Assembly: GCA_030390025.1 (NCBI GenBank) | Contig: CM059431.1 | Coordinates: forward strand, 127,598,001 to 127,662,000 | Reading direction: 5' to 3' | Source of the DNA: Squalus acanthias | Lineage: Eukaryota | DNA: 64,000 nt | Part shown: piece by piece, positions 1 through 64,000 of the stretch | How the letters are laid out: every line of letters starts with the position of its first letter | Numbering within the stretch: the stretch's first letter is position 1 | Made by a program: the position numbers and the translations under genes | The notes under the pieces: generated by a model | Seen by the model: only the letters and a program-made list of their open reading frames with translations | Database searches by the model: none | What the model was told of the DNA's origin: nothing

Positions 1-597
1 AGACCAGACAGCTGGCTGGCGAGGCACCGGATGCATTCGTAGACAGGTTGTGGCCCGTGTATCTGAAAGTGTCGGGGGGAAATCTAGCCCGAGCACAGTT
101 GTTAGGGTCTCCCAGGAATCATTGGTTGAGGACCCTAGTGGCTAACAGCCTGCCACGGATCAGGGCCAGGGCGGAATCATGGTTCGACTCCGAGGATGTT
201 AATAATACAGAGCCAGGCATGTTAAGGAAACTGACTCTGGCTTTTAAATCCGACCGATGGGAGGAGAATAAACAAAAGGGAAAAGTGCACGAGATGAAGG
301 GAAGCGTGGATGGTAGAAAAGAATGGAAGCAGGAGTGGGGTAAGGTGGACAGATCCCAGGCGTGCTTTAATTGTGGTAGAATGGGACACTGGAACAGGGA
401 GTGCAAGTTCCCTAAAAGAGAAAAACCAGGATACAGGGGTCCCTCAGGGTCAAAACCGCGGGTAGTAGAGGCGAGGAAGGAGAGGGTAGAAGACCCGGTG
501 GAACTTCTAGTTATGGCAGGTTATGGGCAAAGACCAGGGAAAGCTGGACGCTGCCGTATGCAGTAAAAAGTCCAACACGCCCCCACTTCTCCCATGA
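1..597 (+). pseudogene. gag: Retroviral gag, C-terminal part (nucleocapsid zinc knuckle)
   Basis: ORF 48-566 contains CFNCGRMGHWNREC (CX2CX4HX4C). A probable 1-nt frameshift near 515 leads to TGA 595-597, in frame with the protease. Confidence 0.85.
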
Positions 598-1125
598 CTA
601 GGACGCACCCAGCCCGAGTACCTGTGCCCGCTCACCTATGATGAGTGGCGCAGACCTTGTGTAGAGATCAGGGTAGAGGCCATTCGGGGAAAGTATCTAG
701 TGGACACCGGAGCTTCCAGTACGGTGGTTCACTCACCAAACCCGACCACTTCTCCATGGTCGAGCAGGGTCCCGTTTAAGTTAGTGGGTTTCACAGGGAA
801 CGAGCAGGCTGGGGCGGTATCGAAACCTTTCTCTGTAGGGTTAGGACCCCTTGTCACTAAGTGGGAATGCGTACTGATGCAATGGGATCAGCCCGGCGCG
901 GGGGTCCTCGGAGCTGATTTTATGCTGGCCCACTATGTGATCGTGGAAATGAGAAACCACTGTCTATGGGGGGCAGTTGGTTCAGATAAACCTGAGGAAG
1001 TTCTAGTTATCCCCAAGGCGGAGAAAGTGAAAGGTAGCGCCTATACTATGAAGCCGAAGAGAAGCTATGACTTGGAACATTTGGTCCGTAGCACCCCGGA
1101 AAGATATCGGGGGTGTGAAAATTAA
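598..1125 (+). pseudogene. pro: Retroviral aspartyl protease
   Basis: Open frame from 598: ...RPCVEIRVEAIRGKYLVDTGASSTVV...GVLGADFM (DTG active site and LGxDF motif). Confidence 0.9.
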
Positions 1126-2518
1126 TCCCGCAGTGTTCACCACTCACCGACATGAATGTGGTAGGGTAACGGGGGTAGAGGTGGAGGTACACGGGGACCC
1201 AATGTCGCGACCTCAGAAACAGTATAGTTTTCCCCAGGAAGCAGAGAAGGACATGGAAACTGCACTGAGCTCCCTGGTGGAACAATGGGTACTGAGGCCG
1301 ATAGCGACCCACGTAAATTCACCCCTATGGCCAGTTAAGAAGCCCGATCAATCATGGAGAGCCACGGCAGACTACCGGGTTCTCGATAAAGGTATTCCGG
1401 CATGCGCGCCCACGGTAGCAGCAGTGGCCGATCTAATAGGGAATATCCCTGCGGAGGCAACGACGTTCACTGTATTGGACATAGCTAACGGGTTCTGGTC
1501 TATCCCAGTAAGATGGGAGGATCAGTATAAATTTGCCTTTACATTCAAAGGGCAACAGTATACGTGGACGTGCCTCCCGCAAGGGTTTCATAACAGTCCC
1601 TCGATTTTCCATCAGTGTATGGCTAATGCTTTAAACAATTTCAGTCAGCCTAGCTAGTTGATCCAATACGTGGATAACCTATTATTATTCTCAGAAAGTG
1701 CAGAGGACCACGGGCCACTACTGGACGAGCTACTAAAACTAATACAATAGCAAAATATTGCGGATGCTGGAAATCTGAAATAACAACAGAAAATGCTGGA
1801 AATACTCAGCAGGTCAGGCAGCATCCGTGGAGAGAGAAACAGAGTTAACGTTTCAGGTCTGGGACCCTTCATCATTCTGATCAAGGGTCCCAGACCTGAA
1901 ACGTTAACTCTGTTTCTCTCTCCACGGATGCTGCCTGGCCTGCTGAGTATTTCCAGCATTTTCTGTTGTTATTTGAGCTACTAAAACTGTTGGGGGAGGC
2001 AGGGTTTAAGGCAAACCCCAAGAAAGTCCAAATAGGACAGGAGGTGGTGAAATTATTAGGATTAACAATTAGGGCAGGGGCGAAGAGGAGGGCAGTACAG
2101 AAACTACCCGCCCCAAAGAGTGTAACTGGGGTGAGATCTTTTCTTGGTATGATAGGGTATTGCAGGGATTTTATTGAAGGCTATGCAGCCACGGAAGCCC
2201 CTTTGCTTAGATTCCTTAGGAAAGGAGTAGGATGGGAATGGGATGAGAGTTGTAAGGAGGCATTTACTCGCCTAAAGGAAAATTTACAAACTGCACCCGT
2301 ACTAGGAGCAATAAACGGGAACGAAGATTTTTATCTGGAGGTAGCAGCTACTGGGCATAATTTGAGTGCAGTGTTGCTCCAAGAACGGCATGACAAGTTA
2401 AGGCCAGTGGCTTATGCCTCCCGAGTCCTGACAGATGTAGCGAGGGGTTACTCGAACTGTGAAAGACACCTTTTGGCGAACTATTGGGCCGTCAAACGTT
2501 TCCAATTATTTACAGGGT
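1120..2518 (+). pseudogene. pol: Retroviral reverse transcriptase and first half of the degenerate RNase H (tether)
   Basis: NSPLWPVKKPD, VLDIANGFWS, LPQGFHNSP; catalytic motif reads YVDN (1667-1678) after an in-frame TAG; then RSFLGMIGYCRDFI and LRPVAYASR. Interrupted at 1741-1974 and at 2519. Confidence 0.92.
1741..1974. mobile_element. Palindromic Penelope-like non-autonomous insertion
   Basis: Inverted repeat of about 95 bp around 1875; 14-bp direct repeat GAGCTACTAAAACT at 1727-1740 and 1975-1988; degenerate hammerhead-like cores. Confidence 0.75.
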
Positions 2519-3575
2519 TGTGGCGGATCGCCACCTAAACGAGCGCAATCCACTTTTCCGTCCATTGACAATAAATCGGGCACCTTGCCTTTAAGGCACC
2601 TTGGGGGAGAAATTCAGTATCGCCCCATTTGGGGCGCAATTATCGGCCGGGCGCAAAGATTAGCGCCTGGCGCTAATTATCGCCACCGACTGCAAACTTG
2701 ACTTTTATTGCCCCTGGAGGTGATTAGATTGCTAAATCAGGCGCTTCACACCTGTCTTAAGGCGCAAAGGCCGTGGAGTGAGGCGCTACCTCAGAGCGCT
2801 GGCAAAGCTCATGTGATGTCAGTCAGCAATGGAACACACAAACAATGGCCCGGGCCAGTTCTTAAAGGGGATGGTTAATCTTGCTTTCCATCCACATCCT
2901 GCTCATTGCAGCCTTGAATCTCAGCCTGGAGAGACCTGCACATCAAATGTGCTGGAAAGAACAATGGAGAGTACCAGGCAAAGAGCTCAGAGTGCAGCCC
3001 CCACAGACTCTTCTAAATCGATACAAGGAATGGCAGATCAAAATGAACCTGCAAAGTGCTGCTCAGTACCCAAAACTCCTTCACACAATGTTGAATCTCT
3101 CCAGAAGTCTCTCTCTCTCTCTCTCTCAGAATGCGTCGTTCAAAAATGGCACCAAGAATAAAAGGCAGGAAGCGGTCACCTTTAAATAGCGCTCCCCCTT
3201 TCCCTTCATGACTGCAGAACGCTCCCCTCAACCTGTCGTTGCTAGCGTCAGGCGGTAAGGCAGGGGGCGCCACTCAATTTCCGCTCCGGGGCGTTACCGG
3301 GGCGTTACGCACTCGACTGACGTCACGATCTGCCGGCGCAGGAGATCGTGGCAGTAGTGTTTAGCGCCGCCGCAAAATGTCTAGTTAAGGCGCTAACGGG
3401 AGGCGCAACCAACTGAATTTTCCCCCCTTGCCTTTAAGGCAGGAGAAAAGGAGTGGGCGGGGCCTCGGAACTTCCAGATTCTAGTGTTAGCAGCCATCTT
3501 AGCAAGCAGATGTAATAAAAAGCTTTTGTGTTCCACACATGGTCTCGGCCTTAATTCGTGTTTCGCGGCAGCCAC
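2519..3575 (+). repeat. 5' LTR of the nested Gypsy element (contains MITE-A)
   Basis: Matches 6492-7493 outside the MITE; AATAAA near 3514. Confidence 0.9.
2603..3426 (+). mobile_element. PIF/Harbinger-type MITE, family A, copy 1
   Basis: TIRs GGGGGAGAAATTCAG / CTGAATTTTCCCCC; 3-bp TSD CTT (2600-2602, 3427-3429); homologous to 25579-26479 and 30817-31689. Confidence 0.85.
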
Positions 3576-6471
3576 CGCTACCAATGGGAGTTCATCACTG
3601 CCATGGTGCTCTCGCCTCTCATCGGTGCAGATTTCCTGTGCGCCCACGGCCTACTGGTAGACATCCCTCGACACCGCCTCGTGGACATGAACACCATGTC
3701 CCCCATTCTGGGCGCCATGGCCCCCCGTCAACCCGCCGACATGGCGTCACAGTGCCACGCCCGGGCCACGGATGACTACTCGGCACTCTTGGCCGAATTC
3801 CCGGCCCTTACCAATCCGACCTTCTCTGCGGAGGCCGCCAAACACGGGGTGAAACACTTCATCCCCACCACAGGCCCCCCAGTGTACGCCCACGCCCGCA
3901 GGCTGGACCCCGCCAAACTGGAGATCGCGCGGACCGAGTTTGCCACCATGGAACAGCTCGGCATCATCCGCCGCTCCAACAGTCCCTGGGCCTCCCCACT
4001 CCACATCGCCCCCAAACCAGGCGGGGGTTGGCGCCCCTGCGGGGATTACCGCCGCCTCAACGACGCCACCACCCCTGATCGGTACCCCGTGCCGCACATC
4101 CAGGACTTCTCGGCTAGACTGGCCGGCTGCTCAGTCTTTTCCAAGGTCGACCTGGTGCGCGGCTACCACCAAGTCCCCGTCCACCCCGCGGACGTCCCCA
4201 AGACGGCCGTAATCACCCCCTTCGGCCTTTTCGAGTTCCTGCGGATGCCCTTCGGCCTCAAAAACGCGGCCCAGGCATTCCAACGGCTCATGGACTCGGT
4301 CCTTCGGGACCTGAAGTTCCTGTTCGTCCACCTGGACGACATCCTGGTAGCCAGTTCCTCCAAGCAGGAACACCTCGAACACCTTCGCATCCTGTTCGGG
4401 CGCCTCAGCGACCACGGGCTCATCATCAGCCCAGCCAAATGCCAGTTCGGCCTGGACAAGATCAACTTCCTCGGCCACCACATCACCCATGCTGGGGCCA
4501 TTCCCTGCCCACCAAGGTGCAGGCCGTCCAACAATTTCCACCGCACCACCATCAAAGGCTTCCAGGAGTTCCTCGGGATGGTGAATTTCTACAACCGCTT
4601 CATCCCCAAAGTGGCGTCCCTCATGAGGCCCCTGTATGAAGCCTTCCGGGGCAGGAGCGGCAAGATGGCGGTCGAATGGACGGCAGACGCATCAGCCGCC
4701 TTCGACTCCACCAAGACCGCGCTCGCCAACGCCACCCTGCTCGCGCACCCACGGCCCAATACCAGGGTAGCGCTCACCACGGACGCCTCCGACCACGCGG
4801 TCGGCGCCATGTATGAGCAGTGGGTCGACGGCGCCTGGCAACTACTTGCCTTCTTCAGCCGCCAACTACGCCCCCCGGAGGTCAAGTACAGCACCTTCGA
4901 CCACGAGCTCCTTGCGCTGTTCCTGGCGGTCCGCCATTTTCGTTTTTTGCTGGAGGGCCACCCCTTCACTGCGTTTGTCGACCACAAGCCCCTGACATTC
5001 GCAATGGCAAAGACAACCGACCCCTGGTCCGCCAGGCAGCAGCGCCAGCTCGCGGCAGTGTCCGAGTTCACCACGGACATCCAACACGTCTCCGGCCGAG
5101 ACAATGTGGTAGCTGACTGCCTCTCCCGCCCCGCCATCCATGCCGCACACCTGGCAGTCGACTATGCTCAACTCGCAGCAGACCAGATCACCGACCCTGA
5201 TCTGCTCTCCGCACCTACCAACCTACCAGGGCTACGCCTGGCCGACGTCGCCTGTGGCCCGACCACAGTCATGGTCAAGTACGACATATCCCTACGTCAA
5301 CCTCGGCCCATCGTCCCAGCGTCCTGGCACCGCCGGGTATTCGAGATTCTCCACAACCTCTCCCACCCCGGCACCCGCGCATCCCTCAAATTGGTAGCCA
5401 ACCGCTTTGTCTGGCGCGGCCTTCGCAAGGATGTGCGTACTTGGGCCAACTCCTGCCTAGCTTGCCAACAGGCCAAGGTGAAGAAACACACAAAAGCACC
5501 CCTCAAGGAGTTTACCGTCCCCTCGCGGAGATTCGACCACATCCACGTGGACATCGTTGGGCCGCTGCCGCCGTCGCAAGGCCACACGCACTTGCTGACG
5601 ATCGTTGACCGCACCACGCGCTGGCCCGATGCAATTCCACTGACCTCTACCACCACCGCCGACATCGCCAGAGCCTTCGTCAGCACCTGGGTCGCACGGT
5701 TCGGCGTCCCCTCCGACATGACGTCCGACAGAGGTCCGCAATTTACCTCTGAACTCTGGACCGTCGCACGCAATCTCGGGGTGACCATTCACCGCACCAC
5801 AGCGTACCACCCCCAAGCCAACGGACTGTGTGAGCGATTCCAAAGATCCTTGAAGGTATCTCTTCGAGCCAGCCTCCAAGACGGCGCCTGGACCGACCGA
5901 CTTCCGTGGGTCCTCCTCGGCCTGCGCACCGCGGTTAAAGAAGACCTCCACGCATCGGCAGCAGAGCTCGTGTACGGTCAGCCGCTGCGCGTACCCGGCG
6001 AGTTCCTGCCCACTGCCACGACACCCTGGTCAGCCGACCAGCAACGCCACGACTTCGCCGCACCGCGCTGCAGTTCGCCCCGGTGCCCATTGCCGACACG
6101 GCGAATCCACCTCACACGTCCCACTAAGCCTGCACCAGGCACGGTTCGTTTTCATCCGGCACGACGCCTACCGCGGACCCCTTCAACCCCTGTACGACGG
6201 GCCCTACAAGGTGCTACAGGCTGGGGACAAATTTTTCACCCTGCAAGTGGGCGACAGGACCGAAAAAGTGTCAGTTGACCGACTCAAGCCAGCACACTCG
6301 GAGCCCGGTGAGCAGGTCCCTGTAGCTCGTCCACCGCCATGCGGCCAACCTGCCCTCAAGCCGGTTCACCCGGCTGCTCCACGCCCGGCCGTTCCACGTC
6401 CACTGGCGTCCTACAAGAGCCGCTCCGGCCGGCCCATCAGACCGCCGCACCGTCTTGTCCACACCTCCTAA
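3558..6471 (+). pseudogene. pol: Gypsy pol (protease C-terminus, RT, RNase H, integrase)
   Basis: 906-aa ORF with IGADFL, WASPLH, CGDYRRLN, MPFGLKNA, HLDD (normally YLDD), TDAS, HHCC zinc motif, VDIVGPLP, SDRGPQF, NGLCER. Compensating frameshifts near 4505-4545; integrase tail (VSVDRLKPA) in ORF 6211-6471. Confidence 0.93.
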
Positions 6472-6491
6472 GCGGATTCTGGGGGGAGCTG

Positions 6492-7493
6492 TGTGGCGGA
6501 TCGCCACGGGCGCAATCCACTTTTCCGTCCGTGGACAATAAATCGGGCACCTTGCCTTTAAGGCACCTTGGGGTAAAAATTGAGTCGCGCCCCATTTGGG
6601 GCGCTAACCTCGCCGGGGCGCGACTTTTAGCGCCCCGAAAAAATTAGCGGCCCCGCGCCGGAACTTCAGTGGTTGCGCCCCAAGAGGGAAGCGGGGCGCA
6701 ACTGGAAGCACCCCGCATCCCTCTTGGGGCGCTGCGAGTGAATATCCTGGCGCTACGTGCCGCAGCGCCACGCGCTGCGGCATGTCGCGCCGCGGTATTG
6801 CAGGCCTTCCTCCCCTTCTTAAAGGGGAGGGGCCTTGCGCAGCGCGAACCGGGGCCCAGCTGGGCTCCCAGGGATCGGGAGTGCCGGCAAAAGAGCCCGG
6901 CACTCAAGAGAAGTGCCGGGCTCTTGGAGCGCAGCCGGCACTTCACGGTGGGGGGGCTTCACGGGGGCCGGGGACAGCAACGGGGGCAGGTGCTGGCAGG
7001 CGGCCAGCAACAAAAATGGCCGCCTGCCACCTCCCCTTTAAATATCGCCGCCCCGGCCGCACGTACGCCCCCCTGAACCCGTCGGACATAGCGTCTGGCG
7101 GTAAATCAGGGGGCGCGACTGAAGATCACGGCCGGGGCGCGAGCGGGGCGCTGCGCACGGCGATGACGTCATCGCCGGCGGCGCAGCGCCACAGGGCGCT
7201 ACCGGCTGCCGCCGCCGCTAACCTCCCACTAAATTTTTCGGGAGGCGTGGGCGGCGCTGCGCCCGGGCGTTAGCTGCTTTACGCCCCATTAGCGCCCATT
7301 TAAGGCGCTAACGGGAGGCGCAAGCAGCTGAATTTTTCCCCCCTTGCCTTTAAGGCAGGAGAAAAGGAGTGGGCGGGGCCTCAGAGCCTTCCAGATTCTA
7401 GTGTTAGCAGCCATCTTAGCAAGCAGATGTAATAAAAAGCTTTTGTGTTTCACACATGGTCTCGGCCTTAATTCGTATTTCGCGGCAGCCACA
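6492..7493 (+). repeat. 3' LTR of the nested Gypsy element (contains MITE-B)
   Basis: TGTGGC...GCCACA termini, preceded by PPT; matches the 5' LTR outside the MITE. Confidence 0.9.
6570..7342 (+). mobile_element. PIF/Harbinger-type GC-rich MITE, family B, copy 1
   Basis: TIRs GGGGTAAAAATTGAG / CTGAATTTTTCCCCC; TSD CTT (6567-6569, 7343-7345); homologous to 61388-62102. Confidence 0.85.
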
Positions 7494-8200
7494 ACAGGGT
7501 CATCTTTAATAACCTTACTGACATGTCATACCCTGACACAGATGCTATTGGACGGGAGGATAAAAGATGGGACAGTGAGTAGCAGTCGTATTGCCCGCTG
7601 GACATTGCTACTCTCCCAGATGAACCTGAGGATGGAAAGATTGGCGGAACCTAAGCTGGCCTTGGACATGATTTATCCAGGGATGAATCACATGTGCACG
7701 GTAGAAGGGGTATGGGACGTAGACCTGGGATTCCGGGCCGGGCAACATCCGACAGGGAGAGATATATATGTGGATGGGTCCAACTCGGTGACAAATGGAG
7801 AGCGCAGAACAGCGTGTGGGATTTATGACCCTGGGGCTGGAATAGAATAAAGTCATCAAACTCCCCAGCACACTGAGCGCACAGCAGGCCGAGCTGGCGG
7901 CTGTAGCTTATGTGGTCACACATCCCGAGGAATTCCCAACCCCCTACATAATATGCTCAGACTCGATGTTCACGGGCAATTCTTGCACTGAATATCTGGC
8001 AATATGGGCTAGACGAGGATTCAAGTCCGCCGACAGGGAACCGTTAGTAATCGCTCCACTGCTGAACACAATCCTGGGCGTTACGGGCAATAAAGAGGAG
8101 TATTACATTCAAAAAGTAAAGGCGCACTCAAAAACCGGGCCTAAATGGAAAGGTAACCAGAAGGCCGACGAGTTGGCAAAAAGGGGGCCAGGGAGAGAAT
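7494..8200 (+). pseudogene. pol: ERV pol continued: end of tether plus second, retroviral-type RNase H
   Basis: SSRIARWTLLL, then IYVDGS, SAQQAELAAV, ICSDS, W.RRGF, KVKAHSK, GNQKADELAK; frameshifted. Confidence 0.9.
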
Positions 8201-8416
8201 ACTTTGGGACCCGTACCGAGCTGGACAGATCGTGGCCATAAGGGATATGGAGGGCCCACAGGAGGTGAAGTTGCCCCTAGACCTGACCCAGGTTCAAGCA
8301 CAAGATACGGTTTTGAAAACCGTGATTAAGAAAAGGGTAGAAGGGGAACCAATTGAGGGTCCTTTTGGAGCAGCATATATAGTGGTCAAAGAGGGGATGC
8401 TGTTTAAAGGGGAAAG

Positions 8417-9694
8417 GTGGATCGTGCCCGGGGGGAGTTTATGCAGCTAGCTCACGGGGGTCCGGGAGCTGGACACCCAGGGCTGGAAACTACCTGGAAG
8501 AAAGTGGAAGAGGTGGGTTGGTGGCCTCATCTCAGGGAAGAGGTGAAGGAATATTGCAGTGAGTGCCTAGTGTGCGCTGTGAATAATCCAGACCCCCACC
8601 ATAGAAAGGCACCTTTGGGACACGTTAGGAGGGTAGAGGGACCATGGCATTCTATACAAATAGACTTCATTGGACCCCTGCCCACCACAAAAGCAGGCAA
8701 CAAGTATTGTCTAGTGTTGGTGGACGTTTTTTCTAAGTGGGTTGAGGCCTTCCCTTGTCGAATAGCCAGAGCGTTAAACACGGCTAATATCCGAGTAAGG
8801 GATGTGTTCTCCCAATGGGGATTGCCCCAGGTAGTGGAATCAGATCAGGGGAGCCATTTCACAGGACAAGTCATGCAGACCACCCTGAAACTTTTCGGGA
8901 TACAGGGAAAATGGCATGTGGCCCACAACCCCCAATCATCGGGAATAGTGGAAAGGATGAACCAGACTTTAAAGGAAAGGCTTAGGAAGGAGATAGGGGG
9001 GTACCCAAAGAAATGGGACAAGGTCCTGCCTCTAGTTCTCATGAATATCAGGGCCAGCCTCTCCAAAAGCGCAGGACACTCTCCATATGAGCTGATGGCC
9101 GGTAGGGCGATGAGGACCCCGACTCATGTGTTGGTACCGGTCCAAACCGAAGCTCAAACGAGGGAGATCAACCGGGACAGGTTCGTAAAAGACCTGTATG
9201 AGACCTTGAGGAAAGTACAATGGGAAGCTGCAAATAACATGGGAAGCCAGCACCAGAAGAATAGAATGCTGTTAGAGCCACAGAAAGTACAGGAGTGGAA
9301 GGTAGGGGACCAGGTCATGGTGAGAAACTATGCCCGGGTAGGGGCTTTCGAGCCACTGTACATGGGGCCATACAGTATATTGAACAAGGCAAGTCCTATG
9401 GTTTACGCAGTGCAGCTGCCAAGATGGACAAAGTGGTTCCACATTAATCAATGTAAACTCTATGACCCCGGGAAGAGGGGAATAAAACGAACCAGAGCCC
9501 AGGGAACGATCATGAGTTTGACCAATGTAAGTTTTCCTCCCATGTTGTGGCATGATGATGAAAACCCAGAGAGCGGAGCGGTGAGAAGGAGCAGTCGAAC
9601 ACCCCGACCTAGGGTGCCTTGGACGCCTCCTCGCACACCGACCCCGAGCCGCAAGCGGTCCCAACCGGACAGTAAGGAAAAAGGGACGCTGTGA
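8417..9694 (+). CDS. pol: Retroviral integrase (open 425-aa frame; frameshift at its 5' edge)
   Basis: H..H..CLVC zinc motif, QIDFIGPLP, ESDQGSHF, SGIVERMN (DDE triad), GPY/SH3-like C-terminus and a basic Arg/Pro-rich tail. Confidence 0.9.
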   Translation: MDRARGEFMQLAHGGPGAGHPGLETTWKKVEEVGWWPHLREEVKEYCSECLVCAVNNPDPHHRKAPLGHVRRVEGPWHSIQIDFIGPLPTTKAGNKYCLVLVDVFSKWVEAFPCRIARALNTANIRVRDVFSQWGLPQVVESDQGSHFTGQVMQTTLKLFGIQGKWHVAHNPQSSGIVERMNQTLKERLRKEIGGYPKKWDKVLPLVLMNIRASLSKSAGHSPYELMAGRAMRTPTHVLVPVQTEAQTREINRDRFVKDLYETLRKVQWEAANNMGSQHQKNRMLLEPQKVQEWKVGDQVMVRNYARVGAFEPLYMGPYSILNKASPMVYAVQLPRWTKWFHINQCKLYDPGKRGIKRTRAQGTIMSLTNVSFPPMLWHDDENPESGAVRRSSRTPRPRVPWTPPRTPTPSRKRSQPDSKEKGTL

Positions 9695-9769
9695 TTGCAG
9701 CAATCACAGCATGTATAATATGTATATAACTTAAGTTTGACCTGTGGAGGGAAGACCTCTCACAGAGCA

Positions 9770-9798
9770 TTGCTATTTTTCTTTTCCTTTATTTGCAG
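9770..9798 (+). promoter_or_regulatory. Putative env splice acceptor
   Basis: Long polypyrimidine tract TTTTTCTTTTCCTTTATTTGCAG ending at 9798, 25 nt upstream of the signal-peptide ATG at 9824. Confidence 0.6.
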
Positions 9799-9823
9799 AT
9801 GCGAGTCGAACGGAGGATGCAGG

Positions 9824-12419
9824 ATGGAATGCACTCTGTGGCTGGGCCTGTTGGTAATCCTGATCAGATCAGGACAGATGGAGCGAGGCGACATCGAGAT
9901 GTCATTTACTTCCGGGTGTATGGGAGGAGCCGGGCCCACCGTAACACAGGGAGGTAGAGCACGGGGCACTGACGGGATAGCTACATACTTCCATGAGGGA
10001 GTATGGCCGGGTTGGTTAGGGTCAAATTCCACTAAATATTCCAATTACACTGGTTACAAATTCGGTGAAGCATCAGTGCCCAGCCCCAAATTAAATATCA
10101 CCACCAAAAAGGTACTGGTGAACGAGGGAAGGCAAGTGTGCCTAGAATGCTGGGGAAGTTCCTCTGTGGGATGGTGGTGGTGGCTACAGAAAACAGACAA
10201 GGCAAAGGGTAATGAATCCATGGATTGGGAAAGATTGGGGAACAACTCGTACAGATCGATTGCGGGGACAAAGGGGGGGTGAAATTATGTTGGGACAAGT
10301 GGTGAAAGGAGGAACAAGGGGTTTATGTGTGTGTGGGAGGATCGGAACGTAAATGCCAGAAGCGGGTGTCCATCGCTTTTAAACGGCAATGGCAAGATTC
10401 CGGGTCTGAAATAGGCTGGACTCAGAGTTTCGATTCGTGTGTGGTCACAAATCCTCCAAACGCCGTCAATGCTACCGAACTAGTAGCGCACAATAAGAAA
10501 CCCCTACCATCAGCCCCAAAGACACGGGATAAAGAGGTTAAGTGCCCCATAACGACACCCGGACCTAGGAATGGGTTCATATTGATTCCAACAGGGAAGG
10601 TGTTGTACCATGACGTGCATTATGAGATAGCATCTGTTACCCTTAATTTGGCAAAGGTACGGCTACCCCGGTGGTACCCAGCTGAAACGAAAAAATAGTA
10701 CGAGAAACTATTAAAAGAAATGTGCCGGCAATTCTACGAGTTGAACTATGGGGAAGAAAGTCGTATGGTCCAAAAATGTGCGGGTTAGGTTGATTTGGCT
10801 ATGATAAATTGACCCTTAGTGTTAGGGGGGGATTAAATATGTGGGGTTATGGGGATAGGATAGGAAGGGATATGTTAGGGGGAATTAAATACGTGGGGTT
10901 ACGGGGATAGGGTGGGATATGTGTCGGTGCAGGCTCGATGGGGATTCTGTGTGAGAAAGCAGGGATAGGGTACTGGATTTGGATGATCAGCCATGATCGT
11001 ATTGAATGGTGGAGCAGGCTCGACGGGCCGAATGGCCTACTCCTGCTCCTAGTTTCTATGTTTCTATGTTTCTATGTTTCTATGATTTGTATAAACGCGC
11101 TGACAACAGTCACACCGGTTTGGGGAGACGGAAGAGGAGATTGATCAATGACGCGGCCACGGTGTTTAATACGGGAACGTCACTGGTCAATTGTATAGAT
11201 GATGCCCAGCTGCAAACGCAGGTCAATACCTTACGGGATCAGCTAAAGAGGATACTGGGGGAGGGTAATGAGATTGAGGGACAGGAATTACAAGAAGACC
11301 AAGTAATGACCATGCACCTAAAAGAATTGATAGCTGAGCTGGAAACTCACGCCCAGACCATAAACAACTTCATAAAGGAGGACCGGAACGCGTTGGACCG
11401 GGCCGCGCAAGATGATGCGTGTGTTATGTACGGTGCCTGGTTATTAACCGAGGGGTGTAGTAATTTAGAGGATCTGGAGCAAGGTCGCGTACCATCGTGG
11501 ATTGACAACAGACACCTAAGAGCCTTGAGCACTTATGACAATCTCATGAACCCGTGCCAGCTACGGTTGGCCTCTGAAGCGTACCCAGTCCCAATCATTT
11601 GTGATCAGTACAACCAAACCATAATGGGAATAGTTCTCAGGATGCCAGTGATGGATCAGTCACAACGGTCAGTGCCGGTATATCGGGTGGAAAATGTTGG
11701 TATTATCCGATGTGGGGTATATGTGCGGCATCATGGGGCACCTCCGTATGTGGTTAAGTGGGGGAACTCCATAACCGGCACAGATCTGAAGGGATGTCAG
11801 GAAAGGGGTGCACATGTCGTGTTGTGCCCACATCACCTGAATGTGTTCGACCGACCGGTATGTGGTTTTGAATCTGAAAGCGCACAACCGATCAACTGTA
11901 CCATGGAGGTGATGGTTCAGAGGCACGTCCCAGGTTGTCTATGAGGGAAACGGAACCTACTGTGTCACCACCAGTGTGAATCAGTATAGGGTACACAATG
12001 ATACCTGGTGTCCAATTTACGACTCGACCTTTTGTTTTAAACCCCCGATAGAGGTTCAAGTAGCACAGGAAAGGATAATCCCTATTTCAGATCACACCTC
12101 AGTAAATCTCACAGTGAGTGGTATTTTACCAAACCTCCAAGATTATATATCACATTTTGGGTATGATATCCCACCATTACCTGAGCATTTGACAAAACTG
12201 GTAAAGGATCTGGAGCTTTCCCAAAAACATTACTACACTCTCCAGCAGGAAAACAGAGAAACGCGAGAGGAGATCAGGGAAATGACCACCCCACCTTGGT
12301 GGGACATTGGGTTTGATATTGAAATTCCTCCCTGGATCAGAATTGCCTCACATGTATTGATAATTGTGCAATTAATTATGGTGTTGTATCTGTTCAGGTT
12401 ATCGTGTAAAACAAAATGA
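9824..12419 (+). pseudogene. env: Envelope glycoprotein, class I fusion (F-like) type, with Ig-like N-terminal segment
   Basis: Signal peptide MECTLWLGLLVILI; furin site RRKRR (11126-11140); heptad-like helix; Cys-rich region; C-terminal helix and TM segment WIRIASHVLIIVQLIMVLYLF. Stops, frameshifts and a SINE insertion. Confidence 0.8.
10768..11083 (+). mobile_element. 5'-truncated HE1-like SINE inserted in env
   Basis: Nearly identical to 39055-39340; ends in the CR1-like tail GATCAGCCATGATC...(TTTCTATG)n. Confidence 0.85.
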
Positions 12420-12582
12420 AGGGTAAAAAGGGAAAAACAGGAAAGACTGTATAAAGGGGATTTGGGATTATAGAATCAAATGTATAGAGTGTGTAAAAAA
12501 ATGTGAGATTTGGCTGGGACCGACAATGCACCCCCACCGCAGAAGAATGGACGTAAGTAATATCTCTAATGTAAGAGATAAT

Positions 12583-13323
12583 GGCCCAGAAATTGATCTC
12601 GCTCTGTTCCCGCGGGGGTAAGGAGCAGGCGCGATCTCTCACTCCGCGTTGGCTTTTTCAGATCCAGCTCGCACGAACTTGATGTTCCAGACATCAGCTG
12701 TGCAGTGCTTGCGTATCCCACCGGCGTAGTGAATTCGTGCGAGCTGTGGGATCACGTGACTCAGTTAGAGCCAATGGCAGCACACCATCTTCCATTCATA
12801 AGTTTCACATACGTGCTGTGAAAGCTATGAATCTTACACCCCCCCAAAATAACAGCTAAACCTCAATTAAATTAAAAAAAACACATCACATTAATAAAAT
12901 AAGTATAGTTAAATAAATTAACCATTTTAAATAAAAAATTAAATTTTTGAAAAAATTTAAAATCTTTTAAAAAGTTATAAAAATAAACTTACCTGTCTTT
13001 AAAGTCTCTAAAAAAGATATACCTGTTAAAAAAAATTCAAAAAAATACTTAATTCACTACTTACCTTGTTAAAATTGGGTCTTACTCCTCCTTTTTCCAT
13101 TTCTAAAATCTTCCGTCCTTACCTGCGCGTCCAAAGCACTAAGTGCACAGCGTGCGCGCAGCCTGTAGCGCGCACGCGATGCACCGAGGAACCGCCCCCT
13201 TTTCCAAAGACCAAGTGCCGGTTTTCAGCGCATGCGCAGGGCATGCAGAAAACGGCAATTGGAGAGAGAATACGCGAGAGTACGCAGTGCGTACTCTCGC
13301 GCAGCGGGATCAATTTTTGGCCC
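12583..13323. mobile_element. Harbinger-like MITE with AT-rich core, inserted just before the ERV polypurine tract
   Basis: Imperfect TIRs GGCCCAGAAATTGATC / GATCAATTTTTGGCCC; flanks AAT / ATT. Confidence 0.65.
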
Positions 13324-13338
13324 ATTAAAGGGGGGACA

Positions 13339-14274
13339 TGTAGGATCGATTCTTCCCCCACAATGGTAAAAATATTGGACTATGAAATATAAAAACCCAG
13401 AACTGCAGAGCTGGCAAAAAGTGCTCGGCAATAAATGGTTAATTCAAACATTGCAGCCGAAACTACGAATCTAAAATCTGAACAAGAACATCTGCATATT
13501 CATTTACCTTAAGGGATTACATTGTCCACGTTAGACCATGGCCCCCGAATAACCAGTTTCAGTGCAGGCCTAGACAATGGGCCGGGCCTTGAACCTTTTG
13601 AATACGAATACTAACAGAAACCAACAACTTTGCATATGCAGTCACTTTGGGAAGGTTGCATTGTCAGAAAGGTATCTCTAATCAATGGACAATACCAGGG
13701 ACAATTCACACATTTTGAAATCAATCGTATGCTCAGGAGGGGGCCAGGAAATGTGTGTCAAGATACTGCAAGTTGGTTTTGGTTTAAAGTAAGAGCACTT
13801 CGAAGACAGTGGTGTGGGAAGCCAATGGCAGAACAGCGAACACAAAGATTCGGGCCTACAATCAACTCCAAGAGACAGCCGATCGGGAGTGGTGATTGTA
13901 TGTTTCAGTCAAATCATAGAGGGGGCTTTTATGATTGAGTCTGAGTAAGTTTGTGACTTTCAGTCAGATCACAATAAGGGTTTTGTGATTGAGTTTGGGT
14001 AACTTTATATGTAACAGTCAAATCGCGGACGGGTTTAACTGTCATATTGTGTCGATGCAAATGACCCTTGCGTAAGGGTTTGTATTTTGGGGTTGTTAGT
14101 CTAATATAAATCATAGGGATTTATACTGGGGAAGTAATTGTGTGTGTGTGTTCAATAAACAAACAAATCAAAGGTTGAGCCAAAACCCTGTACCGTGTGT
14201 ATTTTGTTCTTATAAATCCTGATGTCCAAGAACTGTGTGTAATGGGGGACCAGTATCGGGGAAACCCCCTTACA
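13339..14274 (+). repeat. 3' LTR of the ERV
   Basis: Preceded by PPT AAAGGGGGGA (13327-13336); starts TGTAGG, has AATAAA at 14155 and ends CCTTACA; right end inferred because the 5' LTR is not in the window. Confidence 0.65.
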
Positions 14275-15989
14275 GAGAGCATCTAATGGCAAGTAGTGCG
14301 ATACAATAAATATCTTGACTGCAGTTTGCGCTATCAAGCCAGGCTGTCTATTTTCACAGTACCGTGGTGATTTTCTCAGCAAAAAATGCAGACCTTGGCA
14401 TGGTAACACCCTATCTTAAAATAACTACGTTAATACAGGGTATAATACAAACATGGTAAATATTTGCTATTTGCTCCATAATTTTACATAATAGTTTATT
14501 TTCTGTTGGCGAAGAAAATTATTTTTCTTGCACCATATTTCTAACATTTTTTTTTAAAGAAGCAACCAAAGAAGTGGAAAACAGCACATATGAGTTACCC
14601 AGCTTGGAACTAAGGGCTCTCTCTGTATTTGCTGAATTCTTCAGCTCTATTTAGTAAAGCCTCTGGCATTGGCTTGTAGATATGGAGATTATACCACCAG
14701 AAGCCTGTGGCAGATATGTTGCTTACTGACTCTAATTGGGGCATTGTCTACATTATTTATGACTTGTAAATCTTGAAAAATTATCTGTGATGGCAGAAAA
14801 TCTATTACATTCTGCGCATGGGAATGACATGTACAGTTATTATTTTAGTCCCTCTAGTCCTAACTTATGTTGTCTGCATTACACAAATTTCTGACACAAT
14901 TAGCCTGTGACTGTCTTCAAATATTTGCTACTTTAAGATTAAATTGCTCAATGAATTCAATTGTATTTAATCCGTTAGATCAAATGCAAAGGATTTTGAT
15001 CACGTACCAAATGCTTCATAACATCGCAACGGCACATTCTGAAAATAAAGAACGAGTTACATGGTTAAGCAATACGGAAATTAGTATCATAATAAATCGC
15101 AGAGTATTTAGCAGAACTGATACTTCATTTTTCAGATTGAGTTTAAATGCATTATCACTTATGGATAATCTATGACTCTTAAATAGAGTTGTGAGTTTCC
15201 ATTATAAATTAACGTGTTTGGGTTATAAGAAGAAGCCCAATCAGCATTCTTACTTACATCAAATTTCCTTAAATATTCAAATGATTAAATTAAAGCCAGG
15301 CATAATTTCTCTCTCCTAGAATATTTATTCTGGTAATCTGATCTGTGCAATTGTACGATATCATTAGGTAAATTATGATCTTAAATATATTTTTATAATA
15401 TTAGTACTGTGAGACACAAGACCATATCAATTCATTTCTGCTCACCAATTCAACTAATTTTCTTATTGGTTCCAACCGCCATCCCCCACTGATATCAATT
15501 GAAACCAAGTTCTATTTACTGCCCATTAACATCTCATTCATAATGTAATCTGCCTCAATCCCCTACTGCCTCATCTCACATTCTATGTGATGCAGTCCTC
15601 ATGCATGTCTTAATCCTTACCTCCTTGTTCATACCTCCTCATCCCACAGGTGCCAACACTAATCTTGCTGAACTTGGTGGTTGTCTTTTCCAAGCATGTC
15701 AACAACCTGCCACAAGCTCCCGCAATGGCTTAAAAATAACGACACCAGACCAGATTTTCCCCTGAATTACCAACTGTTTTGCTATTGAATTGGGGCAGTA
15801 ACCAGAGTAAAATTGGTTGTTAGAGGCTGCTGCCCCCAAAAAAAACTGCACCTGAATTATTCGCCCTAAAAAGCATCAGTTCCAGTTAGGGCCCATCAGG
15901 AGCCCAATCTGACGCATATAAAGGGACCAAGGGGGCCGAGCGAATCTCTCCGACCTATTTCCGCCTAGGACCACCACAAATAATTACCA

Positions 15990-18630
15990 TAGAATCATAC
16001 AATGATACAGCACAGAAGGAGACCATTTAGCCCATCATGCCTGTGCCAGCTCTTTGGTAGAGCTATCCAATTAGTCCCACTCCCCTGCTCTTTCCCTATA
16101 GCCCTGCAAATGTTTCCACTTCAAGTATTTATCCAATTCCCTTTTGAAAGTTATTACTGAATCTGCTTCCACTACCCTTTCAGGTAGTGCATTCCAGATC
16201 TTTACATAGGACAGGATTACATAGGATTACATAGGATATACAGCACAGAAACAGGCCATTCGGCCCAACCAGTCCATGCTGGCGTTTATGCTCCACTCGA
16301 GCCTCCTCCTGTCTTTCCTCATCTAACTCTATCAGCATAACCCTCTATTCCCTTCTCCCTCATATGCTTATCTAGCTTCCCCTTAAATGCATCTATACTA
16401 TTTGCTTCAGCCACTCCCTGTGGTAGTGATTTCCACATTCTCACCACTCTCTGGGTAAAGAAGTTCCTTCTGAATTCCCTATTTGATTTCTCTGTGACTA
16501 TCTTATATTGAAGGCCTCTAGTTTTGCTCTTCCCCACAAGTGGAAACACTCTCTCTTTATCTACTCTATCAAAACGTTTCATAATTTTAAAGGCCTCTAT
16601 GAGGTCACCCCCTCAGCCTTCTCTTTTCAAGAGAAAAGAGGCCCAGCCTGTTCATCCTTTCCTGATATGTATACCCTCACATTTCTGGTATCATCCTTGT
16701 AAGTCTTTTTTGCACCCTCTCCAGTGCCCCTATATCCTTTTTATAATATGGCGACCAGAATTGTACGCAGTACTCCAAGTGTGGTCGAACCAAAGTTCGA
16801 TACAAGTTTAGCATAACTTCACTACTTTTCAATTCAATCACTCTAGAAATAAACCCTAGTGCTTGGTTTGCCTTTTTTATGACCTTGTTAACCTGTGTCG
16901 CTACTTTCAGTGATTTGTGTATTTGTACTCAAATTCCTTTGCTCTTCTACCCCGCTTAGATTCGCATTTTCCAAGTAATATGTGACCTCCCTATTTTGCT
17001 TACCAAAATTTAATACCTCACATTTATCTGTGTTGAACTTCATTTGCCAATTATATGCCCATTCTGCAAGTTTATTAATGTCTTCTTGTAATTTGTTGCA
17101 GTCCTCTCAGTATTGACTTTCCCCCTTCAATTTGGTGTCATCTGCAAATTTAGAAATTGTATTTTTGATTCCAAAGTCTAAATCGTTAATGTAAATTGTG
17201 AACAGCAGTGGTCCCAGCACTGATCCTTGTGGAACACCACTTCCCACCTTCTGCCACTGTGAATAGCTACCCTTTACCCCTACTCTCTGCGTTCTGTCTT
17301 GAAGCTAGCTAGTTATCCATTCTGCTACTTGTCCCCTGACTCCACATGCCTTACCTTATTCATTGGTCTATTATTTGGTACCTTATCGAAGGCCTTTTGA
17401 AAATTGAGATAAATTACATCTACTGCATTACTCTTGTCTACTCTCTGTGCTACTTTTCCTTTCGATATCCATGCTGACTATTTATTGTTATATTTTTGGT
17501 TTTGAAATGTTCTTCTATTTTCTACTTTAGTAGGGATTCCATTATTTTTCCTATTACTGATGTTAGGCTGACTGGTCTATTGATGCCTGGACATGTTCGA
17601 TCTCCCTTCTTAAATATCTTAACAATTCACTGTGTAATTTTTTTTTCTCATGTCGCCTCTGGTTCTGTTGCCAATTATCTTAAATCTGTGTCCTCTCGTT
17701 ACCAACCGTTCTGCCACTGGAAACAGTTTCTCTTTATTTACTGTATCAAAACTCTTCATAATTTTGAATACCTCTATCAAATCTCCCTTAAGCTTCCACA
17801 GTTTCTCTAGTCTTTCCATGTAAGTCTTTCATCCCTGGTACCATTCTAGTAAATCTCCTCTGCACCCTCTCCAAGGCCTTGACATCCTTCCTAAAGTGTG
17901 GTGACCAGAATTGGACACAATACACCACCTGAGGCCTAACCAATGTTTTATAAACGTTTAGCATAACTTCCTTGCTTTTGTACTCTATGCCACTATTTAT
18001 AAAGCTAAGGATCCAGTATGAATTTTTAACAGCCTTCTCAACTTGTCCTGCCATCTTCAAAGGCTCGTATACATACACCCCCCGGTCTCTCTGTTCCTGC
18101 ACCCCCTTTAAAATTGTACTATTTAGTTTATATCGCCTCTTCTCATTCTTCCTACCAAAATGAATCACTTCACACTTCTCTACATTAAATTTCATCTGCC
18201 ATGTGTATGCCCATTTCACCAGCCTGTCTATGTCCTCCTGATGTCTGTTACTATCATCCTCACTGTTTACAACATTTACGAGTTTCGCATCATCTGCAAA
18301 GTTTGAAATTATGTCCTCTATTCTGAAGTCCAGGCCATTAATATATATCAAAAAGAGCAGTGGTCCCAACACTGACCCCTGGGGGTACTGGGGAACACCT
18401 CTGTGTACTTCCCTCCAGTCTGAAAAATAACCATTCAGCACTACTCTCTGATTTCTGTCCCTTAGCCAATTTCATATCCATGCAGCTGCTGCCCCTTTAA
18501 TCCCATGGGATTCAATTTTGCTAACCAGTCTATTATGTGGTACTTTATCAAACGCCTTTTGAAAGTCGATACACACAACATCAACCGTACTACCCTCATC
18601 ACCCTTTCCGTTACTTCATCAAAGAACTCA
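15990..18630 (-). mobile_element. Two nested 5'-truncated CR1 LINEs (inner copy about 16204-17617)
   Basis: Minus-strand ORF2 motifs [39 protein letters not shown]; two separate tandem-repeat 3' tails. Confidence 0.88.
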
Positions 18631-18849
18631 CTCACTATATAAGTGACAGTAGGAACTGCAGGAAGGCATATATGGGACAAATACTATATTGAGGAGACCA
18701 TCTTGTGTACTGCTACTGAAGGTTGGTGTTAGTTTGTCTGCATATCAACTCTTTAGAGCTTTGGAAGTTCAGTCAGGACTTTTAGTTTCACTCAGCTCTG
18801 CTCCAAGTAATGCTTTGCTTTGGGAACATGGATTTCTCAATGGAAATTC

Positions 18850-19775
18850 CTGTACTATGAAGAACAGGAGGAGGAGAAGAGGAGGAGGAGAATATGGAAG
18901 AGACTAGATTGGAGGCTCTTAACGTAAGTTATGAAAGAAGGTATTTCTGTCCCACCCACTGACCAGCATTTACAGACCAAAAAGGACTTACTTAGACTTT
19001 TCTGACTGTCGGTATCTCAGAAGGCTATGTTCCTCCCCAGAGACGACTGTGGAAATATGTCAACTTCTGGCTGAAGACGTGAGGCCACTTTAACCATGAG
19101 AACAGTATTGTCTGTACCAATCAAGGTCACACTGCCTTGAGCTTTTTTGCAACTAGCTCCTTCTAGTCAGCAGCAGATGGCTTTTGCCACATTAGTCAGG
19201 CAGTTTCTCACCATTGCTTCAATAAGGTCACTGAAGCTCTATTCATGAGGGCTGTGCAATTCATATCTGCCCCAGTGGAAGCAAACAAACAAACAGAGAG
19301 AGAAATGGAGTTCTACAGACTGGGAGGATTCCCACAAGTGCAAGGAGCAATTGATGGAACTCGTGTGCCACTCAAAGCCTCATATAACAAACCCCTATTA
19401 AATGGAAAAGCTTTCATTCCATTAATGATGCGCAATTATGAAGCACAATGTCAATCCCCTTAATCTGCGGAATAATGCCAGATACCCAGGAAGCTGCCAT
19501 GACACATTCATCATGTGCCAATTAACCATGCCAGGCCTGATTTCTCAAAGCCATGTATCCGGGTTGACTGATGATCAGGACTACCCTGTCATCATGGCTG
19601 ATTACTCCAGTAAGGCTTCCACAGACACAGGTTGACAACAGATACAATGAGGCCCATGCCACTACAAAAAGAGTCATAATACAGACCATAGAAATTCTCA
19701 AGTCCCATTTCAGTTGCCTGGATAAATCTGGTAGAGTCCCGTAATACAATCCAGTGAGAGCTTCAAAAATCATTG
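18850..19775 (+). pseudogene. Highly degraded Harbinger (HARBI1-like) DDE transposase
   Basis: [26 protein letters not shown] and a YNEAH..T..VI.QTI-like motif; many stops. Confidence 0.75.
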
Positions 19776-20781
19776 GCCGAGGAATTGGATCACACCTAAT
19801 AAGGCTAGTGGCAGGTCCATAGCAAATTGGTAGCCGGCCTTATTAGTATAGTACCAGTGAGCTGCGGGTGCCATTCCCGGTGCAGAGGCAGCTCGCTCGT
19901 CATGGGGATGGGGCGAGTGGTAGCAAAATCGAGCAGCTCGGATGTTGGCTGGTAGCCTTGGGAGAGGTTGGGGAGAGGCAATCGGGGTGGAGGGGGATGT
20001 GGGCGATGGCCGTCAGCGGCCCCTGGTTTTAATGTGGAGTTGGGAGGAGCAGTTCAGTTCCTCCTGACTCCACAATAAAGTAAGTCAAAAATATAAATCT
20101 TACCTTTTGGGTGGCGGCCTCTAGTGGTCCCTTAAGGGCCATTGATTTGCCTGCTGAGCTGCTGAAAAAATAAGAAAGGTGCACAGGAAGAAAAGCACAT
20201 CAGACAGGACAGCCAGAGAAAGGAGGTTGCAGCTTGTAGTCCAGTATTTACAATAAATAAACTTTAACTCACCAAAAAAGTCACTTCACACCCGCTTGTT
20301 CTTTCCTCCACACACTCACTGAGTCCTTCATTTTTCAAGACTTCTGCCAAGTTCCTTCAGAAGACAGCCGTCTATATTTCCCCTGCAATCATACAAATCC
20401 TCAAAAGTTGAAAGCAGCTGCAGGAATGAACTCAGAACTCTATGTACTTTACTGTACAGAAGAACGTATTTACGAAAAAGTGTCAACAATTGCTAAACTG
20501 CCACCAAGAGGAGAATTTAGTCCATTGTATTTGAGCCCTGTAGCTCAGACAAGTTCCAAACTCAATTTAGTGCCTAGTTAGCTGAATTCAGCTGAAACAG
20601 TGATAAGGGAGCTGCAATTAGTGAAAAAACCCTGGGCTAAAGAAGGGGAACATCAGCAGGGCTCCTGCTCCTAATCACTATTCAGTGACCACTACTAGAA
20701 ATGCGTGTATGGAGACCTCAGATGGGGATAGGATCAAGTTAAAAGGATTGTATTAAAATGATTTGATAGGGTCGATACAAA

Positions 20782-22539
20782 GGCTGGAATTTTCTGGGGA
20801 GTCAGCGGGCGGGATTGGTGGCGGGTCAGGTGAGAAAGTGTTTTTTTTTTGACAGCGGATCGGAAACTCACAGTCAACCCGCTGCAACGTGCCTTTCCCA
20901 ATGTCGGGTTGGTCAGCGCTGAGCAGACCCGACAGGCAGTGGCAGGCAACCCAATTAAACTCATTATAATGTACTTAACGGATCCATAACAGGCTTTTTT
21001 AACTTACTTTTCAACTTTAACTTCATGGCCACGGGAACCACACTGTTCGGGGACCATGTCTGTCAACCTGAGGCGGGAGTTCAGTGGCCATTGCATCAGC
21101 TGATTACTTGACAGCTTCATATGTACAGTAAAAGCTTCCATCTGACAGATCATCACTTTCCTCAGCCACAAGCTGTTTCTCAGTCCATTTCCAGCATAGA
21201 TTCTGCAGGCTTTCCATTCTCACCTCATTGGAAGAAATCTCTTACCATTGACAGAATGCTTCTGTCATCTCTACTTCACCTGCCATCTATACCATCAAAA
21301 TGGGTGTCTTTACACTCTCTCACCTTTGTCCTCAGAATCCGACCACAGTCAGCCCCAACACCAGCAGCACCAGGCACACCAGCAGCACCAGGCACACCAG
21401 CAGCACCAACAACAACACCAAAATTCTCCGCAATCACCTGATGCTGCACAGGACACAGGGCATCAGCACCCGAGCACATTGCTGCCTGGGAGGCCAGGGA
21501 TGGCTTAATCATGGCCAGATTTACTTCACTTGACACTGTACACCCTGGCTGCCACATAATGCGCCAGGTTGACACCACCCCACACCAACACCATAAAGCA
21601 TCTCTACAATGTCTAAGCCATTCCTTTCACACTCACCACCATTATGTCTCACCATTCACTGCAACTCACTAAGCCACTTTCAAAGGTGCACACAAATCTG
21701 TCCAAGAATGCAAAGTGTTGAAAATAAAGGTTTCAATGTTTGACAGCACATTAACAGAAACTTTACATGAACATTGGATAAAACACCCAAGTGCCTACAC
21801 TTGTGTGTTGTTAGTTGGTATGATTATACTAGGATGAGGGTGAGTGTGAGGGGTGGCTAGTGAGATAGGGATGTGATAATGTAGATAGAGACGGATGGGT
21901 GGAGGTGCAAGGTAAGTTGGTGTGAGTAAGGATGTGCAGGAGTAGGGTAGGGAAGGCAGAGTGATGGGGATGTGATGAAAGGCACAGGAAGAAGAAGGTG
22001 AGTGTGGCTTTGTGCTGATGTTTCGTGATCTACTGAGATAATTGAAAGGTTTGTGCCACTGCACCTAGGTCCTCCTGACGACATCCCTGCTTATGCCCTC
22101 CTGTGCAATGTGCAACCAGGCTGTGTTGATCTCCTGGGGAGGTCTCTTCCGCCCATGGGAAGGGAAGAGGACCTCCCTGCGTGCTGTGACTCCCTCCATA
22201 AGCATATGGAGAGAGTCATGGGAGAGCCTGGGTGCAGCCCTGCACCTTTGTGCAGTGATTGTCAGTGTTTGCAGCACCTCAATGCTGTAGAACACTGACA
22301 GCACGAATGTTAAAAGTAAGGTGGCTATGGTCCCATTAAGGAAACTGGCTGATGACGTGTCATGAATGAACTCAGCAGGCCTGCTTCCTCTAATTGGACT
22401 TGGAAACACGCTGGACAGGTTTAACAAGCCCTATCAATGTAAATTCATTTTCCAGAGCGGGATAGAGCGAGCAGCGGGGCTGTGACCCACCACCGACATC
22501 GTCCAACCTGAACCCGCCGAGGTGAGCAAAATCCCGGCC
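20782..22539. mobile_element. Internally deleted PIF/Harbinger transposon inserted in a CR1 3' end
   Basis: TIRs GGCTGGAATTTT / AAAATCCCGGCC; TSD AAA; transposase 5' and 3' stubs on + (21300-21531); Myb/SANT exon on - (RAAPRLSHDSLHMLMEGV..AWLHIA). Confidence 0.85.
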
Positions 22540-22840
22540 AAAGAAACTATTTCCTCTGGTGGGGAAATCAAGAATAAGGGGACATAATCTTAAAAATAGA
22601 GACCGGCCATTCAGGAGCGAAATCAGAAAGTACTTTTTCACGTAAGTGTAGTAGAAATCTGGAACTATCTTCTTCCAAAAGATTGTGGACACTAGGACAA
22701 TTGGAGCTTTCAAGACTGAGATAGAGAGATTTTTATTAGATAAGGCTATCAAGGGATGAGGTGCACATCAGCCATGATTTATTGAATGGCAGAGTACACC
22801 AGCAGGGATGAATTGCCTATTCCAGTTCCTAATGTTCCTA
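22540..22840 (+). mobile_element. CR1 LINE 3' end (continues from about 20735-20781)
   Basis: LFPLVGKSRIRGHNLKNR.RPFRSEIRK motif and CR1 3' UTR. Confidence 0.75.
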
Positions 22841-25523
22841 GGTTGAGATGTGATGCCCCCCAAAAATCATTGGCATTCATTGTCAGGACTCACACATGAT
22901 CAATGGCCACTTGGGCCAGGTAGTGGTAGGTAAACCATGAGGCTGTGCTATAAGGGAGTCAATGCCTTCATTAGTATAGCCAGGCATGATGGCACTGAAA
23001 TGAATTAAGGCTGAGTGAGAGTTTGGCATAGGTCAGCAGTAAATACGAAACAAGTTGACAGGAAAAACATTTTTGGAATGCATATTTGAGTCAACTATCA
23101 GTTAAATGCTACTGTTGGATTGTTTTACCTTGGCAGCTTTCTTATTACACGCCATCTTCTTTCATATCTATTCCCAAGTCCTGCGGGTAGTAGCACAACT
23201 TTGACTTTACTCATCACTCTTTGTCAGGCATGCTGCATGACTGTTCACTGGCGAGGGTAGCTGGAGTGCCCTGCATCCACATCATACACCAGCAACCCCA
23301 CTTCAAACAGGGGGTGCTGTGCCACTTCATCATATGACCAAAACTTAATTTGCTGCCTCCACATTTATTTTTCCTTCCCTTGGATTTTGTCAGACACTTT
23401 GGGGAAGAACGTTAACATAATTTTGCCCAATTTCTGGGCAAAAAATGAAGGATAGGGGAACGAATTTCCCGCGCCCAATCTGACCTGGAGTGCACAGGCT
23501 GCCAAATCGTAAGCCGATGACTTCTAGGTGTGTAAGGCGTGTGCTTGAAACAGGTGTTAGGAAACCTAACGCCAGTTGTAGGACCTCGGTTGAAATTTGA
23601 CTAGAAGTGGATGGAACTTGCGCCATTCATGCTCTGTCCAGTTATTACAGACAGTGAGCGGCCTAGCCAGCAGTCCTTAAAAGGAGAACACTGAAAAAAA
23701 AAACAGGAAACATTTGAATGGTTAATATATACACCCACACAAATAAATGGTTTACTTACACGTTGTATTTAGAAGAGTTGTTAGGATGACATTCCACCTA
23801 TAGAACTTGTATTAAATCCTACTGGCAGGTGCAAGAAGTGAACAAAGGTAGGCCATATTTCCCCTTCCTTTCAAACATTGACCAAAAACACAAGTGCATC
23901 CGATTGCAAGCTAAAAAAAGGTTTGCGAGTCATCTATCGATCGCCAGTTTACAGTAACACAATTTAAAGATTTAAGAAGATACCACATTATCAGTTGTTT
24001 TGTTTTATTTCTTTCACATTTATTACATAAGTCTCACACAACCTCTTTATTGTCCTGCTGATGTTTTGCAGAAGACCTTTACACACTGGGCTCCTGTTGG
24101 ACAGAGCGAGTAATGTGAAGCCAGCAAGCTCAGTGGAAGCACAAATTCACTAATTGAAAATGACAATCCTTCCACACAACTGTGCAGATGAGGTACTACT
24201 AGGCCTTTCCAATGTGATGAATTCAAGAACTAAAGAAAGGAGAAAGGATTATAACTGAAACAGAAACAAGACTGCAGTCAGAGATGATAATGGGTGAAAA
24301 GAAAAGGAAGCAACAATACCCTCAGGCCACCAGGTGCTGGCACAGTAATATAAAAACTTTAAATGTTTTTAGTGAAAAATGGCTAATCAACATACAATAT
24401 TCAGTTTACTTGTCATGAACTCTATGAATTTTAATTAATGGGCTATTGGTAGCGCATACCTGAAGTCCAGATATGTCCTCGCAGTGCACAAAGCTGCCCA
24501 GGCACACTAAAGGCAGAAATCTACCCCTATCTCATTTATATAGTTCTGCAGAATTTTGCTCTGATCCCCAAAGATAATCAAATAAAATGTCAAAACACTT
24601 CTCATCTTATAACTCTTATTATATGGTATCTAACCCTAGACACTTGCTTTTCACAGTTGACATTTCCATTGTTCAGCAGCACAAAAGCTATCATGTTCCA
24701 AGGAGTATTTATTCATCTTTATCTATGTTTTTCCATGTAGCCTTCAATCCCATTCCTAACCACGTATTCATTCAACTTTTTAAGGATCTCATCCGTATCA
24801 GTTTCCAACAATAAAAAACAACTTATGTATGCATAGTACCTTTACTGTAGTAAACACGCTAAGATACTTCATACTTCACAAAGACAAAATGGACAACAAA
24901 TGGTAGAAGAAGAGTTGGGAGAGATGAACAAATAAAGGCTTTAAGGAAGCTTTTATTGTGGGGAAAGAAGTAGTAAGGCAGAGAGGTTTAGGAAGGGATT
25001 TCTACATGGAGCTAGGGAAGGTGCAGGGATAGGGTGGCTTTGTAAATGGTCTCAAGGATTTTAGAATCAATGGCCCCTATATTAACATGCAGGCGGCTTC
25101 CGAGAAGGGGGTGGAATTGTGCGGGCGAAACCTGTAACACTGTCATGGTAAACTTAACTAAACCTAAAAGTGACTAAATGTACCGACAAGCTTTGAGGGC
25201 AAGAAACTGCTTGGCTAAAATATTTGTAAAATAAGTGATGTGTTGGTACTTTTCCTTCAAAAGATAAGATCTTGAAAATTCTGTGAGAACCACGAGTCAA
25301 CAACCCTGCAGATGTGAAAAACAACAACTCTCTCCAATCATTGAATGTCTGGCCTTGGTTAACTAAGCATCAAAACAGATAAATGTGAGAAGTCGCACAA
25401 CACCAGGTTATAGTCCAATAGTTTTATTTGAAATCACAAGCTTTCGGAGCACTGCTCCTTGGTCAGGTGAAGTGAAGAGATGTATATCGGCACAGCATAT
25501 ACGCCGATATACATCTCTTCACT

Positions 25524-25560
25524 TCACCTGACGAAGGAGCAGCGCTCCGAAAGCTTGTGA
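25524..25560 (+). ncRNA. Minimal type I hammerhead ribozyme motif
   Basis: TCAC-CTGACGA-A-GGAGC agc GCTCC-GAAA-GCTT-GTGA: stem I, conserved core, stem II and a palindromic AGCT in place of stem III. Confidence 0.75.
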
Positions 25561-25578
25561 TTTCAAATAAAACTGTTG

Positions 25579-26479
25579 GGGGGAAAAATTCAGTTGGTTG
25601 CGCCTCCCGTTAGCGCCTTAAGAGGGCGCTAATGGGGCGCAAAGCATCTAGCGCCCAGGCACGGCGAAGTTTGTGCCGCTCGCGAAATTAACTAGACATT
25701 TTGCGGTGGCGCTAAACACTACCGCCACGATCTCTTGCGCCGGCAGATCGTGACGTCAGTCGAGTGCGCAATGCCCCGGTATCGCCCCGGAGCGGATATT
25801 GAGTGGCGCCCCCTGCCTTACCGCCTGACGCTAGCAACGACAGGTTGAGGGGAGCGTTCTGCAGTCATGAAGGGAAAGGAGGAGCGCTATTTAAAGGTGA
25901 CCGCTTCCTGCCTTTTATTGTTGGTGCCATTTTTGAACTACGCATTCTGAGAGAGAGAGAGAGAGAGAGAGAGACTTCTGGAGAGATTCAACATTGTGTG
26001 AAGGAGTTTTGGGTACTGAGCAGCACTTTGCAATTTCATTTTGATTTGCCATTCCTTGTATCGATTTAGAAGAGACTGTGGGGGCTGCACTCTGAGCTCT
26101 TTGCCTGGTACTCTCCATTGTTCTTTCCAGCAGATTTGATGTGCAGGTCTCTCCAGGCCGAGATTCAAGGCTGCAATGAGCAGGATGTGGATGGAAAGCA
26201 AGATTAACCATCCCCTTTAAGAACTGGCCCGTGCCATTGTGTGTGTGTTCCATTGCTGACTGACATCACATGAGCTTCGCCAGCGCTCTGAGGTAGCACC
26301 TCGCTCCTCGGCCTTTGCGACTTAAGACAGGTGTGAAGCGCCTGATTTAGCGCTCCAATCACCTCCAGGGGCGATAAAAGTCAAGTTTGCAGTCGGTGGC
26401 GATAATTAGCGCCAGGCGCTAATCTTTGCGCCCGGCCGATAATTGCGCCCCAAATGGGGCGATACTGAATTTCTCCTCC
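25579..26479 (-). mobile_element. PIF/Harbinger-type MITE, family A, copy 2
   Basis: Reverse complement of 2603-3426; TSD TTG. Confidence 0.88.
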
Positions 26480-27141
26480 TTGGACTATAACCTGGTGTTG
26501 TGCGACTTCTCACATTTGTCCACCCCAGTCCAACACCAGCATCTCCACATCATCAAAACAGATAGGAAGAGAGAGAGAGAGAGAAAAACAACATTATCCA
26601 CACAGTTTGGGACATGAATGCTGTGGCCGAGTTGCCAAGTTTTGGGGTATAAGTGTTATTGAACACTGACATTCGGGGCTATAGTCGATGGTGATCTGGT
26701 CAGTTACCAGTTAAAGTCATACGTCTAGTCATCGTTGAATTGACCTCTCATCTGGTGAATAGTATGTATGTGGTTTTGCTTATAATCGCCTGAGCTTAAA
26801 GTAAATTATTTTAGATGCTTGCTTGTAATAAGTACATGAGTTGAGTACAGTTTGTATTCTGGTAATTACTTGTAAGCTCTTGTTGATTTTTAAGTAAAAG
26901 AAGTTTCACAGATTCATTGGGTTTTGTGTTTACTGTTCCACAGGTCTGAACTCTATAAACTGTCAGACAATCAGAATGTCTTACAAACCCGGAGTCACCA
27001 GAGCGGGTCAGATTCTGCAATCTCAACTCAAGTGAACCAATTCATTTCGACTTCTGGGTTTTGCCTCTCCAAGCTGCGCAGTGGGAATGATGTGCACCCG
27101 CATGAGACGTTGTCAGCTGTATTTAAAGGGATATTGCACAA

Positions 27142-28915
27142 ATGGAAACTGGAGGTGTTCAGGCTGGATGGTGGACCCAGATTTAATGATGGCTCACTGG
27201 AATTGCTGTTGGGAGCAGTCAGGAACAGGAGGGACAGACTTTTCCCCAGCAATGGGAGGAAGAAACCTGTGGCTCTCACCATGAAGGCTTGGTTGGAGGT
27301 AGCTGAGGAGGTGAGCAGCAGGAGCGTTGTGCCCAGTTCTTGGATACAATATAGGAAGTGGTTTAATGACCTAACCAGGTTAGGAAAAGTGAGTACATTT
27401 GCTGATTCAACTACGTCTTGTGGTCAAAACACCCGCATTCTTTCACTCAATCTTCCTAAGCATTCTCCATCACATCACTCCTCACACCCACTCAACTTCC
27501 AGCAACACCCAGCCTTCACTTTCTATGCATTTCATCACCTCCCCATTCATCTATCCACATTGCCACTCACCCCAATCCTTATGCAATGTGATGTATCTGT
27601 ATCAAAGTCACCCTCACCGAATGCACTGCATCCATCAGGTGAATACCTCACCTTCACTCACTCACAGGTCTGTTTTTTCACCCCTTGTAGGAGAAGAGAG
27701 CACAAAACACAAGGGAAAGGGAGAGAACTGGAGGTGGCCCACCACAAATAGTCCAGCTCACAGAGGAGGAGGAGGCCCTAGAGATAAGTGGCATATCCCT
27801 CTCAGTCAGAGATGGAGAGAAAGGAAGATCGCAGATAGCTAGTGACAGAATTAGAAATATCTCTGATACACATATGCTGACTTCATTTCATCAATGACTG
27901 AACGATGAGAAGACTGAGTACGGTGATTGCCAAGATTGTGACTTTGCCACGACTAAATCATATTCCTTTCTTTTGTCTTGCAGGGCCTTCATGCATACAG
28001 CAAGTGTCACAGGATATCCATGAGGACGATTCGTCAGAGGACCTCATTCCTTCTGAGGGTGCACCGTCACAGGATGTACAGCCATGCACCAGCACAAATA
28101 CTCACACCTCGGTGGGTCCACTTAGACAGTTGGGATTTCACCTGGTGTTTCACATCTCACAAGTGAGCATGAACAGACACTGGTGGCAAGGACAGTTGTG
28201 GAGTCTGCAACGGGGGGCGCAATCCTCTCCAATCTCTGCTCAGCTGGACACAGATGCTGAATCCCGGGGGCTATCATTGAGAAGGAGAATGCTCAAGGTG
28301 CAACTTAGCCAGACGTGCCACCCACACTCTCCATAATAACGGCAAGGAAAGAGGAGTCCAATGTGATCGCTAGTGGATTGGTGGCGCAGGGAATTGTGAG
28401 AATATCTGTCATGGAGAGAGTAGCCGCCTCCATGGAGCTTCAAGCACAGCTCTCAACTGAGTCGATGCAGGCATGATCACGGCCAGCAGACTTTGGATGC
28501 CACCTTAAACAGGATGACAGATATCATAACTATGGTCTTACACCGCATCACAGATCTCCACCAAGCTGGTCTGCAGCTGAGTGATAGGACTGATGCGACG
28601 CTGGCCCAGGAGACGGGATGATGGTGAGAGGGGGCTCCCACTTCTCGTCCGTTGCCTCACCTCCTTCCCTCTCATGTCCCCAGCCAGTATCCAACATTCT
28701 GCCTCGTCTCCCGATGGCCAAGTCTGCCCCTGCACAAGTGCAGGTAGAGAAGTCTCTGGTGGGGCCTTCAGGGGCTCCAAAAGCCAGAGGGCGTAGGCCA
28801 AAAGCATCTCAGCAGTGAGGGCAGGGTTCTGAGCAGCCTGCCTCGACCTCTGCTGAAGCCATGTGAGATGTACCACATAGAAGTGGTAGGAAGCCTAAGG
28901 TCAAGAAATTTTATT
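27142..28915 (+). pseudogene. Harbinger Myb/SANT-like DNA-binding protein, three exons
   Basis: PRFNDGSLELLLGAV..AWLEVAEEV..QYRKWFNDL; donor GTGAGT at 27389; acceptor at 27690 before EKRAQNTRERERTGGG; acceptor at 27983. Confidence 0.82.
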
Positions 28916-29193
28916 CACCAAGGTTATACACATGGGTGTTTCACAAAATGTCATGTTGTTAATTTTCATTATTTTATAATCCCACATAAAATTAATTGAT
29001 TAGCACCACTTCCACATCTTGCCCATTATTGCGTCCTCAGTGCCAACTTGACCTTTTACTTATTTCATGATGAATTTCAATACACGACGTGACACATTGA
29101 ACGGTTGTGCAATGGGGGAATGAGTGGCTGAAGGATGGGTGGTGGTCTTGGTGTTAGGGGCGGATCACAGGATTTAATTTCCTGTGTTTTACA

Positions 29194-30460
29194 CTAGTTG
29201 AACCTTTGCGATATTAGGGCATCCATGGCATCCCAGGCAGCAATGTAAGCGGCTAGTCTGGCGATGGGGGCACCATCTTCATCCTCCTCCTCCTGCTCCT
29301 CTATATTCTCCTCAGTCAAAGATGAGTGATGAGCGTCTTTGTCCTCCACCACCTGCAGTTCTCTCTGCTGCGCAATGTTGTGCGGGATGCAGCACACCGC
29401 TATCATTCTTGAAATCCTCACTGGCGAGTACTGAAGGGTGCCTCCAGACCTATCTAGGCACTTGAAGCGCATCTTCAACATTCCGATGGCTTGCTCTATG
29501 ACACACCTGGTGGTCAGGTGGCTCTCGATGTAGCGTTCCCGCACCTCATTGGTAGGTTCCTCACACGTGTCATGAACCAAGTTTGAAGGGGTTCCCTTGT
29601 CTCATACGATTTAGCCTTTTCCTGGAACAAAAACGTCTGGGATGTTGGACTATGAACTATGAAGGCATCATGACAGCTTCCAGGGAATCTGGCGCAGGCC
29701 TGCATGAACCTCTTCTTGTGGTTGCACACCAGATGTGCAGTGATGGGCGAATATTCCTTGCGATTTATAAAAACTCCTGGTTGCTGTGGTGATGCTCCGA
29801 TTGCCACGTGTGTGCATTCGATGGCATCTCGTACCTGTGGGAATCCAACCAGAGAGGCGAATGCGAGTGCCCGTTCATTCTGGCTATTTTCATCACAGAG
29901 GAAATTTACAAAATTGTCGGCCCTGGCAAACAAGCCATCAGTGATCTGCCTTGTGCATTTATGTGCAGTCGACTGGGAGATCCTGGATATGTCTCCAGTA
30001 GCACCCTGAAAGGATTCGGAGGCTATAAAATTGAGGCCGATGGTCACTTTCACAGCCACTGGTAATACGTGGTCACCAGGTCCAGCAGGGAGCAGGTCTT
30101 CCTCTAGGAGGCTGCAGATGTCTGCCACCACCTGACGTGACAACCTGAGCCTCTTCCGAGAGGTCAAGAAAGCTGAGCTTGTGTCTGTAAACCATGTGTC
30201 CCTCCTGCGACCTCAGCCCCTCTCCTGTGCACCTCTCTCATTTGCACCTCTCTCCTATGCACCTCTCTCCTGTGCACCTCTCTCCTGTGCACCTCTCTCC
30301 GTGTACCTCTCTCTTGCGCACCTCTCCCCTGTGCACCTCTCTCCGTGTACCTCTCTCTTGCGCACCTCTCTCCTGTGCACATGCTGATCATCGCTGCCGT
30401 GAATGGTGATGTTTTTCCTCTTCGGATGTGCTGTCAAACACATCTAACGCGCCTTCCATC
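29194..30460 (-). pseudogene. Harbinger (HARBI1-like) DDE transposase
   Basis: [56 protein letters not shown], acidic tail; frameshifted. Confidence 0.9.
30219..30381. repeat. Tandem array of about 15-bp units (CCTCTCTCCTGTGCA) in the transposase 5' region
   Basis: About ten imperfect copies visible directly. Confidence 0.9.
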
Positions 30461-30816
30461 CAGATGTCAGTTTGAAAGCCTCCAAGGTTGAAAAAACAAG
30501 CACTCTCTGCCAAACGTTTGCCAGAGGGAACTGAGACATCAGCTGTAATAAGTGAGCTTTTATTCAGATGGGACAATGACAAGCTTAAATACCCACCTGA
30601 ACTGCGGCTCAAACTCGCTTCTGTTTCCCTGGTCAGTTTCCTGAGCCCCGGGAAACCCAAGCTGCACAAATTAAAATTAGAGCGAAGTTAAATTCAATTT
30701 CAAAAGACCACATTCATGTCTCCGAAGGACATTAATTGGACCAATGTCCCGCCCGCATCCAAACACTCCTCAGTTAAACCTGAAAATCGGCACGTTGGAG
30801 ATGGGTTACACTCAAT

Positions 30817-31689
30817 GGGGGAAAAATTCAGTTGGTTTGCGCCTCCCGTTAGCGCCTTAAGAGGGCGCTAATGGGGCACAAAGCAACTAGCGCCCGGGCG
30901 CGGCGATATCTGCGCCTCTCGCGAAATTGACCGGACATTTTGCAGCGGCACTAAACACTACCGCCACGATCTCCTGCGCTGGCAGATCGTGACGTCAGTC
31001 GAGTGCGCAACGCCCCGGTAGCACCCCGGAGCGGATATTGAGTGGCGCCCCCTGCCTTACCGCCTGCTGCAAGCAACGACAGGTTGAGGGGAGCGTTTTG
31101 CAGTCAGGAAGGGACCGGGAGAGCGCTATTTAAAGGTGAACGCTTCCTACCTTTTTATGTTGGTGACATTTTTGCACCACACATTCTGAGAGAGAGGGAG
31201 AGAGACTTCTGGAGAAATTCAATGCTGTGTGAAGGAGTTTTGGGTACTGAGCAGCACTTTGCAGGTTCATTTTGATTTGCCCTTCCTTGCATCTATTTAG
31301 AAGAGACTGTGGGGGCTGCACTCTGAGCTCTTTCCCTGGTACTCTCCATTGTTCTTTCCAGCAGATTTGATGTACAGGTCTCTCCAGGCCGAGATTCAAG
31401 GCTGCAATGAACAGGATGTGGATGGAGAGCAAGATCAACCCTCCCCTTTAAGAACTGGCCGGCGTCATTGTGTCTGTGTTCCATTGCTGACTGACATCAC
31501 ATTAGATTCACCAGCGCTCTGAGGTAGCGCCTTGCTCCTCGGCCTTTGCACCTTAAGACAGGCTCCAATCACCTCCAGGGGCGATAAAAGCCAAGTTTGC
31601 AGTCAGAGGTGATAATTAACGCCAGGCGCTAAACTTTGCCCACAGCTGATAATTGCGCCCCAAACAGGGCGATACTGAATTTTTCCCCC
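30817..31689 (-). mobile_element. PIF/Harbinger-type MITE, family A, copy 3
   Basis: TIRs GGGGGAAAAATTCAG / CTGAATTTTTCCCCC; TSD AAT. Confidence 0.88.
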
Positions 31690-34516
31690 AATGTGTTTCA
31701 AGAACTGGGAGCCAATGGAGGTCAGCAAGGACAGGTGATGGGAGAAAAAGATTTAGACCTGAATTTTCTGGGGTCCATGTGGGCGCAATGGGGCGCTGGT
31801 CAGGTGGGAAATTTGAAATAAGTTGGAGTGGGTCGGGAACCCGCCATCATCCCACCCCCATTGCGCCTTTCCCTCGGGCACGTTTGCCGGTGCATCAGCA
31901 ATGCGAACGGCAGATGCGGGTGAACTAATTCAAATGATTATCAGCTTGTTGTCAGACTCTTAAGCTCCTTTTTCAGCCTACCTTTCAAATTTCCCTACAT
32001 GACTACAGGCTTCACACAGCTCGGGAACCACCTCTGTCAAACTGAGGCGGGAGTTGAGTGGCCATTGCTCCAGCTGATTAGTTGACAGTATGAAATGTAG
32101 TATAAAAGTTCCCACCTCACAGTTGATCACTTTCCTCAGGCAGAAGCTGTTGCTGACTGCATTCCCCGCACAGATTTAGCTTTCTAGAGGCTGCAAGTGT
32201 TTCCAGCAAAGTCGCCATCCAGTCTCACTTCTTTCGTAGAACCTATCACACCATTGACAGATTGCTTCTGTCGTCACTACTTGGCCTGCCTTCCATTACA
32301 TAAGCGTGGGTGCCATTTATACTGTCTCACCTTGGTCCTCAGAATCGTACCACGATGAGCCCCAACACCAGCAGCACCAACAACAACACCACCAACCTTC
32401 TCCTCATCCACCTGATGCTGCACAGGACAGAGGGCATCAGCGCAGGACTGCACCGCGCAGGAGGTGATACCCCCAACACAGGGTATACAGGCAGAGGATG
32501 AGCTTCATCAACATGACAGGGATGACAGGAATGGCAGGACAGCTCAGTCTAGCGGAGTGCACATCCTGTGGCATGTGGAAAGTCATGGACGCTTCGCGTT
32601 GCATGGAGGACTACATGTGCACTAAGTGTCACCAGTTGCAACGACTCGAGCGACGGTTTACGGAGCTTGAGCGGCAACTGGAGTCACTGTGGTGCATCCG
32701 CGAGGCTGAGAACTACATGGATAGCACATTTAGTGAGGTGGTCACCCCGCAGCCTAAGAGAGTGTGGACAGAGAGCAAGTGGGTGACCACCAGACAGAAG
32801 AAGACCAGGCAGGCAGTGCAGGAGGCCCCGGAGGGCATCTCGCTCTCCAACCGGTATTCTATTCTGAGTACTGGTGGGGGCGATGGTCCCTCTGATGAGT
32901 GCAGTCAGAGCCAAGTCCTCAGCAGCACGGGTGGCTCCGCTGCACAGGGGGGGAGGAAAAATAGTGGAAGAGCAATATTGGTAGGGGATTCAATAGTGAG
33001 GGGAGCAGACAGGTATTTCTGCGCCGCAGTCGTGACTCCAGGATGGTATGTTGCTTCCCTGGTGCCAGGGTCAAGGATGCCATCGAACGACTGCAGAGCA
33101 TTCTGGGGGGGAGAGGGTGAACAACCAGATGTCGTGGTCCATATCGATACCAATGACATAGGTAGAAAGAGGGATGAGGTCCCGCAGGCAGAGTTTAGGG
33201 AGCTAGGAGTCAGATTAAAAAACAGGACCTCAAAAGCAGTAGTCTCTGGATTACTCCCGGTGCCACGTGCTAGTGAGTCAAGAAATAGGAGGATAGAGCA
33301 GATGAATGCGTGGCTGGAAGGATGGTGCAGGAGGGAGGGCTTTAGATTCCTGAGACATTGGGACCATTTCTGGGGGAGATGGGACCTGTATAAGCCGGAC
33401 AGGTTGCCCCTCAACATAGCCGGGACCAATATCCTCACCGGAGGGGTGGGGGGGGGGGCGGGGGCGGGTGTAGGGTGTTTTTGCGTGTCCCGTGTTTCTA
33501 TGACTCTCCCTTGAGTCGACCCGTGCCACAAAAACTCCCCGGTTTGGGTTGTTTCCCTTGGACGGCAGGAGCTTACAACAATAGTCCCTGCCCAGCCCGT
33601 CGATTAGCGGGTTATCCCACAGAGAGAGAGAGACCAAGGCCAGATAGGTCTTCTCCTATGCCCGATGCGCAGCGTCCCCAGCGGGATTACTGTGTAACCC
33701 GGCCGTGACCGGATGCCACCCGGTTGGTCTTCCGAATTATACCGCGAACCACAAGCCCCACAACCCCCAAGTTCGGACCCAAGGAGTTACTATGGATAGA
33801 TTATAAATGATTCAGACAAAATGAAACGGTTCAGGTTGGTCAAAGATCAATTCCTTTTATTACTCTCACAAAAACGACAATCCCTACTCCTCTCGCTTAC
33901 GGCAGAACGAGGAGGTGACCGTGGACACTAGCTTATAACTTTAGACTAAAATACGCCCGAACCAACCCCTTCCCAGAATCTAAGCCTAGATAATGGAAAA
34001 ACCCTTCTAACTAAACCCCTCTCCCGGTTTGGTCAGAACCCACACTTGGAAGCCTCCTCACACACACACACATGCTAGCCTGCGTCTTGGACACTTGCAG
34101 TTCCTCAGCAGCCAAACACGCGGGCGGTCCTGGGGATTTCTTGAGGTGTATGCTGGATATAATTACCAGCGCTTGTCGTTGATTCACGCGGTCCCGGCTC
34201 CATTCGAATCCAGAGATAAAACCGAGCCTAACAGAGGCATGCGATGAGGCCTAGAGCGTTACGTTCAGACGGTACGACAAGGCACTCACTTCGGGCGTTC
34301 CTGGAGAGTTGACGGACGCGTGGTTATGTGGAGAACCCCGTTATAGATGGTAGAGAAAAGCAAGCAAGCAAGCATCCCCAAAGTTCAGCATGTTTATACC
34401 CCGCGCAATACACAAAACTTGCTGGGCGATTCCTGGTTACCATGGTCGCAGAGATGCTAGTTGGCCTTCCTGGTGATGTCTTTGTCCTGGATTAGTCATC
34501 ATGAAGAAAACAATGG

Positions 34517-34735
34517 AAAAACTCAGCAGGCCAGGCAGCATCCGTGGAGAGAGAAACATAGTTAACGTTTCAGGTCGAAGACCTTTCGTCAGAACTCCCA
34601 GTTCTGATGAAAGGTCTTCGACCTGAAACGTTAACTCTGTTTCTCTCTCCACGGATGCTGCCTGGCCTGCTGAGTTTTTCCAGCATTTTCTGCTGTTATT
34701 TCGGATTTCCAGCATCCGCAGTATTTTGCTATTGT
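34517..34735. mobile_element. Palindromic Penelope-like insertion (same family as 1741-1974)
   Basis: Inverted repeat centred near 34597; 15-bp TSD TGAAGAAAACAATGG (34502-34516, 34736-34750). Confidence 0.82.
34600..34636 (+). ncRNA. Minimal type I hammerhead ribozyme motif (mirror copy on - at about 34559-34596)
   Basis: AGTT-CTGATGA-A-AGGTC ttc GACCT-GAAA-CGTT-AACT; the minus-strand copy has CTGACGA. Confidence 0.75.
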
Positions 34736-37700
34736 TGAAGAAAACAATGGTAGGCCATTACTGTAGATGAGCAGTTCTCGAATTGCTAACTGTTGGTTAA
34801 GTTCTTGACTGCTCCTTCATTGAAAGAGTCCAAAGGTGTTACTTTTGGCCTGCAAACCTCATTGTCCATCCAGACATCCTGGCTCCATGGACAAAAGGTG
34901 GTTTTCCCCAAATCACGCAAGTTCGAACATGAAAAGTCTCCTGCCTTTCATGACGTCAGCGTTGAGTAGGTCCCATGGCAACCCAAAAGACAGACAATTC
35001 CTGCTATGTTCACAGAAACCAACAGGCAGTCCCTTTTAAAGTCCAAAAGTCCAAACTCCATTTTTAAAATGCAGCCCACATGCATCTCCATTTTAAAAGG
35101 GTTCATAACCATTTTAAAAGTCCAAAAATCCTTGATGCACATGCACCCACTGATGTTGGCACTGGCCAAACCCTACAGGGGGTTGCTAGTGCTGTTGGGG
35201 AGGGTTTAAACTAGCTTGGCAGGGGGATGGGAACCTAAGAATAGAGTCAGTAGGGAGGGAAGAAAAACTGGAATTGGAAAACAAAAATGTAGAAAGTAAA
35301 TTGGAAGGACAGAGGAATCAAGGGCTAGATAGTAGTCAACAAGGAGGTTTGCCTGTACTAAATGGTATATACTTCAATGCAAGGAGTATAGCGAATAAGG
35401 CAGATGAGCTGAGGGCACAGGTAGATACTTGGGGTTATGATATTATAGCTATTACAGAGATGTGGCTGAAAGAGGGGCAGGTATGGCAGCTCAACATTCC
35501 TGGTTACAGGATTTTCAGATGGAATAGAGAGGGAGGTAAAAAGGGAGGGGGGTCATGGTATTGATTAAAGAAACTATTACAGCTGTGAGGAGGGATGATA
35601 TGTTGGAGGGATCATCGAACGAGGCCATATGGGTCGAATTAAAAAACAAAAAAGGGGCGATCACACTGCTGGGAGTGTACTATAGACCCCCAAACAATGA
35701 GAGGGAGAAAGAAGAGCAAATATGTAGACAAATTTCTGAGAAGTGCAAAAACATTAGGGCAGTAATAGTAGGGGATTTCAACTACCCCAATATTAACTGG
35801 GATAAAATCAGTGTGAAGGGTATAGAGGGTGCGGAATTCCTAAAATGCATCCAGGAGAACTTTTTTACCCAGTATGTAGTAAGCCCAACAGTTCAGGGGC
35901 GGTTCTGGACTTAGTTTTTGGGAATGAAGCTGGGCAGGTAGAAGGCGTATCAGTGGGGGAGCATTTTGGTGCTCGTGACCATAATTCTGTTAGATTTAAG
36001 GTAGTTATGGAAAAGGACAAGGATAGACCAGGAATAAAAATTCTAAATTGGGGAAAAGCAAATTTTGCTAAGCTCAGAGGGGATTTAGCCATAGTGGACT
36101 GGAAACAGCTACTTGAAGGTAAATCAGTGTCAGAGCAGTGGGAGGCATTCAAGGAGGAGATCCGGAGGGTTCAGACCAAATAGGTGCCCTTAAAGAAAAA
36201 AGGTGGGACTAACAAATCTGGAGCCCCCTGGATGTCTATGGACATACAGGGTAGGATAAAGAAAAAAAGGGAGGCGTATGACAGATACCAAGGGCTAAAT
36301 ACTGCAGAATCTTTAGAAGAGTACAGAAAGTACAAGGATGCAATTAAAAAGGATATTAGGAAAGCAAAGAGAGAACATGAAAAATTCTTAGCAAGTAAAA
36401 TCAAGGAAAACCCAAAGATGTTTTATAAATATATTAAGAGTAAGAGGATAACTAAAGAAAGGGTAGAGCCTATTAGAGATCATGAGGGTAATCTGTGTGT
36501 GGAGGCGGGAGACGTCAGTAGGGTTCTTAATGAATACTTTGCGTCTGTTTTCACAAAGGAGAGGGGTGAAGCAGACATTGCTATCGGGGGAGGAGTGTGA
36601 AATATTAGATGAAATAAACATAGTGAGAGAGGAAGTATTAAGGGGTTTAGTAGCTTTAAAAGTAGATAAATCCCCAGGCCCGGAGAAATGTATCCCAGGC
36701 TGTTAAGCGAAGCAAAAGAGGAAATAGCAGATGCCCTGACCATCATTTTCCAATCCTCTCTGGCTTCAGGTGTGGTGCCGGAGGACTGGAGGACAGCTAA
36801 TGTGGTACCCTTGTTTAAAAAGGGTGAAAAGGATAGACCGAGTAATTACAGGCCAGTCAGCCTAACCCCGGTGGTGGGAAAATTATTGGAAAAATTCTGA
36901 AGGACAGAATAAATCTTCATTTAGAAAGACATGGATTAATCAAGGATAGTCAGCACGGATTTGTTAAGGGAAGGTCGTGTCTGACAAACTTGATTGAATT
37001 TTTTGAGGAGGTAACAAGGAGGGTAGATGAGGGTAGTGCGTTTGATGTAGTGTATATGGACTTTAGCAAGGCTTTTGATAAGATTCCACATGGCAGACTG
37101 GTCACGAAGTTAAAAGCCCATGGGATCCAGGGCAAAGTGTCAAGTTGGATTCAAAACTGGCTCGGAGGCAGGAAGCAGAGGGTAATGGTTGATGGGTGTT
37201 TTTGTGACTGGAAGGCTGTTTCCAGTGGGGTTCCGTAGGGCTCAGTACTAGGTCCCTTGCTTTTTGTGGTATATATCAATGATCTAGACTTGAATATAGG
37301 GGGTATGATTAAGAAGTTTGTAGATGATACTAAAATCAGCTGTGTGGTTGATACAGAAGACAGCAGGAAGATATCAATAAATTGGTTAGGTGGGCAGAAC
37401 AGTGGCAAATGGAATTCAATCCGAAGAAGTGTGAGGTAATGCATTTGGGGAGGGCTAAGAAGAAAAGGGAATACACATTAAATGGTAGGACATTGAGTAG
37501 CGTAGAGGAACAAAGGGACCTTGGAGTGCATGTCCACAGATCCCTGAAGTTAGCAGGCCAGGAAGATAAGGTGGTTAAGAAGGCATGCGGAATGCTTGCC
37601 TTTATAAGCCATGGCATAGAATACAAGAGCAGGGGGATTATGCTTCAACTGTATAAAACACTAGTTAGGCCTCAGCTAGAGTACTGCGTGCAGTTCTGGT

Positions 37701-38222
37701 CACCACATTACAGGAAAGATGTGATTGCACTGGAGAGGGTACAGAGGAGATTTACAAGGATGTTGCCGGGAGTAGAGAATCTTAGCTATGAGGAAAGACT
37801 GGATAGGCTGGGTCTGTTTTCCTTGGAACAGAGGAGGCTGAGGGGAGACCTTATTGAGGTGTATAAAATTCTGAGGGGCATAGATAAAGTGGATAGAAAG
37901 GATCTATTTCCCTTAGCAGAGGGGTCAAAAACCAGGGGGCATAGATTTAAAGTAATTGGTGGAATGTTTAGAGGGGATTTGAGGGGAAATTTCTTCACCC
38001 AGAGGGTTGTGGGGGTCTGGAACTCACTGCCTGAAAGTGGGTAGAGGCAGGAACCCTAACCACATTTAAAAAGTACTTGGATGTGCACTTGGGATTCTGT
38101 AACCTGCAGGGCTACGGACCAAGAGATGGGAAGTGGGATTAGCCTGGATAGCTCTTTGTTGGCTGGCGCAGACACAATGGGCTGAAATGGCCTCCTTCCG
38201 TGCTGAAACTTTCTATGATTCT

Positions 38223-38880
38223 ATGACTGAGCAGCAGTGCCAAAGGAAGCTCAGGCTATCGTGCCAGTTCGTCGCAGACATTTGCACGTTGCTGGAGCAA
38301 GACCTGCAGCCCAGAGGAACGGGTGGACACACCTTACCTGCGCTTGTCAAAGTCACCAGCGTCCTCGACTTCTTTACCTAGGCTCCTTCCAGTGATCTGC
38401 AGCAGATACTTGCGGCATCTCGCAGTCAGCTGCCCACAGATGCATCACATAAGTCACTGATGCCTTGTTTCACAAGTCAGCCAATTATATCAACTTTGCC
38501 ACTGATGAAGTCAGTGTTAGTGAGCGCGCGTTCAGCTTTGTTATTCTGGCTGGCTTCCCACGGGTGCAGGGCATCATCGACTGCACACATGTGGCCATCA
38601 GGGCACCCCATCATCACCCAGGAGTCTTTGTCATCCGCAAGGGCTTCTACTTCCTCAATGTGCAGCTTGCCTGCAACCACAGGAGATCATCATGCATGTG
38701 TGCACCAAATTCCCTGGCAGCTGCCATGACTCTTTCGCCCTTTGCCAGTCCACCCTCCCACAGCTGGAAGACGAGGAAGAAGAGAAGCTGGAAGAACCTG
38801 CGGCCCAGATCCTACCAGCACCTGAGCACATTGCTGCCCGGGAGACCAGGGATGGCCTCACCATGGCCAGATTTACTTAA
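38223..38880 (+). pseudogene. Harbinger transposase, continuation after the CR1 insertion, internally deleted
   Basis: [45 protein letters not shown] joined directly to the acidic tail. Confidence 0.85.
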
Positions 38881-38901
38881 CTTTACGCATTACACCCATA
38901 T

Positions 38902-39340
38902 GGGCAACATGGTGGCATAGTGGTTAGCACTGGTGCCTCACAGCGCCAGGGACCCGGGTTCGAATCTGACCTCGGGTGACTGTCTGTGTGGAGTTTGCAC
39001 ATTCTCCCCATGTCTGCGTGGGTTTCCTCCGGGTGCTCCGGTTTCCTCCCACAGTCCAAAAATGTGCGGGTTAGGTTGATTTGGCTATGATAAATTGACC
39101 CTTAGTGTTAGGGGGGGATTAAATATGTGGGGTTATGGGGATAGGATGGGATATGTTAGGGGGAATTAAATACATGGGGTTGCGGGGGTAGGGTGGGATA
39201 TGTGTACTGTGGGGATTAAAGCAGGGACAGGGTACTGGATTTGGATGATCAGCCATGATCGTATTGAATGGTGGAGCAGGCTCGACGGGCCGCATGGCCT
39301 ACTCCTGCTCCTAGATTCTATGTTTCTATGTTTCTATGTT
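38902..39340 (+). mobile_element. Full-length HE1-like tRNA-derived SINE (V-SINE type)
   Basis: A box TGGCATAGTGG, B box GGTTCGAATC, V-SINE core TGTGTGGAGTTTGCACATTCTCCCC..., CR1-derived tail (TTTCTATG)n. Confidence 0.88.
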
Positions 39341-39576
39341 GGCACCACCCTACAGCAACACCACAAATCATCCCTACAATGACTAAAACAATCCTTTCAC
39401 ACTGACCACCATTGTTGGAGGTAACGTTATGTCTCACCATTCACTCCAACTCACTAAGTCACTTCCAAAGCTGCACACAAATTTGGTGAAAATAAAGATT
39501 TTTATGGTTGAGATCATATTAACGGAAACTTGACATTAACATTAAATAAAACACCCAAGTGGCTACCCTTGTGAAT

Positions 39577-42500
39577 CTACTTGTGTGTCACCTTTCTCTT
39601 ACGCATTCTGCTATGAGGTGCTAACCCTGTGGCTTCAGCAGAGGTAGAGGCAGCCTGCTCACTTCCGTGCTGTGACTGCTTGGTCACTCTTGGCAGATGT
39701 CCTCTGGGTTTTGGAACCTCTGATGGCCCCGCTAAAGTTTGCTCCTCCTGCGAAAGTGCAGGGGCAGCCTCGGCCATTGCGATCCGAGGAGGCATCTGGG
39801 GCTCTTTCTGAGTGGGTGGCAATGGGGGGAAAAGTGTGAGTGCTGTGAGAGGAGCCCCCACTTCCATGTCTCCTCTCACCATCATCCCCCTCATGGGCTA
39901 CCCACACTTCCCTTCTATCAAGGAGCTGGAGAGCACATTGCTGCACATCAGTGGGGCCATGAGGACCCACGTCTACGCTGACATCCCTCCTAGAGAGAAG
40001 GTCTGTGAGCCTCTGCCATCTATTCTCCATAGATAGCATGTGCTCCTGTGAGTGGCGCATTAGCTGCTCCATGCAGGTGGCCATCCTATCAATGGAAGAA
40101 CCTATCGTCGGCATCTCCTCAACACGGTGGTGCTCATGTTGGAGATGGACTCCTCCATTTTCTGCACATTTGCAGACATCGCATTGGCAAAACCTGTCAA
40201 AGCCTCTTGCACTTCTTGCTGCACCTCCAGGATCGCCCTCTTTCTGGATGGCCCCCGAGGCTCAGCGTTTGCATGCAGGTGAGCAGAGCTGGGAGCGTCC
40301 TGCACCCTCCGGTGAGGAGTCTCCACTGCTGTCCCTGTCTCCACCACCTCCTCTTGCACACTTGTGACTTGTGGGACACCAGGTGCCAACATTACTCTAT
40401 CTCGCGTGGGACCCACTGAGGTGTGCGTCTTTGAGCTGGTGCTGGGTGCGCTTATGTCTGGTGACGTTGTGTCCTCAGAGGCTGGAGGCTCCTCTGAGGA
40501 GTCATCTTCCTCTTCCTCCTGCACAGTGGGGTGGGGTGGGGATGCTCTTGATGGACCTGTGAGAGAGTAAATAGATGAGTTAGATATGTCACATGAAGAA
40601 TGGGTACAGATACCATTATGCACATAATGACCATTCAGTGGCTGATGACTTCAGTCCCCATATGAGTGACTACTACATAAGAACATAAGAAATAGGAGCA
40701 GGAGTAGACCAATCGGCCCCTCGAGCCTGCTCCGCCATTCAATGAGATCATGGCTGATCTGATCCAACCTCAACTCTAAAGAACACAAGAAGTAGGAGCA
40801 GGACCAGGCCACTCGGCCCCTGGGCTCGCTCCGCCACCCACAGGGCCTTGACCGATCCGAACTCAAACTCATGTCCAATTTCCAGCCCGCTCCCCGTAAC
40901 CCCTAATTCCCTTTACTTCTAGTAAACGGTCTATTTCTGTTTTAAATTTTTTTAATGAAGTAGCTTCCACAGCTTCTGGGGTAGCAAATTCCACAGACCC
41001 ACTACCCTCTGAGTGAAAAAGTTTCTCCTCATCTCAGTTTTGAAAGAGCAGCCCCTTATTCTAAGATTATGTCCCCTAGTTCTAGTTTCACCCATCATTG
41101 GGAACATCCTCACCGCGTCCACCCGATCAAGCCACTTCACAATCTTATATGTTTCAATAAGATCGCCTCTCATTCTTCTGAACTCCAATGAGTAGAGTCC
41201 CAATCTACTCAACCTCTCCTCGTATGTCCACCCCCTCATCCCCGGAATTAACCGAGTGAACCTTCTTTGTACTGCCTCGAGAGCAAGTATGTCTTTTCTT
41301 AAGTATGGACACTAAAACTGTATGCAGTACTCCAGGTGCGGTCTCACCAATACCCTATACAACTGCAGCAATACCTCCCTGCTTTTATATTCTATCTCCC
41401 TAGCAATAAAAGCCAACATTCCATTGGCTTTCTTGATCACCTGCTGCACCTGCATACTAACTTTTTGATTTTCTTGCACCAAGACCCCCAGATCCCTTTG
41501 TACTGCAGTACTTTCCAGTTTCTCGCCATTAAGATAATAACTTGCTCTCTGATTTTTCCTGCCAAAGTGCATAACCTCACACTTTCCAATATTGTATTGC
41601 ATCTGCCAAATCTCTGCCCACTCACCCAGCCTGTCTATATCCCCTTGTAGGTTTTTTATGTCCTCCTCACTCTCTACTTTCCCTCCCATCTTTGTATCAT
41701 CTGCAAACTTTGATATGTTACACTCGGTCCCCTCCTCCAAATCGTTAATATAGATTGTAAAGAGTTGGGGACCCAGCACCGACCCCTGCGGAACACCACT
41801 GGCTACTGGTTGCCAGTCGGAGAATGAACCATTTATCCCAACTCTCTGCTTCCTGTTAGATAACCAATCCTCCACCCATGCCAGAATATTACCCCCAATC
41901 CAGTGATTTTTTATCTTGAGCAATAATCTTTTATGTGGCACCTTGTCGAATGCCTTCTGGAAGTCTAAATACACTACATCCACTGGTTCCCCTTTATCCA
42001 CCCTGTACGTTATGTCCTCAAAGAACTCGAGCAAATTTGTCAGACATGACTTCCCCTTCATAAAGCCATGCTGACTTTGTCCTATTAAATTATGTTTATC
42101 TAAATGTTCCGTTACTGTCTCCTTAATAATAGACTCCAAAATTTTACCCACCACAGATGTTAGGCTAACTGGTCTATAATTTCCAGCCTTCTGCCTACAA
42201 CCCTTTCTAAATAAGGGTGTTACATTAGCAGTTTTCTAATCTGCCGGGACCTTTGCTGAGTTCAGGGAGTTTTGGAAAATTATTACCAAAGCATCCACAA
42301 TTCCTACTGCCACTTCCCTCAAGACCCTAGGATGTAAGCCATCAGGTCATGACTACTGTATGCCATGTAGCTGTATGATATATAATTCAGTCACCAGGTT
42401 GCTGAGATGTCCCCCTCTCTCTGTCTCCCACCTCCAGCTGCTCAGTGACTCCCAATACTTCTAAGGCAGCCTCCTCTGCTGTTGTGAGGGTGGCAAATAA

Positions 42501-43126
42501 TGGTTTTCCATCTCCGGTTCTCTCCCTCTTATTGTGGGCTCTCTTTTCCTGCAAGAAGGGGAAGAGAGGTTGAGTGAGAGTGATGGAATGAGTGTAAGGA
42601 ATGGATGGGTTACATCCTTAGAGGGAGACTATGATGGAGTGGGGTGCCAATGCCAAATGGCCTCCTTGTGTGTTGTTATTTGGTTGATTGTATTAGGATG
42701 AGGGTGAGTGTGAGGGGTGACTAGTAAGATGGGGATGTGATAATGTAGATAGAAAGAGAGGGATGGGTGGACGTGCAAGGTATGTTGGTGTGAGTAAGGT
42801 CTGTTAGAGTAGGGTTAGGAAGGTAGAGTGATGGGGATGTGATGAGAGGCGCAGCAGGATGAAGTTGAGTGTGGCTTTGTACTCACCGTTTCTGATCTAA
42901 TGAGATCATTGAAACATTTCCAGCACTGCACCCAGGTCCTCCTGACTACATCCCTGCTGTTGACCTCCTCTGCTACTTGGAGCCAGGCTCTTTTTTTCTC
43001 CTAGGGAGGTCTCTTCCGCCCATTTGAAGGGAAGAGGACCTCCCTGCATGCTCTGACTCCCTCCACAAGCATATGGAGGGAGTCATCAGAGTACGTGGGT
43101 GCAGCCCTCTGCCTCTGTGCAGTCAT
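39577..43126 (-). pseudogene. Harbinger Myb/SANT-like gene, three exons (about 43126-42887, 42548-42395, 40556-39577)
   Basis: MTAQRQRAAPTYSDDSLHMLVEGV..AWLQVAEEV; EKRAHNKRERTG; C-terminal RMRKRK; canonical splice sites. Confidence 0.8.
40675..42349 (-). mobile_element. 5'-truncated CR1 LINE in the Myb gene intron
   Basis: 280-aa RT ORF ([23 protein letters not shown]); TSD TGACTACT (40667-40674, 42350-42357). Confidence 0.92.
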
Positions 43127-43888
43127 GTTTGCCACTCTTTGGAACACTCCAATGCTCCAGTACAGTACCTGCACATTCCTAGATAAACATTCAAATGCAA
43201 TGTGGCCATGGCTCCTTTAAATATCCCGGCTGGAAGCACATTATCGATGACGTCATCAGACCCGCACCATTTAATAGGGCCGGGCAACGCGCAGGGCGGG
43301 CTTAATAGGCCCCATTAGCACAAAGTTGATTTCTGCAGTGGGATGGAAGCAAGAACAGGGTCACGACCCGCCATGGTGATCGCCCGCACTGGACCCACCC
43401 AGGTAAAGAAAATTCCGGCCTTAGTGTGAGACAGAATGTGAGTGCCGGAGTTTTAAACAAGGTGGAATTTGTGTAGGGGAGAGCTCAGCAGGCTTGAAAA
43501 GTTGAGTTTTGTGGTGACAAAAGCATAGGTAAGGCTTTCAGCAGCCACAAAGGTGAGATAAAAGCAGAGGTAGGCAGTGTTGCAGATATGGAAGTAAGTG
43601 GCTTTAGTTATCGATGGGATATGATGTTTGACGCACAATAAAACATCGACCAGGATACCAAATGAACAAAAAGAAGAGGATGGAAACGGGGCAAGGTAGA
43701 AAGAATTTGGCAGGAGATGAATAAGATGTCTTCAGTCTTCTTGATGTTCTATTGAAGGAATGTTTTGCTCATCCATGACTTGATGTCAGACAAACAGTCT
43801 AACAGTACAGAGGTGATTGTGGTGATGGAGAGGTAGAACCACAGAAATATAGAAGTGTACAGTATAGAAAGAAACCGATCAGCTCATC

Positions 43889-44786
43889 CGTAAGACAAAG
43901 GTCCACTACCAACCTGCCCCCGCCACACAGTACTGCTCCCTGATTATCAAAATCCATGACGAGGCCTTGGACAATGTGGACCACTTTCCATACCTCAGGA
44001 GCCTACTGTCCACAAGGGCAGACGTCGATGATGAAGTCCAACACCGCCTACAGTGTCCCAGTACAGCCTTTGGTCGCCTGAGGAAGAGAGTGTTTGAAGA
44101 CCAGGACCTCAAACCCAGCACCAAGCTCATGGTTTACAGAACAGTAGTGGTAGCCGCCCTTCTGTGTGCTTCAGAAACATGGACCATGTACAGCAGGCAC
44201 CTCAAAGCACTGGAGAGGTACCACCAACGCTGCCTCCACAAGATCCTGCAAATCCATTGGCAGGATTAGCGCACCAACGTCAGTGTTCTCGCTCAGGCCA
44301 ACATCCCCAGCATCGAAGCTTTGACCACGCTCGATCAGCTCCGATGGACGGGCCACATCGTCCGCATGCCCGATACAAGACTCCCAAAACAAGCGCTGTA
44401 CTCCAAGCTCCGACACGGCAAGAGAGTCCCAGGTGGGCAGAGGAAATGCTTCAAGGACACCCTCAAAGCCTCCTTGAAAAAGTGCAACATCCCCACCGAC
44501 ACCTGGGAATCCCTGGCCCAAGACCACACAAAGTGGAGGAGAAGCATCCGGGAAGGCGCCGAACACCTCAAGTCTCTTCGCCGGGAGCAAGCGGAAGCCA
44601 AGTGCAAACAGCGGAAGGAGCGCACGTCAACCTAAGCACCCCACCCACCCGCCCCTTCAACCGCTGTCTGCCCCACCTGTGACAGAGACTGTAGGTCCCG
44701 CATTGGACTCATCAGTCACCTGAGAACGAATTTTTAGTGTGGAAGCAAGTCATCCTCGGTTCCGAGGGACTGCCAAAGATGAAGAA
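43889..44786 (+). mobile_element. 5'-truncated RTE-clade LINE
   Basis: VDHFPYL.SLLS, AFGRLRKRVF, QLRWTGHIVRMPDTRLPKQ, C-terminal CPTC..H zinc motif, GAA/GAT tail; 74-bp flanking duplication. Confidence 0.9.
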
Positions 44787-44860
44787 GATTGTGGTGATGG
44801 AGAGGTAGAACCACAGAAATATGGAAGTGTACAGTATAGAAAGAAACCGATCAGCTCATC

Positions 44861-45240
44861 ATGTCTTTGCCAGCTCCTTGCTAGAGGAATCCAAAACTAC
44901 TCCACTGCATTCACTCTATATCTTCTTCTCTTTCAAATATTTTACCAATTTACCCTTAAAAGATGTAATGTTCTCTGTCTCAAACATTCCTTATAACAGA
45001 GCATTCTATCCTCTAATGGCTCACTGAGTAAAGAAATTTCTCCTAACTTTCTCTTCACTCTCGAAGTGGCAATTTTAAATTGATGACTCCTTGTCACTGA
45101 CTCTCCAAAAAGAGGTAATAGTCTTTCACTCTTCAATGTATCAAAACACTTCACAATTTTAAAAAACTCCATGAAATCTTCTCTTAACCTTCTCTGGTCC
45201 AAATCTCAAATCTCTTCTTATAATGATAGTTTCCCATCCC
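44861..45240 (-). mobile_element. Old CR1 3' fragment
   Basis: QRRLREDFMEFFKIVK..LLPLFGESVTRSH on -. Confidence 0.65.
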
Positions 45241-46299
45241 TTGGATCACTACTGAATAAAGTCTATTGGGGGAAAGCTGTCTTATGAAATGGGCTTATTG
45301 GGGTCACTCTAGAGTTGGGTTTGATCAGCATACACGTGAAAAATGGCTCTGCACCAGCAGATAATATAGTTGAGGGAAAAAATGCAAATGAGGAAAAGGA
45401 GGGCGGCAAAGATGGAATCTTGAGGTATTCTGGAGTTGATCAAGTAGGGGTAGAAGGAGAAGCCATTTCTAGAGGGCATGCTGGCTATGTTGGGATAGGC
45501 AGAAGTGCAACCAAGTGAGGGCAGTACATGGAGGTGAACCAAGAAGAAGAGATGGTGTTTTATTAACTTTGTACTTGTGTCCTCGAGTGCAGGGTGTTCA
45601 AACTTTTGTCTTTGTGAGGTGCATTTGGTATGTACCATGGAGTCACTGTATATAAATTTTAAACCACGTTCTCATGAATTTGCATGAATCTCCAGTTGCT
45701 GATACTAACAGATCTAATTAATTCACCAATGATGGAACAGAGCTGAAAACAGCTTTTTCAAAACTTCCTAGACCCATAACATTCAAGAAGACAAACCAGT
45801 GAATAAGAACTATAAGCACAGACAGGTCTGAGTTGTCTGGGCTTTGAGAGCTGCATTGTCAGGGCATGCACTCAGTCAATGTTAATTTGCTTCATTACAT
45901 TTGTATTATGCACACCTCACAGCATTTGAAAGTGATAAATCATGACCTCAATCTTCTTTCTCGAAAGAAACCTTTTCATCTGTGTAAGCTTCTCTTCATT
46001 CCTTAAAGCTCTAAGCTCCAGATTGATCCTTTCTGTTATTCCCTGAATCTTCTCCAATGCATTAATGTCTTCTGAAGGTAGGATGCCAATATCTGCACAA
46101 AGTATTCCAAATGTGGCCTGATTAATAACCTACACAAAGTTACAATAACTTGTTTTTTTCTGATAATAATCAAATGCCTTCCAGATGAAGTCCACTATCT
46201 GATAACTGTCACATTGACTGGATACTTTCAGTAAGTGGTCACTGATCACAACCCATATTCTTTTCCTTTTGCACTCACCTTGCACTCAGGGGAAAGGTA

Positions 46300-46520
46300 T
46301 CATAGTGATAATGTCACTGGGCTAGTAATCCAGCGACCTGGACTAATGATCAAGAGACATGAGTTCAAATCCCACCACGGCAGCCGGGGAATTTCAATTC
46401 AGTTAATTAAATGAATCTGGAATAAAAAGCTAGTATCAGTAATGGTAACCATGAAACTATGAGATTGTTGTAAAACCCCATCTGGTTCACTAAGCTGAAG
46501 GAAATCTGCCATCCTTACCA
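46300..46520 (+). mobile_element. tRNA-derived SINE fragment
   Basis: A-box-like AGTGATAATGTCACTGG and B box GAGTTCAAATCC. Confidence 0.55.
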
Positions 46521-46604
46521 CTCAGTTGTAACAAACTGCTAAGAAACAAAATAATAAAAATGAAACCGGATGGCATACCCAGCAAAGTCCTCCTCACCAA
46601 CATC

Positions 46605-47835
46605 AGGTGGTGAGCTGCCTTCTTGAACTGCTGCAGTCTGTGTGGTGAAGGTACTCCCACAGTGCTGTTAGGTAGGGAGTTCCAGGACTTTGACCCAGTG
46701 ACAATGAAGGATCGGCGATATATTTCTAAGTCAGGATGGTGTGTGATTTGGAGGGGAATTGGAGGTGGTGGTGTTCCCATGCGCCTGCTGCCCTTATCCT
46801 TCTAGGTGGAAGTGGTCACGGGTTTGGGAGGTGCTGTCGAAGAAGCCTTGGCGAGTTGCTGCAGTGCATCTTGGAGATGGTACACACTGCAGCCACGGTA
46901 TGCTGGTGGTGGAGGGAGTGAATGTTCAAGGGGGTAGATGGGATGCCAATCAAGCAGGCTGCTTTGTCCTGGATGATGTCGAGCGTCTTGAGTGTTGTTG
47001 GAGCTGCACTCATCCAGGCAAGTGGAGAGTATTCCATCACACTTGTGCCTTGTAGATGGTAGAAAGGCTTTGGGGAGTCAGGAGGTGAGACACTCGCCAC
47101 AGAATACTTAGCCTCTGACCTGCTCTTGTTGCCACAGTATTTATGTGGCTGGTCCAGTAAAGTTTCTGGTCAATGGTGACCCCCAGGATGTTGATAGTGG
47201 GGGATTCGGCGATGGTAATGCCATTGAATGTCAAGGGGCGGTGGTTAGACTCTCGCTTGCTGGCGATAGTCATTGCCTGGCACTTCTGTGGCGCGAATGT
47301 TACCTGCTACTTATCAGCCCAAGCCTGAACGTCGTCCAGGTCTTATTGCATGCGGACATGGACTGCTTCATTATCTACGAGTTGTGAATGGCACTGAACA
47401 CTGTGCAGTCATCAGCGAACATCCGCATTTCTGAGCTTATTTTGGAGGGAAGGTCATTGATGAAGCAGCTGAAGATGGTTGGGCCTAGGACACTGCCCTG
47501 AGGAACTCCTGCAGTGATGTCTTGGGGCTGTGATGATTGACCTTCCATCACTACAACCATCTTCCTTTGTGTTAGGTATGACTCAGCCAGTGGAGAGTTT
47601 TCTCCCCGATTCCCATTGACTTCAGGTTTACTAATGCTCCTTGATGCCATACTCGGTCAAATGTTGCCTTGATGTCAAGGGCAGTCACTCTCACCTCACC
47701 TCTGGAATTCAGCTCCTTTGTCCAAGTTTGGACCAAGACTGTAATGAAGTCGGGAGCTGAGTGGTCTTGGCCGAACCCAAACTGGGCATCAGTGAGCAGG
47801 TTATTGGTGAGTAAGTGCCGTTTGATAGCACTGTC
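46605..47835 (-). mobile_element. CR1/L2-group LINE, RT fragment
   Basis: [43 protein letters not shown]. Confidence 0.85.
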
Positions 47836-49450
47836 CCTTCCTGTCACACTCTAGTTATTATTTCCCCCATCTCTATCCTGCTCTATAGTTTTCTCATTTC
47901 TCATTGACTTTTTAAATTCCTGCTCACCTGGACCCTCCCCCCCAAGATCAGCCATGATCTTATTGAATGGCGGAGCAGGCTTGAGGGGCCAAGTGGCCTA
48001 TTCCTGCTCCTGTTTCTTATGTTCTCAAGGGCAATTAGGGATGGGCAATAAAAGCTGGCCTTGCCAGCGACGCCCACATCCGATAAAAACAAATTTTAAA
48101 AAACCTACTACAAAATAGAACCCTTCATTTTGTTTCATCCTTCCCTTAAAAATCAGTGCTTTTTCAGCTTTAAGGGAAGCCACTTGTGTGCTCCCACTGC
48201 ACTCCATTGGGTTATGCATGCATGGCCCCACAGTTCCGCAAGGCTACTTAGGTAAGACCTTTTCATATTATTAGCCTAACCCATTTTAACTTTAAAATGG
48301 GGTCTTGTCATGTAAAAGGGAGGCATTTAATAGTGTTCCTGGGGGGCTGGGCTTACCTAACCCTATATTTTAACTGGCTGGTTTCAAAATAGGACCCATT
48401 CATGTTATTTTGCAGAAAAGATCAGTTTTGGGTTGGCCAAGCCATCTCTAGAAATGTTAGTAGTGTTACCCCTTTAAGGGAAGAATTTTAGTGTTGTCAT
48501 AACTTAAGGAAAGTACTTGCTTGTATCCCATTGAAATTAGGCCACCTGGCTGAACAAATTCCACTGACTTACTAAAATTACGATCCTTCATTTTGTCCCA
48601 TCCCTCTCTGTACTTTTGGTGGTTTCATTCATTTTAGGAAGGGAACGTTTGTATCCCTTCGGGTGCAACTTGCTTAACTTCACATTTCCACTTTTCTACC
48701 TGAAATAAGACACTCACTGTGTCCTATTGCTCTCTGTAATTGGTGGCCTCTGATGCAGTATAGTGGGTTTTGTCCAAGTTTTTTTTTTTTTTTATTCGTT
48801 TATGGGATGTGGGCATCACTGGCAAGGCCAGCATTTATTGCCGATCCCAACTTGCCATTGAGAAGGTGGTGGTGAGCCGCCTTCTTGAACCGCTGCAGTC
48901 TGTGTGGTGAAGGTACTCCCACAGTGCTGTTAGATAGGGAATTCCAGGCTATTGACCCAGCGACGATAAAGGAACGGCGATATACTTCAGAGTCAGGATG
49001 GTGTGTGACTTGACGGGGAACTTGGAGGTGGTGGTGTTCCCATGCGTCTGCTGCCCTTGTCCTTCTAGGTGGAAGAGGTCGCGGGTTTGGGAGGTGCTGC
49101 CGAAGAAGCCTTGGCGAGTTGCTGCAGTGCATCTTGTAGATGGTACACACTGCAGCCACGGAGTGCAGGTGGTGGAGGGAGTGAATGTTTAAGGTTGTGG
49201 ATGGGGAGATGGGGAGCTTTTTGTGGTCAGAGCATACCTGGGCAGTTTTCCAAATTGTCAGATAGATGCCAGTGTTGTACCTGTACTGGAACAGCTTGAC
49301 TAAAGGCGTGGCTAGTTCTGGAGCACAAGTCTTTAGCACGACAGCCGGAATGTTGTCGGGCCCCATAGCGTTTGCTGTATCTCGTGCACTAAGCTGATTC
49401 TTGATATCATGTGGAGTGAATCAAATTGGCTGAAGACTGGCTTCTGTGAT

Positions 49451-50748
49451 AAGAACATAAGAAATAGGAGCAGGAGTAGGCCATTTGGCCCCTCGAGCCT
49501 GCTCCGCCATTTAATGAGATCATGGCTGATCTGATCTTGGTCTCAGCTCCATTTCCCTGCCCACTCCCCATAACCCATCGCTCCCTTATTGTTCAAAAAT
49601 CGGTCTATCTCCACCTTAAATATATTCAATGACCCAGCCTCCACAGCTCTCTGGGGCAGAGAATTCCACAGGTTTACGACCCTCTGAGAGAAGAAATTCC
49701 TCCTCATCTCAGTTTTAAATGGGCGACCCCTTATTCTGAAACGATGCCCTCTAGTTCTAGATGCCTCCATGAGGGTAAACATCTTCTCTGCATCTACCTT
49801 GTCGAGTCCCCTTAGTATCTTATATGTTTCAATAAGATCACCTCTCATTCTTCTAAACTCCAATGAGTATAGGCCCAACCTGCTCAACCTTTCGTCATAA
49901 GTCAACCCCTTCATCTCAGGAATCAACCTCGTGAACCTTCTCTGAACTGCCTCCAATGCAAGTATATCCCTCCTTAAATAAGGAGACCAGAACTGTACGC
50001 AATACTCAAGGTGTGGTCTCACCAATACCCTATACAGTTGCAGCAGGACTTCCCTGCTTTTATACTCCAACCCCGTTGCAATAAAGGCCAACATTCCATT
50101 TGCCTTCCTGATTACTTGCTGTACCTGCATGCTAACTTTTTGTGTTTCATGCACAAGGACCCCCAGGTCCCTCTGTACTGCAGCATTTTGTAATCTCTCT
50201 CCATTTAAATAATAATTTGCTTTTTTATTTTTCTTACCAAAGTGGATAACCTCACACTTTACCACATTATACTGCATCTGCCAAATGTTTGCCCACTCAC
50301 TTAGCCTGTCTATATCCCTTTGCAGATTCTTTGTGTTCTCTTCACAACTTGCTTTCCCACCTATCTTTGTATCATCAGCAAATTTGGCTACATTGCACTA
50401 GTTCCCTTCATCCAAGTCATTAATGTAGATTGTAAATAGTTGAGGCCCCAGTACTGATCCCTGTGGCACCCCACTAGTTACCGTTTGTCAACCGGAAAAT
50501 TACCCATTTATCCCGACTCTCTGTTTTCTGTTAGTTAGCCAATCCTCTATCCATGCTAATATATTACCCCCAACCCTGTGAGCTCTTATCTTGTGCAGTA
50601 ACCTTTTTTATGATACCTTATTGAATGCCTTCTGGAAATCCAAATACACTACATCCACTGTTTCCCCTTTATCCACCCTGCTGGTTACATCCTCAAAGAA
50701 CTCCAGCAAATTTGCCAAACATGATTTCCCTTTCATAAAACCATGCTG
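49451..50748 (-). mobile_element. Nested 5'-truncated CR1 LINE
   Basis: 244-aa ORF2 C-terminus (YCVQFWSPYL, RRNFFSQRVV) and TTCTTATG-type tail. Confidence 0.9.
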
Positions 50749-51056
50749 ACAGGTGGGGACCTCAGGAGGAAGCCGATGTGGATCATCCACTCAGCAATTC
50801 TGGTTGAAGATGGTTGCATACGCTTCAGCCTTGTCTTTTGCACTCACATGCTGGGCTCCACCATCATGAGGATGGGATAATCATGGAGCCTCCTCCTCCC
50901 GTTAGTTGTTTAATAATCCACCACCATTCACGACTAGATGTGACAGGACTGCAGAGCATTGATCTGATCCGTTGATTGTGGGATCGCTTAGCCCTGTCTA
51001 TAGCATGCTGCTTCCGCTTTTTAGCATGCATGTAGTCCTGTGTTGCAGCTTCCCCA

Positions 51057-53435
51057 TGAGCCACACAATGATAATTTAGGGCAGATGACCAAAAGCTTGG
51101 TGAAAGAGGTTTTAAGAAGCGTCTTAAAGGAGGAAAGAGAGGTAGCAATGTGGAGAGGTTTAGGCAGGAAATTCCAGAGCTTGGGGCCTAGGCAACAGAA
51201 GACACAGCCACCAAAGGTTGAGCAATTATAATCAGGAATGCTCAAGAGGGCAGAATTAGAGGAGTGCAGATATCTCAGGGGTTGTGGGGCTGAAGGAGAT
51301 TACAGAGATAGGAAGGGGCAAGGCCATGGAGGGATTTGAAAACAAGGATGAGAATTTTGAAATCAAGGCGCTGCTTAACCGGGAGCCAATGTAGGTCAGC
51401 GTGCACAGGGGAGATGGGCAAACGGGACATGGTGCGAGTTAGGACATGGGCAGCCGACTTTTGGATGACCTCAAGTTTACGTAGGGTGGAATGTGGGACG
51501 CCAGCCAGGAGTGCGTTGGAATAGTCAAGTCTAGAAGTAACAAAGGCATGGATGAGGGTTTCAGCCGCGGATGAGCTGAGACGGGCGATGTTACAGAGGT
51601 GGAAGTAGGCGGTCTTTGTTATGCTGCGGATATGCGGTCGGAAGCTCGTTTCAGGGTCAAATATGACACAAAAGTTGCGAACAGTGTGGTTCAGCCTCAG
51701 ACAGATGCTAGGGAGTGGGATGGAGTCAGTGGCTAGGGAACGGAGTTTGTGGCGGGGAAAGAAAACAATTGCTTCGGTATTCCCAATATTTAATTGGAGA
51801 AAATTTTTGCTCTTCCAGAACTGTATGTTGGACAAGCAGTCTGACAATTTAGACACCATGGAGAGGTCAAGAGAAGAGGTAGTGAGGTAGAGCTGGGTGT
51901 CGTCAGTGTACATGTGGAAACTGATGCTGTGTTTTCGAATGATGTCGCCAAGGGGCAACATATAGATGAGAAATAGGAGGGGGCCGAGGATAGGTCCTTG
52001 GGGGTCACCAGAGGTAATGATGCGGGAGCGGGAAGAGAAGCCATTGCAGGTGATTTTCTGGCTACGATTAGATAGATAAGAATGGAACAAGGTGAGTGCA
52101 GTCCTACCCAACTGGACGATGGTGGAGAGGCGTTGGAGAAGGATGGAGTGGTCAAACGTATCAAAGGCTGCAGACAAGTAAAGAAGGACGAGGAGGGATA
52201 GTTTACCTTTGTCACAGCCATAAAGGATGTCATTTGTGACTTTGATGAGAGCCGTTTCGGTACTGTGGCAAGGGCGGAAACCTGATTGGAGGGATTCAAA
52301 CATGGAATTGTGGGAAAGATGGACACGGATTTGGGAGGCGGCAACAAATTCAAGGACCTAGGAGAGGAAAGGGAGATTGGAGATGGGGCGGTAGTTTGCA
52401 AGGACGGAGGGATCAAGGGTTGTTTTTTTGAGGAGAGGGGTGATGACGGCAGATTTGAGGGAGAGGGAGACAGTAAATGAGGATAGAGAACCGTTAACAA
52501 TATCAGCTAACATGGGAGCCAGAAAAGGAAGCTGGGTGGTCAGCAGTTTGGTGGGAATAGGGTCGAGGGAGCAGGAGGTGGGTCTCATGGACAAGATGAG
52601 TGCAGAGAGGTCATGAGGGGAGATCGGAGTGAGACTGGAGAAAGCTGTGAGTTCAGGGCTAGGGTAGGTGGGAACCTTTGAGTAAGTTTGGCCCAGTGGG
52701 CTAGGGGAAGGAAGGGAACTGGCAGAGGCAACTGAATGGATGGTCTCAATCTTAGAGATAAAGAAGTCCATGAGCTCTTCAAACTTGTTATCGGAGGTGA
52801 GGGTGGAGGAGACAAGGGAGAGGGGTTTAAGAAGACGGTTAGCAGTCGGGAATAGGAGCCAGGGTTTATCTTTGCATTCCAGCATGATTTTGGAATAGTG
52901 AGCAATTTTGGCAGACGAAAGCAGGGCCCGATAATGCTTTATGTGGTCCAGCCAGATCTGGTGGTGAATGGCTAAACCAGTTGTCCGCCATATCCATTCG
53001 AGTCTGCTTTCCTTGGACTTAAGGGAGCAAAGAAGAGAGCTGTACAAGGGGGAATGGCCAGGGTGAGAGAGTGTAATTGTTTTTGTAGGGACTAGGGCAT
53101 CAAAGGTGGTGATGAGTGTGATTGAGCAGAAATGTCATGGTGAATGGAGGACCAGAGGCTGAACAGTTGGGATTTCATAAGTGCAGTTGTAAGAGAGTAG
53201 GGAGAGAGTTTTATTCCAGTGGCAGACACAGCAGGAAGTAGGGTTGGCGGGTGGGGTGTGGAAGGGGAATGTGGGTGGAGAGCGATACGAGGAAATGGTC
53301 TGCAATTGGCACAATGGGAGTAACGAGGCCACGAGAGATGGCAAGGTCAAGGGTGTGTCCGTGAATATGGGTTGGGGAGTTTACATGGAGGGAGAGATTA
53401 AGGGAGGATAGGAGGCTAGTGAACTCAGATGAAAC
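51057..53435 (-). mobile_element. Nested L2-clade LINE ORF2
   Basis: NYRPISNLPFLS, QSGFRPCHSTETAL, LSAAFDT, YTDDTQLY, SRLDYSNALL, LHWLPV. Confidence 0.9.
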
Positions 53436-54479
53436 ATTGAAGTCCCCCACCCAGAGTACATTCTTTGCCCTTGCTACTCTCAGTGCTTCTTCCAAGTGGT
53501 GTTCTACATGGAGGAGTACTGATTCATCAGCTGAGGGAGGGCAGTAGGTGGTAATCAGCAGGAGGTTTCCTTGCCCATGCTTGTCCTGAAGCCATGAGAC
53601 TTCATGGGGTCCGAAGTCAATGTTGAGGACTCCCAGGGCCACTCCTTCCCGACTGTATACCACTGTGCCATCACCTCTGTTGGATCTGTCCTGCCGGTGG
53701 GAAAGGACATACCCAGGGATGGTGATGGAGGAGTTTGTGACATTGGCTGAAAGGTATGATTCTGTGAGTATGACTATGTCTGGCTGTTGCTTGACTAGTC
53801 TGTGGGACAGCTCTCCCAATTTTGGCACAAGTCCCCAGATGTTGGTGAGGAGGACTTTGCAGGGTCGACTGGGCTGGGTGTGCCATTGTCGTGTCCGTAG
53901 CTGGTGCCAAGGTCGATGCTGGGTGGTCCGTCCGGTTTTAGATTTCAAATAACAGAATAGAAGCTGGAGCGAATTAGGAAGAAAAAATAAAGAAGAATTA
54001 GAAGACAGGACAAGGAGAAGGAGCAGATTTTGTTTGTTAGTGAAGCGGCTTTAATCGCATGCCCATAACGTAGCCCACTTGATTTTCCATCCATTTATAT
54101 TAGCAGATGGAAAATTAGATGGCTTCCATTATGGGCGTGCAATCTCCCACATGATCTTCCATCTATTTAAGTGAATGAATGGAAGGAAAATCAGGTGAAC
54201 TCTGTATTGAGCATGCAATCCTCCCTGCTCAATTTTCCTCTTTATGCTTCACCTGGGCAAGTGCAAGAGAAGAAAATTGGGTGTTCAATTTTTAAAATGT
54301 TTATTTACATTTTCGGTGTTTATTTTAAATTATAGGGCTAATATTATAATAATAAATCTATTTCTGGCATCTGAGCAGATTTATTGTTATAAAATGAGTG
54401 TTTGGTGCAATATCAGTGTCTCTTCAGTGGTTCAATGAAAAGTGTAGAAGGGCATGCCAGAAGCAACATCAAGCATACC

Positions 54480-55535
54480 TTCGAACGAGATACCAATCTA
54501 GTGAAGCTACTAAGAGGGCTACCTGCATGCTAAACACCAAAGGCAGCAGGTTGTAGAGAGACCTAACCGGTCCCACAGCCAATGCATCAGAGCAAAGCTC
54601 TGTAGCCCAACCACTTTCAGTTGAGTTCTTTGGACAACCAGGCAACTACAGGAAACTCTTTATTAACCGGCACCCAAATATCCGGAAATCTCTCTTAACC
54701 GGCAAAATTCTTGAGTAGGTAACCGGGATTTTCCTTCATCTCTCCTTTAAAATTAACTTTAAAAAAAACCCCGAGGCGTTTGCCTTGTATCGGAGCGTGT
54801 AGATTGGGAGGGGAATGTGCAGCCCGGGTAGGCAGCGGACACGACAGATGGTCAGCTGGCGGTCCCCGGGGAGACGGAGCTCTGAATGCAGGCGCATGTC
54901 AATGTGTACGGGGCTCTCGTACGCTGGGAGATATAACTCTCCGTTATCCGGACTTTTTGATTAACCGGCACCACGCCGGTCCCGTCGGTGCCAGTTAATA
55001 AAGAGTTTCCTGTAATAGGAAGAGGAGCAGGCTCCATGAACATCTCCATCCTCAAACATCATGGAGTCAAGCATGTCATTGGAAGAGACAAGGCTAAAAT
55101 GTTTACAATGTCTTCAGCCAAAAGTGTCAATTGTACAATCCTACACAGCCTCCTCCTGAGCTCCTCACCATCACTGATGCCAGTGTCTAGCCAATTCAGT
55201 TCATCCCATGTGACATTAAAAAGTGGCTAAGTGCACTGGACACATCAAACTTCATGGGCCCTGACAACATCCGGCTGTAGCGCTGAAGACCTATGCACCA
55301 GAACTAGCCATTCCCCTAGACAAGCTGTTCCAGTACAGCTATGAAACTGGTATCTAACTGATAAGGTGGAAGATTTCCCAGATATGCTCTATACAAGAAA
55401 AGGATAAATCTAACCCAACCAACTACCACCTGATCAGCCTCCTCCCAGTCATCAGTAAAAATGATGGAAGGAGTTATCATTACTGCCAACAAATGACACC
55501 CACTCACCAATAACCTGCTCACCGATGCTTAGTTT
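54480..55535 (+). mobile_element. Degraded LINE ORF2 fragment
   Basis: GPDNI..LKTYAPEL and SNPTNYHLISLL remnants, homologous to the 48793-53940 element. Confidence 0.65.
54649..55012. mobile_element. Tc1/mariner-pogo-type MITE
   Basis: TIRs CAGGAAACTCTTTATTAACCGGCACC / GGTGCCAGTTAATAAAGAGTTTCCTG; TA target duplication. Confidence 0.88.
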
Positions 55536-55539
55536 GTGT

Positions 55540-56078
55540 CTCCGGGCGCATCGCCCCGTTAGCGCCCCGGACTCTAAATTGGGTATCGCCCCCTGAAGTT
55601 GCTCTGGGCGACGACAGCGACAGCTTCAGGGGACACATACTGGGCGGCTGGCCGCTACCGGGACGAAAATTAAAGGGGAGGTGGCCGGCTGCTGTGAAAA
55701 AATTGTGTCGTTTTCGTTGCCGCTCCGGTCGCGGGTTGTTGGCGGGTTTGGTGCCACGATCGCTCAGCCCAGCACTTTACTTGAGTGTCGGGCTGATCGC
55801 ACGGCACCCCCACTCCCCGCTGGTCCAGGTAGGTGGCTTCTTCTTTGGCTTGGGCCCTTCTCTTTAATTGAGGGAAGAGCCCCTCGTACGCGGCAGCGCT
55901 ATGCGGCCCAGTGCGTAGCACTGCTGAGCTGTGCGCCCTGCTCCTGCCCCAGGAAGGAAGTGGAGCGCTTGATTTAGCGCTTCACTTACCTCCGGGGGCG
56001 GTAACCCGAATTTAGCAAGCGGGGCGGAACTTCCGTGCCTAGCGCAAAATGTCTCGCCTCCCGGATGGATTTCTTCGC
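55540..56078. mobile_element. GC-rich MITE-like fragment related to families A and B
   Basis: Repeated TTAGCGCC / GGGCG motifs; termini not found. Confidence 0.45.
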
Positions 56079-56079
56079 C

Positions 56080-56260
56080 ATTATCTGGTCATTATCACAT
56101 TGCTGTATGTGGGAGCTTGCTGTGCGCAAATTGGCTGCTGCGTTTCCTACATTACAACAGTGACTACACTTCAAAAAGTACTTCATTGGCTGAAAAGTGC
56201 TTTGGGTGGTCCTCAGATTGTGATAGGAGCAATATAAATGCAAGCCTTTCTTTCTTTCTC
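56080..56260 (+). mobile_element. SINE 3' part (Deu/L2-tail type)
   Basis: GCTGTGCGCAAATTGGCTGC core and TATAAATGCAAG(CTTT)n tail. Confidence 0.6.
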
Positions 56261-57033
56261 ACTGCCTTGTCTTAATAGGCACAGAATGGCATTTGAAAGA
56301 AGGAAAGAAGTTTGTAACTGAAAACTGCAATAGGGGCCCTGTAACCGGTGTAGAAAACAGAATTGCATATTTAAGAACTCTCCTGGCTGCGTCAGGCGGG
56401 TGGGCTACTTGCCCATTTACAGACTCACCTGAATATTGGATCAGGCTGGCCTTGCGTGTCTACGGAGTGGCCAAGTTGTATCAGAGGATTGCTGAGGACC
56501 TGCGTTTCAGAAAAGTCTCCAATCTCAGGAGTGTTGTTTACAGGTAGCTCATCAGCACAAATCAACAGATGGCGATTCTTGCAGTATGATGAGTTTCTGA
56601 CTTTAATGTCGTAGCTTCTAGGACCCATTACATTTGTACATGTACCAGTACTCCAAGTTCACTGGCCAGGGAGTTTCATCTGCATTGTATCACCGGGGTG
56701 TATTGCTTGAAGTGATTTAGCATGCATGTTATAGTAATGCAAGACGTTGCTTCATGCCGACATGCGCACAAGTGTTTTCGTCAGTCGAATATCGAGGCTG
56801 CAGGATTGATCCAGCTATAGGAAGTAGTGTCTTGCACCTACAAACCATAAGTCACTGTGCCGGGCTTGTGCCTACACCTTCACTCGGTGTGTTGCACCAA
56901 TCTAATAGAGCTATAAGCTCTGATTGATGGCACGCCTTGCATTTCATGAAGAGTCCTTTGACTGTCTCGATGGCATTCTCAGCTTTGAGAGGTCGCACAA
57001 CACCAGGTTATAGTCCAACAGTTTTATTTGAAA

Positions 57034-57076
57034 TCACAAGCTTTCGGAGCTATCGATTTGCTCCTTCCTCAGGTGA
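57034..57076 (-). ncRNA. Minimal type I hammerhead ribozyme motif
   Basis: Minus strand TCAC-CTGAGGA-A-GGAGC...GCTCC-GAAA-GCTT-GTGA. Confidence 0.7.
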
Positions 57077-57408
57077 AGTAAATTAGATACAGAATCTCCA
57101 AAGCATATATAGATGGAAAACAAAGCATGTGTACTTTACAATTGCAGACCAATAAATTAAATCATCCTGACTATCTGCCGAGGTGTGATAAAGTTAATTA
57201 AGTCAGCCAGGAAGGTACCACATCAAAGACATAGCAAGATACAACTGAGACAATGAGGTGTAGTCGCAGGGGTTCTAACGTGTCAAAAGCTGCCGTCTGT
57301 ATGTAAAACGAAAAGCTTTAACATTTTTTTACTTTTTTACTGGGAAAATTTTTACTTTTTTACTGGGAATCACATCTGTGAACAAGCTAACGACGACTCG
57401 AGTCCGGA

Positions 57409-57675
57409 TCACGTCATGTATCGTGACATAAACCCAAGATCCCGATTGAGACCGTCTTCATGAGTGCAGAACTTGGCTATCAGTTTCTGCTCGATGATTT
57501 TGCGTTGTCGTGTGTTTCTAAGGTTGCCTTGGAGAACGCTTACCCGCAGATCCGAGGCTGAATGTCCTTGACTGCTGAAGTGTTCCCCGACTGGGAGGTA
57601 ACAATCCTGCCTGGCGATTGTTGCGCGGTGCTCGTTCATACGTTGTCTCAGTGTCTGCATGGTCTCGCCGATGTA
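57409..57675 (-). pseudogene. GIY-YIG endonuclease C-terminal fragment (Penelope-like)
   Basis: YIGET.QTLRQRMNEH..PVGEHF..GH..EQKLI..GLN. Confidence 0.88.
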
Positions 57676-59164
57676 CTCCGAAAGCTTGTGATTTCAAATA
57701 AAACTGTTGGACTATAACCTGGTGTTGTGCGACCTCTCAATTTTGTCCACCCCAGTCCAACACCGGCATCTCCGCATCATTCTCAGCTTTGCCATCGGAC
57801 TGCGGGTAGTGAGATGATGACCTCACATGTTTAAATCCCCATGTCTTGGAAAATACTGTAAATTCTGCTGACGCAAATTGTGGACCGTTACTCATTACTA
57901 GGATGTCTGGTAGTGCAAATATCGCAAACGTTTCCTTGAGTTCTCTCAGAACACTGCATGTAGTAACTGAAGTGAGGCTGGCTACTTTGATGAAGTTACT
58001 GTAGTAATCATACACAATGAGCATGGTATGGCCATGTAGCTCACAAAGGTCAGCCCCACCTTTCAACCAAGGCCGAGCCACAATCTCATGCTGTAATAGT
58101 GGTTCCTTACTTGGAGAAATGCGATGAGCCAAACAGGTATCACACTTCACGATGTATTGTTTGAGCTCTGTTGAAAACCATGTGCCAATAGAGGCTACAG
58201 TGGGCTCTGCAGATACAACCTTCTATGCCTATGAGCATTGAATGTGCGAGTGACATTAGTTCCTTATGTAGTACAGCTGACACTATGAGTTGATGACCAG
58301 TGCTGTAAGATACTGGTCGTATGTCTCCCCAGTTTCTTGCATTCTCATGTTGAACTTATATCTCTCAAACGGAATGTTCTTGCGTGGGTGGCAGTATTGA
58401 GAAAATTTTGTTTGCACCGACGCCATCTTGTCTCTGTCTCAAGCTTCAGCCCAGTCCGACCACGTGGAATAGACTTCACGCGCTTCTTCCCTGATCACTG
58501 TTAGGAGTGTCGCTACCTGTACTTGTTCCGTCTTCTTGTCGAGCTGCGTCGCAAGGGAGTCATTTTTCCAGGCTCGCTCAAACCTCTTCCACTTTTCTGC
58601 AGCATTCGTGTCGTGGATGTCGAGAGCCAGAGGTGGTGGTACAGCATATCCTGACGCCATCGCGAACACCCTTTAGTTGTCGAGTAACTGTTTTTATGTC
58701 ATGCAGACCATTGATATGCCCACCAACAGTGAAAGTTGTTTTAAACAATCAGTACCGCCGCTGCCACCATGTGTTGATACCTCTTTAGAGAGTAATCGAA
58801 GCCATGTGTTTCAGAAAGTATCGACGTTTTATGAAGTATGTAACACGTTAAACTTACAGGAGTTGCTGGGGCTAGTGCTGATTTCCATGAGTCTGCAGCC
58901 CAACCTAGACACATCATAGAGCGAGAGAGCGACGTGTGAGACACGTGATAGCGACGCAGACGTCACGCATGTGCAACAAACGACCTCCCTGTGTCACAAA
59001 GTGCAAAGAACACATGGCATCACAGACCAAACTTCATGTTATTGTAAATAATCCTTCATTGAAATATTTGAACCAGAGTAAGCAAATTCCTGCATAATTG
59101 CTTGTAATATTGTTTGCCACAAATGACGAAAATGGAATTGCATCATTAGAGGTATAAAACTGAA

Positions 59165-59841
59165 CTATAGCAGTTTACACCACAAAAGACGGCCATTTGG
59201 CCCATCGTGTCAATACCAGCCCTTTGATAGAGCAATCCAAAACTCACCCTATTATCCCTGCTCTCTCCCCAGAACTCTGGATCAGGATATTCCTTTTCTT
59301 CAAATATTTATTCAGTTTCCCTTTAAAAGATCCAATGGGCTCTGTCGCATCCAGTGGAAAAGCATTCCATGCTGCAACAACTCACAGCATTAAGAATTTC
59401 TCCCATCCTGTCTCCGTACTCTCTCAGTGACAATTTTAAATTCATCACCCCTCATCAATGACTTACCAACCAGAGGATGTAGCATTTTCCTTTTCAATCT
59501 ATCAAATCCTTCACAATTTAAAAAGAAAACTATTATATCTTCTCATAGTCTTCTCTACTCTAGTGAAATATCCCCAGTATCTCATCCCACCTAATTATCA
59601 CATCTTCTCATTCCTGGCATCATCTTGATAAATCTATGCTGCACTCTCTCTGTGGCTTTATTGTCTTTCTACAATGAGGTGCCCAAAACAGCACACATGA
59701 CACTAACTGTGACCAAATCAATGTGTTGTGCAAATTTATCAGCACTTCTTTGTTCTTATGCTGGATGGCCCTACCCATAAAACTCAAAATGCTGCTGGTT
59801 TTTTTGGGCTATATCTACCTGCATTCACACTTTCAGGACAT
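59165..59841 (-). mobile_element. Old CR1 3' fragment
   Basis: GGCCATTTGGCCCATC 3' UTR and degraded ORF2 tail. Confidence 0.6.
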
Positions 59842-61387
59842 TTTGGCTGGAATTTTCACTTCAGAGTTGGGCCGGGAACGCGATGTGTTGATCAGCCCGC
59901 TCCTCAGTACAACGTTAACATAATGGCCCCAATTAAATCAGCCATGCACGTTTCCTGGCCCGATTAAAGGGTGCAGGTCTGATGACATCATCGTTGACTC
60001 ATTTCCAGCGCCCATATTTAAAGCAGCCTTGCACACAACTCATTTGAAGTTTGGTAAAGGAGTGTGGAAGCATCATTTTAAAGGTTGGATTTATTTTGCA
60101 AACGTAAAAACATGAATACCCAACAGCAGAGGGCCACACCCTGGTTTACAGATGCCTCGCTGCATATTCTGGTGGAGGCAGTACGAGCACGCAGGGAGGT
60201 CCTCTTCCCAGCAGATGGGCATGAGAGATCTCCCCAAGAGACGAAAAAGGCCTGGCTGGAAATAGCAGAGGAGGTCAGCAGCAGGGAGGTCATGAGGAGG
60301 ACTTGGATCCAGTGAAGGAAGAGATTCAGTGATCTGATGAGGTCAGGAAAGTTGAGTGCCAAGCCACCCTCGCCTTCATCCTGATGTTCATGTCACTACA
60401 TCCCCATCACTCTGTCTTCCCAAGCCTACTCCTGCACATCATTCCTCACACCAACATACCTTTCAGGTCCACCCATCCCTTTTTATGTACATACTCACAT
60501 CCCAATCTGACTAACCACCCCTCACACTCACACCCATCCAAAAGCAATTATAGCAAGTAACAGCACAGAAAGGAGGATACATGCAGGTTCATCGTCCTAT
60601 GGTTGCAGACAAGCTGCACATTGAGGAAGTGGAAGCCCTTGCAGTTAACAAAGACTCCTGGGTGATGGCCACATGTGTGAAGTCAATGGCGCCCTGCACC
60701 TGTGGGAAGCCAGCCAGAGCTGCAAAGCCAAGCGCCCGCTCAGTAACACTGGCTTCATCACTGGCAAAGTTCACATAATTGGCTGGATTGTTAAACATGG
60801 CATCCGTGAGCTGGGTGATTCAGCTGTGGGCGGCCGACTGCGAGATGCCACAAATGTCTGCTGCAGATCCCTGGAAGGAGCCTGAGGCGAAGAAGTTGAG
60901 GGTGCTGGTGACCTTGACAGGTCCACCAGGACCTCTGGGCAGCAGGTCTTGCTCCAGTAAGCTGCAAATGTCTGCGATGACCTGGCGCGATAGCCTGAGC
61001 CTCCTTTGGAACTGTGCCTCAGTCATGTTGAGGAAGCTTATCCTCTGCCTGTAAGCCCTGTGTTGGGGCTTTTGCCTCCTGCGCGGTGCAGCACTGCGCT
61101 GATCCCCTCTCTCCTGTGGAGCATCAGGTCATTGAGGAGAAGGCTGGCGTTGTGGTTGCTGCTGCTGCTGGTGTGACTGTTCTGCTGGTGGTGGGGTTCA
61201 TCTCGGTCCTATTCTGAGGACCAAGGTGAGACAGTATAAGCGGCACCCATGCTGATGTCATAGATGGCAGGTCAAGTCGCGATCTGAGCGCCAATCCCTC
61301 AATGTTCTAACAATGACTAGCAATGTGTTGAGAGTGGTTTCTGAGGTTGCAAAAATGACCTGCAAACTGCAGAAACTAAGACGTTTG

Positions 61388-62102
61388 GGGGGAAAAATTC
61401 AGTTGCTTTGCACCTCCCATTAGCGCCCTAATAGCGCCCGGGGGCGGCACCGCCAACGCCTCCCGCGAAATACAGCGCGAAGGTTAGCGGCGGCGGTAAC
61501 TGTTAGCGCGGCGCTGCGCCGCCAGTGATGATGTCATCGCTGTACGCAGCACCCCGCTCGCGCCCTGGCCGCGATCTTCAGTAGCGCCCCCTGACTTATC
61601 GGCGGATGCTATGTCCAACGGGGTCAGGGGGGTCTACCTGCGGCCAGGGCAGCGCTATTTAAAGGCGAGGTGCCGGGAGGCCATTTTTGTTGCTGGCCGC
61701 CTGCCAGCACCTGCCTCCGCTAACGTCCCTGGCCTCCTGAGCAACCCCCACCCACCCCCCCACAGCGGAGTGCCGGCTGTGCTCCATGAGCCCGACACTT
61801 CTCTTGAGTGCCGAGCTCTTTTGCCGGCACTCCGACCCTGGTGGCCCAGCTGGGCCCTGAGTCGCGCTGCGCAAGGCCCCTCCCCTTTAAGAAGGGGAGG
61901 AAGGGCTGCAATACTGCGGCACGTAGCGCCGCGATATTCCCTCGTAGCGCCCCAAGAGGGAGGCGGGGCGCTTCCAGTAGCGCCCCGCTTTCCTCTTGGG
62001 GTGCTACCACTTAATTTCGGCCGCGGGGACACTAATTTTCTCGGGGCGCAAAACCCCGGCGAAGTTAGCGCCCCAAAGAGGGCGCGACTCAATTTTTCCC
62101 CC
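61388..62102 (-). mobile_element. PIF/Harbinger-type MITE, family B, copy 2
   Basis: Reverse complement homologue of 6570-7342; flanks TTG / TTA do not match. Confidence 0.82.
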
Positions 62103-63135
62103 TTAAATTGACCCTTGTTCTTTAACCCGTCCAACAGTTTCCAAAGTTCAGACCCATCGAACAGACAACACAAAACACAATGAATCTGTGAAAAACATCT
62201 TTTTACTTAAAATCAGCAAGAGATTACAAATAAGCTCACACAACACTGTTGCATGTAATACTCCTGATTATATCTAAGCATACACAGCTTTATTCCCTTA
62301 CTTTAAAATCAAGCAAAAATAAGTTTACTTAAAATCAGCAAGAGGTTACAAGTAAGCTCACAGAAAATTGTATCATATTATACCCTCGTTTATATCTAAG
62401 CACACACAGGTTTATTCCCTTACTTTAAGCTCAAACGTTTACAAGCCAACATGACATACATAATAACACCAGCGAGTGGTCATTTTGGTGATGGCTAGAC
62501 GACGACTTTAATTGGCAACTGACCAAGTTGCCTCCCCCGATTGCAGCAGCCCCGAGTGTCTCTTATATTCTAAAAACCTGGGCAGGCTCCTCAATGCGTA
62601 TGTGTCCCAAACTGTGTGACAAATGGTCGGCAGTTGTTTTCCTCTTCTTATCAATGGGCCCCAAGGCCCTTCACGCCATTTGCCTGAAGATGTTCCTGTC
62701 TTTGTAACGCCCAACCGTTTGTTCCTGCTCAGGGTCTGTCGCTTCCTTATCTGATGAACAGCTTTTGTACAATGTTCTCACAGGAACCAACCTCTCAACT
62801 TCCAGAAGCATGCTGGGATATTAAATTTGGTCAACTTTTTAAGTTTGGTCAAGTTATAGCAAATCCTTACAGCAAGCAGCTTATTCTTACAAAACCGAAA
62901 TCTGTGCACAAAATGGAGCCTGTAAGAGCCTTTCCCTTAGGCAACCAATGAGGTGTAAGGTGTGTGTAGTGTGTATTTATGTGGTTTTCCCAGCTCTCAA
63001 TTAATGCACTCGCAAAATGGCCACTGAGCTTCCGCCTCCCCTTCATGGGCAAGGTTCCCGAGCTGCGTGCTTCCCTTGCTCATGCCGTTAAATTCAAAAG
63101 ATGCTGTTAAAAACCCTCTTTAGGGAATGGTAACA
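62103..63135 (-). mobile_element. Probable truncated LTR
   Basis: Ends GGTAACA (TG start on -); internal duplication of about 120 bp (62200-62430) with minus-strand AATAAA; non-coding. Confidence 0.45.
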
Positions 63136-64000
63136 AGCAATTAATGAGTTGAATTAGGTCGCCCGCCTCTGCCGATCGGGTCCATGGCGCGCTGGGGAAC
63201 GCACCCGAGTTAAAGGCGCAAGGAGGCGGGATGACGGTGGGGTCCCGACACGCTGCCTATTTCCGCTATTTTTACAGCCGACCCACCTCCAAAGCTGCAC
63301 AGACGGCAACGGGAAAATTCCAGCCTTTGTATTTGAACCCCGAGGTCTCTGTTTATCCAGAGACCTTCATTCAGAGCATTCTTCCCTACAGCATCTTTCC
63401 ACTGAGTGTACACTCCCAATAATTAAATTAAGTTCTCGATTTTAATATGTGTTTGCTCTTTTTCAATGTCATTTCAACAGTTAAACATATTGGGGGTGAA
63501 ATTGGTCAACGACAGTGACCAGCAGCCCATTTTACATCATGCCCGAGTGCTCAAGCACAGTGTTAAATGGTAGTAACCCATTTGGTGCTACTGACATTGA
63601 TCAATGTCACCCCCATTCAGAATCTATTTTGCCTGGAACATTAAAATCACAGTATTATGCATATTGAAGGTATATTCATTTCATCTTGAAAAATTGAGTA
63701 CAGAACATGTTTATGTACAAAGTAGAAGAAGTACTTTTGCCAGGTTTAACTAAATTGAATTGGAAACTCTATGAAAGACAAAATCTGTATTAGTCTTTTA
63801 CTAACCAACCTTAGAATTGCTATGCAGTCATTCCTGATTGCAAAGAGGAAGTAATATTTGACGGCAAATGAAACAATGAGTATTTGTCAGCTGTAATATT
63901 TGTCATGAGAGATTCTTTTTACTCCTATTTTGGCAGAGAAAATTGTACCTACTATAAAATGGGGCTGAGTTCCATGTCCCCACCCAATGGGCAGAAGAGG

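Follow-up and report, generated by a model that had tools for sequence, protein, structure and literature searches.

Within the window (the whole stretch of DNA analysed, 64,000 nucleotides), positions 1–14274 hold the decayed remains of a provirus: gag (CCHC), PR, RT, tether and RNase H, IN, env and an LTR, interrupted by four insertions. The features identified were the following, with the strand given where one was assigned:

1–597, + strand: 3' part of gag with a CCHC zinc knuckle (zf-CCHC in 3–563, E 7e-6; frameshift in the tail)
598–1125, + strand: retroviral aspartic protease (DTGA; PF00077, E 2.6e-4 in 598–1122; 48% to P0060)
1124–1740, + strand: RT core (RT match in 1052–1738, E 5e-24; one in-frame stop; YVDN replaces YVDD)
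1741–1974: hairpin-forming repeat inside RT, flanked by a 14-bp duplication (second copy at 34505–34735)
1975–2518, + strand: RT thumb plus the start of the tether, a degenerate RNase H (PF17919, E 4e-24 in 1975–2520)
2519–7493, + strand: nested Gypsy LTR retrotransposon (own pol at 3555–6278; 6–7 bp flanking duplication)
7494–8241, + strand: end of the tether and second, cellular-type RNase H (PF00075, E 1e-13 in 7846–8238), broken by a stop/frameshift
8408–9694, + strand: integrase with H2C2, core and SH3-like C-terminus (E 5e-13 in 8408–9691)
9770–9798, + strand: polypyrimidine tract ending in CAG, a candidate splice acceptor for the env mRNA, from the sequence
9824–10750, + strand: N-terminal part of env with signal peptide, Ig-like head and F2-like strand and helix; a frameshift and stops break the head
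10751–11083: SINE-like element inserted into env, its tail made of tandem repeats (90% copy at 39054–39340)
11084–12419, + strand: env RRKRR site (11126–11140) and F1-like subunit, with one frameshift near 11932
12583–13323: insertion with inverted termini (MITE-like) between env and the polypurine tract, from its junction sequences
13327–13338, + strand: polypurine tract
13339–14274, + strand: 3' LTR, 936 bp, TGTA...TACA (AATAAA at 14154)
G000:C7:127595299-127596885, just upstream of the window: partner 5' LTR

The locus is a complete but dead provirus. Its two LTRs are 96% identical (K2P 0.037) and flanked by a 4-bp TSD, and one natural Pol, P0060, covers PR, RT, tether/RH and IN in order. 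The gag, PR, RT, two RNase H-like domains, IN and env reported in an earlier note on this DNA were all recovered in place, with domain matches by profile search. The nested Gypsy element is unrelated to the retrovirus and groups with the Gypsy outgroup in two trees. An Rfam search of the full 64 kb gave no match.

The gag and pro genes share one frame with a single stop between them, a TGA at 595–597 in frame with pro and in the context TGA-CTA-G; as the gag tail is frameshifted, this reading of an in-frame stop applies to the last 18 codons only. UGA CUA is included in the list of type II readthrough contexts (PMC13517186). It is expected that a live element would have produced Gag, plus Gag-Pol via UGA readthrough, and Env from a spliced RNA. 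Furin would have cut Env at RRKRR into an outer part carrying the Ig-like head, which was probably involved in receptor binding, and a membrane-anchored F1-like part, predicted from its fold by homology to refold and fuse membranes. After integration (LTR divergence 3.7%), this copy took four insertions, stops and frameshifts.

To place the provirus, its RT core was compared with reference retroviruses, of which snakehead retrovirus scored highest (44%, 170 bits), followed by Loki (36%, 128 bits) and foamy virus (124 bits). The RT fell among the non-Loki retroviruses in three trees with support of 91/91, 98/93 (P0060 as proxy) and 94/88, the bootstrap for the non-Loki side including the shark family being 91–98%; the references for these trees included only two Loki rows and lacked Odin, ERV-L and fish foamy-like ones. 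It lay within Retroviridae and outside the foamy, gamma/epsilon and class II clades, and the foamy rows clustered without it at 98/100, 100/100 and 100/99. Fish foamy-like ERVs were compared with the shark RT by eye only. A decayed Loki pol from another locus of the same genome (L130) served as a positive control, joining Loki at 100/99. A Gypsy/Metaviridae element with env was rejected, the RT not grouping with Gypsy and the RNase H not being single. AU tests of a union with Loki gave p values of 0.092 and 0.074, 0.059 and 0.039. The shark family is firmly placed outside the Loki clade, and on these alignments a sister position to Loki is rejected marginally or not at all. The membership in a lokiretrovirus-like lineage proposed in the earlier note was not supported by this phylogeny.

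The wording of the RT points the same way. It reads PTVAA and LPQGFHNSP, as in the snakehead row, and the PLSxWP and NRCPFGYxNSP of Loki (taken from the alignments of the Loki paper) are missing. Both wording and scores agree with snakehead retrovirus and with coelacanth and elephant-shark Huo elements. A clade of snakehead retrovirus and the shark family received an SH-aLRT of 88 in a quick tree holding no ERV-L row; the careful trees were without a resolved grouping. The remainder of Pol shows another affinity, in that Loki outscores snakehead for both the tether (133 vs 69 bits) and the integrase (243 vs 126). Loki-like integrase scores were also seen in coelacanth relatives, the top integrase homologues are named NYNRIN-like, and integrase trees, which held no CGIN1 row, gave no resolution (AU 0.32). 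Searches of viral contigs confirmed none of 25 candidate close RT relatives and found no Loki motif, while three of five metagenome motif matches were unrelated.

The nearest published relative is le_er_ERV4 of the little skate (Xu 2018, PMC6001957, S2 Data), with an RT approximately 80% identical (about 111 of 138 residues by hand count), which suggests that the two belong to one family or to sister families. The S2 Data gives it as a 138-aa RT fragment only, with no env, LTR or gag evident there, and it was not found in the S2 Fig text. The RT of the shark family was already catalogued as a skate fragment, which for the RT counts, by the earlier note's own reckoning, against a family new to catalogues. 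Because of the non-Loki position in three trees, the proximity to snakehead retrovirus and the similarity to le_er_ERV4, the provirus was filed as clade Huo/class III; from its sequence it is best placed with snakehead retrovirus and the elements of that clade, its place among retroviruses being on the "canonical" side. Comparators there are CmiERV lineage I, La_ch_ERV4 and Rh_ty_ERV2. Like the shark provirus, snakehead retrovirus has a CCHC Gag, an in-frame gag-pro stop and an Env with a long post-cleavage subunit without CX6CC and a weak N-terminal Ig-like signal; it differs in its stop (UAG-GGC, TAG-GGC in L032, vs UGA-CUA) and in the weakness of the Env similarity.

The env begins near 9824, and not at 10500 as first proposed, but its RRKRR site and the long subunit behind it stood. 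This F1-like subunit runs for about 425 codons to 12416 (about 430 had been claimed), with a fusion peptide, long helix, Cys-rich block, second helix and hydrophobic TM. Neither CX6CC nor ISD was found in any of the four env pieces, as the earlier note had stated, while CX6CC was present in 14 of 14 gamma/delta control Envs. With both motifs missing and a subunit of this length, a gamma-type Env (short TM subunit, ISD, CX6CC) was rejected. The length had been taken as a Loki trait. However, post-cleavage subunits measure 512 residues in snakehead, 423 in foamy, 446 in Loki and 178 in gamma Envs, so a long one is not specific to Loki.

Against 34 reference Envs, the window env piece scored 28 and 25 bits on the two Loki Envs, with the next best at 4 bits, and the shark Env family profile gave Loki 38–40 bits vs at most 1.4 for its shuffles. 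With hhalign, the shark family reached 96% for Loki, 85% for WDSV, 62% for foamy, 49% for snakehead and 11% for gamma/delta Envs (column-shuffled controls below 1%). WDSV, foamy and snakehead Envs each link to the shark family and show no match among themselves, a bridging role which may be partly due to the shark alignment being the most diverse profile. A language-model search returned Fusion_gly clusters at 0.94. The model of a homologue, P0052 (GCC29952.1), matched paramyxo/pneumovirus F and foamy Env in a fold search, although it is a low-confidence model (pLDDT 52, TM 0.2, Z 7.5 at rmsd 16). The foamy Env and paramyxo/pneumovirus F structures (PMC11468914; PDB 8RM0, 8RM1, 1ZTM, 6APB) would share the same F-type core; foamy Env also matches in post-cleavage length (423 vs 425), its sequence similarity being at profile level only. 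The F-type relationship to Loki Env suggested earlier was thus upheld by these scores, profiles and the P0052 fold, while Pfam and PDB searches with the window pieces did not contribute to it. Sequence searches of these two databases with the window pieces or 22 homologues found no fusion-protein family, Pfam Fusion_gly did not hit the shark Envs, the Env profile found F0 in PDB only at E 1.9, the folded 286-aa window piece (pLDDT 55) gave generic coiled-coil matches only, and none of 1107 candidates was confirmed when longer proteins were searched by word index for the Env piece. The shark Env is predicted to belong to the class I fusogens, being of the paramyxo/pneumovirus-F type, and sequence comparison indicates homology with Loki Env and a more distant one with the WDSV, foamy and snakehead Envs. 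Loki Env has been reported to have no significant or detectable similarity to canonical retroviral Envs (PMC7947760; PMC9040795); the homology of shark and Loki Envs by sequence is new.

The two Envs are colinear over the stretch that starts at the cleavage site and takes in the Cys-rich block, and the shark Env has the signal peptide, RXKR site, fusion peptide, coiled coil, TM and Mononegavirales F similarity of the Loki description. Dual RNase H and the tether and integrase scores are further likenesses to Loki; the LTR-gag-pol-env-LTR layout with tether and RNase H is shared with all retroviruses and not diagnostic. The provirus differs from Loki in its RT, its extra Ig-like Env head and the CCHC of its Gag.

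The provirus belongs to a large elasmobranch ERV family, with at least 150 RT and at least 136 env matches in the genome; the elasmobranch host, formerly deduced from repeats, was borne out by named homologues. The env stretch is listed as partly present in 20 of 21 sequencing runs, under eight organism codes and with no RNA run among those listed, a listing that carries no weight as evidence here.

Taken together, a dead elasmobranch provirus of the canonical side, snakehead/Huo-like and with an F-type Env homologous to Loki Env, is very probably the best explanation overall. The likeliest reason for this combination, which we favour slightly, is that retroviruses and Loki inherited an F-type Env from their ancestor, the shark copies, which evolve slowly, having kept it best. 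A recombinant origin, in which a clade-Huo retrovirus took over the env (perhaps with tether/IN) of a lokiretrovirus infecting the same fish, would leave the classification unchanged and alter the history; it is possible but clearly less likely. No other Env from outside the family comes nearly as close as that of Loki, the host lineage was infected by Loki, retroviruses often exchange env (CmiERV lineage I of elephant shark, which is snakehead-like, has a gamma-type env, with ISD and CX6CC by eye in the supplement) and frequent env-pol recombination has been reported (10.1101/2021.11.23.469661). However, Env identity to Loki is only 19%, the snakehead, WDSV and foamy Envs are F-like too, the integrase signal extends to coelacanth relatives, and the weak Ig-like head signal is common to shark and snakehead Envs and absent from Loki Env (leads only).

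That the family forms an early branch of its own, outside clade Huo and between Loki/Odin and the other retroviruses, is unlikely. It would suit the basal placement among non-Loki retroviruses, where the trees do not settle the sister group, and the Loki-like tether, integrase and Env, but the RT wording and scores fit the snakehead, coelacanth and elephant-shark elements, which the quick tree groups. The limits of clade Huo are themselves soft, since a lamprey element later reclassified as Loki was put inside it (Xu 2018, PMC6001957). A true lokiretrovirus is very improbable and already largely refuted: the homologous F-type Env, dual RNase H, NYNRIN-like integrase and AU p values above 0.05 in three of four tests are set against exclusion by all three trees, LPQGFHNSP in place of NRCPFGY, the snakehead-like Gag and gag-pro stop, and the quite different behaviour in the tree of the bona fide Loki remnant. 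A chance mosaic of pol and env from two unrelated elements, as the heavily nested region and differing domain affinities might suggest, is barely credible and refuted by the matching LTR pair and TSD and by RT and env matches lying 4–9 kb apart on one strand at at least about 15 other loci (by eye, among the matches listed), and a second Huo-type family (L131) has the same Env type.

The Loki-related Env on a non-Loki RT suggests that retroviral envelopes go back to an old common source; four scenarios for the origin of retroviral env were left standing by Wang and Han (PMC7947760). An F-type env is no marker for Loki, given its presence in a canonical-side shark ERV, and with an Env alignable with Loki and a profile reaching WDSV, foamy and snakehead, the question of env origin becomes testable by a single alignment. 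The joint reading, to which we give an even chance, is that the common ancestor of Loki and retroviruses had an F-type Env, that the shark clade-Huo ERVs are the least changed and form the first sequence bridge of the Loki, snakehead, walleye epsilon and foamy Envs, that gamma/beta-type Envs would, if so, be later replacements, and that Loki infected cartilaginous fishes.

The last point concerns L130, a true but very decayed Loki pol. Loki Env as a genome query gave only two matches, both also matched by the shark family Env, and no Loki env remnant. The extension of the Loki host range into elasmobranchs, suggested earlier from the window provirus, does not hold for that provirus but appears real at the L130 locus. 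Loki had been reported in none of six chondrichthyan genomes (Wang and Han 2021, PMC7947760), and L130 fills this one fish class.

All of the parts that an earlier note had claimed at 1..14274 were found (a gag tail with a zf-CCHC, protease, RT, integrase, env and both RNase H domains, the first of them tether-type), together with a PPT. The 5′ LTR of the provirus lies directly upstream of the window, and four insertions were found to break the provirus, as given below with the 3′ LTR.

Features of the provirus
3′ LTR, 936 bp, ending at 14274
Hairpin repeat, 234 bp, within the RT, with a 14-bp duplication at its flanks
Gypsy element, 5 kb, 2519–7493, within the tether
SINE-like repeat, within env
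Inverted-terminus element, 5′ of the PPT

The window copy is dead, with YVDN, stops, frameshifts and these insertions. Its two LTRs show a K2P distance of 0.037 (942 columns) and have a 4-bp TSD in common; 4-bp duplications were also present at three of five other LTR loci examined. With rates as in Han (PMC4422223), this corresponds to anything between 8 My, at the mammal rate, and 84 My, at an assumed shark rate, and the integration age is thus loosely bounded. A sequence 3′ of the 5′ LTR (L129:1887–1915) resembles a shortened CmiERV lineage I primer site. It should also be noted that the nested Gypsy element (2519–7493) carries a different MITE-like insert in each LTR, near the same site, with copies of these inserts at 25688–26479, 30934–31695 and 61387–62102.

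In the work of Wang and Han (PMC7947760), lokiretroviruses (Loki) are delimited by their RT, and none of six chondrichthyan genomes scored positive. The provirus had been proposed as lokiretrovirus-like, and the RT does not bear out this membership. Reference viruses were collected by motif: the RT of L032 is the one that the supplement of PMC7947760 prints as snakehead retrovirus, L036 and L038 match the Loki RT wording, and L029 matches walleye dermal sarcoma virus (WDSV) in length and motif. The window RT core scored 170 bits (44%) against snakehead, 128 (36%) against Loki and 124 against foamy virus. A first tree (28 of 47 rows, without redundant foamy, gamma and delta sequences) joined the window to P0060, a natural Pol homologue, at 100/99, with the non-Loki retroviruses at 91/91. 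A second tree, built on RT and thumb from 38 of 129 rows with P0060 standing in for the window, gave Loki at 100/100 and all others at 98/93, and a third (26 rows) held the non-Loki retroviruses at 94/88. The RT of the window family is placed outside Loki by all three trees, and a sister position to Loki was only marginally rejected by AU tests in which the window family was joined with Loki (p 0.092, 0.074, 0.059 and 0.039). The grouping of the window family with snakehead received an SH-aLRT of 88 in a quick tree and is left undecided by the careful trees. The split from Loki is less clean because the tether (133 versus 69 bits) and IN (243 versus 126 bits) score nearer to Loki than to snakehead; IN trees gave no resolved placement.

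The Env shows its own relationship to Loki. Approximately 425 codons follow the motif RRKRR (11126–11140), interrupted by a single frameshift and ending in a TM stretch. All four env pieces lacked the CX6CC/ISD signature, as had been claimed, whereas each of the 14 gamma/delta controls carried it; the start of env, however, lies near 9824, upstream of the earlier figure. Against 34 reference Envs, the piece at 11084–11941 scored 28.2 and 25.3 bits with the two from Loki, the next being 4.2. A 16-row profile of the shark family reached 38–40 bits with Loki Env (best shuffle 1.4) and 13 bits with one of the foamy Envs (where shuffles reached 8.7), with no significant score for snakehead Env (3.5). 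The shark–Loki alignment stays colinear from the cleavage site up to and including the Cys-rich block. Profile–profile comparison of shark Env gave probabilities of 96% for Loki, 85% for WDSV, 62% for foamy, 49% for snakehead and 11% for gamma/delta, with column-shuffled controls, and the four F-type references among themselves, below 1%; this hub role of the shark Env may partly be due to its profile being the most diverse.

The fold of the window's own Env piece was too poor to judge an F-type core. The full-length homologue P0052, which is 21–28% identical to the window Env pieces, was modelled (pLDDT 52), and paramyxovirus/pneumovirus F and foamy Env were its sole matches among the PDB rows listed, to E 1e-3. 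Matches in BFVD were WDSV, WEHV and baculovirus F, and residues 189–603 align with whole F ectodomains, at high rmsd and a Z of at most 7.5. A language-model search of Env gave Fusion_gly clusters (0.94). The proposal of an F-type, Loki-homologous Env is therefore supported by sequence scores, the P0052 model and the language-model search. The snakehead (L032) and WDSV (L029) Envs are without CX6CC and have F-type links, and the F-like nature of foamy Env is already known (PMC11468914). Weak but concordant leads hint at an Ig-like head, namely Atlas Ig clusters for the skate homologue (0.91–0.92), Pfam Ig_3 for the window (E 0.09) and a weak perlecan Ig match of the snakehead N-terminus (E 0.08).

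Beyond the gene order, LTR pair, TSD and homologies, which are directly observed, a live virus would be expected to make Gag-Pol by UGA readthrough at TGA-CTA-G, in frame with pro (a UGA CUA context type described in PMC13517186), and env from a spliced RNA. Cleavage by furin would split Env in two, giving an outer part that bears the Ig-like head and a fusion subunit that is F1-like.

Among 37 matches to the IN, proteins of Heptranchias perlo (71%) and Scyliorhinus torazame (69%) ranked highest. Twenty-two Env homologues were found among 1.84 billion representatives, and of the 16 looked up, the 15 that carry a name all come from sharks or a skate (seven species). From these named homologues the suspected shark or ray host is very likely an elasmobranch. 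One member of this Env family, P0052 (GCC29952.1, Chiloscyllium punctatum), is a candidate host-retained env gene: its ORF of 739 aa is unbroken and lies on a 2.8-Mb scaffold, and UniProt labels the protein Ig-like.

A separate Loki remnant is present in the same shark genome assembly (G000), and there are probably others. A Loki RT search returned one outlier on contig C1 (G000:C1:97388010–97388453, 51%, five stops), which scored 178 bits with Loki Pol and 62 with snakehead, reads close to the coelacanth Loki row and joins Loki at 100/99.

Loki remnant
Very decayed lokiretrovirus pol remnant, L130:2357–5068 (G000:C1:97386856–97389567), RT with Loki at 100/99

Contamination is unlikely, as this decayed piece lies on a 266-Mb contig. 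Of 11 queries, Loki Pol alone matched short pieces at three other loci (L133, L134 and L135; E 1e-9 to 1e-14), which are probably further remnants; no Loki env remnant was found in the genome.

The RT family is already catalogued as le_er_ERV4, a published skate RT fragment in which approximately 111 of 138 residues match the window (counted by hand). Snakehead-like ERVs are known from chondrichthyans (PMC4422223 and PMC6001957). In Xu's figure (PMC6001957), snakehead, Ca_mi_ERV1, La_ch_ERV4 and Rh_ty_ERV2 stand under clade Huo; le_er_ERV4 is absent from the figure text listing this clade in the portion available. What stands as new is a Loki-homologous Env on a Huo-type (snakehead-type) ERV; no report of this, or of Loki in sharks, was found in searches of the open-access literature.

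Within the 3.71-Gb genome there were at least 150 RT matches at ≥81% identity and at least 136 env matches, with RT followed by env 4–9 kb apart at approximately 15 other loci (by eye, among the matches listed). A younger, recently expanded sister family is suggested by the many listed RT copies that are near-identical to one another and share 83% with the window. A second, distinct Huo-type family (L131, G000:C11:6531000–6537500) has a Pol 49% to P0060 and an Env of the P0041 subfamily, so that the F-type env is not confined to one family. No host gene was seen in the remainder of the window (14300–64000). This part consists of repeat remains, among them RT fragments of CR1/L2 type and, as judged by eye, pieces of Harbinger-type transposase and of a Myb-like kind.

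Follow-up and report, generated by a model that had tools for sequence, protein, structure and literature searches.

The retroelement and its flanks

The window analysed here comprises 64,000 nucleotides of Squalus acanthias (assembly GCA_030390025.1, contig CM059431.1, positions 127,598,001 to 127,662,000 of the forward strand), and all coordinates refer to it. Positions 2519-7493 are occupied by one broken Ty3/Gypsy-type element on the forward strand, with paired LTRs at 2519-3575 (5') and 6492-7493 (3'), TG...CA ends and a polypurine tract near 6481. Both LTRs are interrupted by a MITE. In the 5' LTR, the part before the MITE (2519-2602) contains a 16-bp unit (2580-2595) and the start of a second unit, and ends in CTT (2600-2602); the part behind it (3427-3575) begins with CTT (3427-3429) and carries a GC box at 3455 and AATAAA at 3514. 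The corresponding parts of the 3' LTR are 6492-6569, which is 6 bp shorter than its 5' counterpart and ends in CTT (6567-6569), and 7343-7493, which runs from CTT (7343-7345) to the terminal CA. The GC box and AATAAA are both downstream of the MITE site, which is therefore probably in U3.

The internal region (3576-6491) holds a broken pol (RT, RNase H, integrase), in which the Pfam domains RVT_1, RT_RNaseH, Integrase_H2C2 and rve follow each other in this order. A primer site and gag are absent: at the internal deletion the 5' LTR has lost the last base of its inner end and directly adjoins protease-like sequence. Among the contigs listed, those of X2 and X7 diverge from the assembly before 3573/3575, where they have loose ends. 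The loss of primer site and gag is interpreted as a deletion in this copy. In its order of RT, RNase H and integrase, its TG...CA ends and its polypurine tract the element resembles Ty3/Gypsy LTR retrotransposons with nested insertions, but it differs from them by the missing primer site and gag, by a duplication that reads as 7 bp and by having its two LTRs interrupted at one base by different insertions. Searches of viral contigs gave three pattern hits for relatives of pol, none of which was confirmed, and no loci for the LTR-site pattern.

The retroelement is flanked by matching 7-bp target duplications (2512-2518 and 7494-7500, forward strand), alternatively described as 6 bp plus one extra base; the usual range for Ty3/Gypsy elements is 4-6 bp. 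A host junction without the retroelement, in which 2514 is joined to 7497, was present in X1, X2 and X7 contigs (at least three of the four runs, among those listed). The element derives from one integration. LTRs are identical at integration, according to the accessible text of PMC9744471 and PMC6894440. The two LTRs now differ at 7/224 positions. This divergence agrees with a doubled internal branch and so does not call for a foreign LTR. That the locus was misassembled, or is a chimera in which two separate elements were joined, is very unlikely in view of the matching duplication and the empty host junction, of four clean MITE junctions in register and of LTR differences that consist of ordinary substitutions, about as many as the internal region would predict. 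The contig comparison (four runs, with contig depth not equal to copy number) also has features that would fit an assembly error: at several positions every X2 contig (~95% read) and X1 contig (~55% read) has another base, no contig piece among those listed spans the junctions, and the four runs seem to be without the 2519-7493 copy.

MITE A and MITE B in the two LTRs

Two Harbinger-like MITEs, MITE A in the 5' LTR (2603-3426, 824 bp, forward strand) and MITE B in the 3' LTR (6570-7342, 773 bp, forward strand), are inserted at the same LTR base and in the same orientation, and CTT flanks each of them on both sides. The central claim of the initial annotation, different MITEs at the identical site of two LTRs, is therefore borne out. 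The register is set by the family terminus, five G followed by AAAAATT, as in the copies outside the LTRs; CCT and TTG were considered as target duplications and rejected, since this terminus fixes CTT. The near-palindromic target that had been proposed is centred on CCT and is thus shifted by one base from the duplicated CTT. The 36 and 41 bases flanking the site are identical between the LTRs, whose differences lie further out. No precedent for an LTR pair interrupted at one base by different MITEs was found in the literature, mostly non-subscription papers; the accessible portions of PMC2686159, PMC8437027, PMC9744471 and bioRxiv 10.1101/2022.12.06.519325 contain nothing on such a case.

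Each family occurs elsewhere in the window, as previously noted. MITE A is found at 25579-26479 (96.5% identical to the copy in the LTR; duplication CAA, as read along the element) and at 30817-31689 (90.6%, duplication ATT), and MITE B at 61388-62102 (86.5%, duplication TAA/CAA with one mismatch), all on the reverse strand. Compared with the outside copies, MITE A in the LTR has a deletion of ~70 bp near its right end; loose contig ends behind 3388, inside MITE A, were seen in 4/4 runs among the contigs listed. The ends are family-typical: terminal inverted repeats of 14-16 bp starting with G delimit all five A/B copies, and the 3-bp target duplication is exact in four of them (CTT, CTT, CAA, ATT) and has one mismatch in the fifth. 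None of the ten open frames of A and B copies contained a Pfam family, which points to a lack of coding capacity. Remnants of DDE_Tnp_4 and Myb_DNA-bind_5 were detected in 6/78 frames of the window, none of them located between A/B-type ends. The CWG duplication, a trait of the NuwaI group of PHIS (PMC4482050), was seen in 0/5 A/B copies on either strand, and a scan of metagenome contigs with the MITE-end pattern gave no loci.

It had been stated that A and B share only their ends, which is not the case. Both align colinearly with 389/693 identical columns (56%); identity is 73% in the first 70 columns, 37% in the middle, 66% in columns 591-800 and 93% in the last 42. Internal motifs are common to both families (2859/6816 and 3179/7035). 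A separate nested element made up of the TTAA-bounded internal motifs was considered and dropped, as both families have them at colinear places.

The 5' element is A-like at 232/233 of the diagnostic columns covered. By column 7 the 3' element has departed from the 5' A copy, and between columns 13 and 894 of 912 it is B-like, so that almost no MITE homology is left to anchor a conversion tract. This weakens the second alternative of the initial annotation, in which a free-standing copy served as template for turning one inherited MITE into a member of the other family by conversion or gap repair, and we regard this as the least probable origin of the pair. A and B are indeed homologous, most of all at the right end (93% over 42 columns), five of the six last diagnostic columns of the 3' element are in the A state, and a precedent comes from Alu elements, for which the accessible text of PMC554112 describes full replacement of one subfamily by another (1 full event among ~153 elements). 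However, the tract would have to span column 7 to ~897 of 912, leaving few bases of homology, and it would have joined families that are only 56% alike, whereas near-identical A donors are abundant. Of the five A-state columns, three seem to reflect CpG decay in the one B copy outside the LTRs, and column 894 has the B state. Moreover, precise PIF/Harbinger excision leaves no element ends to prime repair (accessible text of PMC2836001). The Alu conversions and parallel insertions are similar to the present case in that a member of a different subfamily stands at or near the site of another and the same two explanations compete; they concern orthologous loci across species and close SINE subfamilies, whereas here paralogous LTRs and DNA transposons that are 56% alike are involved (PMC554112, as far as accessible).

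Target preference and the origin of the two insertions

The Harbinger3_DR transposon of zebrafish (Sinzelle et al. 2008) has an extended near-palindromic 15-bp target and a 3-bp duplication (accessible parts of PMC3016246 and PMC2836001). The LTR site matches its consensus at 11/15 bases, a score reached by 25 of the 63,985 window positions. Insertion sites outside the LTRs scored at least 10 in two of six cases, versus 175/63,985 window positions (Fisher p = 1.1e-4), and their half-sites have A at -4 in 10/12, A at -6 in 9/12 and C/T at -1 in 10/12. Insertions in the window thus follow the half-site pattern of Harbinger3_DR, which is likewise a vertebrate PIF/Harbinger system and shares the 3-bp duplication and the near-palindromic extended target. 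Harbinger3_DR duplicates CWG, however, whereas A and B duplicate CTT, CAA, ATT and TAA/CAA, with a seemingly looser preference; in addition, A and B are non-coding. They also resemble Tourist-like MITEs such as mPing, which are non-coding and have short TIRs, a 3-bp duplication and a preference beyond the duplication; yet mPing-type elements are from plants, duplicate TAA/TTA and have a 9-bp target, whereas A and B are ~800 bp long and GC-rich (both comparisons after the accessible text of PMC2836001).

A target matrix was built from the six insertions outside the LTRs, which belong to several families, three of the six being A/B. The LTR site, held out of the matrix, lay in the top 0.2-1.3% of window positions at flank widths 6-9, compared with a median of 0.6-0.9% for left-out real insertion sites. 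How high it ranks varies with flank width: at widths 4-5 it is in the top 5-7% and takes rank 11-15/228, at widths 6-9 rank 1-5, and leave-one-out gave no clear choice among widths 4, 6 and 8. The LTR site therefore scores like the real insertion sites of the window, but it is not clearly the best in its LTR. In its left half the A at -4, the base conserved best, is missing; the 3' LTR contains another match of 11/15 at 7436-7450 that has stayed unused, and 0/25 other positions scoring at least 11 are filled. At another repeat site in the window, one of four copies is filled by MITE A. Maize PIF is said to have hit one site repeatedly.

On balance, and with modest confidence, we consider it probable that two independent MITE insertions occurred at a preferred target, one per LTR, which had been the first alternative of the initial annotation. 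With the matrix (widths 4-9), two insertions into the LTR would fall on one base with a probability of ~0.1-0.4, rather than 1/228. A Ty3/Gypsy-type element would have integrated once with two identical LTRs, both empty, each presenting the same 15-19 bp near-palindromic site, similar to the extended target that Harbinger transposases of vertebrates use. Later, one copy each of two related, abundant Harbinger-type families, both non-autonomous, would have inserted there, with A entering the 5' LTR and B the 3' LTR and CTT being duplicated each time. The empty state of the LTRs at integration, the order of events and a Harbinger transposase as the agent are what we infer from the locus. MITE-free related LTR forms at the site were found in X1, X2 and X7 contigs (at least three of the four runs, among those listed), as variants and not as the exact LTR. 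Private changes of MITE A (16/801 columns) are comparable to the LTR age, which fits inheritance of A too. It counts against independent insertions that an element would rarely be hit in both of its LTRs, with a chance of roughly 1e-5 to 2e-4 as estimated per element from local density.

This rarity would be eased if A and B had hit the site independently in different members of the LTR family, with chances pooled over all of them, and one LTR had then been overwritten from another filled LTR. Ectopic gene conversion, with a B-filled (or A-filled) LTR as the donor, could have brought about such an import; in another version, the two LTRs were copied at reverse transcription from two RNAs packaged together. 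With homologous LTR sequence to either side, including the 36 and 41 identical bases beside the site, replacement of a whole MITE would be properly anchored, and recombination between co-packaged RNAs is documented in the accessible part of PMC6894440. Nevertheless, an import is unlikely: the LTRs have not diverged more than the internal branch accounts for, the identical tract around the site is not significant (~0.08, a rough count with six difference clusters), and the second strand transfer is described as yielding identical LTRs (PMC6894440, accessible part). That no second filled LTR was among the contig pieces listed weighs weakly in the same direction.

Alternatively, A may have entered U3 of the 3' LTR of the parent, been copied to both LTRs and later been excised precisely from the 3' LTR, where B then inserted; neither this route nor the import was among the alternatives of the initial annotation. 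Here the shared base and orientation are accounted for with the first hit, the site is probably in U3, as judged from its place upstream of the GC box and AATAAA, and precise excision is reported for the PIF/Harbinger superfamily (accessible text of PMC2836001). A appears as old as the retroelement (16/801 versus 7/224 between the two LTRs, p = 0.67). B seems to be younger (1/169 versus the dominant X11 contig, against 52/2,390 for the internal region), but the difference in age falls short of significance (p = 0.26). When the two B copies were compared in a relative-rate test, neither stood out (19 vs 22, p = 0.76), and CpG decay in the MITEs gave no usable age. Such a history still requires a second hit on the site, an excision and a parent that was active with 800 extra LTR bases, and no A-filled sister element was among the contig pieces listed; we consider it rather improbable.

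Implications for LTRs and Harbinger targets

It is possible, though doubtful, that a MITE-filled LTR lineage was itself mobile and that the LTRs stem from A-filled and B-filled co-packaged RNAs, or that a whole MITE was replaced by a relative of 56% identity. If filled parents or replacement were true, the locus would represent a breach of LTR identity at integration or a family-level replacement of DNA transposons, with the sister LTR as control. A demonstrated filled LTR lineage or wholesale swap would bear on MITE hitch-hiking on retrotransposons and on the identity of LTRs at the start. Under the favoured explanation, independent insertions, the locus is a natural experiment in which two sites, identical at birth, were each hit at one base by related families. 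Harbinger target choice in this genome could then yield identical-site insertions, and this would be a warning for the dating of LTRs and for the use of shared insertion sites as proof of common descent.

Structure of the retroelement and its surroundings

A single LTR element with TG...CA outer ends occupies 2519-7493. Its 5' LTR (2519-3575) and 3' LTR (6492-7493) enclose a frame in which a domain search recognised reverse transcriptase (RT), RNase H and integrase in Ty3/Gypsy order, and a polypurine tract lies near 6481. It is flanked by matching copies of a 7-bp duplication (2512-2518 and 7494-7500), or of 6 bp plus one extra base; Ty3/Gypsy duplications are usually shorter than 7 bp. Each LTR contains a Harbinger-like MITE between two CTT copies, MITE A (2603-3426) in the 5' LTR and MITE B (6570-7342) in the 3' LTR. 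The initial annotation of different MITEs at one site was borne out, as LTR base, orientation and CTT duplication are the same for both. With the MITEs set aside, the two LTRs show 7 mismatches in 224 columns and two indels, and contigs in three of four public sequencing runs join 2514 to 7497, representing host sequence free of the retroelement. Together, LTR anatomy, in-register MITEs, LTR divergence and the element-free junction support a single integration. Primer site and gag are missing, apparently through a deletion in this copy, since contigs of two runs (X2 and X7) diverge from the window before 3575.

The contigs of all four runs (X1, X2, X7 and X11) were aligned to 2300-7700. Among the joints listed, LTRs without a MITE span the site in X1, X2 and X7 (6569 to 7365, 2602 to 7365, 6570 to 7350 and 6563 to 3429). 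All of these carry other letters at the joint and are therefore relatives of this LTR rather than its exact empty form. At several positions every contig differs from the window, even in X2 (about 95% read). The four runs seem to lack this retroelement copy, and thus the assembly is not confirmed by them; a misassembly is considered very unlikely. The joints include several LTR variants, and depth over the right LTR half (3427-3575 and 7343-7493) is far below that of the internal region in the four runs. The family seems to combine variable LTRs with a conserved pol.

The retroelement lies in a broken retrovirus-like element (1-2518 and 7494-12419) with protease, RT, an RNase H-like domain, a second RNase H, integrase and an env-like frame. 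The latter gave no Pfam or PDB sequence match and resembles fusion/env clusters by features, at low recognition. The layout fits that of lokiretroviruses as described in PMC9040795. The RT region is broken by an inserted, nearly perfect palindrome of about 200 bp (1775-1977), which recurs at 34505-34691. A frame at 32468-33511 matches GDSL-like lipase/acylhydrolase; we take it to be possibly a LINE ORF1 remnant.

Relationship of the two MITEs

As annotated initially, both MITEs recur in the window, A at 25579-26479 (-) and 30817-31689 (-) and B at 61388-62102 (-), the latter inside a Harbinger-like element of 3.5 kb (59845-63325) with matching ends, a TTT duplication and a Myb/SANT remnant. 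All five copies have G-rich ends of the same type (14-16 bp), and their 3-bp duplications are exact in four. None of their ten open frames matched Pfam. Harbinger-type DDE_Tnp_4 and Myb_DNA-bind_5 remnants were detected elsewhere in the window (6 of 78 frames searched; 180 listed) and, among the frames searched, none lay between A/B-type ends. Therefore, the assignment of A and B to PIF/Harbinger rests on anatomy. The claim that they share only their ends was too strong: they align colinearly with 389 of 693 columns identical (left end 73%, columns 591-800 66%, last 42 columns 93%, middle 37%) and are two old sister families.

A third, more distant relative without recognisable ends lies at 55500-56080. 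Inverted-repeat elements at 25378-26520 and 56985-57740 have arms sharing one site, with an A copy in one of four arms. The remnant of a two-gene Harbinger element (26894-30212; Myb/SANT on +, DDE_Tnp_4 on -), whose ends were not located, is accompanied by a 15-bp tandem array (30198-30389).

Target preference at the LTR site

The target of zebrafish Harbinger3_DR is a 15-bp palindrome (PMC3016246), and PIF/Harbinger elements are stated to prefer extended targets, 9 bp long for plant elements and 15 bp for those of vertebrates (PMC2836001). The LTR site matches the Harbinger3_DR consensus at 11 of 15 bases, a score reached at 25 of 63,985 window positions (175 reach at least 10). The comparison set consisted of six further elements, each retaining both ends and a 3-bp duplication: two are A copies, one is a B copy and three belong to other families. 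Remaining candidate pairs, with low scores or alternative registers, were left out. Their sites score 10, 10, 6, 9, 4 and 7; two of six thus reach at least 10, an enrichment over the window (p = 1.1e-4). Their 12 half-sites favour A at -4 (10), A at -6 (9), C/T at -1 (10) and T at -8 (8). With a matrix built from these six sites alone, the LTR site being held out, it falls within the best 0.2-1.3% of window positions and ranks 1-5 of the 228 LTR positions at flank widths 6-9, and in the top 5-7% with rank 11-15 at widths 4-5; leave-one-out favoured widths 4, 6 and 8 about equally.

The LTR site is thus a good target but not clearly the unique best: its left side lacks A at -4, a second 11/15 match at 7436 is unfilled, and none of the other 25 top-scoring window positions is filled. 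The LTR carries a 16-bp tandem unit (2580-2602 and 6547-6569), and both MITEs used the second unit (11/15), not the first (10/15). Read in the orientation of the element, the duplications of all three outside A/B copies end in A or T, like CTT; such a preference, seen at three sites only, may account for the shared orientation.

Origin of the two insertions

Slightly favoured is that A would have inserted into one LTR and B, independently, into the other at the same preferred base. Two such insertions would share one base with a chance of about 0.1-0.4 (matrix, widths 4-9), versus 1/228 without preference. Their cost is about p squared, p being the per-site insertion chance. From the local density (three outside A/B copies, six outside elements overall, in about 59 kb) we put the chance of a double hit, with both LTRs struck at one base, at 1e-5 to 2e-4 for each element. 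A genome with very many LTR pairs may be expected to hold one such case or several, which a scan would pick out. Import of a MITE from another filled LTR is rather unlikely. It would need two insertions anywhere in the LTR family and, on top of them, one conversion or an irregular strand transfer. According to PMC6894440, co-packaged RNAs do recombine, but the outcome described there is identical LTRs.

Private changes in A affect 16 of 801 columns (2.0%), versus 1.6% per LTR branch (p = 0.67); A is thus about as old as the retroelement. B differs from the dominant X11 contig at 1 of 169 bases, versus 52 of 2,390 for the internal region over six listed contigs (p = 0.26; a further contig, of low depth and showing 15 differences, was omitted); B is perhaps younger. 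These ages fit an early and a late independent insertion and equally an inherited A that was later swapped, by precise excision from one LTR and insertion of B. PIF/Harbinger excision is usually perfect, according to PMC2836001. The swap needs the same two insertions and, in addition, an excision and a filled parent that was active, and therefore ranks below independent insertions unless filled parents multiplied; we regard it as unlikely.

Conversion from a free-standing B copy was judged at 241 diagnostic columns of a 912-column alignment, which separate the outside A copies from the outside B copy. The MITE of the 5' LTR has the A state at 232 of 233 columns covered. That of the 3' LTR mismatches the 5' A copy already at column 7 and is mostly in the B state from column 13 through column 894. 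Five late columns are in the A state, three of which look like CpG decay in the single outside B copy, so few bases support a right end of B type. A conversion would have to span nearly the whole element with a donor only 56% identical, although near-identical A donors are plentiful, and is the least probable origin. Replacement among Alu elements ran between subfamilies much closer than A and B. Full replacement is documented there, with one event among about 153 elements (PMC554112).

A literature search of partial coverage listed no precedent for an element whose two LTRs are interrupted at one base by different MITEs. The observation itself is genuine and neat, and the reading we prefer is a new instance of the known target selectivity of Harbinger elements.

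Follow-up and report, generated by a model that had tools for sequence, protein, structure and literature searches.

The F protein of paramyxoviruses requires a separate attachment protein. Immunoglobulin (Ig)-fold receptor-binding domains (RBDs) followed by a proline-rich linker are known from retroviral envelope proteins (Env) of the gamma type, and the cited passages of the same preprint describe Ig heads on both gamma- and alpha-type Env, the movement of RBDs between Env lineages by intragenic recombination, the capture of one of them, in Env-Dbi, from a host SIRP gene, and the RBD-C class, which has no B-F disulfide and carries expanded VRA/VRB loops (10.1101/2024.03.17.585361). F itself has been presented, in the part of the work cited here, as a minimal scaffold that takes receptor-binding modules, N-terminally in spike and between the subunits in foamy virus Env (PMC11468914). 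As to cartilaginous fish, Wang and Han screened six of their genomes, none of which is marked with lokiretroviruses in the section cited (PMC7947760), and cited passages of two further papers report a snakehead retrovirus (SnRV)-like lineage in elephant shark (PMC6001957, PMC4977317).

The window, by which we mean the whole stretch of 64,000 nucleotides of Squalus acanthias DNA analysed here, holds at positions 1-14274 the 3' three quarters of a decayed provirus, as judged by translation, Pfam and blastn; all retroviral features given below lie on the forward (+) strand. The provirus starts upstream of the window, which opens with the 3' end of gag including a CCHC zinc knuckle (1-570; translation and blastn against other copies), followed by protease (598-1125; Pfam RVP, E 2.6e-4) and a class III, SnRV-like reverse transcriptase (RT; 1052-2518; RVT_1, E 1e-17) that is broken by a stop and an insertion at ~1741-1974. 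Downstream of an RT_RNaseH_2 match (1978-2535, E 3.9e-24), pol is interrupted by nested insertions (2519-7493) that were not present in the other copies compared; they consist of an inverted-repeat element enclosing an LTR retrotransposon of the Gypsy-like kind, whose pol frame at 3555-6278 spans 907 aa. The viral pol resumes with the end of the tether, a degenerate RNase H, and a second RNase H (7494-8241; RNase_H, E 1.1e-13 at 7846-8238), together a dual RNase H, and ends with integrase (8408-9694; Integrase_H2C2, E 1.6e-14; rve, E 5.2e-13). From its sequence, a pyrimidine tract with AG at 9775-9798 is a likely splice acceptor for env. Within env, a genomic repeat of ~320 nt revealed by blastn is inserted in the F region (10764-11083); this insertion is not in any of the four other copies compared, and a second copy of the repeat lies at ~39054-39340. 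A further insertion, which has terminal inverted repeats and is probably a DNA transposon of the non-autonomous kind, occupies 12581-13323 between env and the polypurine tract, which with the 3' LTR (13339-14274, TG...CA) covers 13326-14274 as defined by blastn and copy comparison. In the 3.7-Gb genome there are 397 candidate sites for the env 5' region; the 40 that were scored are 91-95% identical. One of four copies compared had a full LTR pair, 94.1% identical over 979 nt, and the primer-binding site of this copy presumably matches tRNA-Arg.

Judged by its sequence, the element fits best as a class III endogenous retrovirus of cartilaginous fish that resembles the snakehead retrovirus and has an F Env of the Loki type. 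In a count by hand, which is not a tree, over 100 aa in two ungapped blocks of a published RT alignment and against four published RTs only, the window RT was identical to SnRV at 60 positions, to Loki-Lca at 47, to feline foamy virus at 44 and to Loki-Str at 40, and it has the motif P-Q-G-F as against P-F-G-Y/L in the Loki RTs shown. A PDB search with the same RT gave as its best match (E 5e-31) what we take to be a foamy virus protease-RT chain, then MLV (6e-20) and Ty3 (7e-15). We rejected membership of the lokiretroviruses on RT, the window being closer to SnRV than to the Loki RTs counted. An F-like Env and a dual RNase H are traits common to the element and lokiretroviruses (PMC7947760); the second of these is found in all retroviruses.

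Positions 9824-12473 constitute the broken env of a multi-copy endogenous retrovirus. The ATG at 9824 opens a hydrophobic stretch taken by eye as the signal peptide (9824-9880), behind which lies the N-terminal subdomain of the head (9881-10081), 67 aa with the first conserved Cys and HEG and GSNS motifs, 27-39 of whose 67 residues are identical in six relatives. It leads into an Ig-like domain of V/I type with six conserved Cys positions (10082-10380), delimited by motifs, profiles, Atlas matches and copies, and into a conserved 21-aa stretch that ends in the eighth Cys (10381-10440; alignment and Cys columns) and that may close the head module against the first Cys. A Pro/Thr/Lys-rich linker (10441-10542) and the start of an F2-like subunit with a C-P-x-x-x-x-G-P-x-N-G motif (10543-10763; stop at 10696-10698) follow, and beyond the repeat insertion translation gives a furin-type cleavage site (11126-11137) and an F1-like subunit (11138-12473) with fusion peptide, heptad repeat, Cys-rich domains, anchor (~12336-12398) and tail, which is damaged by a frameshift near 11935 and a stop at 12417-12419. 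An earlier note on this DNA, made from the letters alone, had placed an Ig-like domain at 10085-10385, with a Pro/Thr/Lys linker and then the F-like region behind it. The location and the order hold, but the domain starts at ~10082 and is, as its sequence reads, part of a larger module of ~190 aa (9881-10440) with eight conserved cysteines; 21 conserved residues precede the linker, and the ~320-nt insertion splits F.

The first part of the Ig runs in one frame from 10085 to a run of seven G at 10273-10279 and the second in another frame at ~10279-10380, where a further break is a stop at 10303-10305. The Ig peptides were found in the order and at the place that the note had given, with the B-strand Cys at 10148, the C-strand Trp at 10181 and the F-strand Cys at 10330, and [DEGQ]xGxYxC occurs a single time in the six frames of the 64-kb window, at this site. 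When the 100-aa segment of a natural copy was shuffled 200,000 times, an ordered Ig pattern (hydrophobic-x-C, W and acidic-x-G-x-Y-x-C at Ig spacings) came up 42 times, odds that are overstated because the pattern was written post hoc.

That the two halves belong together across the G-run, as had been proposed, was confirmed in other copies. Among 19 of these, 93-96% identical over 10085-10385, the B- and F-strand cysteines stand in one frame in 12, six of them without a stop between; the remaining seven are frameshifted like the window, a pattern that a homopolymer hot spot, an early defect held in common or an assembly error could explain. One natural copy is open for 435 aa through signal peptide, Ig, linker, F2, cleavage region and fusion peptide. 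A protein of the skate Rhinoraja longicauda (45% identity over 93%) and proteins from further assemblies carry the whole module and F2 in one chain; the module is also present in a protein of the sawshark Pristiophorus japonicus, and its first part in whale-shark models. A search with the skate protein uncovered in the genome a second, younger sister family, 77-79% identical to it, with a 789-aa open frame in 22 of 104 match rows, 20 of them stop-free over the matched part (head, F2 and fusion peptide). The Ig is thus in frame with the F-like region and present in relatives, and since its cysteines are in frame in 12 of 19 copies and open relatives exist, the frameshift of the window is decay. 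An artefact of the bridged reading, with halves drawn from different frames or genes, could appeal to the shift in the window and seven other copies, but it is refuted by the in-frame copies, by the skate and other relatives that encode both halves in one protein and by the 789-aa frames, and we give it practically no probability. All eight cysteines are kept in four of the five relatives that span the module and seven of the eight in the fifth, at 39-51% identity in the Ig. A search for longer homologues found none.

Several side observations concern these relatives. A shark-skate identity as high as the 77-79% of this young family may reflect cross-species transmission. In the locus L014 and the skate model P0001 the middle of F1 is missing at similar places, and head, fusion peptide and anchor region share a frame; the gap is an in-frame deletion in L014 and a deletion or predicted intron in P0001, and several rows of the sister family have similar gaps. 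Two Pristiophorus japonicus models in the database, P0007 and P0009, link parts of env with host genes (Niban-like, zinc finger) and are likely annotation chimeras or exonised ERV pieces.

The head is highly likely to contain an Ig-superfamily domain of V/I type, judging from motifs, profiles and language-model features. The B-strand Cys, the C-strand Trp and the F-strand Cys with its Tyr corner occur at Ig spacing and are conserved in relatives. Against the PDB, profile A2 gave eight matches, all eight of them V-set domains (CD8-alpha or CRTAM) over the predicted span at E 0.011-0.11, and in the ESM Atlas the ten best family-assigned matches of the Ig were all Ig, with a top score of 0.93. 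Pfam Ig_3 was matched in two relatives (E 0.0027 and 0.0085), at best at 18.6 bits and so below the curated cut-off of 30, and Pfam found neither Ig nor F in the window's own env pieces. Searched as a single sequence, the Ig of one copy had three PDB matches at E >= 0.06, one of them an Ig. The AlphaFold model of the head is of low confidence; fold searches with it returned mostly antibody, TCR, CD8 and titin domains, the alignment running partly through the N-terminal strands. The Ig-superfamily assignment that the note had made, and had left to HMM searches and structure prediction, is made probable by the PDB profile and the Atlas matches; Pfam stayed under its cut-off and the structural model is uncertain. 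The sub-threshold scores, and a model aligned partly through its N-terminal strands, are what a beta-rich fold of the virus that merely imitates Ig motifs might also give; the PDB profile, Pfam and the language-model features, however, point to Ig over the same span without using the model, and the Cys, Trp and Tyr-corner spacing fits Ig, which makes such mimicry quite improbable. Fold search in a viral library yielded no match, none of 96 pattern matches in viral contigs was confirmed, and the RBD structures of MLV, FeLV and Env-Pb1 are absent among the matches listed in the PDB and fold searches, where a link may still exist. The head would hold four disulfides: the canonical B-F, B-E, A-G and first-to-last.

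The C-terminal part very probably has an F-type fold. Its layout of signal peptide, furin site, fusion peptide, heptad repeats and C-terminal anchor, recognised by eye, is that of F, and in the ESM Atlas the F part of the natural copy fell with Baculo_F, Gypsy env and Fusion_gly clusters (0.92-0.94, 196-209 shared features); Pfam and PDB profile searches with the F part gave no match. No CX6CC was seen by eye in the env translations, which thus lack the gamma-type combination of CXXC, immunosuppressive domain and CX6CC. Since a like motif adjoins the signal peptide in six Loki Env proteins, the ~230 residues before F2 are an addition to the Loki/F plan.

The genome holds a large radiation of F-type env families, with thousands of first-look candidates. 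A Mustelus F-type Env (P0018) used as query matched 66 places, nearly all in the F part only. In a tally of 24 loci plus the window's own type and the P0016/P0018 type, the same F2 motif follows a Pro/Thr linker, and in front of that linker stand at least six different heads; the upstream frame is short or broken at many of the 24, and Pro/Thr-rich linkers precede F in other families too. Pairwise comparison covered eight loci and four proteins. Over the first 150 aa of F, L049/L027, L029/L043 and L030 are 87-89% identical, whereas their heads gave weak local scores of 19-51 (z <= 3.8) against 642 and 1299 within a family; the L049/L027 and L029/L043 heads start in frame with their own signal peptides, and that of L030 is visible for 73 aa only. 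The window-type head aligned with none of seven other loci and two other proteins (z <= 1.6), and with the P0016/P0018 head profile comparison aligned the F parts only. Unrelated front modules on 87-89% identical F thus suggest that the front position is that of an exchangeable head.

By eye, the L023/L027/L049 head has a C-x-x-C spacing similar to that of the window Ig, but we rejected it as a diverged homologue: for the L049-type head hhalign gave a probability of 0.07% (E 0.72), pairwise z was below 1, and there was no Ig match in PDB or Pfam. This head (L049:716-1555, L027, L023, L032), which has no family or structure match, is Cys-rich at the N-terminus and contains a furin-type site of its own ahead of a beta-rich part. 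Many copies of one family (L022, L026, L046, L050, L051, L052) have a very short head joined to an L049-type linker, apparently the L029/L043 head with most of it missing.

For the window-type head, position, linker and exchange make it fairly probable that it is a receptor-binding domain. The earlier note had left receptor binding and immune modulation side by side; the former is now favoured because the front module differs between families with 87-89% identical F. As a structural cap or spacer, that is, a glycan shield or prefusion stabiliser with no specific ligand, the head would account for its several N-glycosylation sequons and extra cysteines, for conservation that is even across the module and for the many copies of short-headed relatives; unrelated folds in one slot on near-identical F are, however, hard to reconcile with a packing role, and we regard this reading as improbable.

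We also searched for a host source of the Ig. The suggestion that the virus had captured an Ig module gained no support, as no host donor appeared at E <= 0.001 among 1.84 billion representatives, where all 15 profile matches were env-like; with the best PDB match at E 0.011, any capture would be old. This bears on the view that the Ig is an immune-receptor module captured from the host, which serves virions and infected cells as a decoy or immunomodulator while another part of Env mediates entry. The best sequence matches are indeed V-set domains of T-cell surface proteins (CD8-alpha, CRTAM), six published Loki Env proteins lack a head, so that such an F core may enter without one, and capture of a SIRP-like host IgV into an Env is described in cited passages (10.1101/2024.03.17.585361). 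Yet the CD8-alpha matches are at background level for Ig folds, no donor passed the threshold, and sister families have unrelated modules in the slot, which is what a tropism determinant would show; we hold a decoy to be unlikely.

Receptor binding remains the preferred role, and the explanation that we consider somewhat probable as a whole is that of an Ig-containing, disulfide-bonded receptor-binding head on an F-type fusogen, with heads exchanged at the hinge. Env would be made as a class I fusion precursor of signal peptide, ~190-aa head with an Ig core, Pro/Thr hinge, F2, furin site, F1 and anchor, and furin would separate F1, as the membrane subunit, from a surface subunit made up of head, hinge and F2. 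Still joined to F2 after cleavage, the head would bind a host surface protein and thereby trigger or position F, which would drive fusion, much as the Ig-fold RBD with its proline-rich region acts in gammaretroviral Env and N-terminal modules act on the coronavirus spike. Viruses of the radiation would have swapped heads by recombination at the hinge. More tentatively, and possible rather than probable in our view, cartilaginous fish would harbour a large, recently active radiation of SnRV-like retroviruses in which a paramyxovirus-type F carries a built-in, freely exchanged attachment head; six or more unrelated heads would occur, among them a vertebrate Ig captured long ago. A head before F that differs between close relatives is a candidate answer to how F-type retroviral envelopes find their way to the host. 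If the reading as a radiation is true, these envelopes would add to coronavirus spike and foamy Env a third way of giving an F scaffold receptor binding, and the first in a retrovirus that belongs to neither the Loki nor the foamy lineage. The pairing of an F-type Env with a canonical, SnRV-like pol, in hosts where Loki was sought without success, is also relevant to the question whether env was acquired separately by Loki and by canonical retroviruses. The head by itself is small and open frames occur naturally, so its fold and binding are directly testable.

The literature that we searched, which lay outside subscription journals and bioRxiv supplements, yielded no Ig head on an F-type or shark Env. 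In the parts cited here, the main text of the RBD preprint does not mention sharks (10.1101/2024.03.17.585361), a survey of gamma-type Env in anamniotes does not cover the Env type of the window (10.1101/2021.11.23.469661), and no Ig head is found in the errantivirus preprint (10.1101/2023.10.26.564294), the Odin paper (PMC9040795), the DIGS preprint (10.1101/2023.10.17.562709) or PMC13709493. The ingredients are each known; new, within that literature, is the combination of a canonical-type Ig head, an F-type Env, an SnRV-like pol, elasmobranch hosts and heads that differ. The Ig-plus-F envelope that the note had called unusual is thus present as a combination but is less unusual than it seemed, Ig-fold RBDs with a linker and N-terminal modules on F being described in cited passages (10.1101/2024.03.17.585361, PMC11468914).

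Compared with known systems, the element resembles the snakehead retrovirus, class III and clade Huo ERVs in pol, where the window RT matches SnRV at 60 of 100 residues over two blocks; the cited clade Huo passages are silent on F-type Env or Ig heads (PMC6001957, PMC4977317). Like the gamma-type RBD-C Env (MLV, FeLV, Env-Pb1) and Env-Dbi, the window env has an Ig-fold domain at the N-terminus of the surface subunit, and like type-C Env a proline-rich linker behind it, but its fusogen is F-type, as that of gamma- and alpha-type Env is not. The B-F Cys pair is present in the window-type head and in Env-Dbi and absent from RBD-C, to which the head on this count does not belong; unlike both, its Ig is embedded in a larger eight-Cys module, and unlike Env-Dbi with SIRP, it has no detectable host donor. 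Lokiretrovirus Env, as described in the cited section, shares the F-like plan of signal peptide, RxKR site, fusion peptide, coiled coil and anchor, and its F2 opens with a P-G-P-x-x-G-I/L-x-L-type motif that resembles the F2 motif of the window; unlike the window env, however, the six Loki Env proteins are headless, with F2 directly after the signal peptide (PMC7947760). The subclass Ib fusogens (foamy Env, paramyxovirus and pneumovirus F, coronavirus spike) are, like the window env, F scaffolds with binding modules, and the foamy RBD is internal and of another fold in the cited passages (PMC11468914). What sets the window env apart from subclass Ib is an Ig-containing head on a retroviral F, and one that varies between close relatives.
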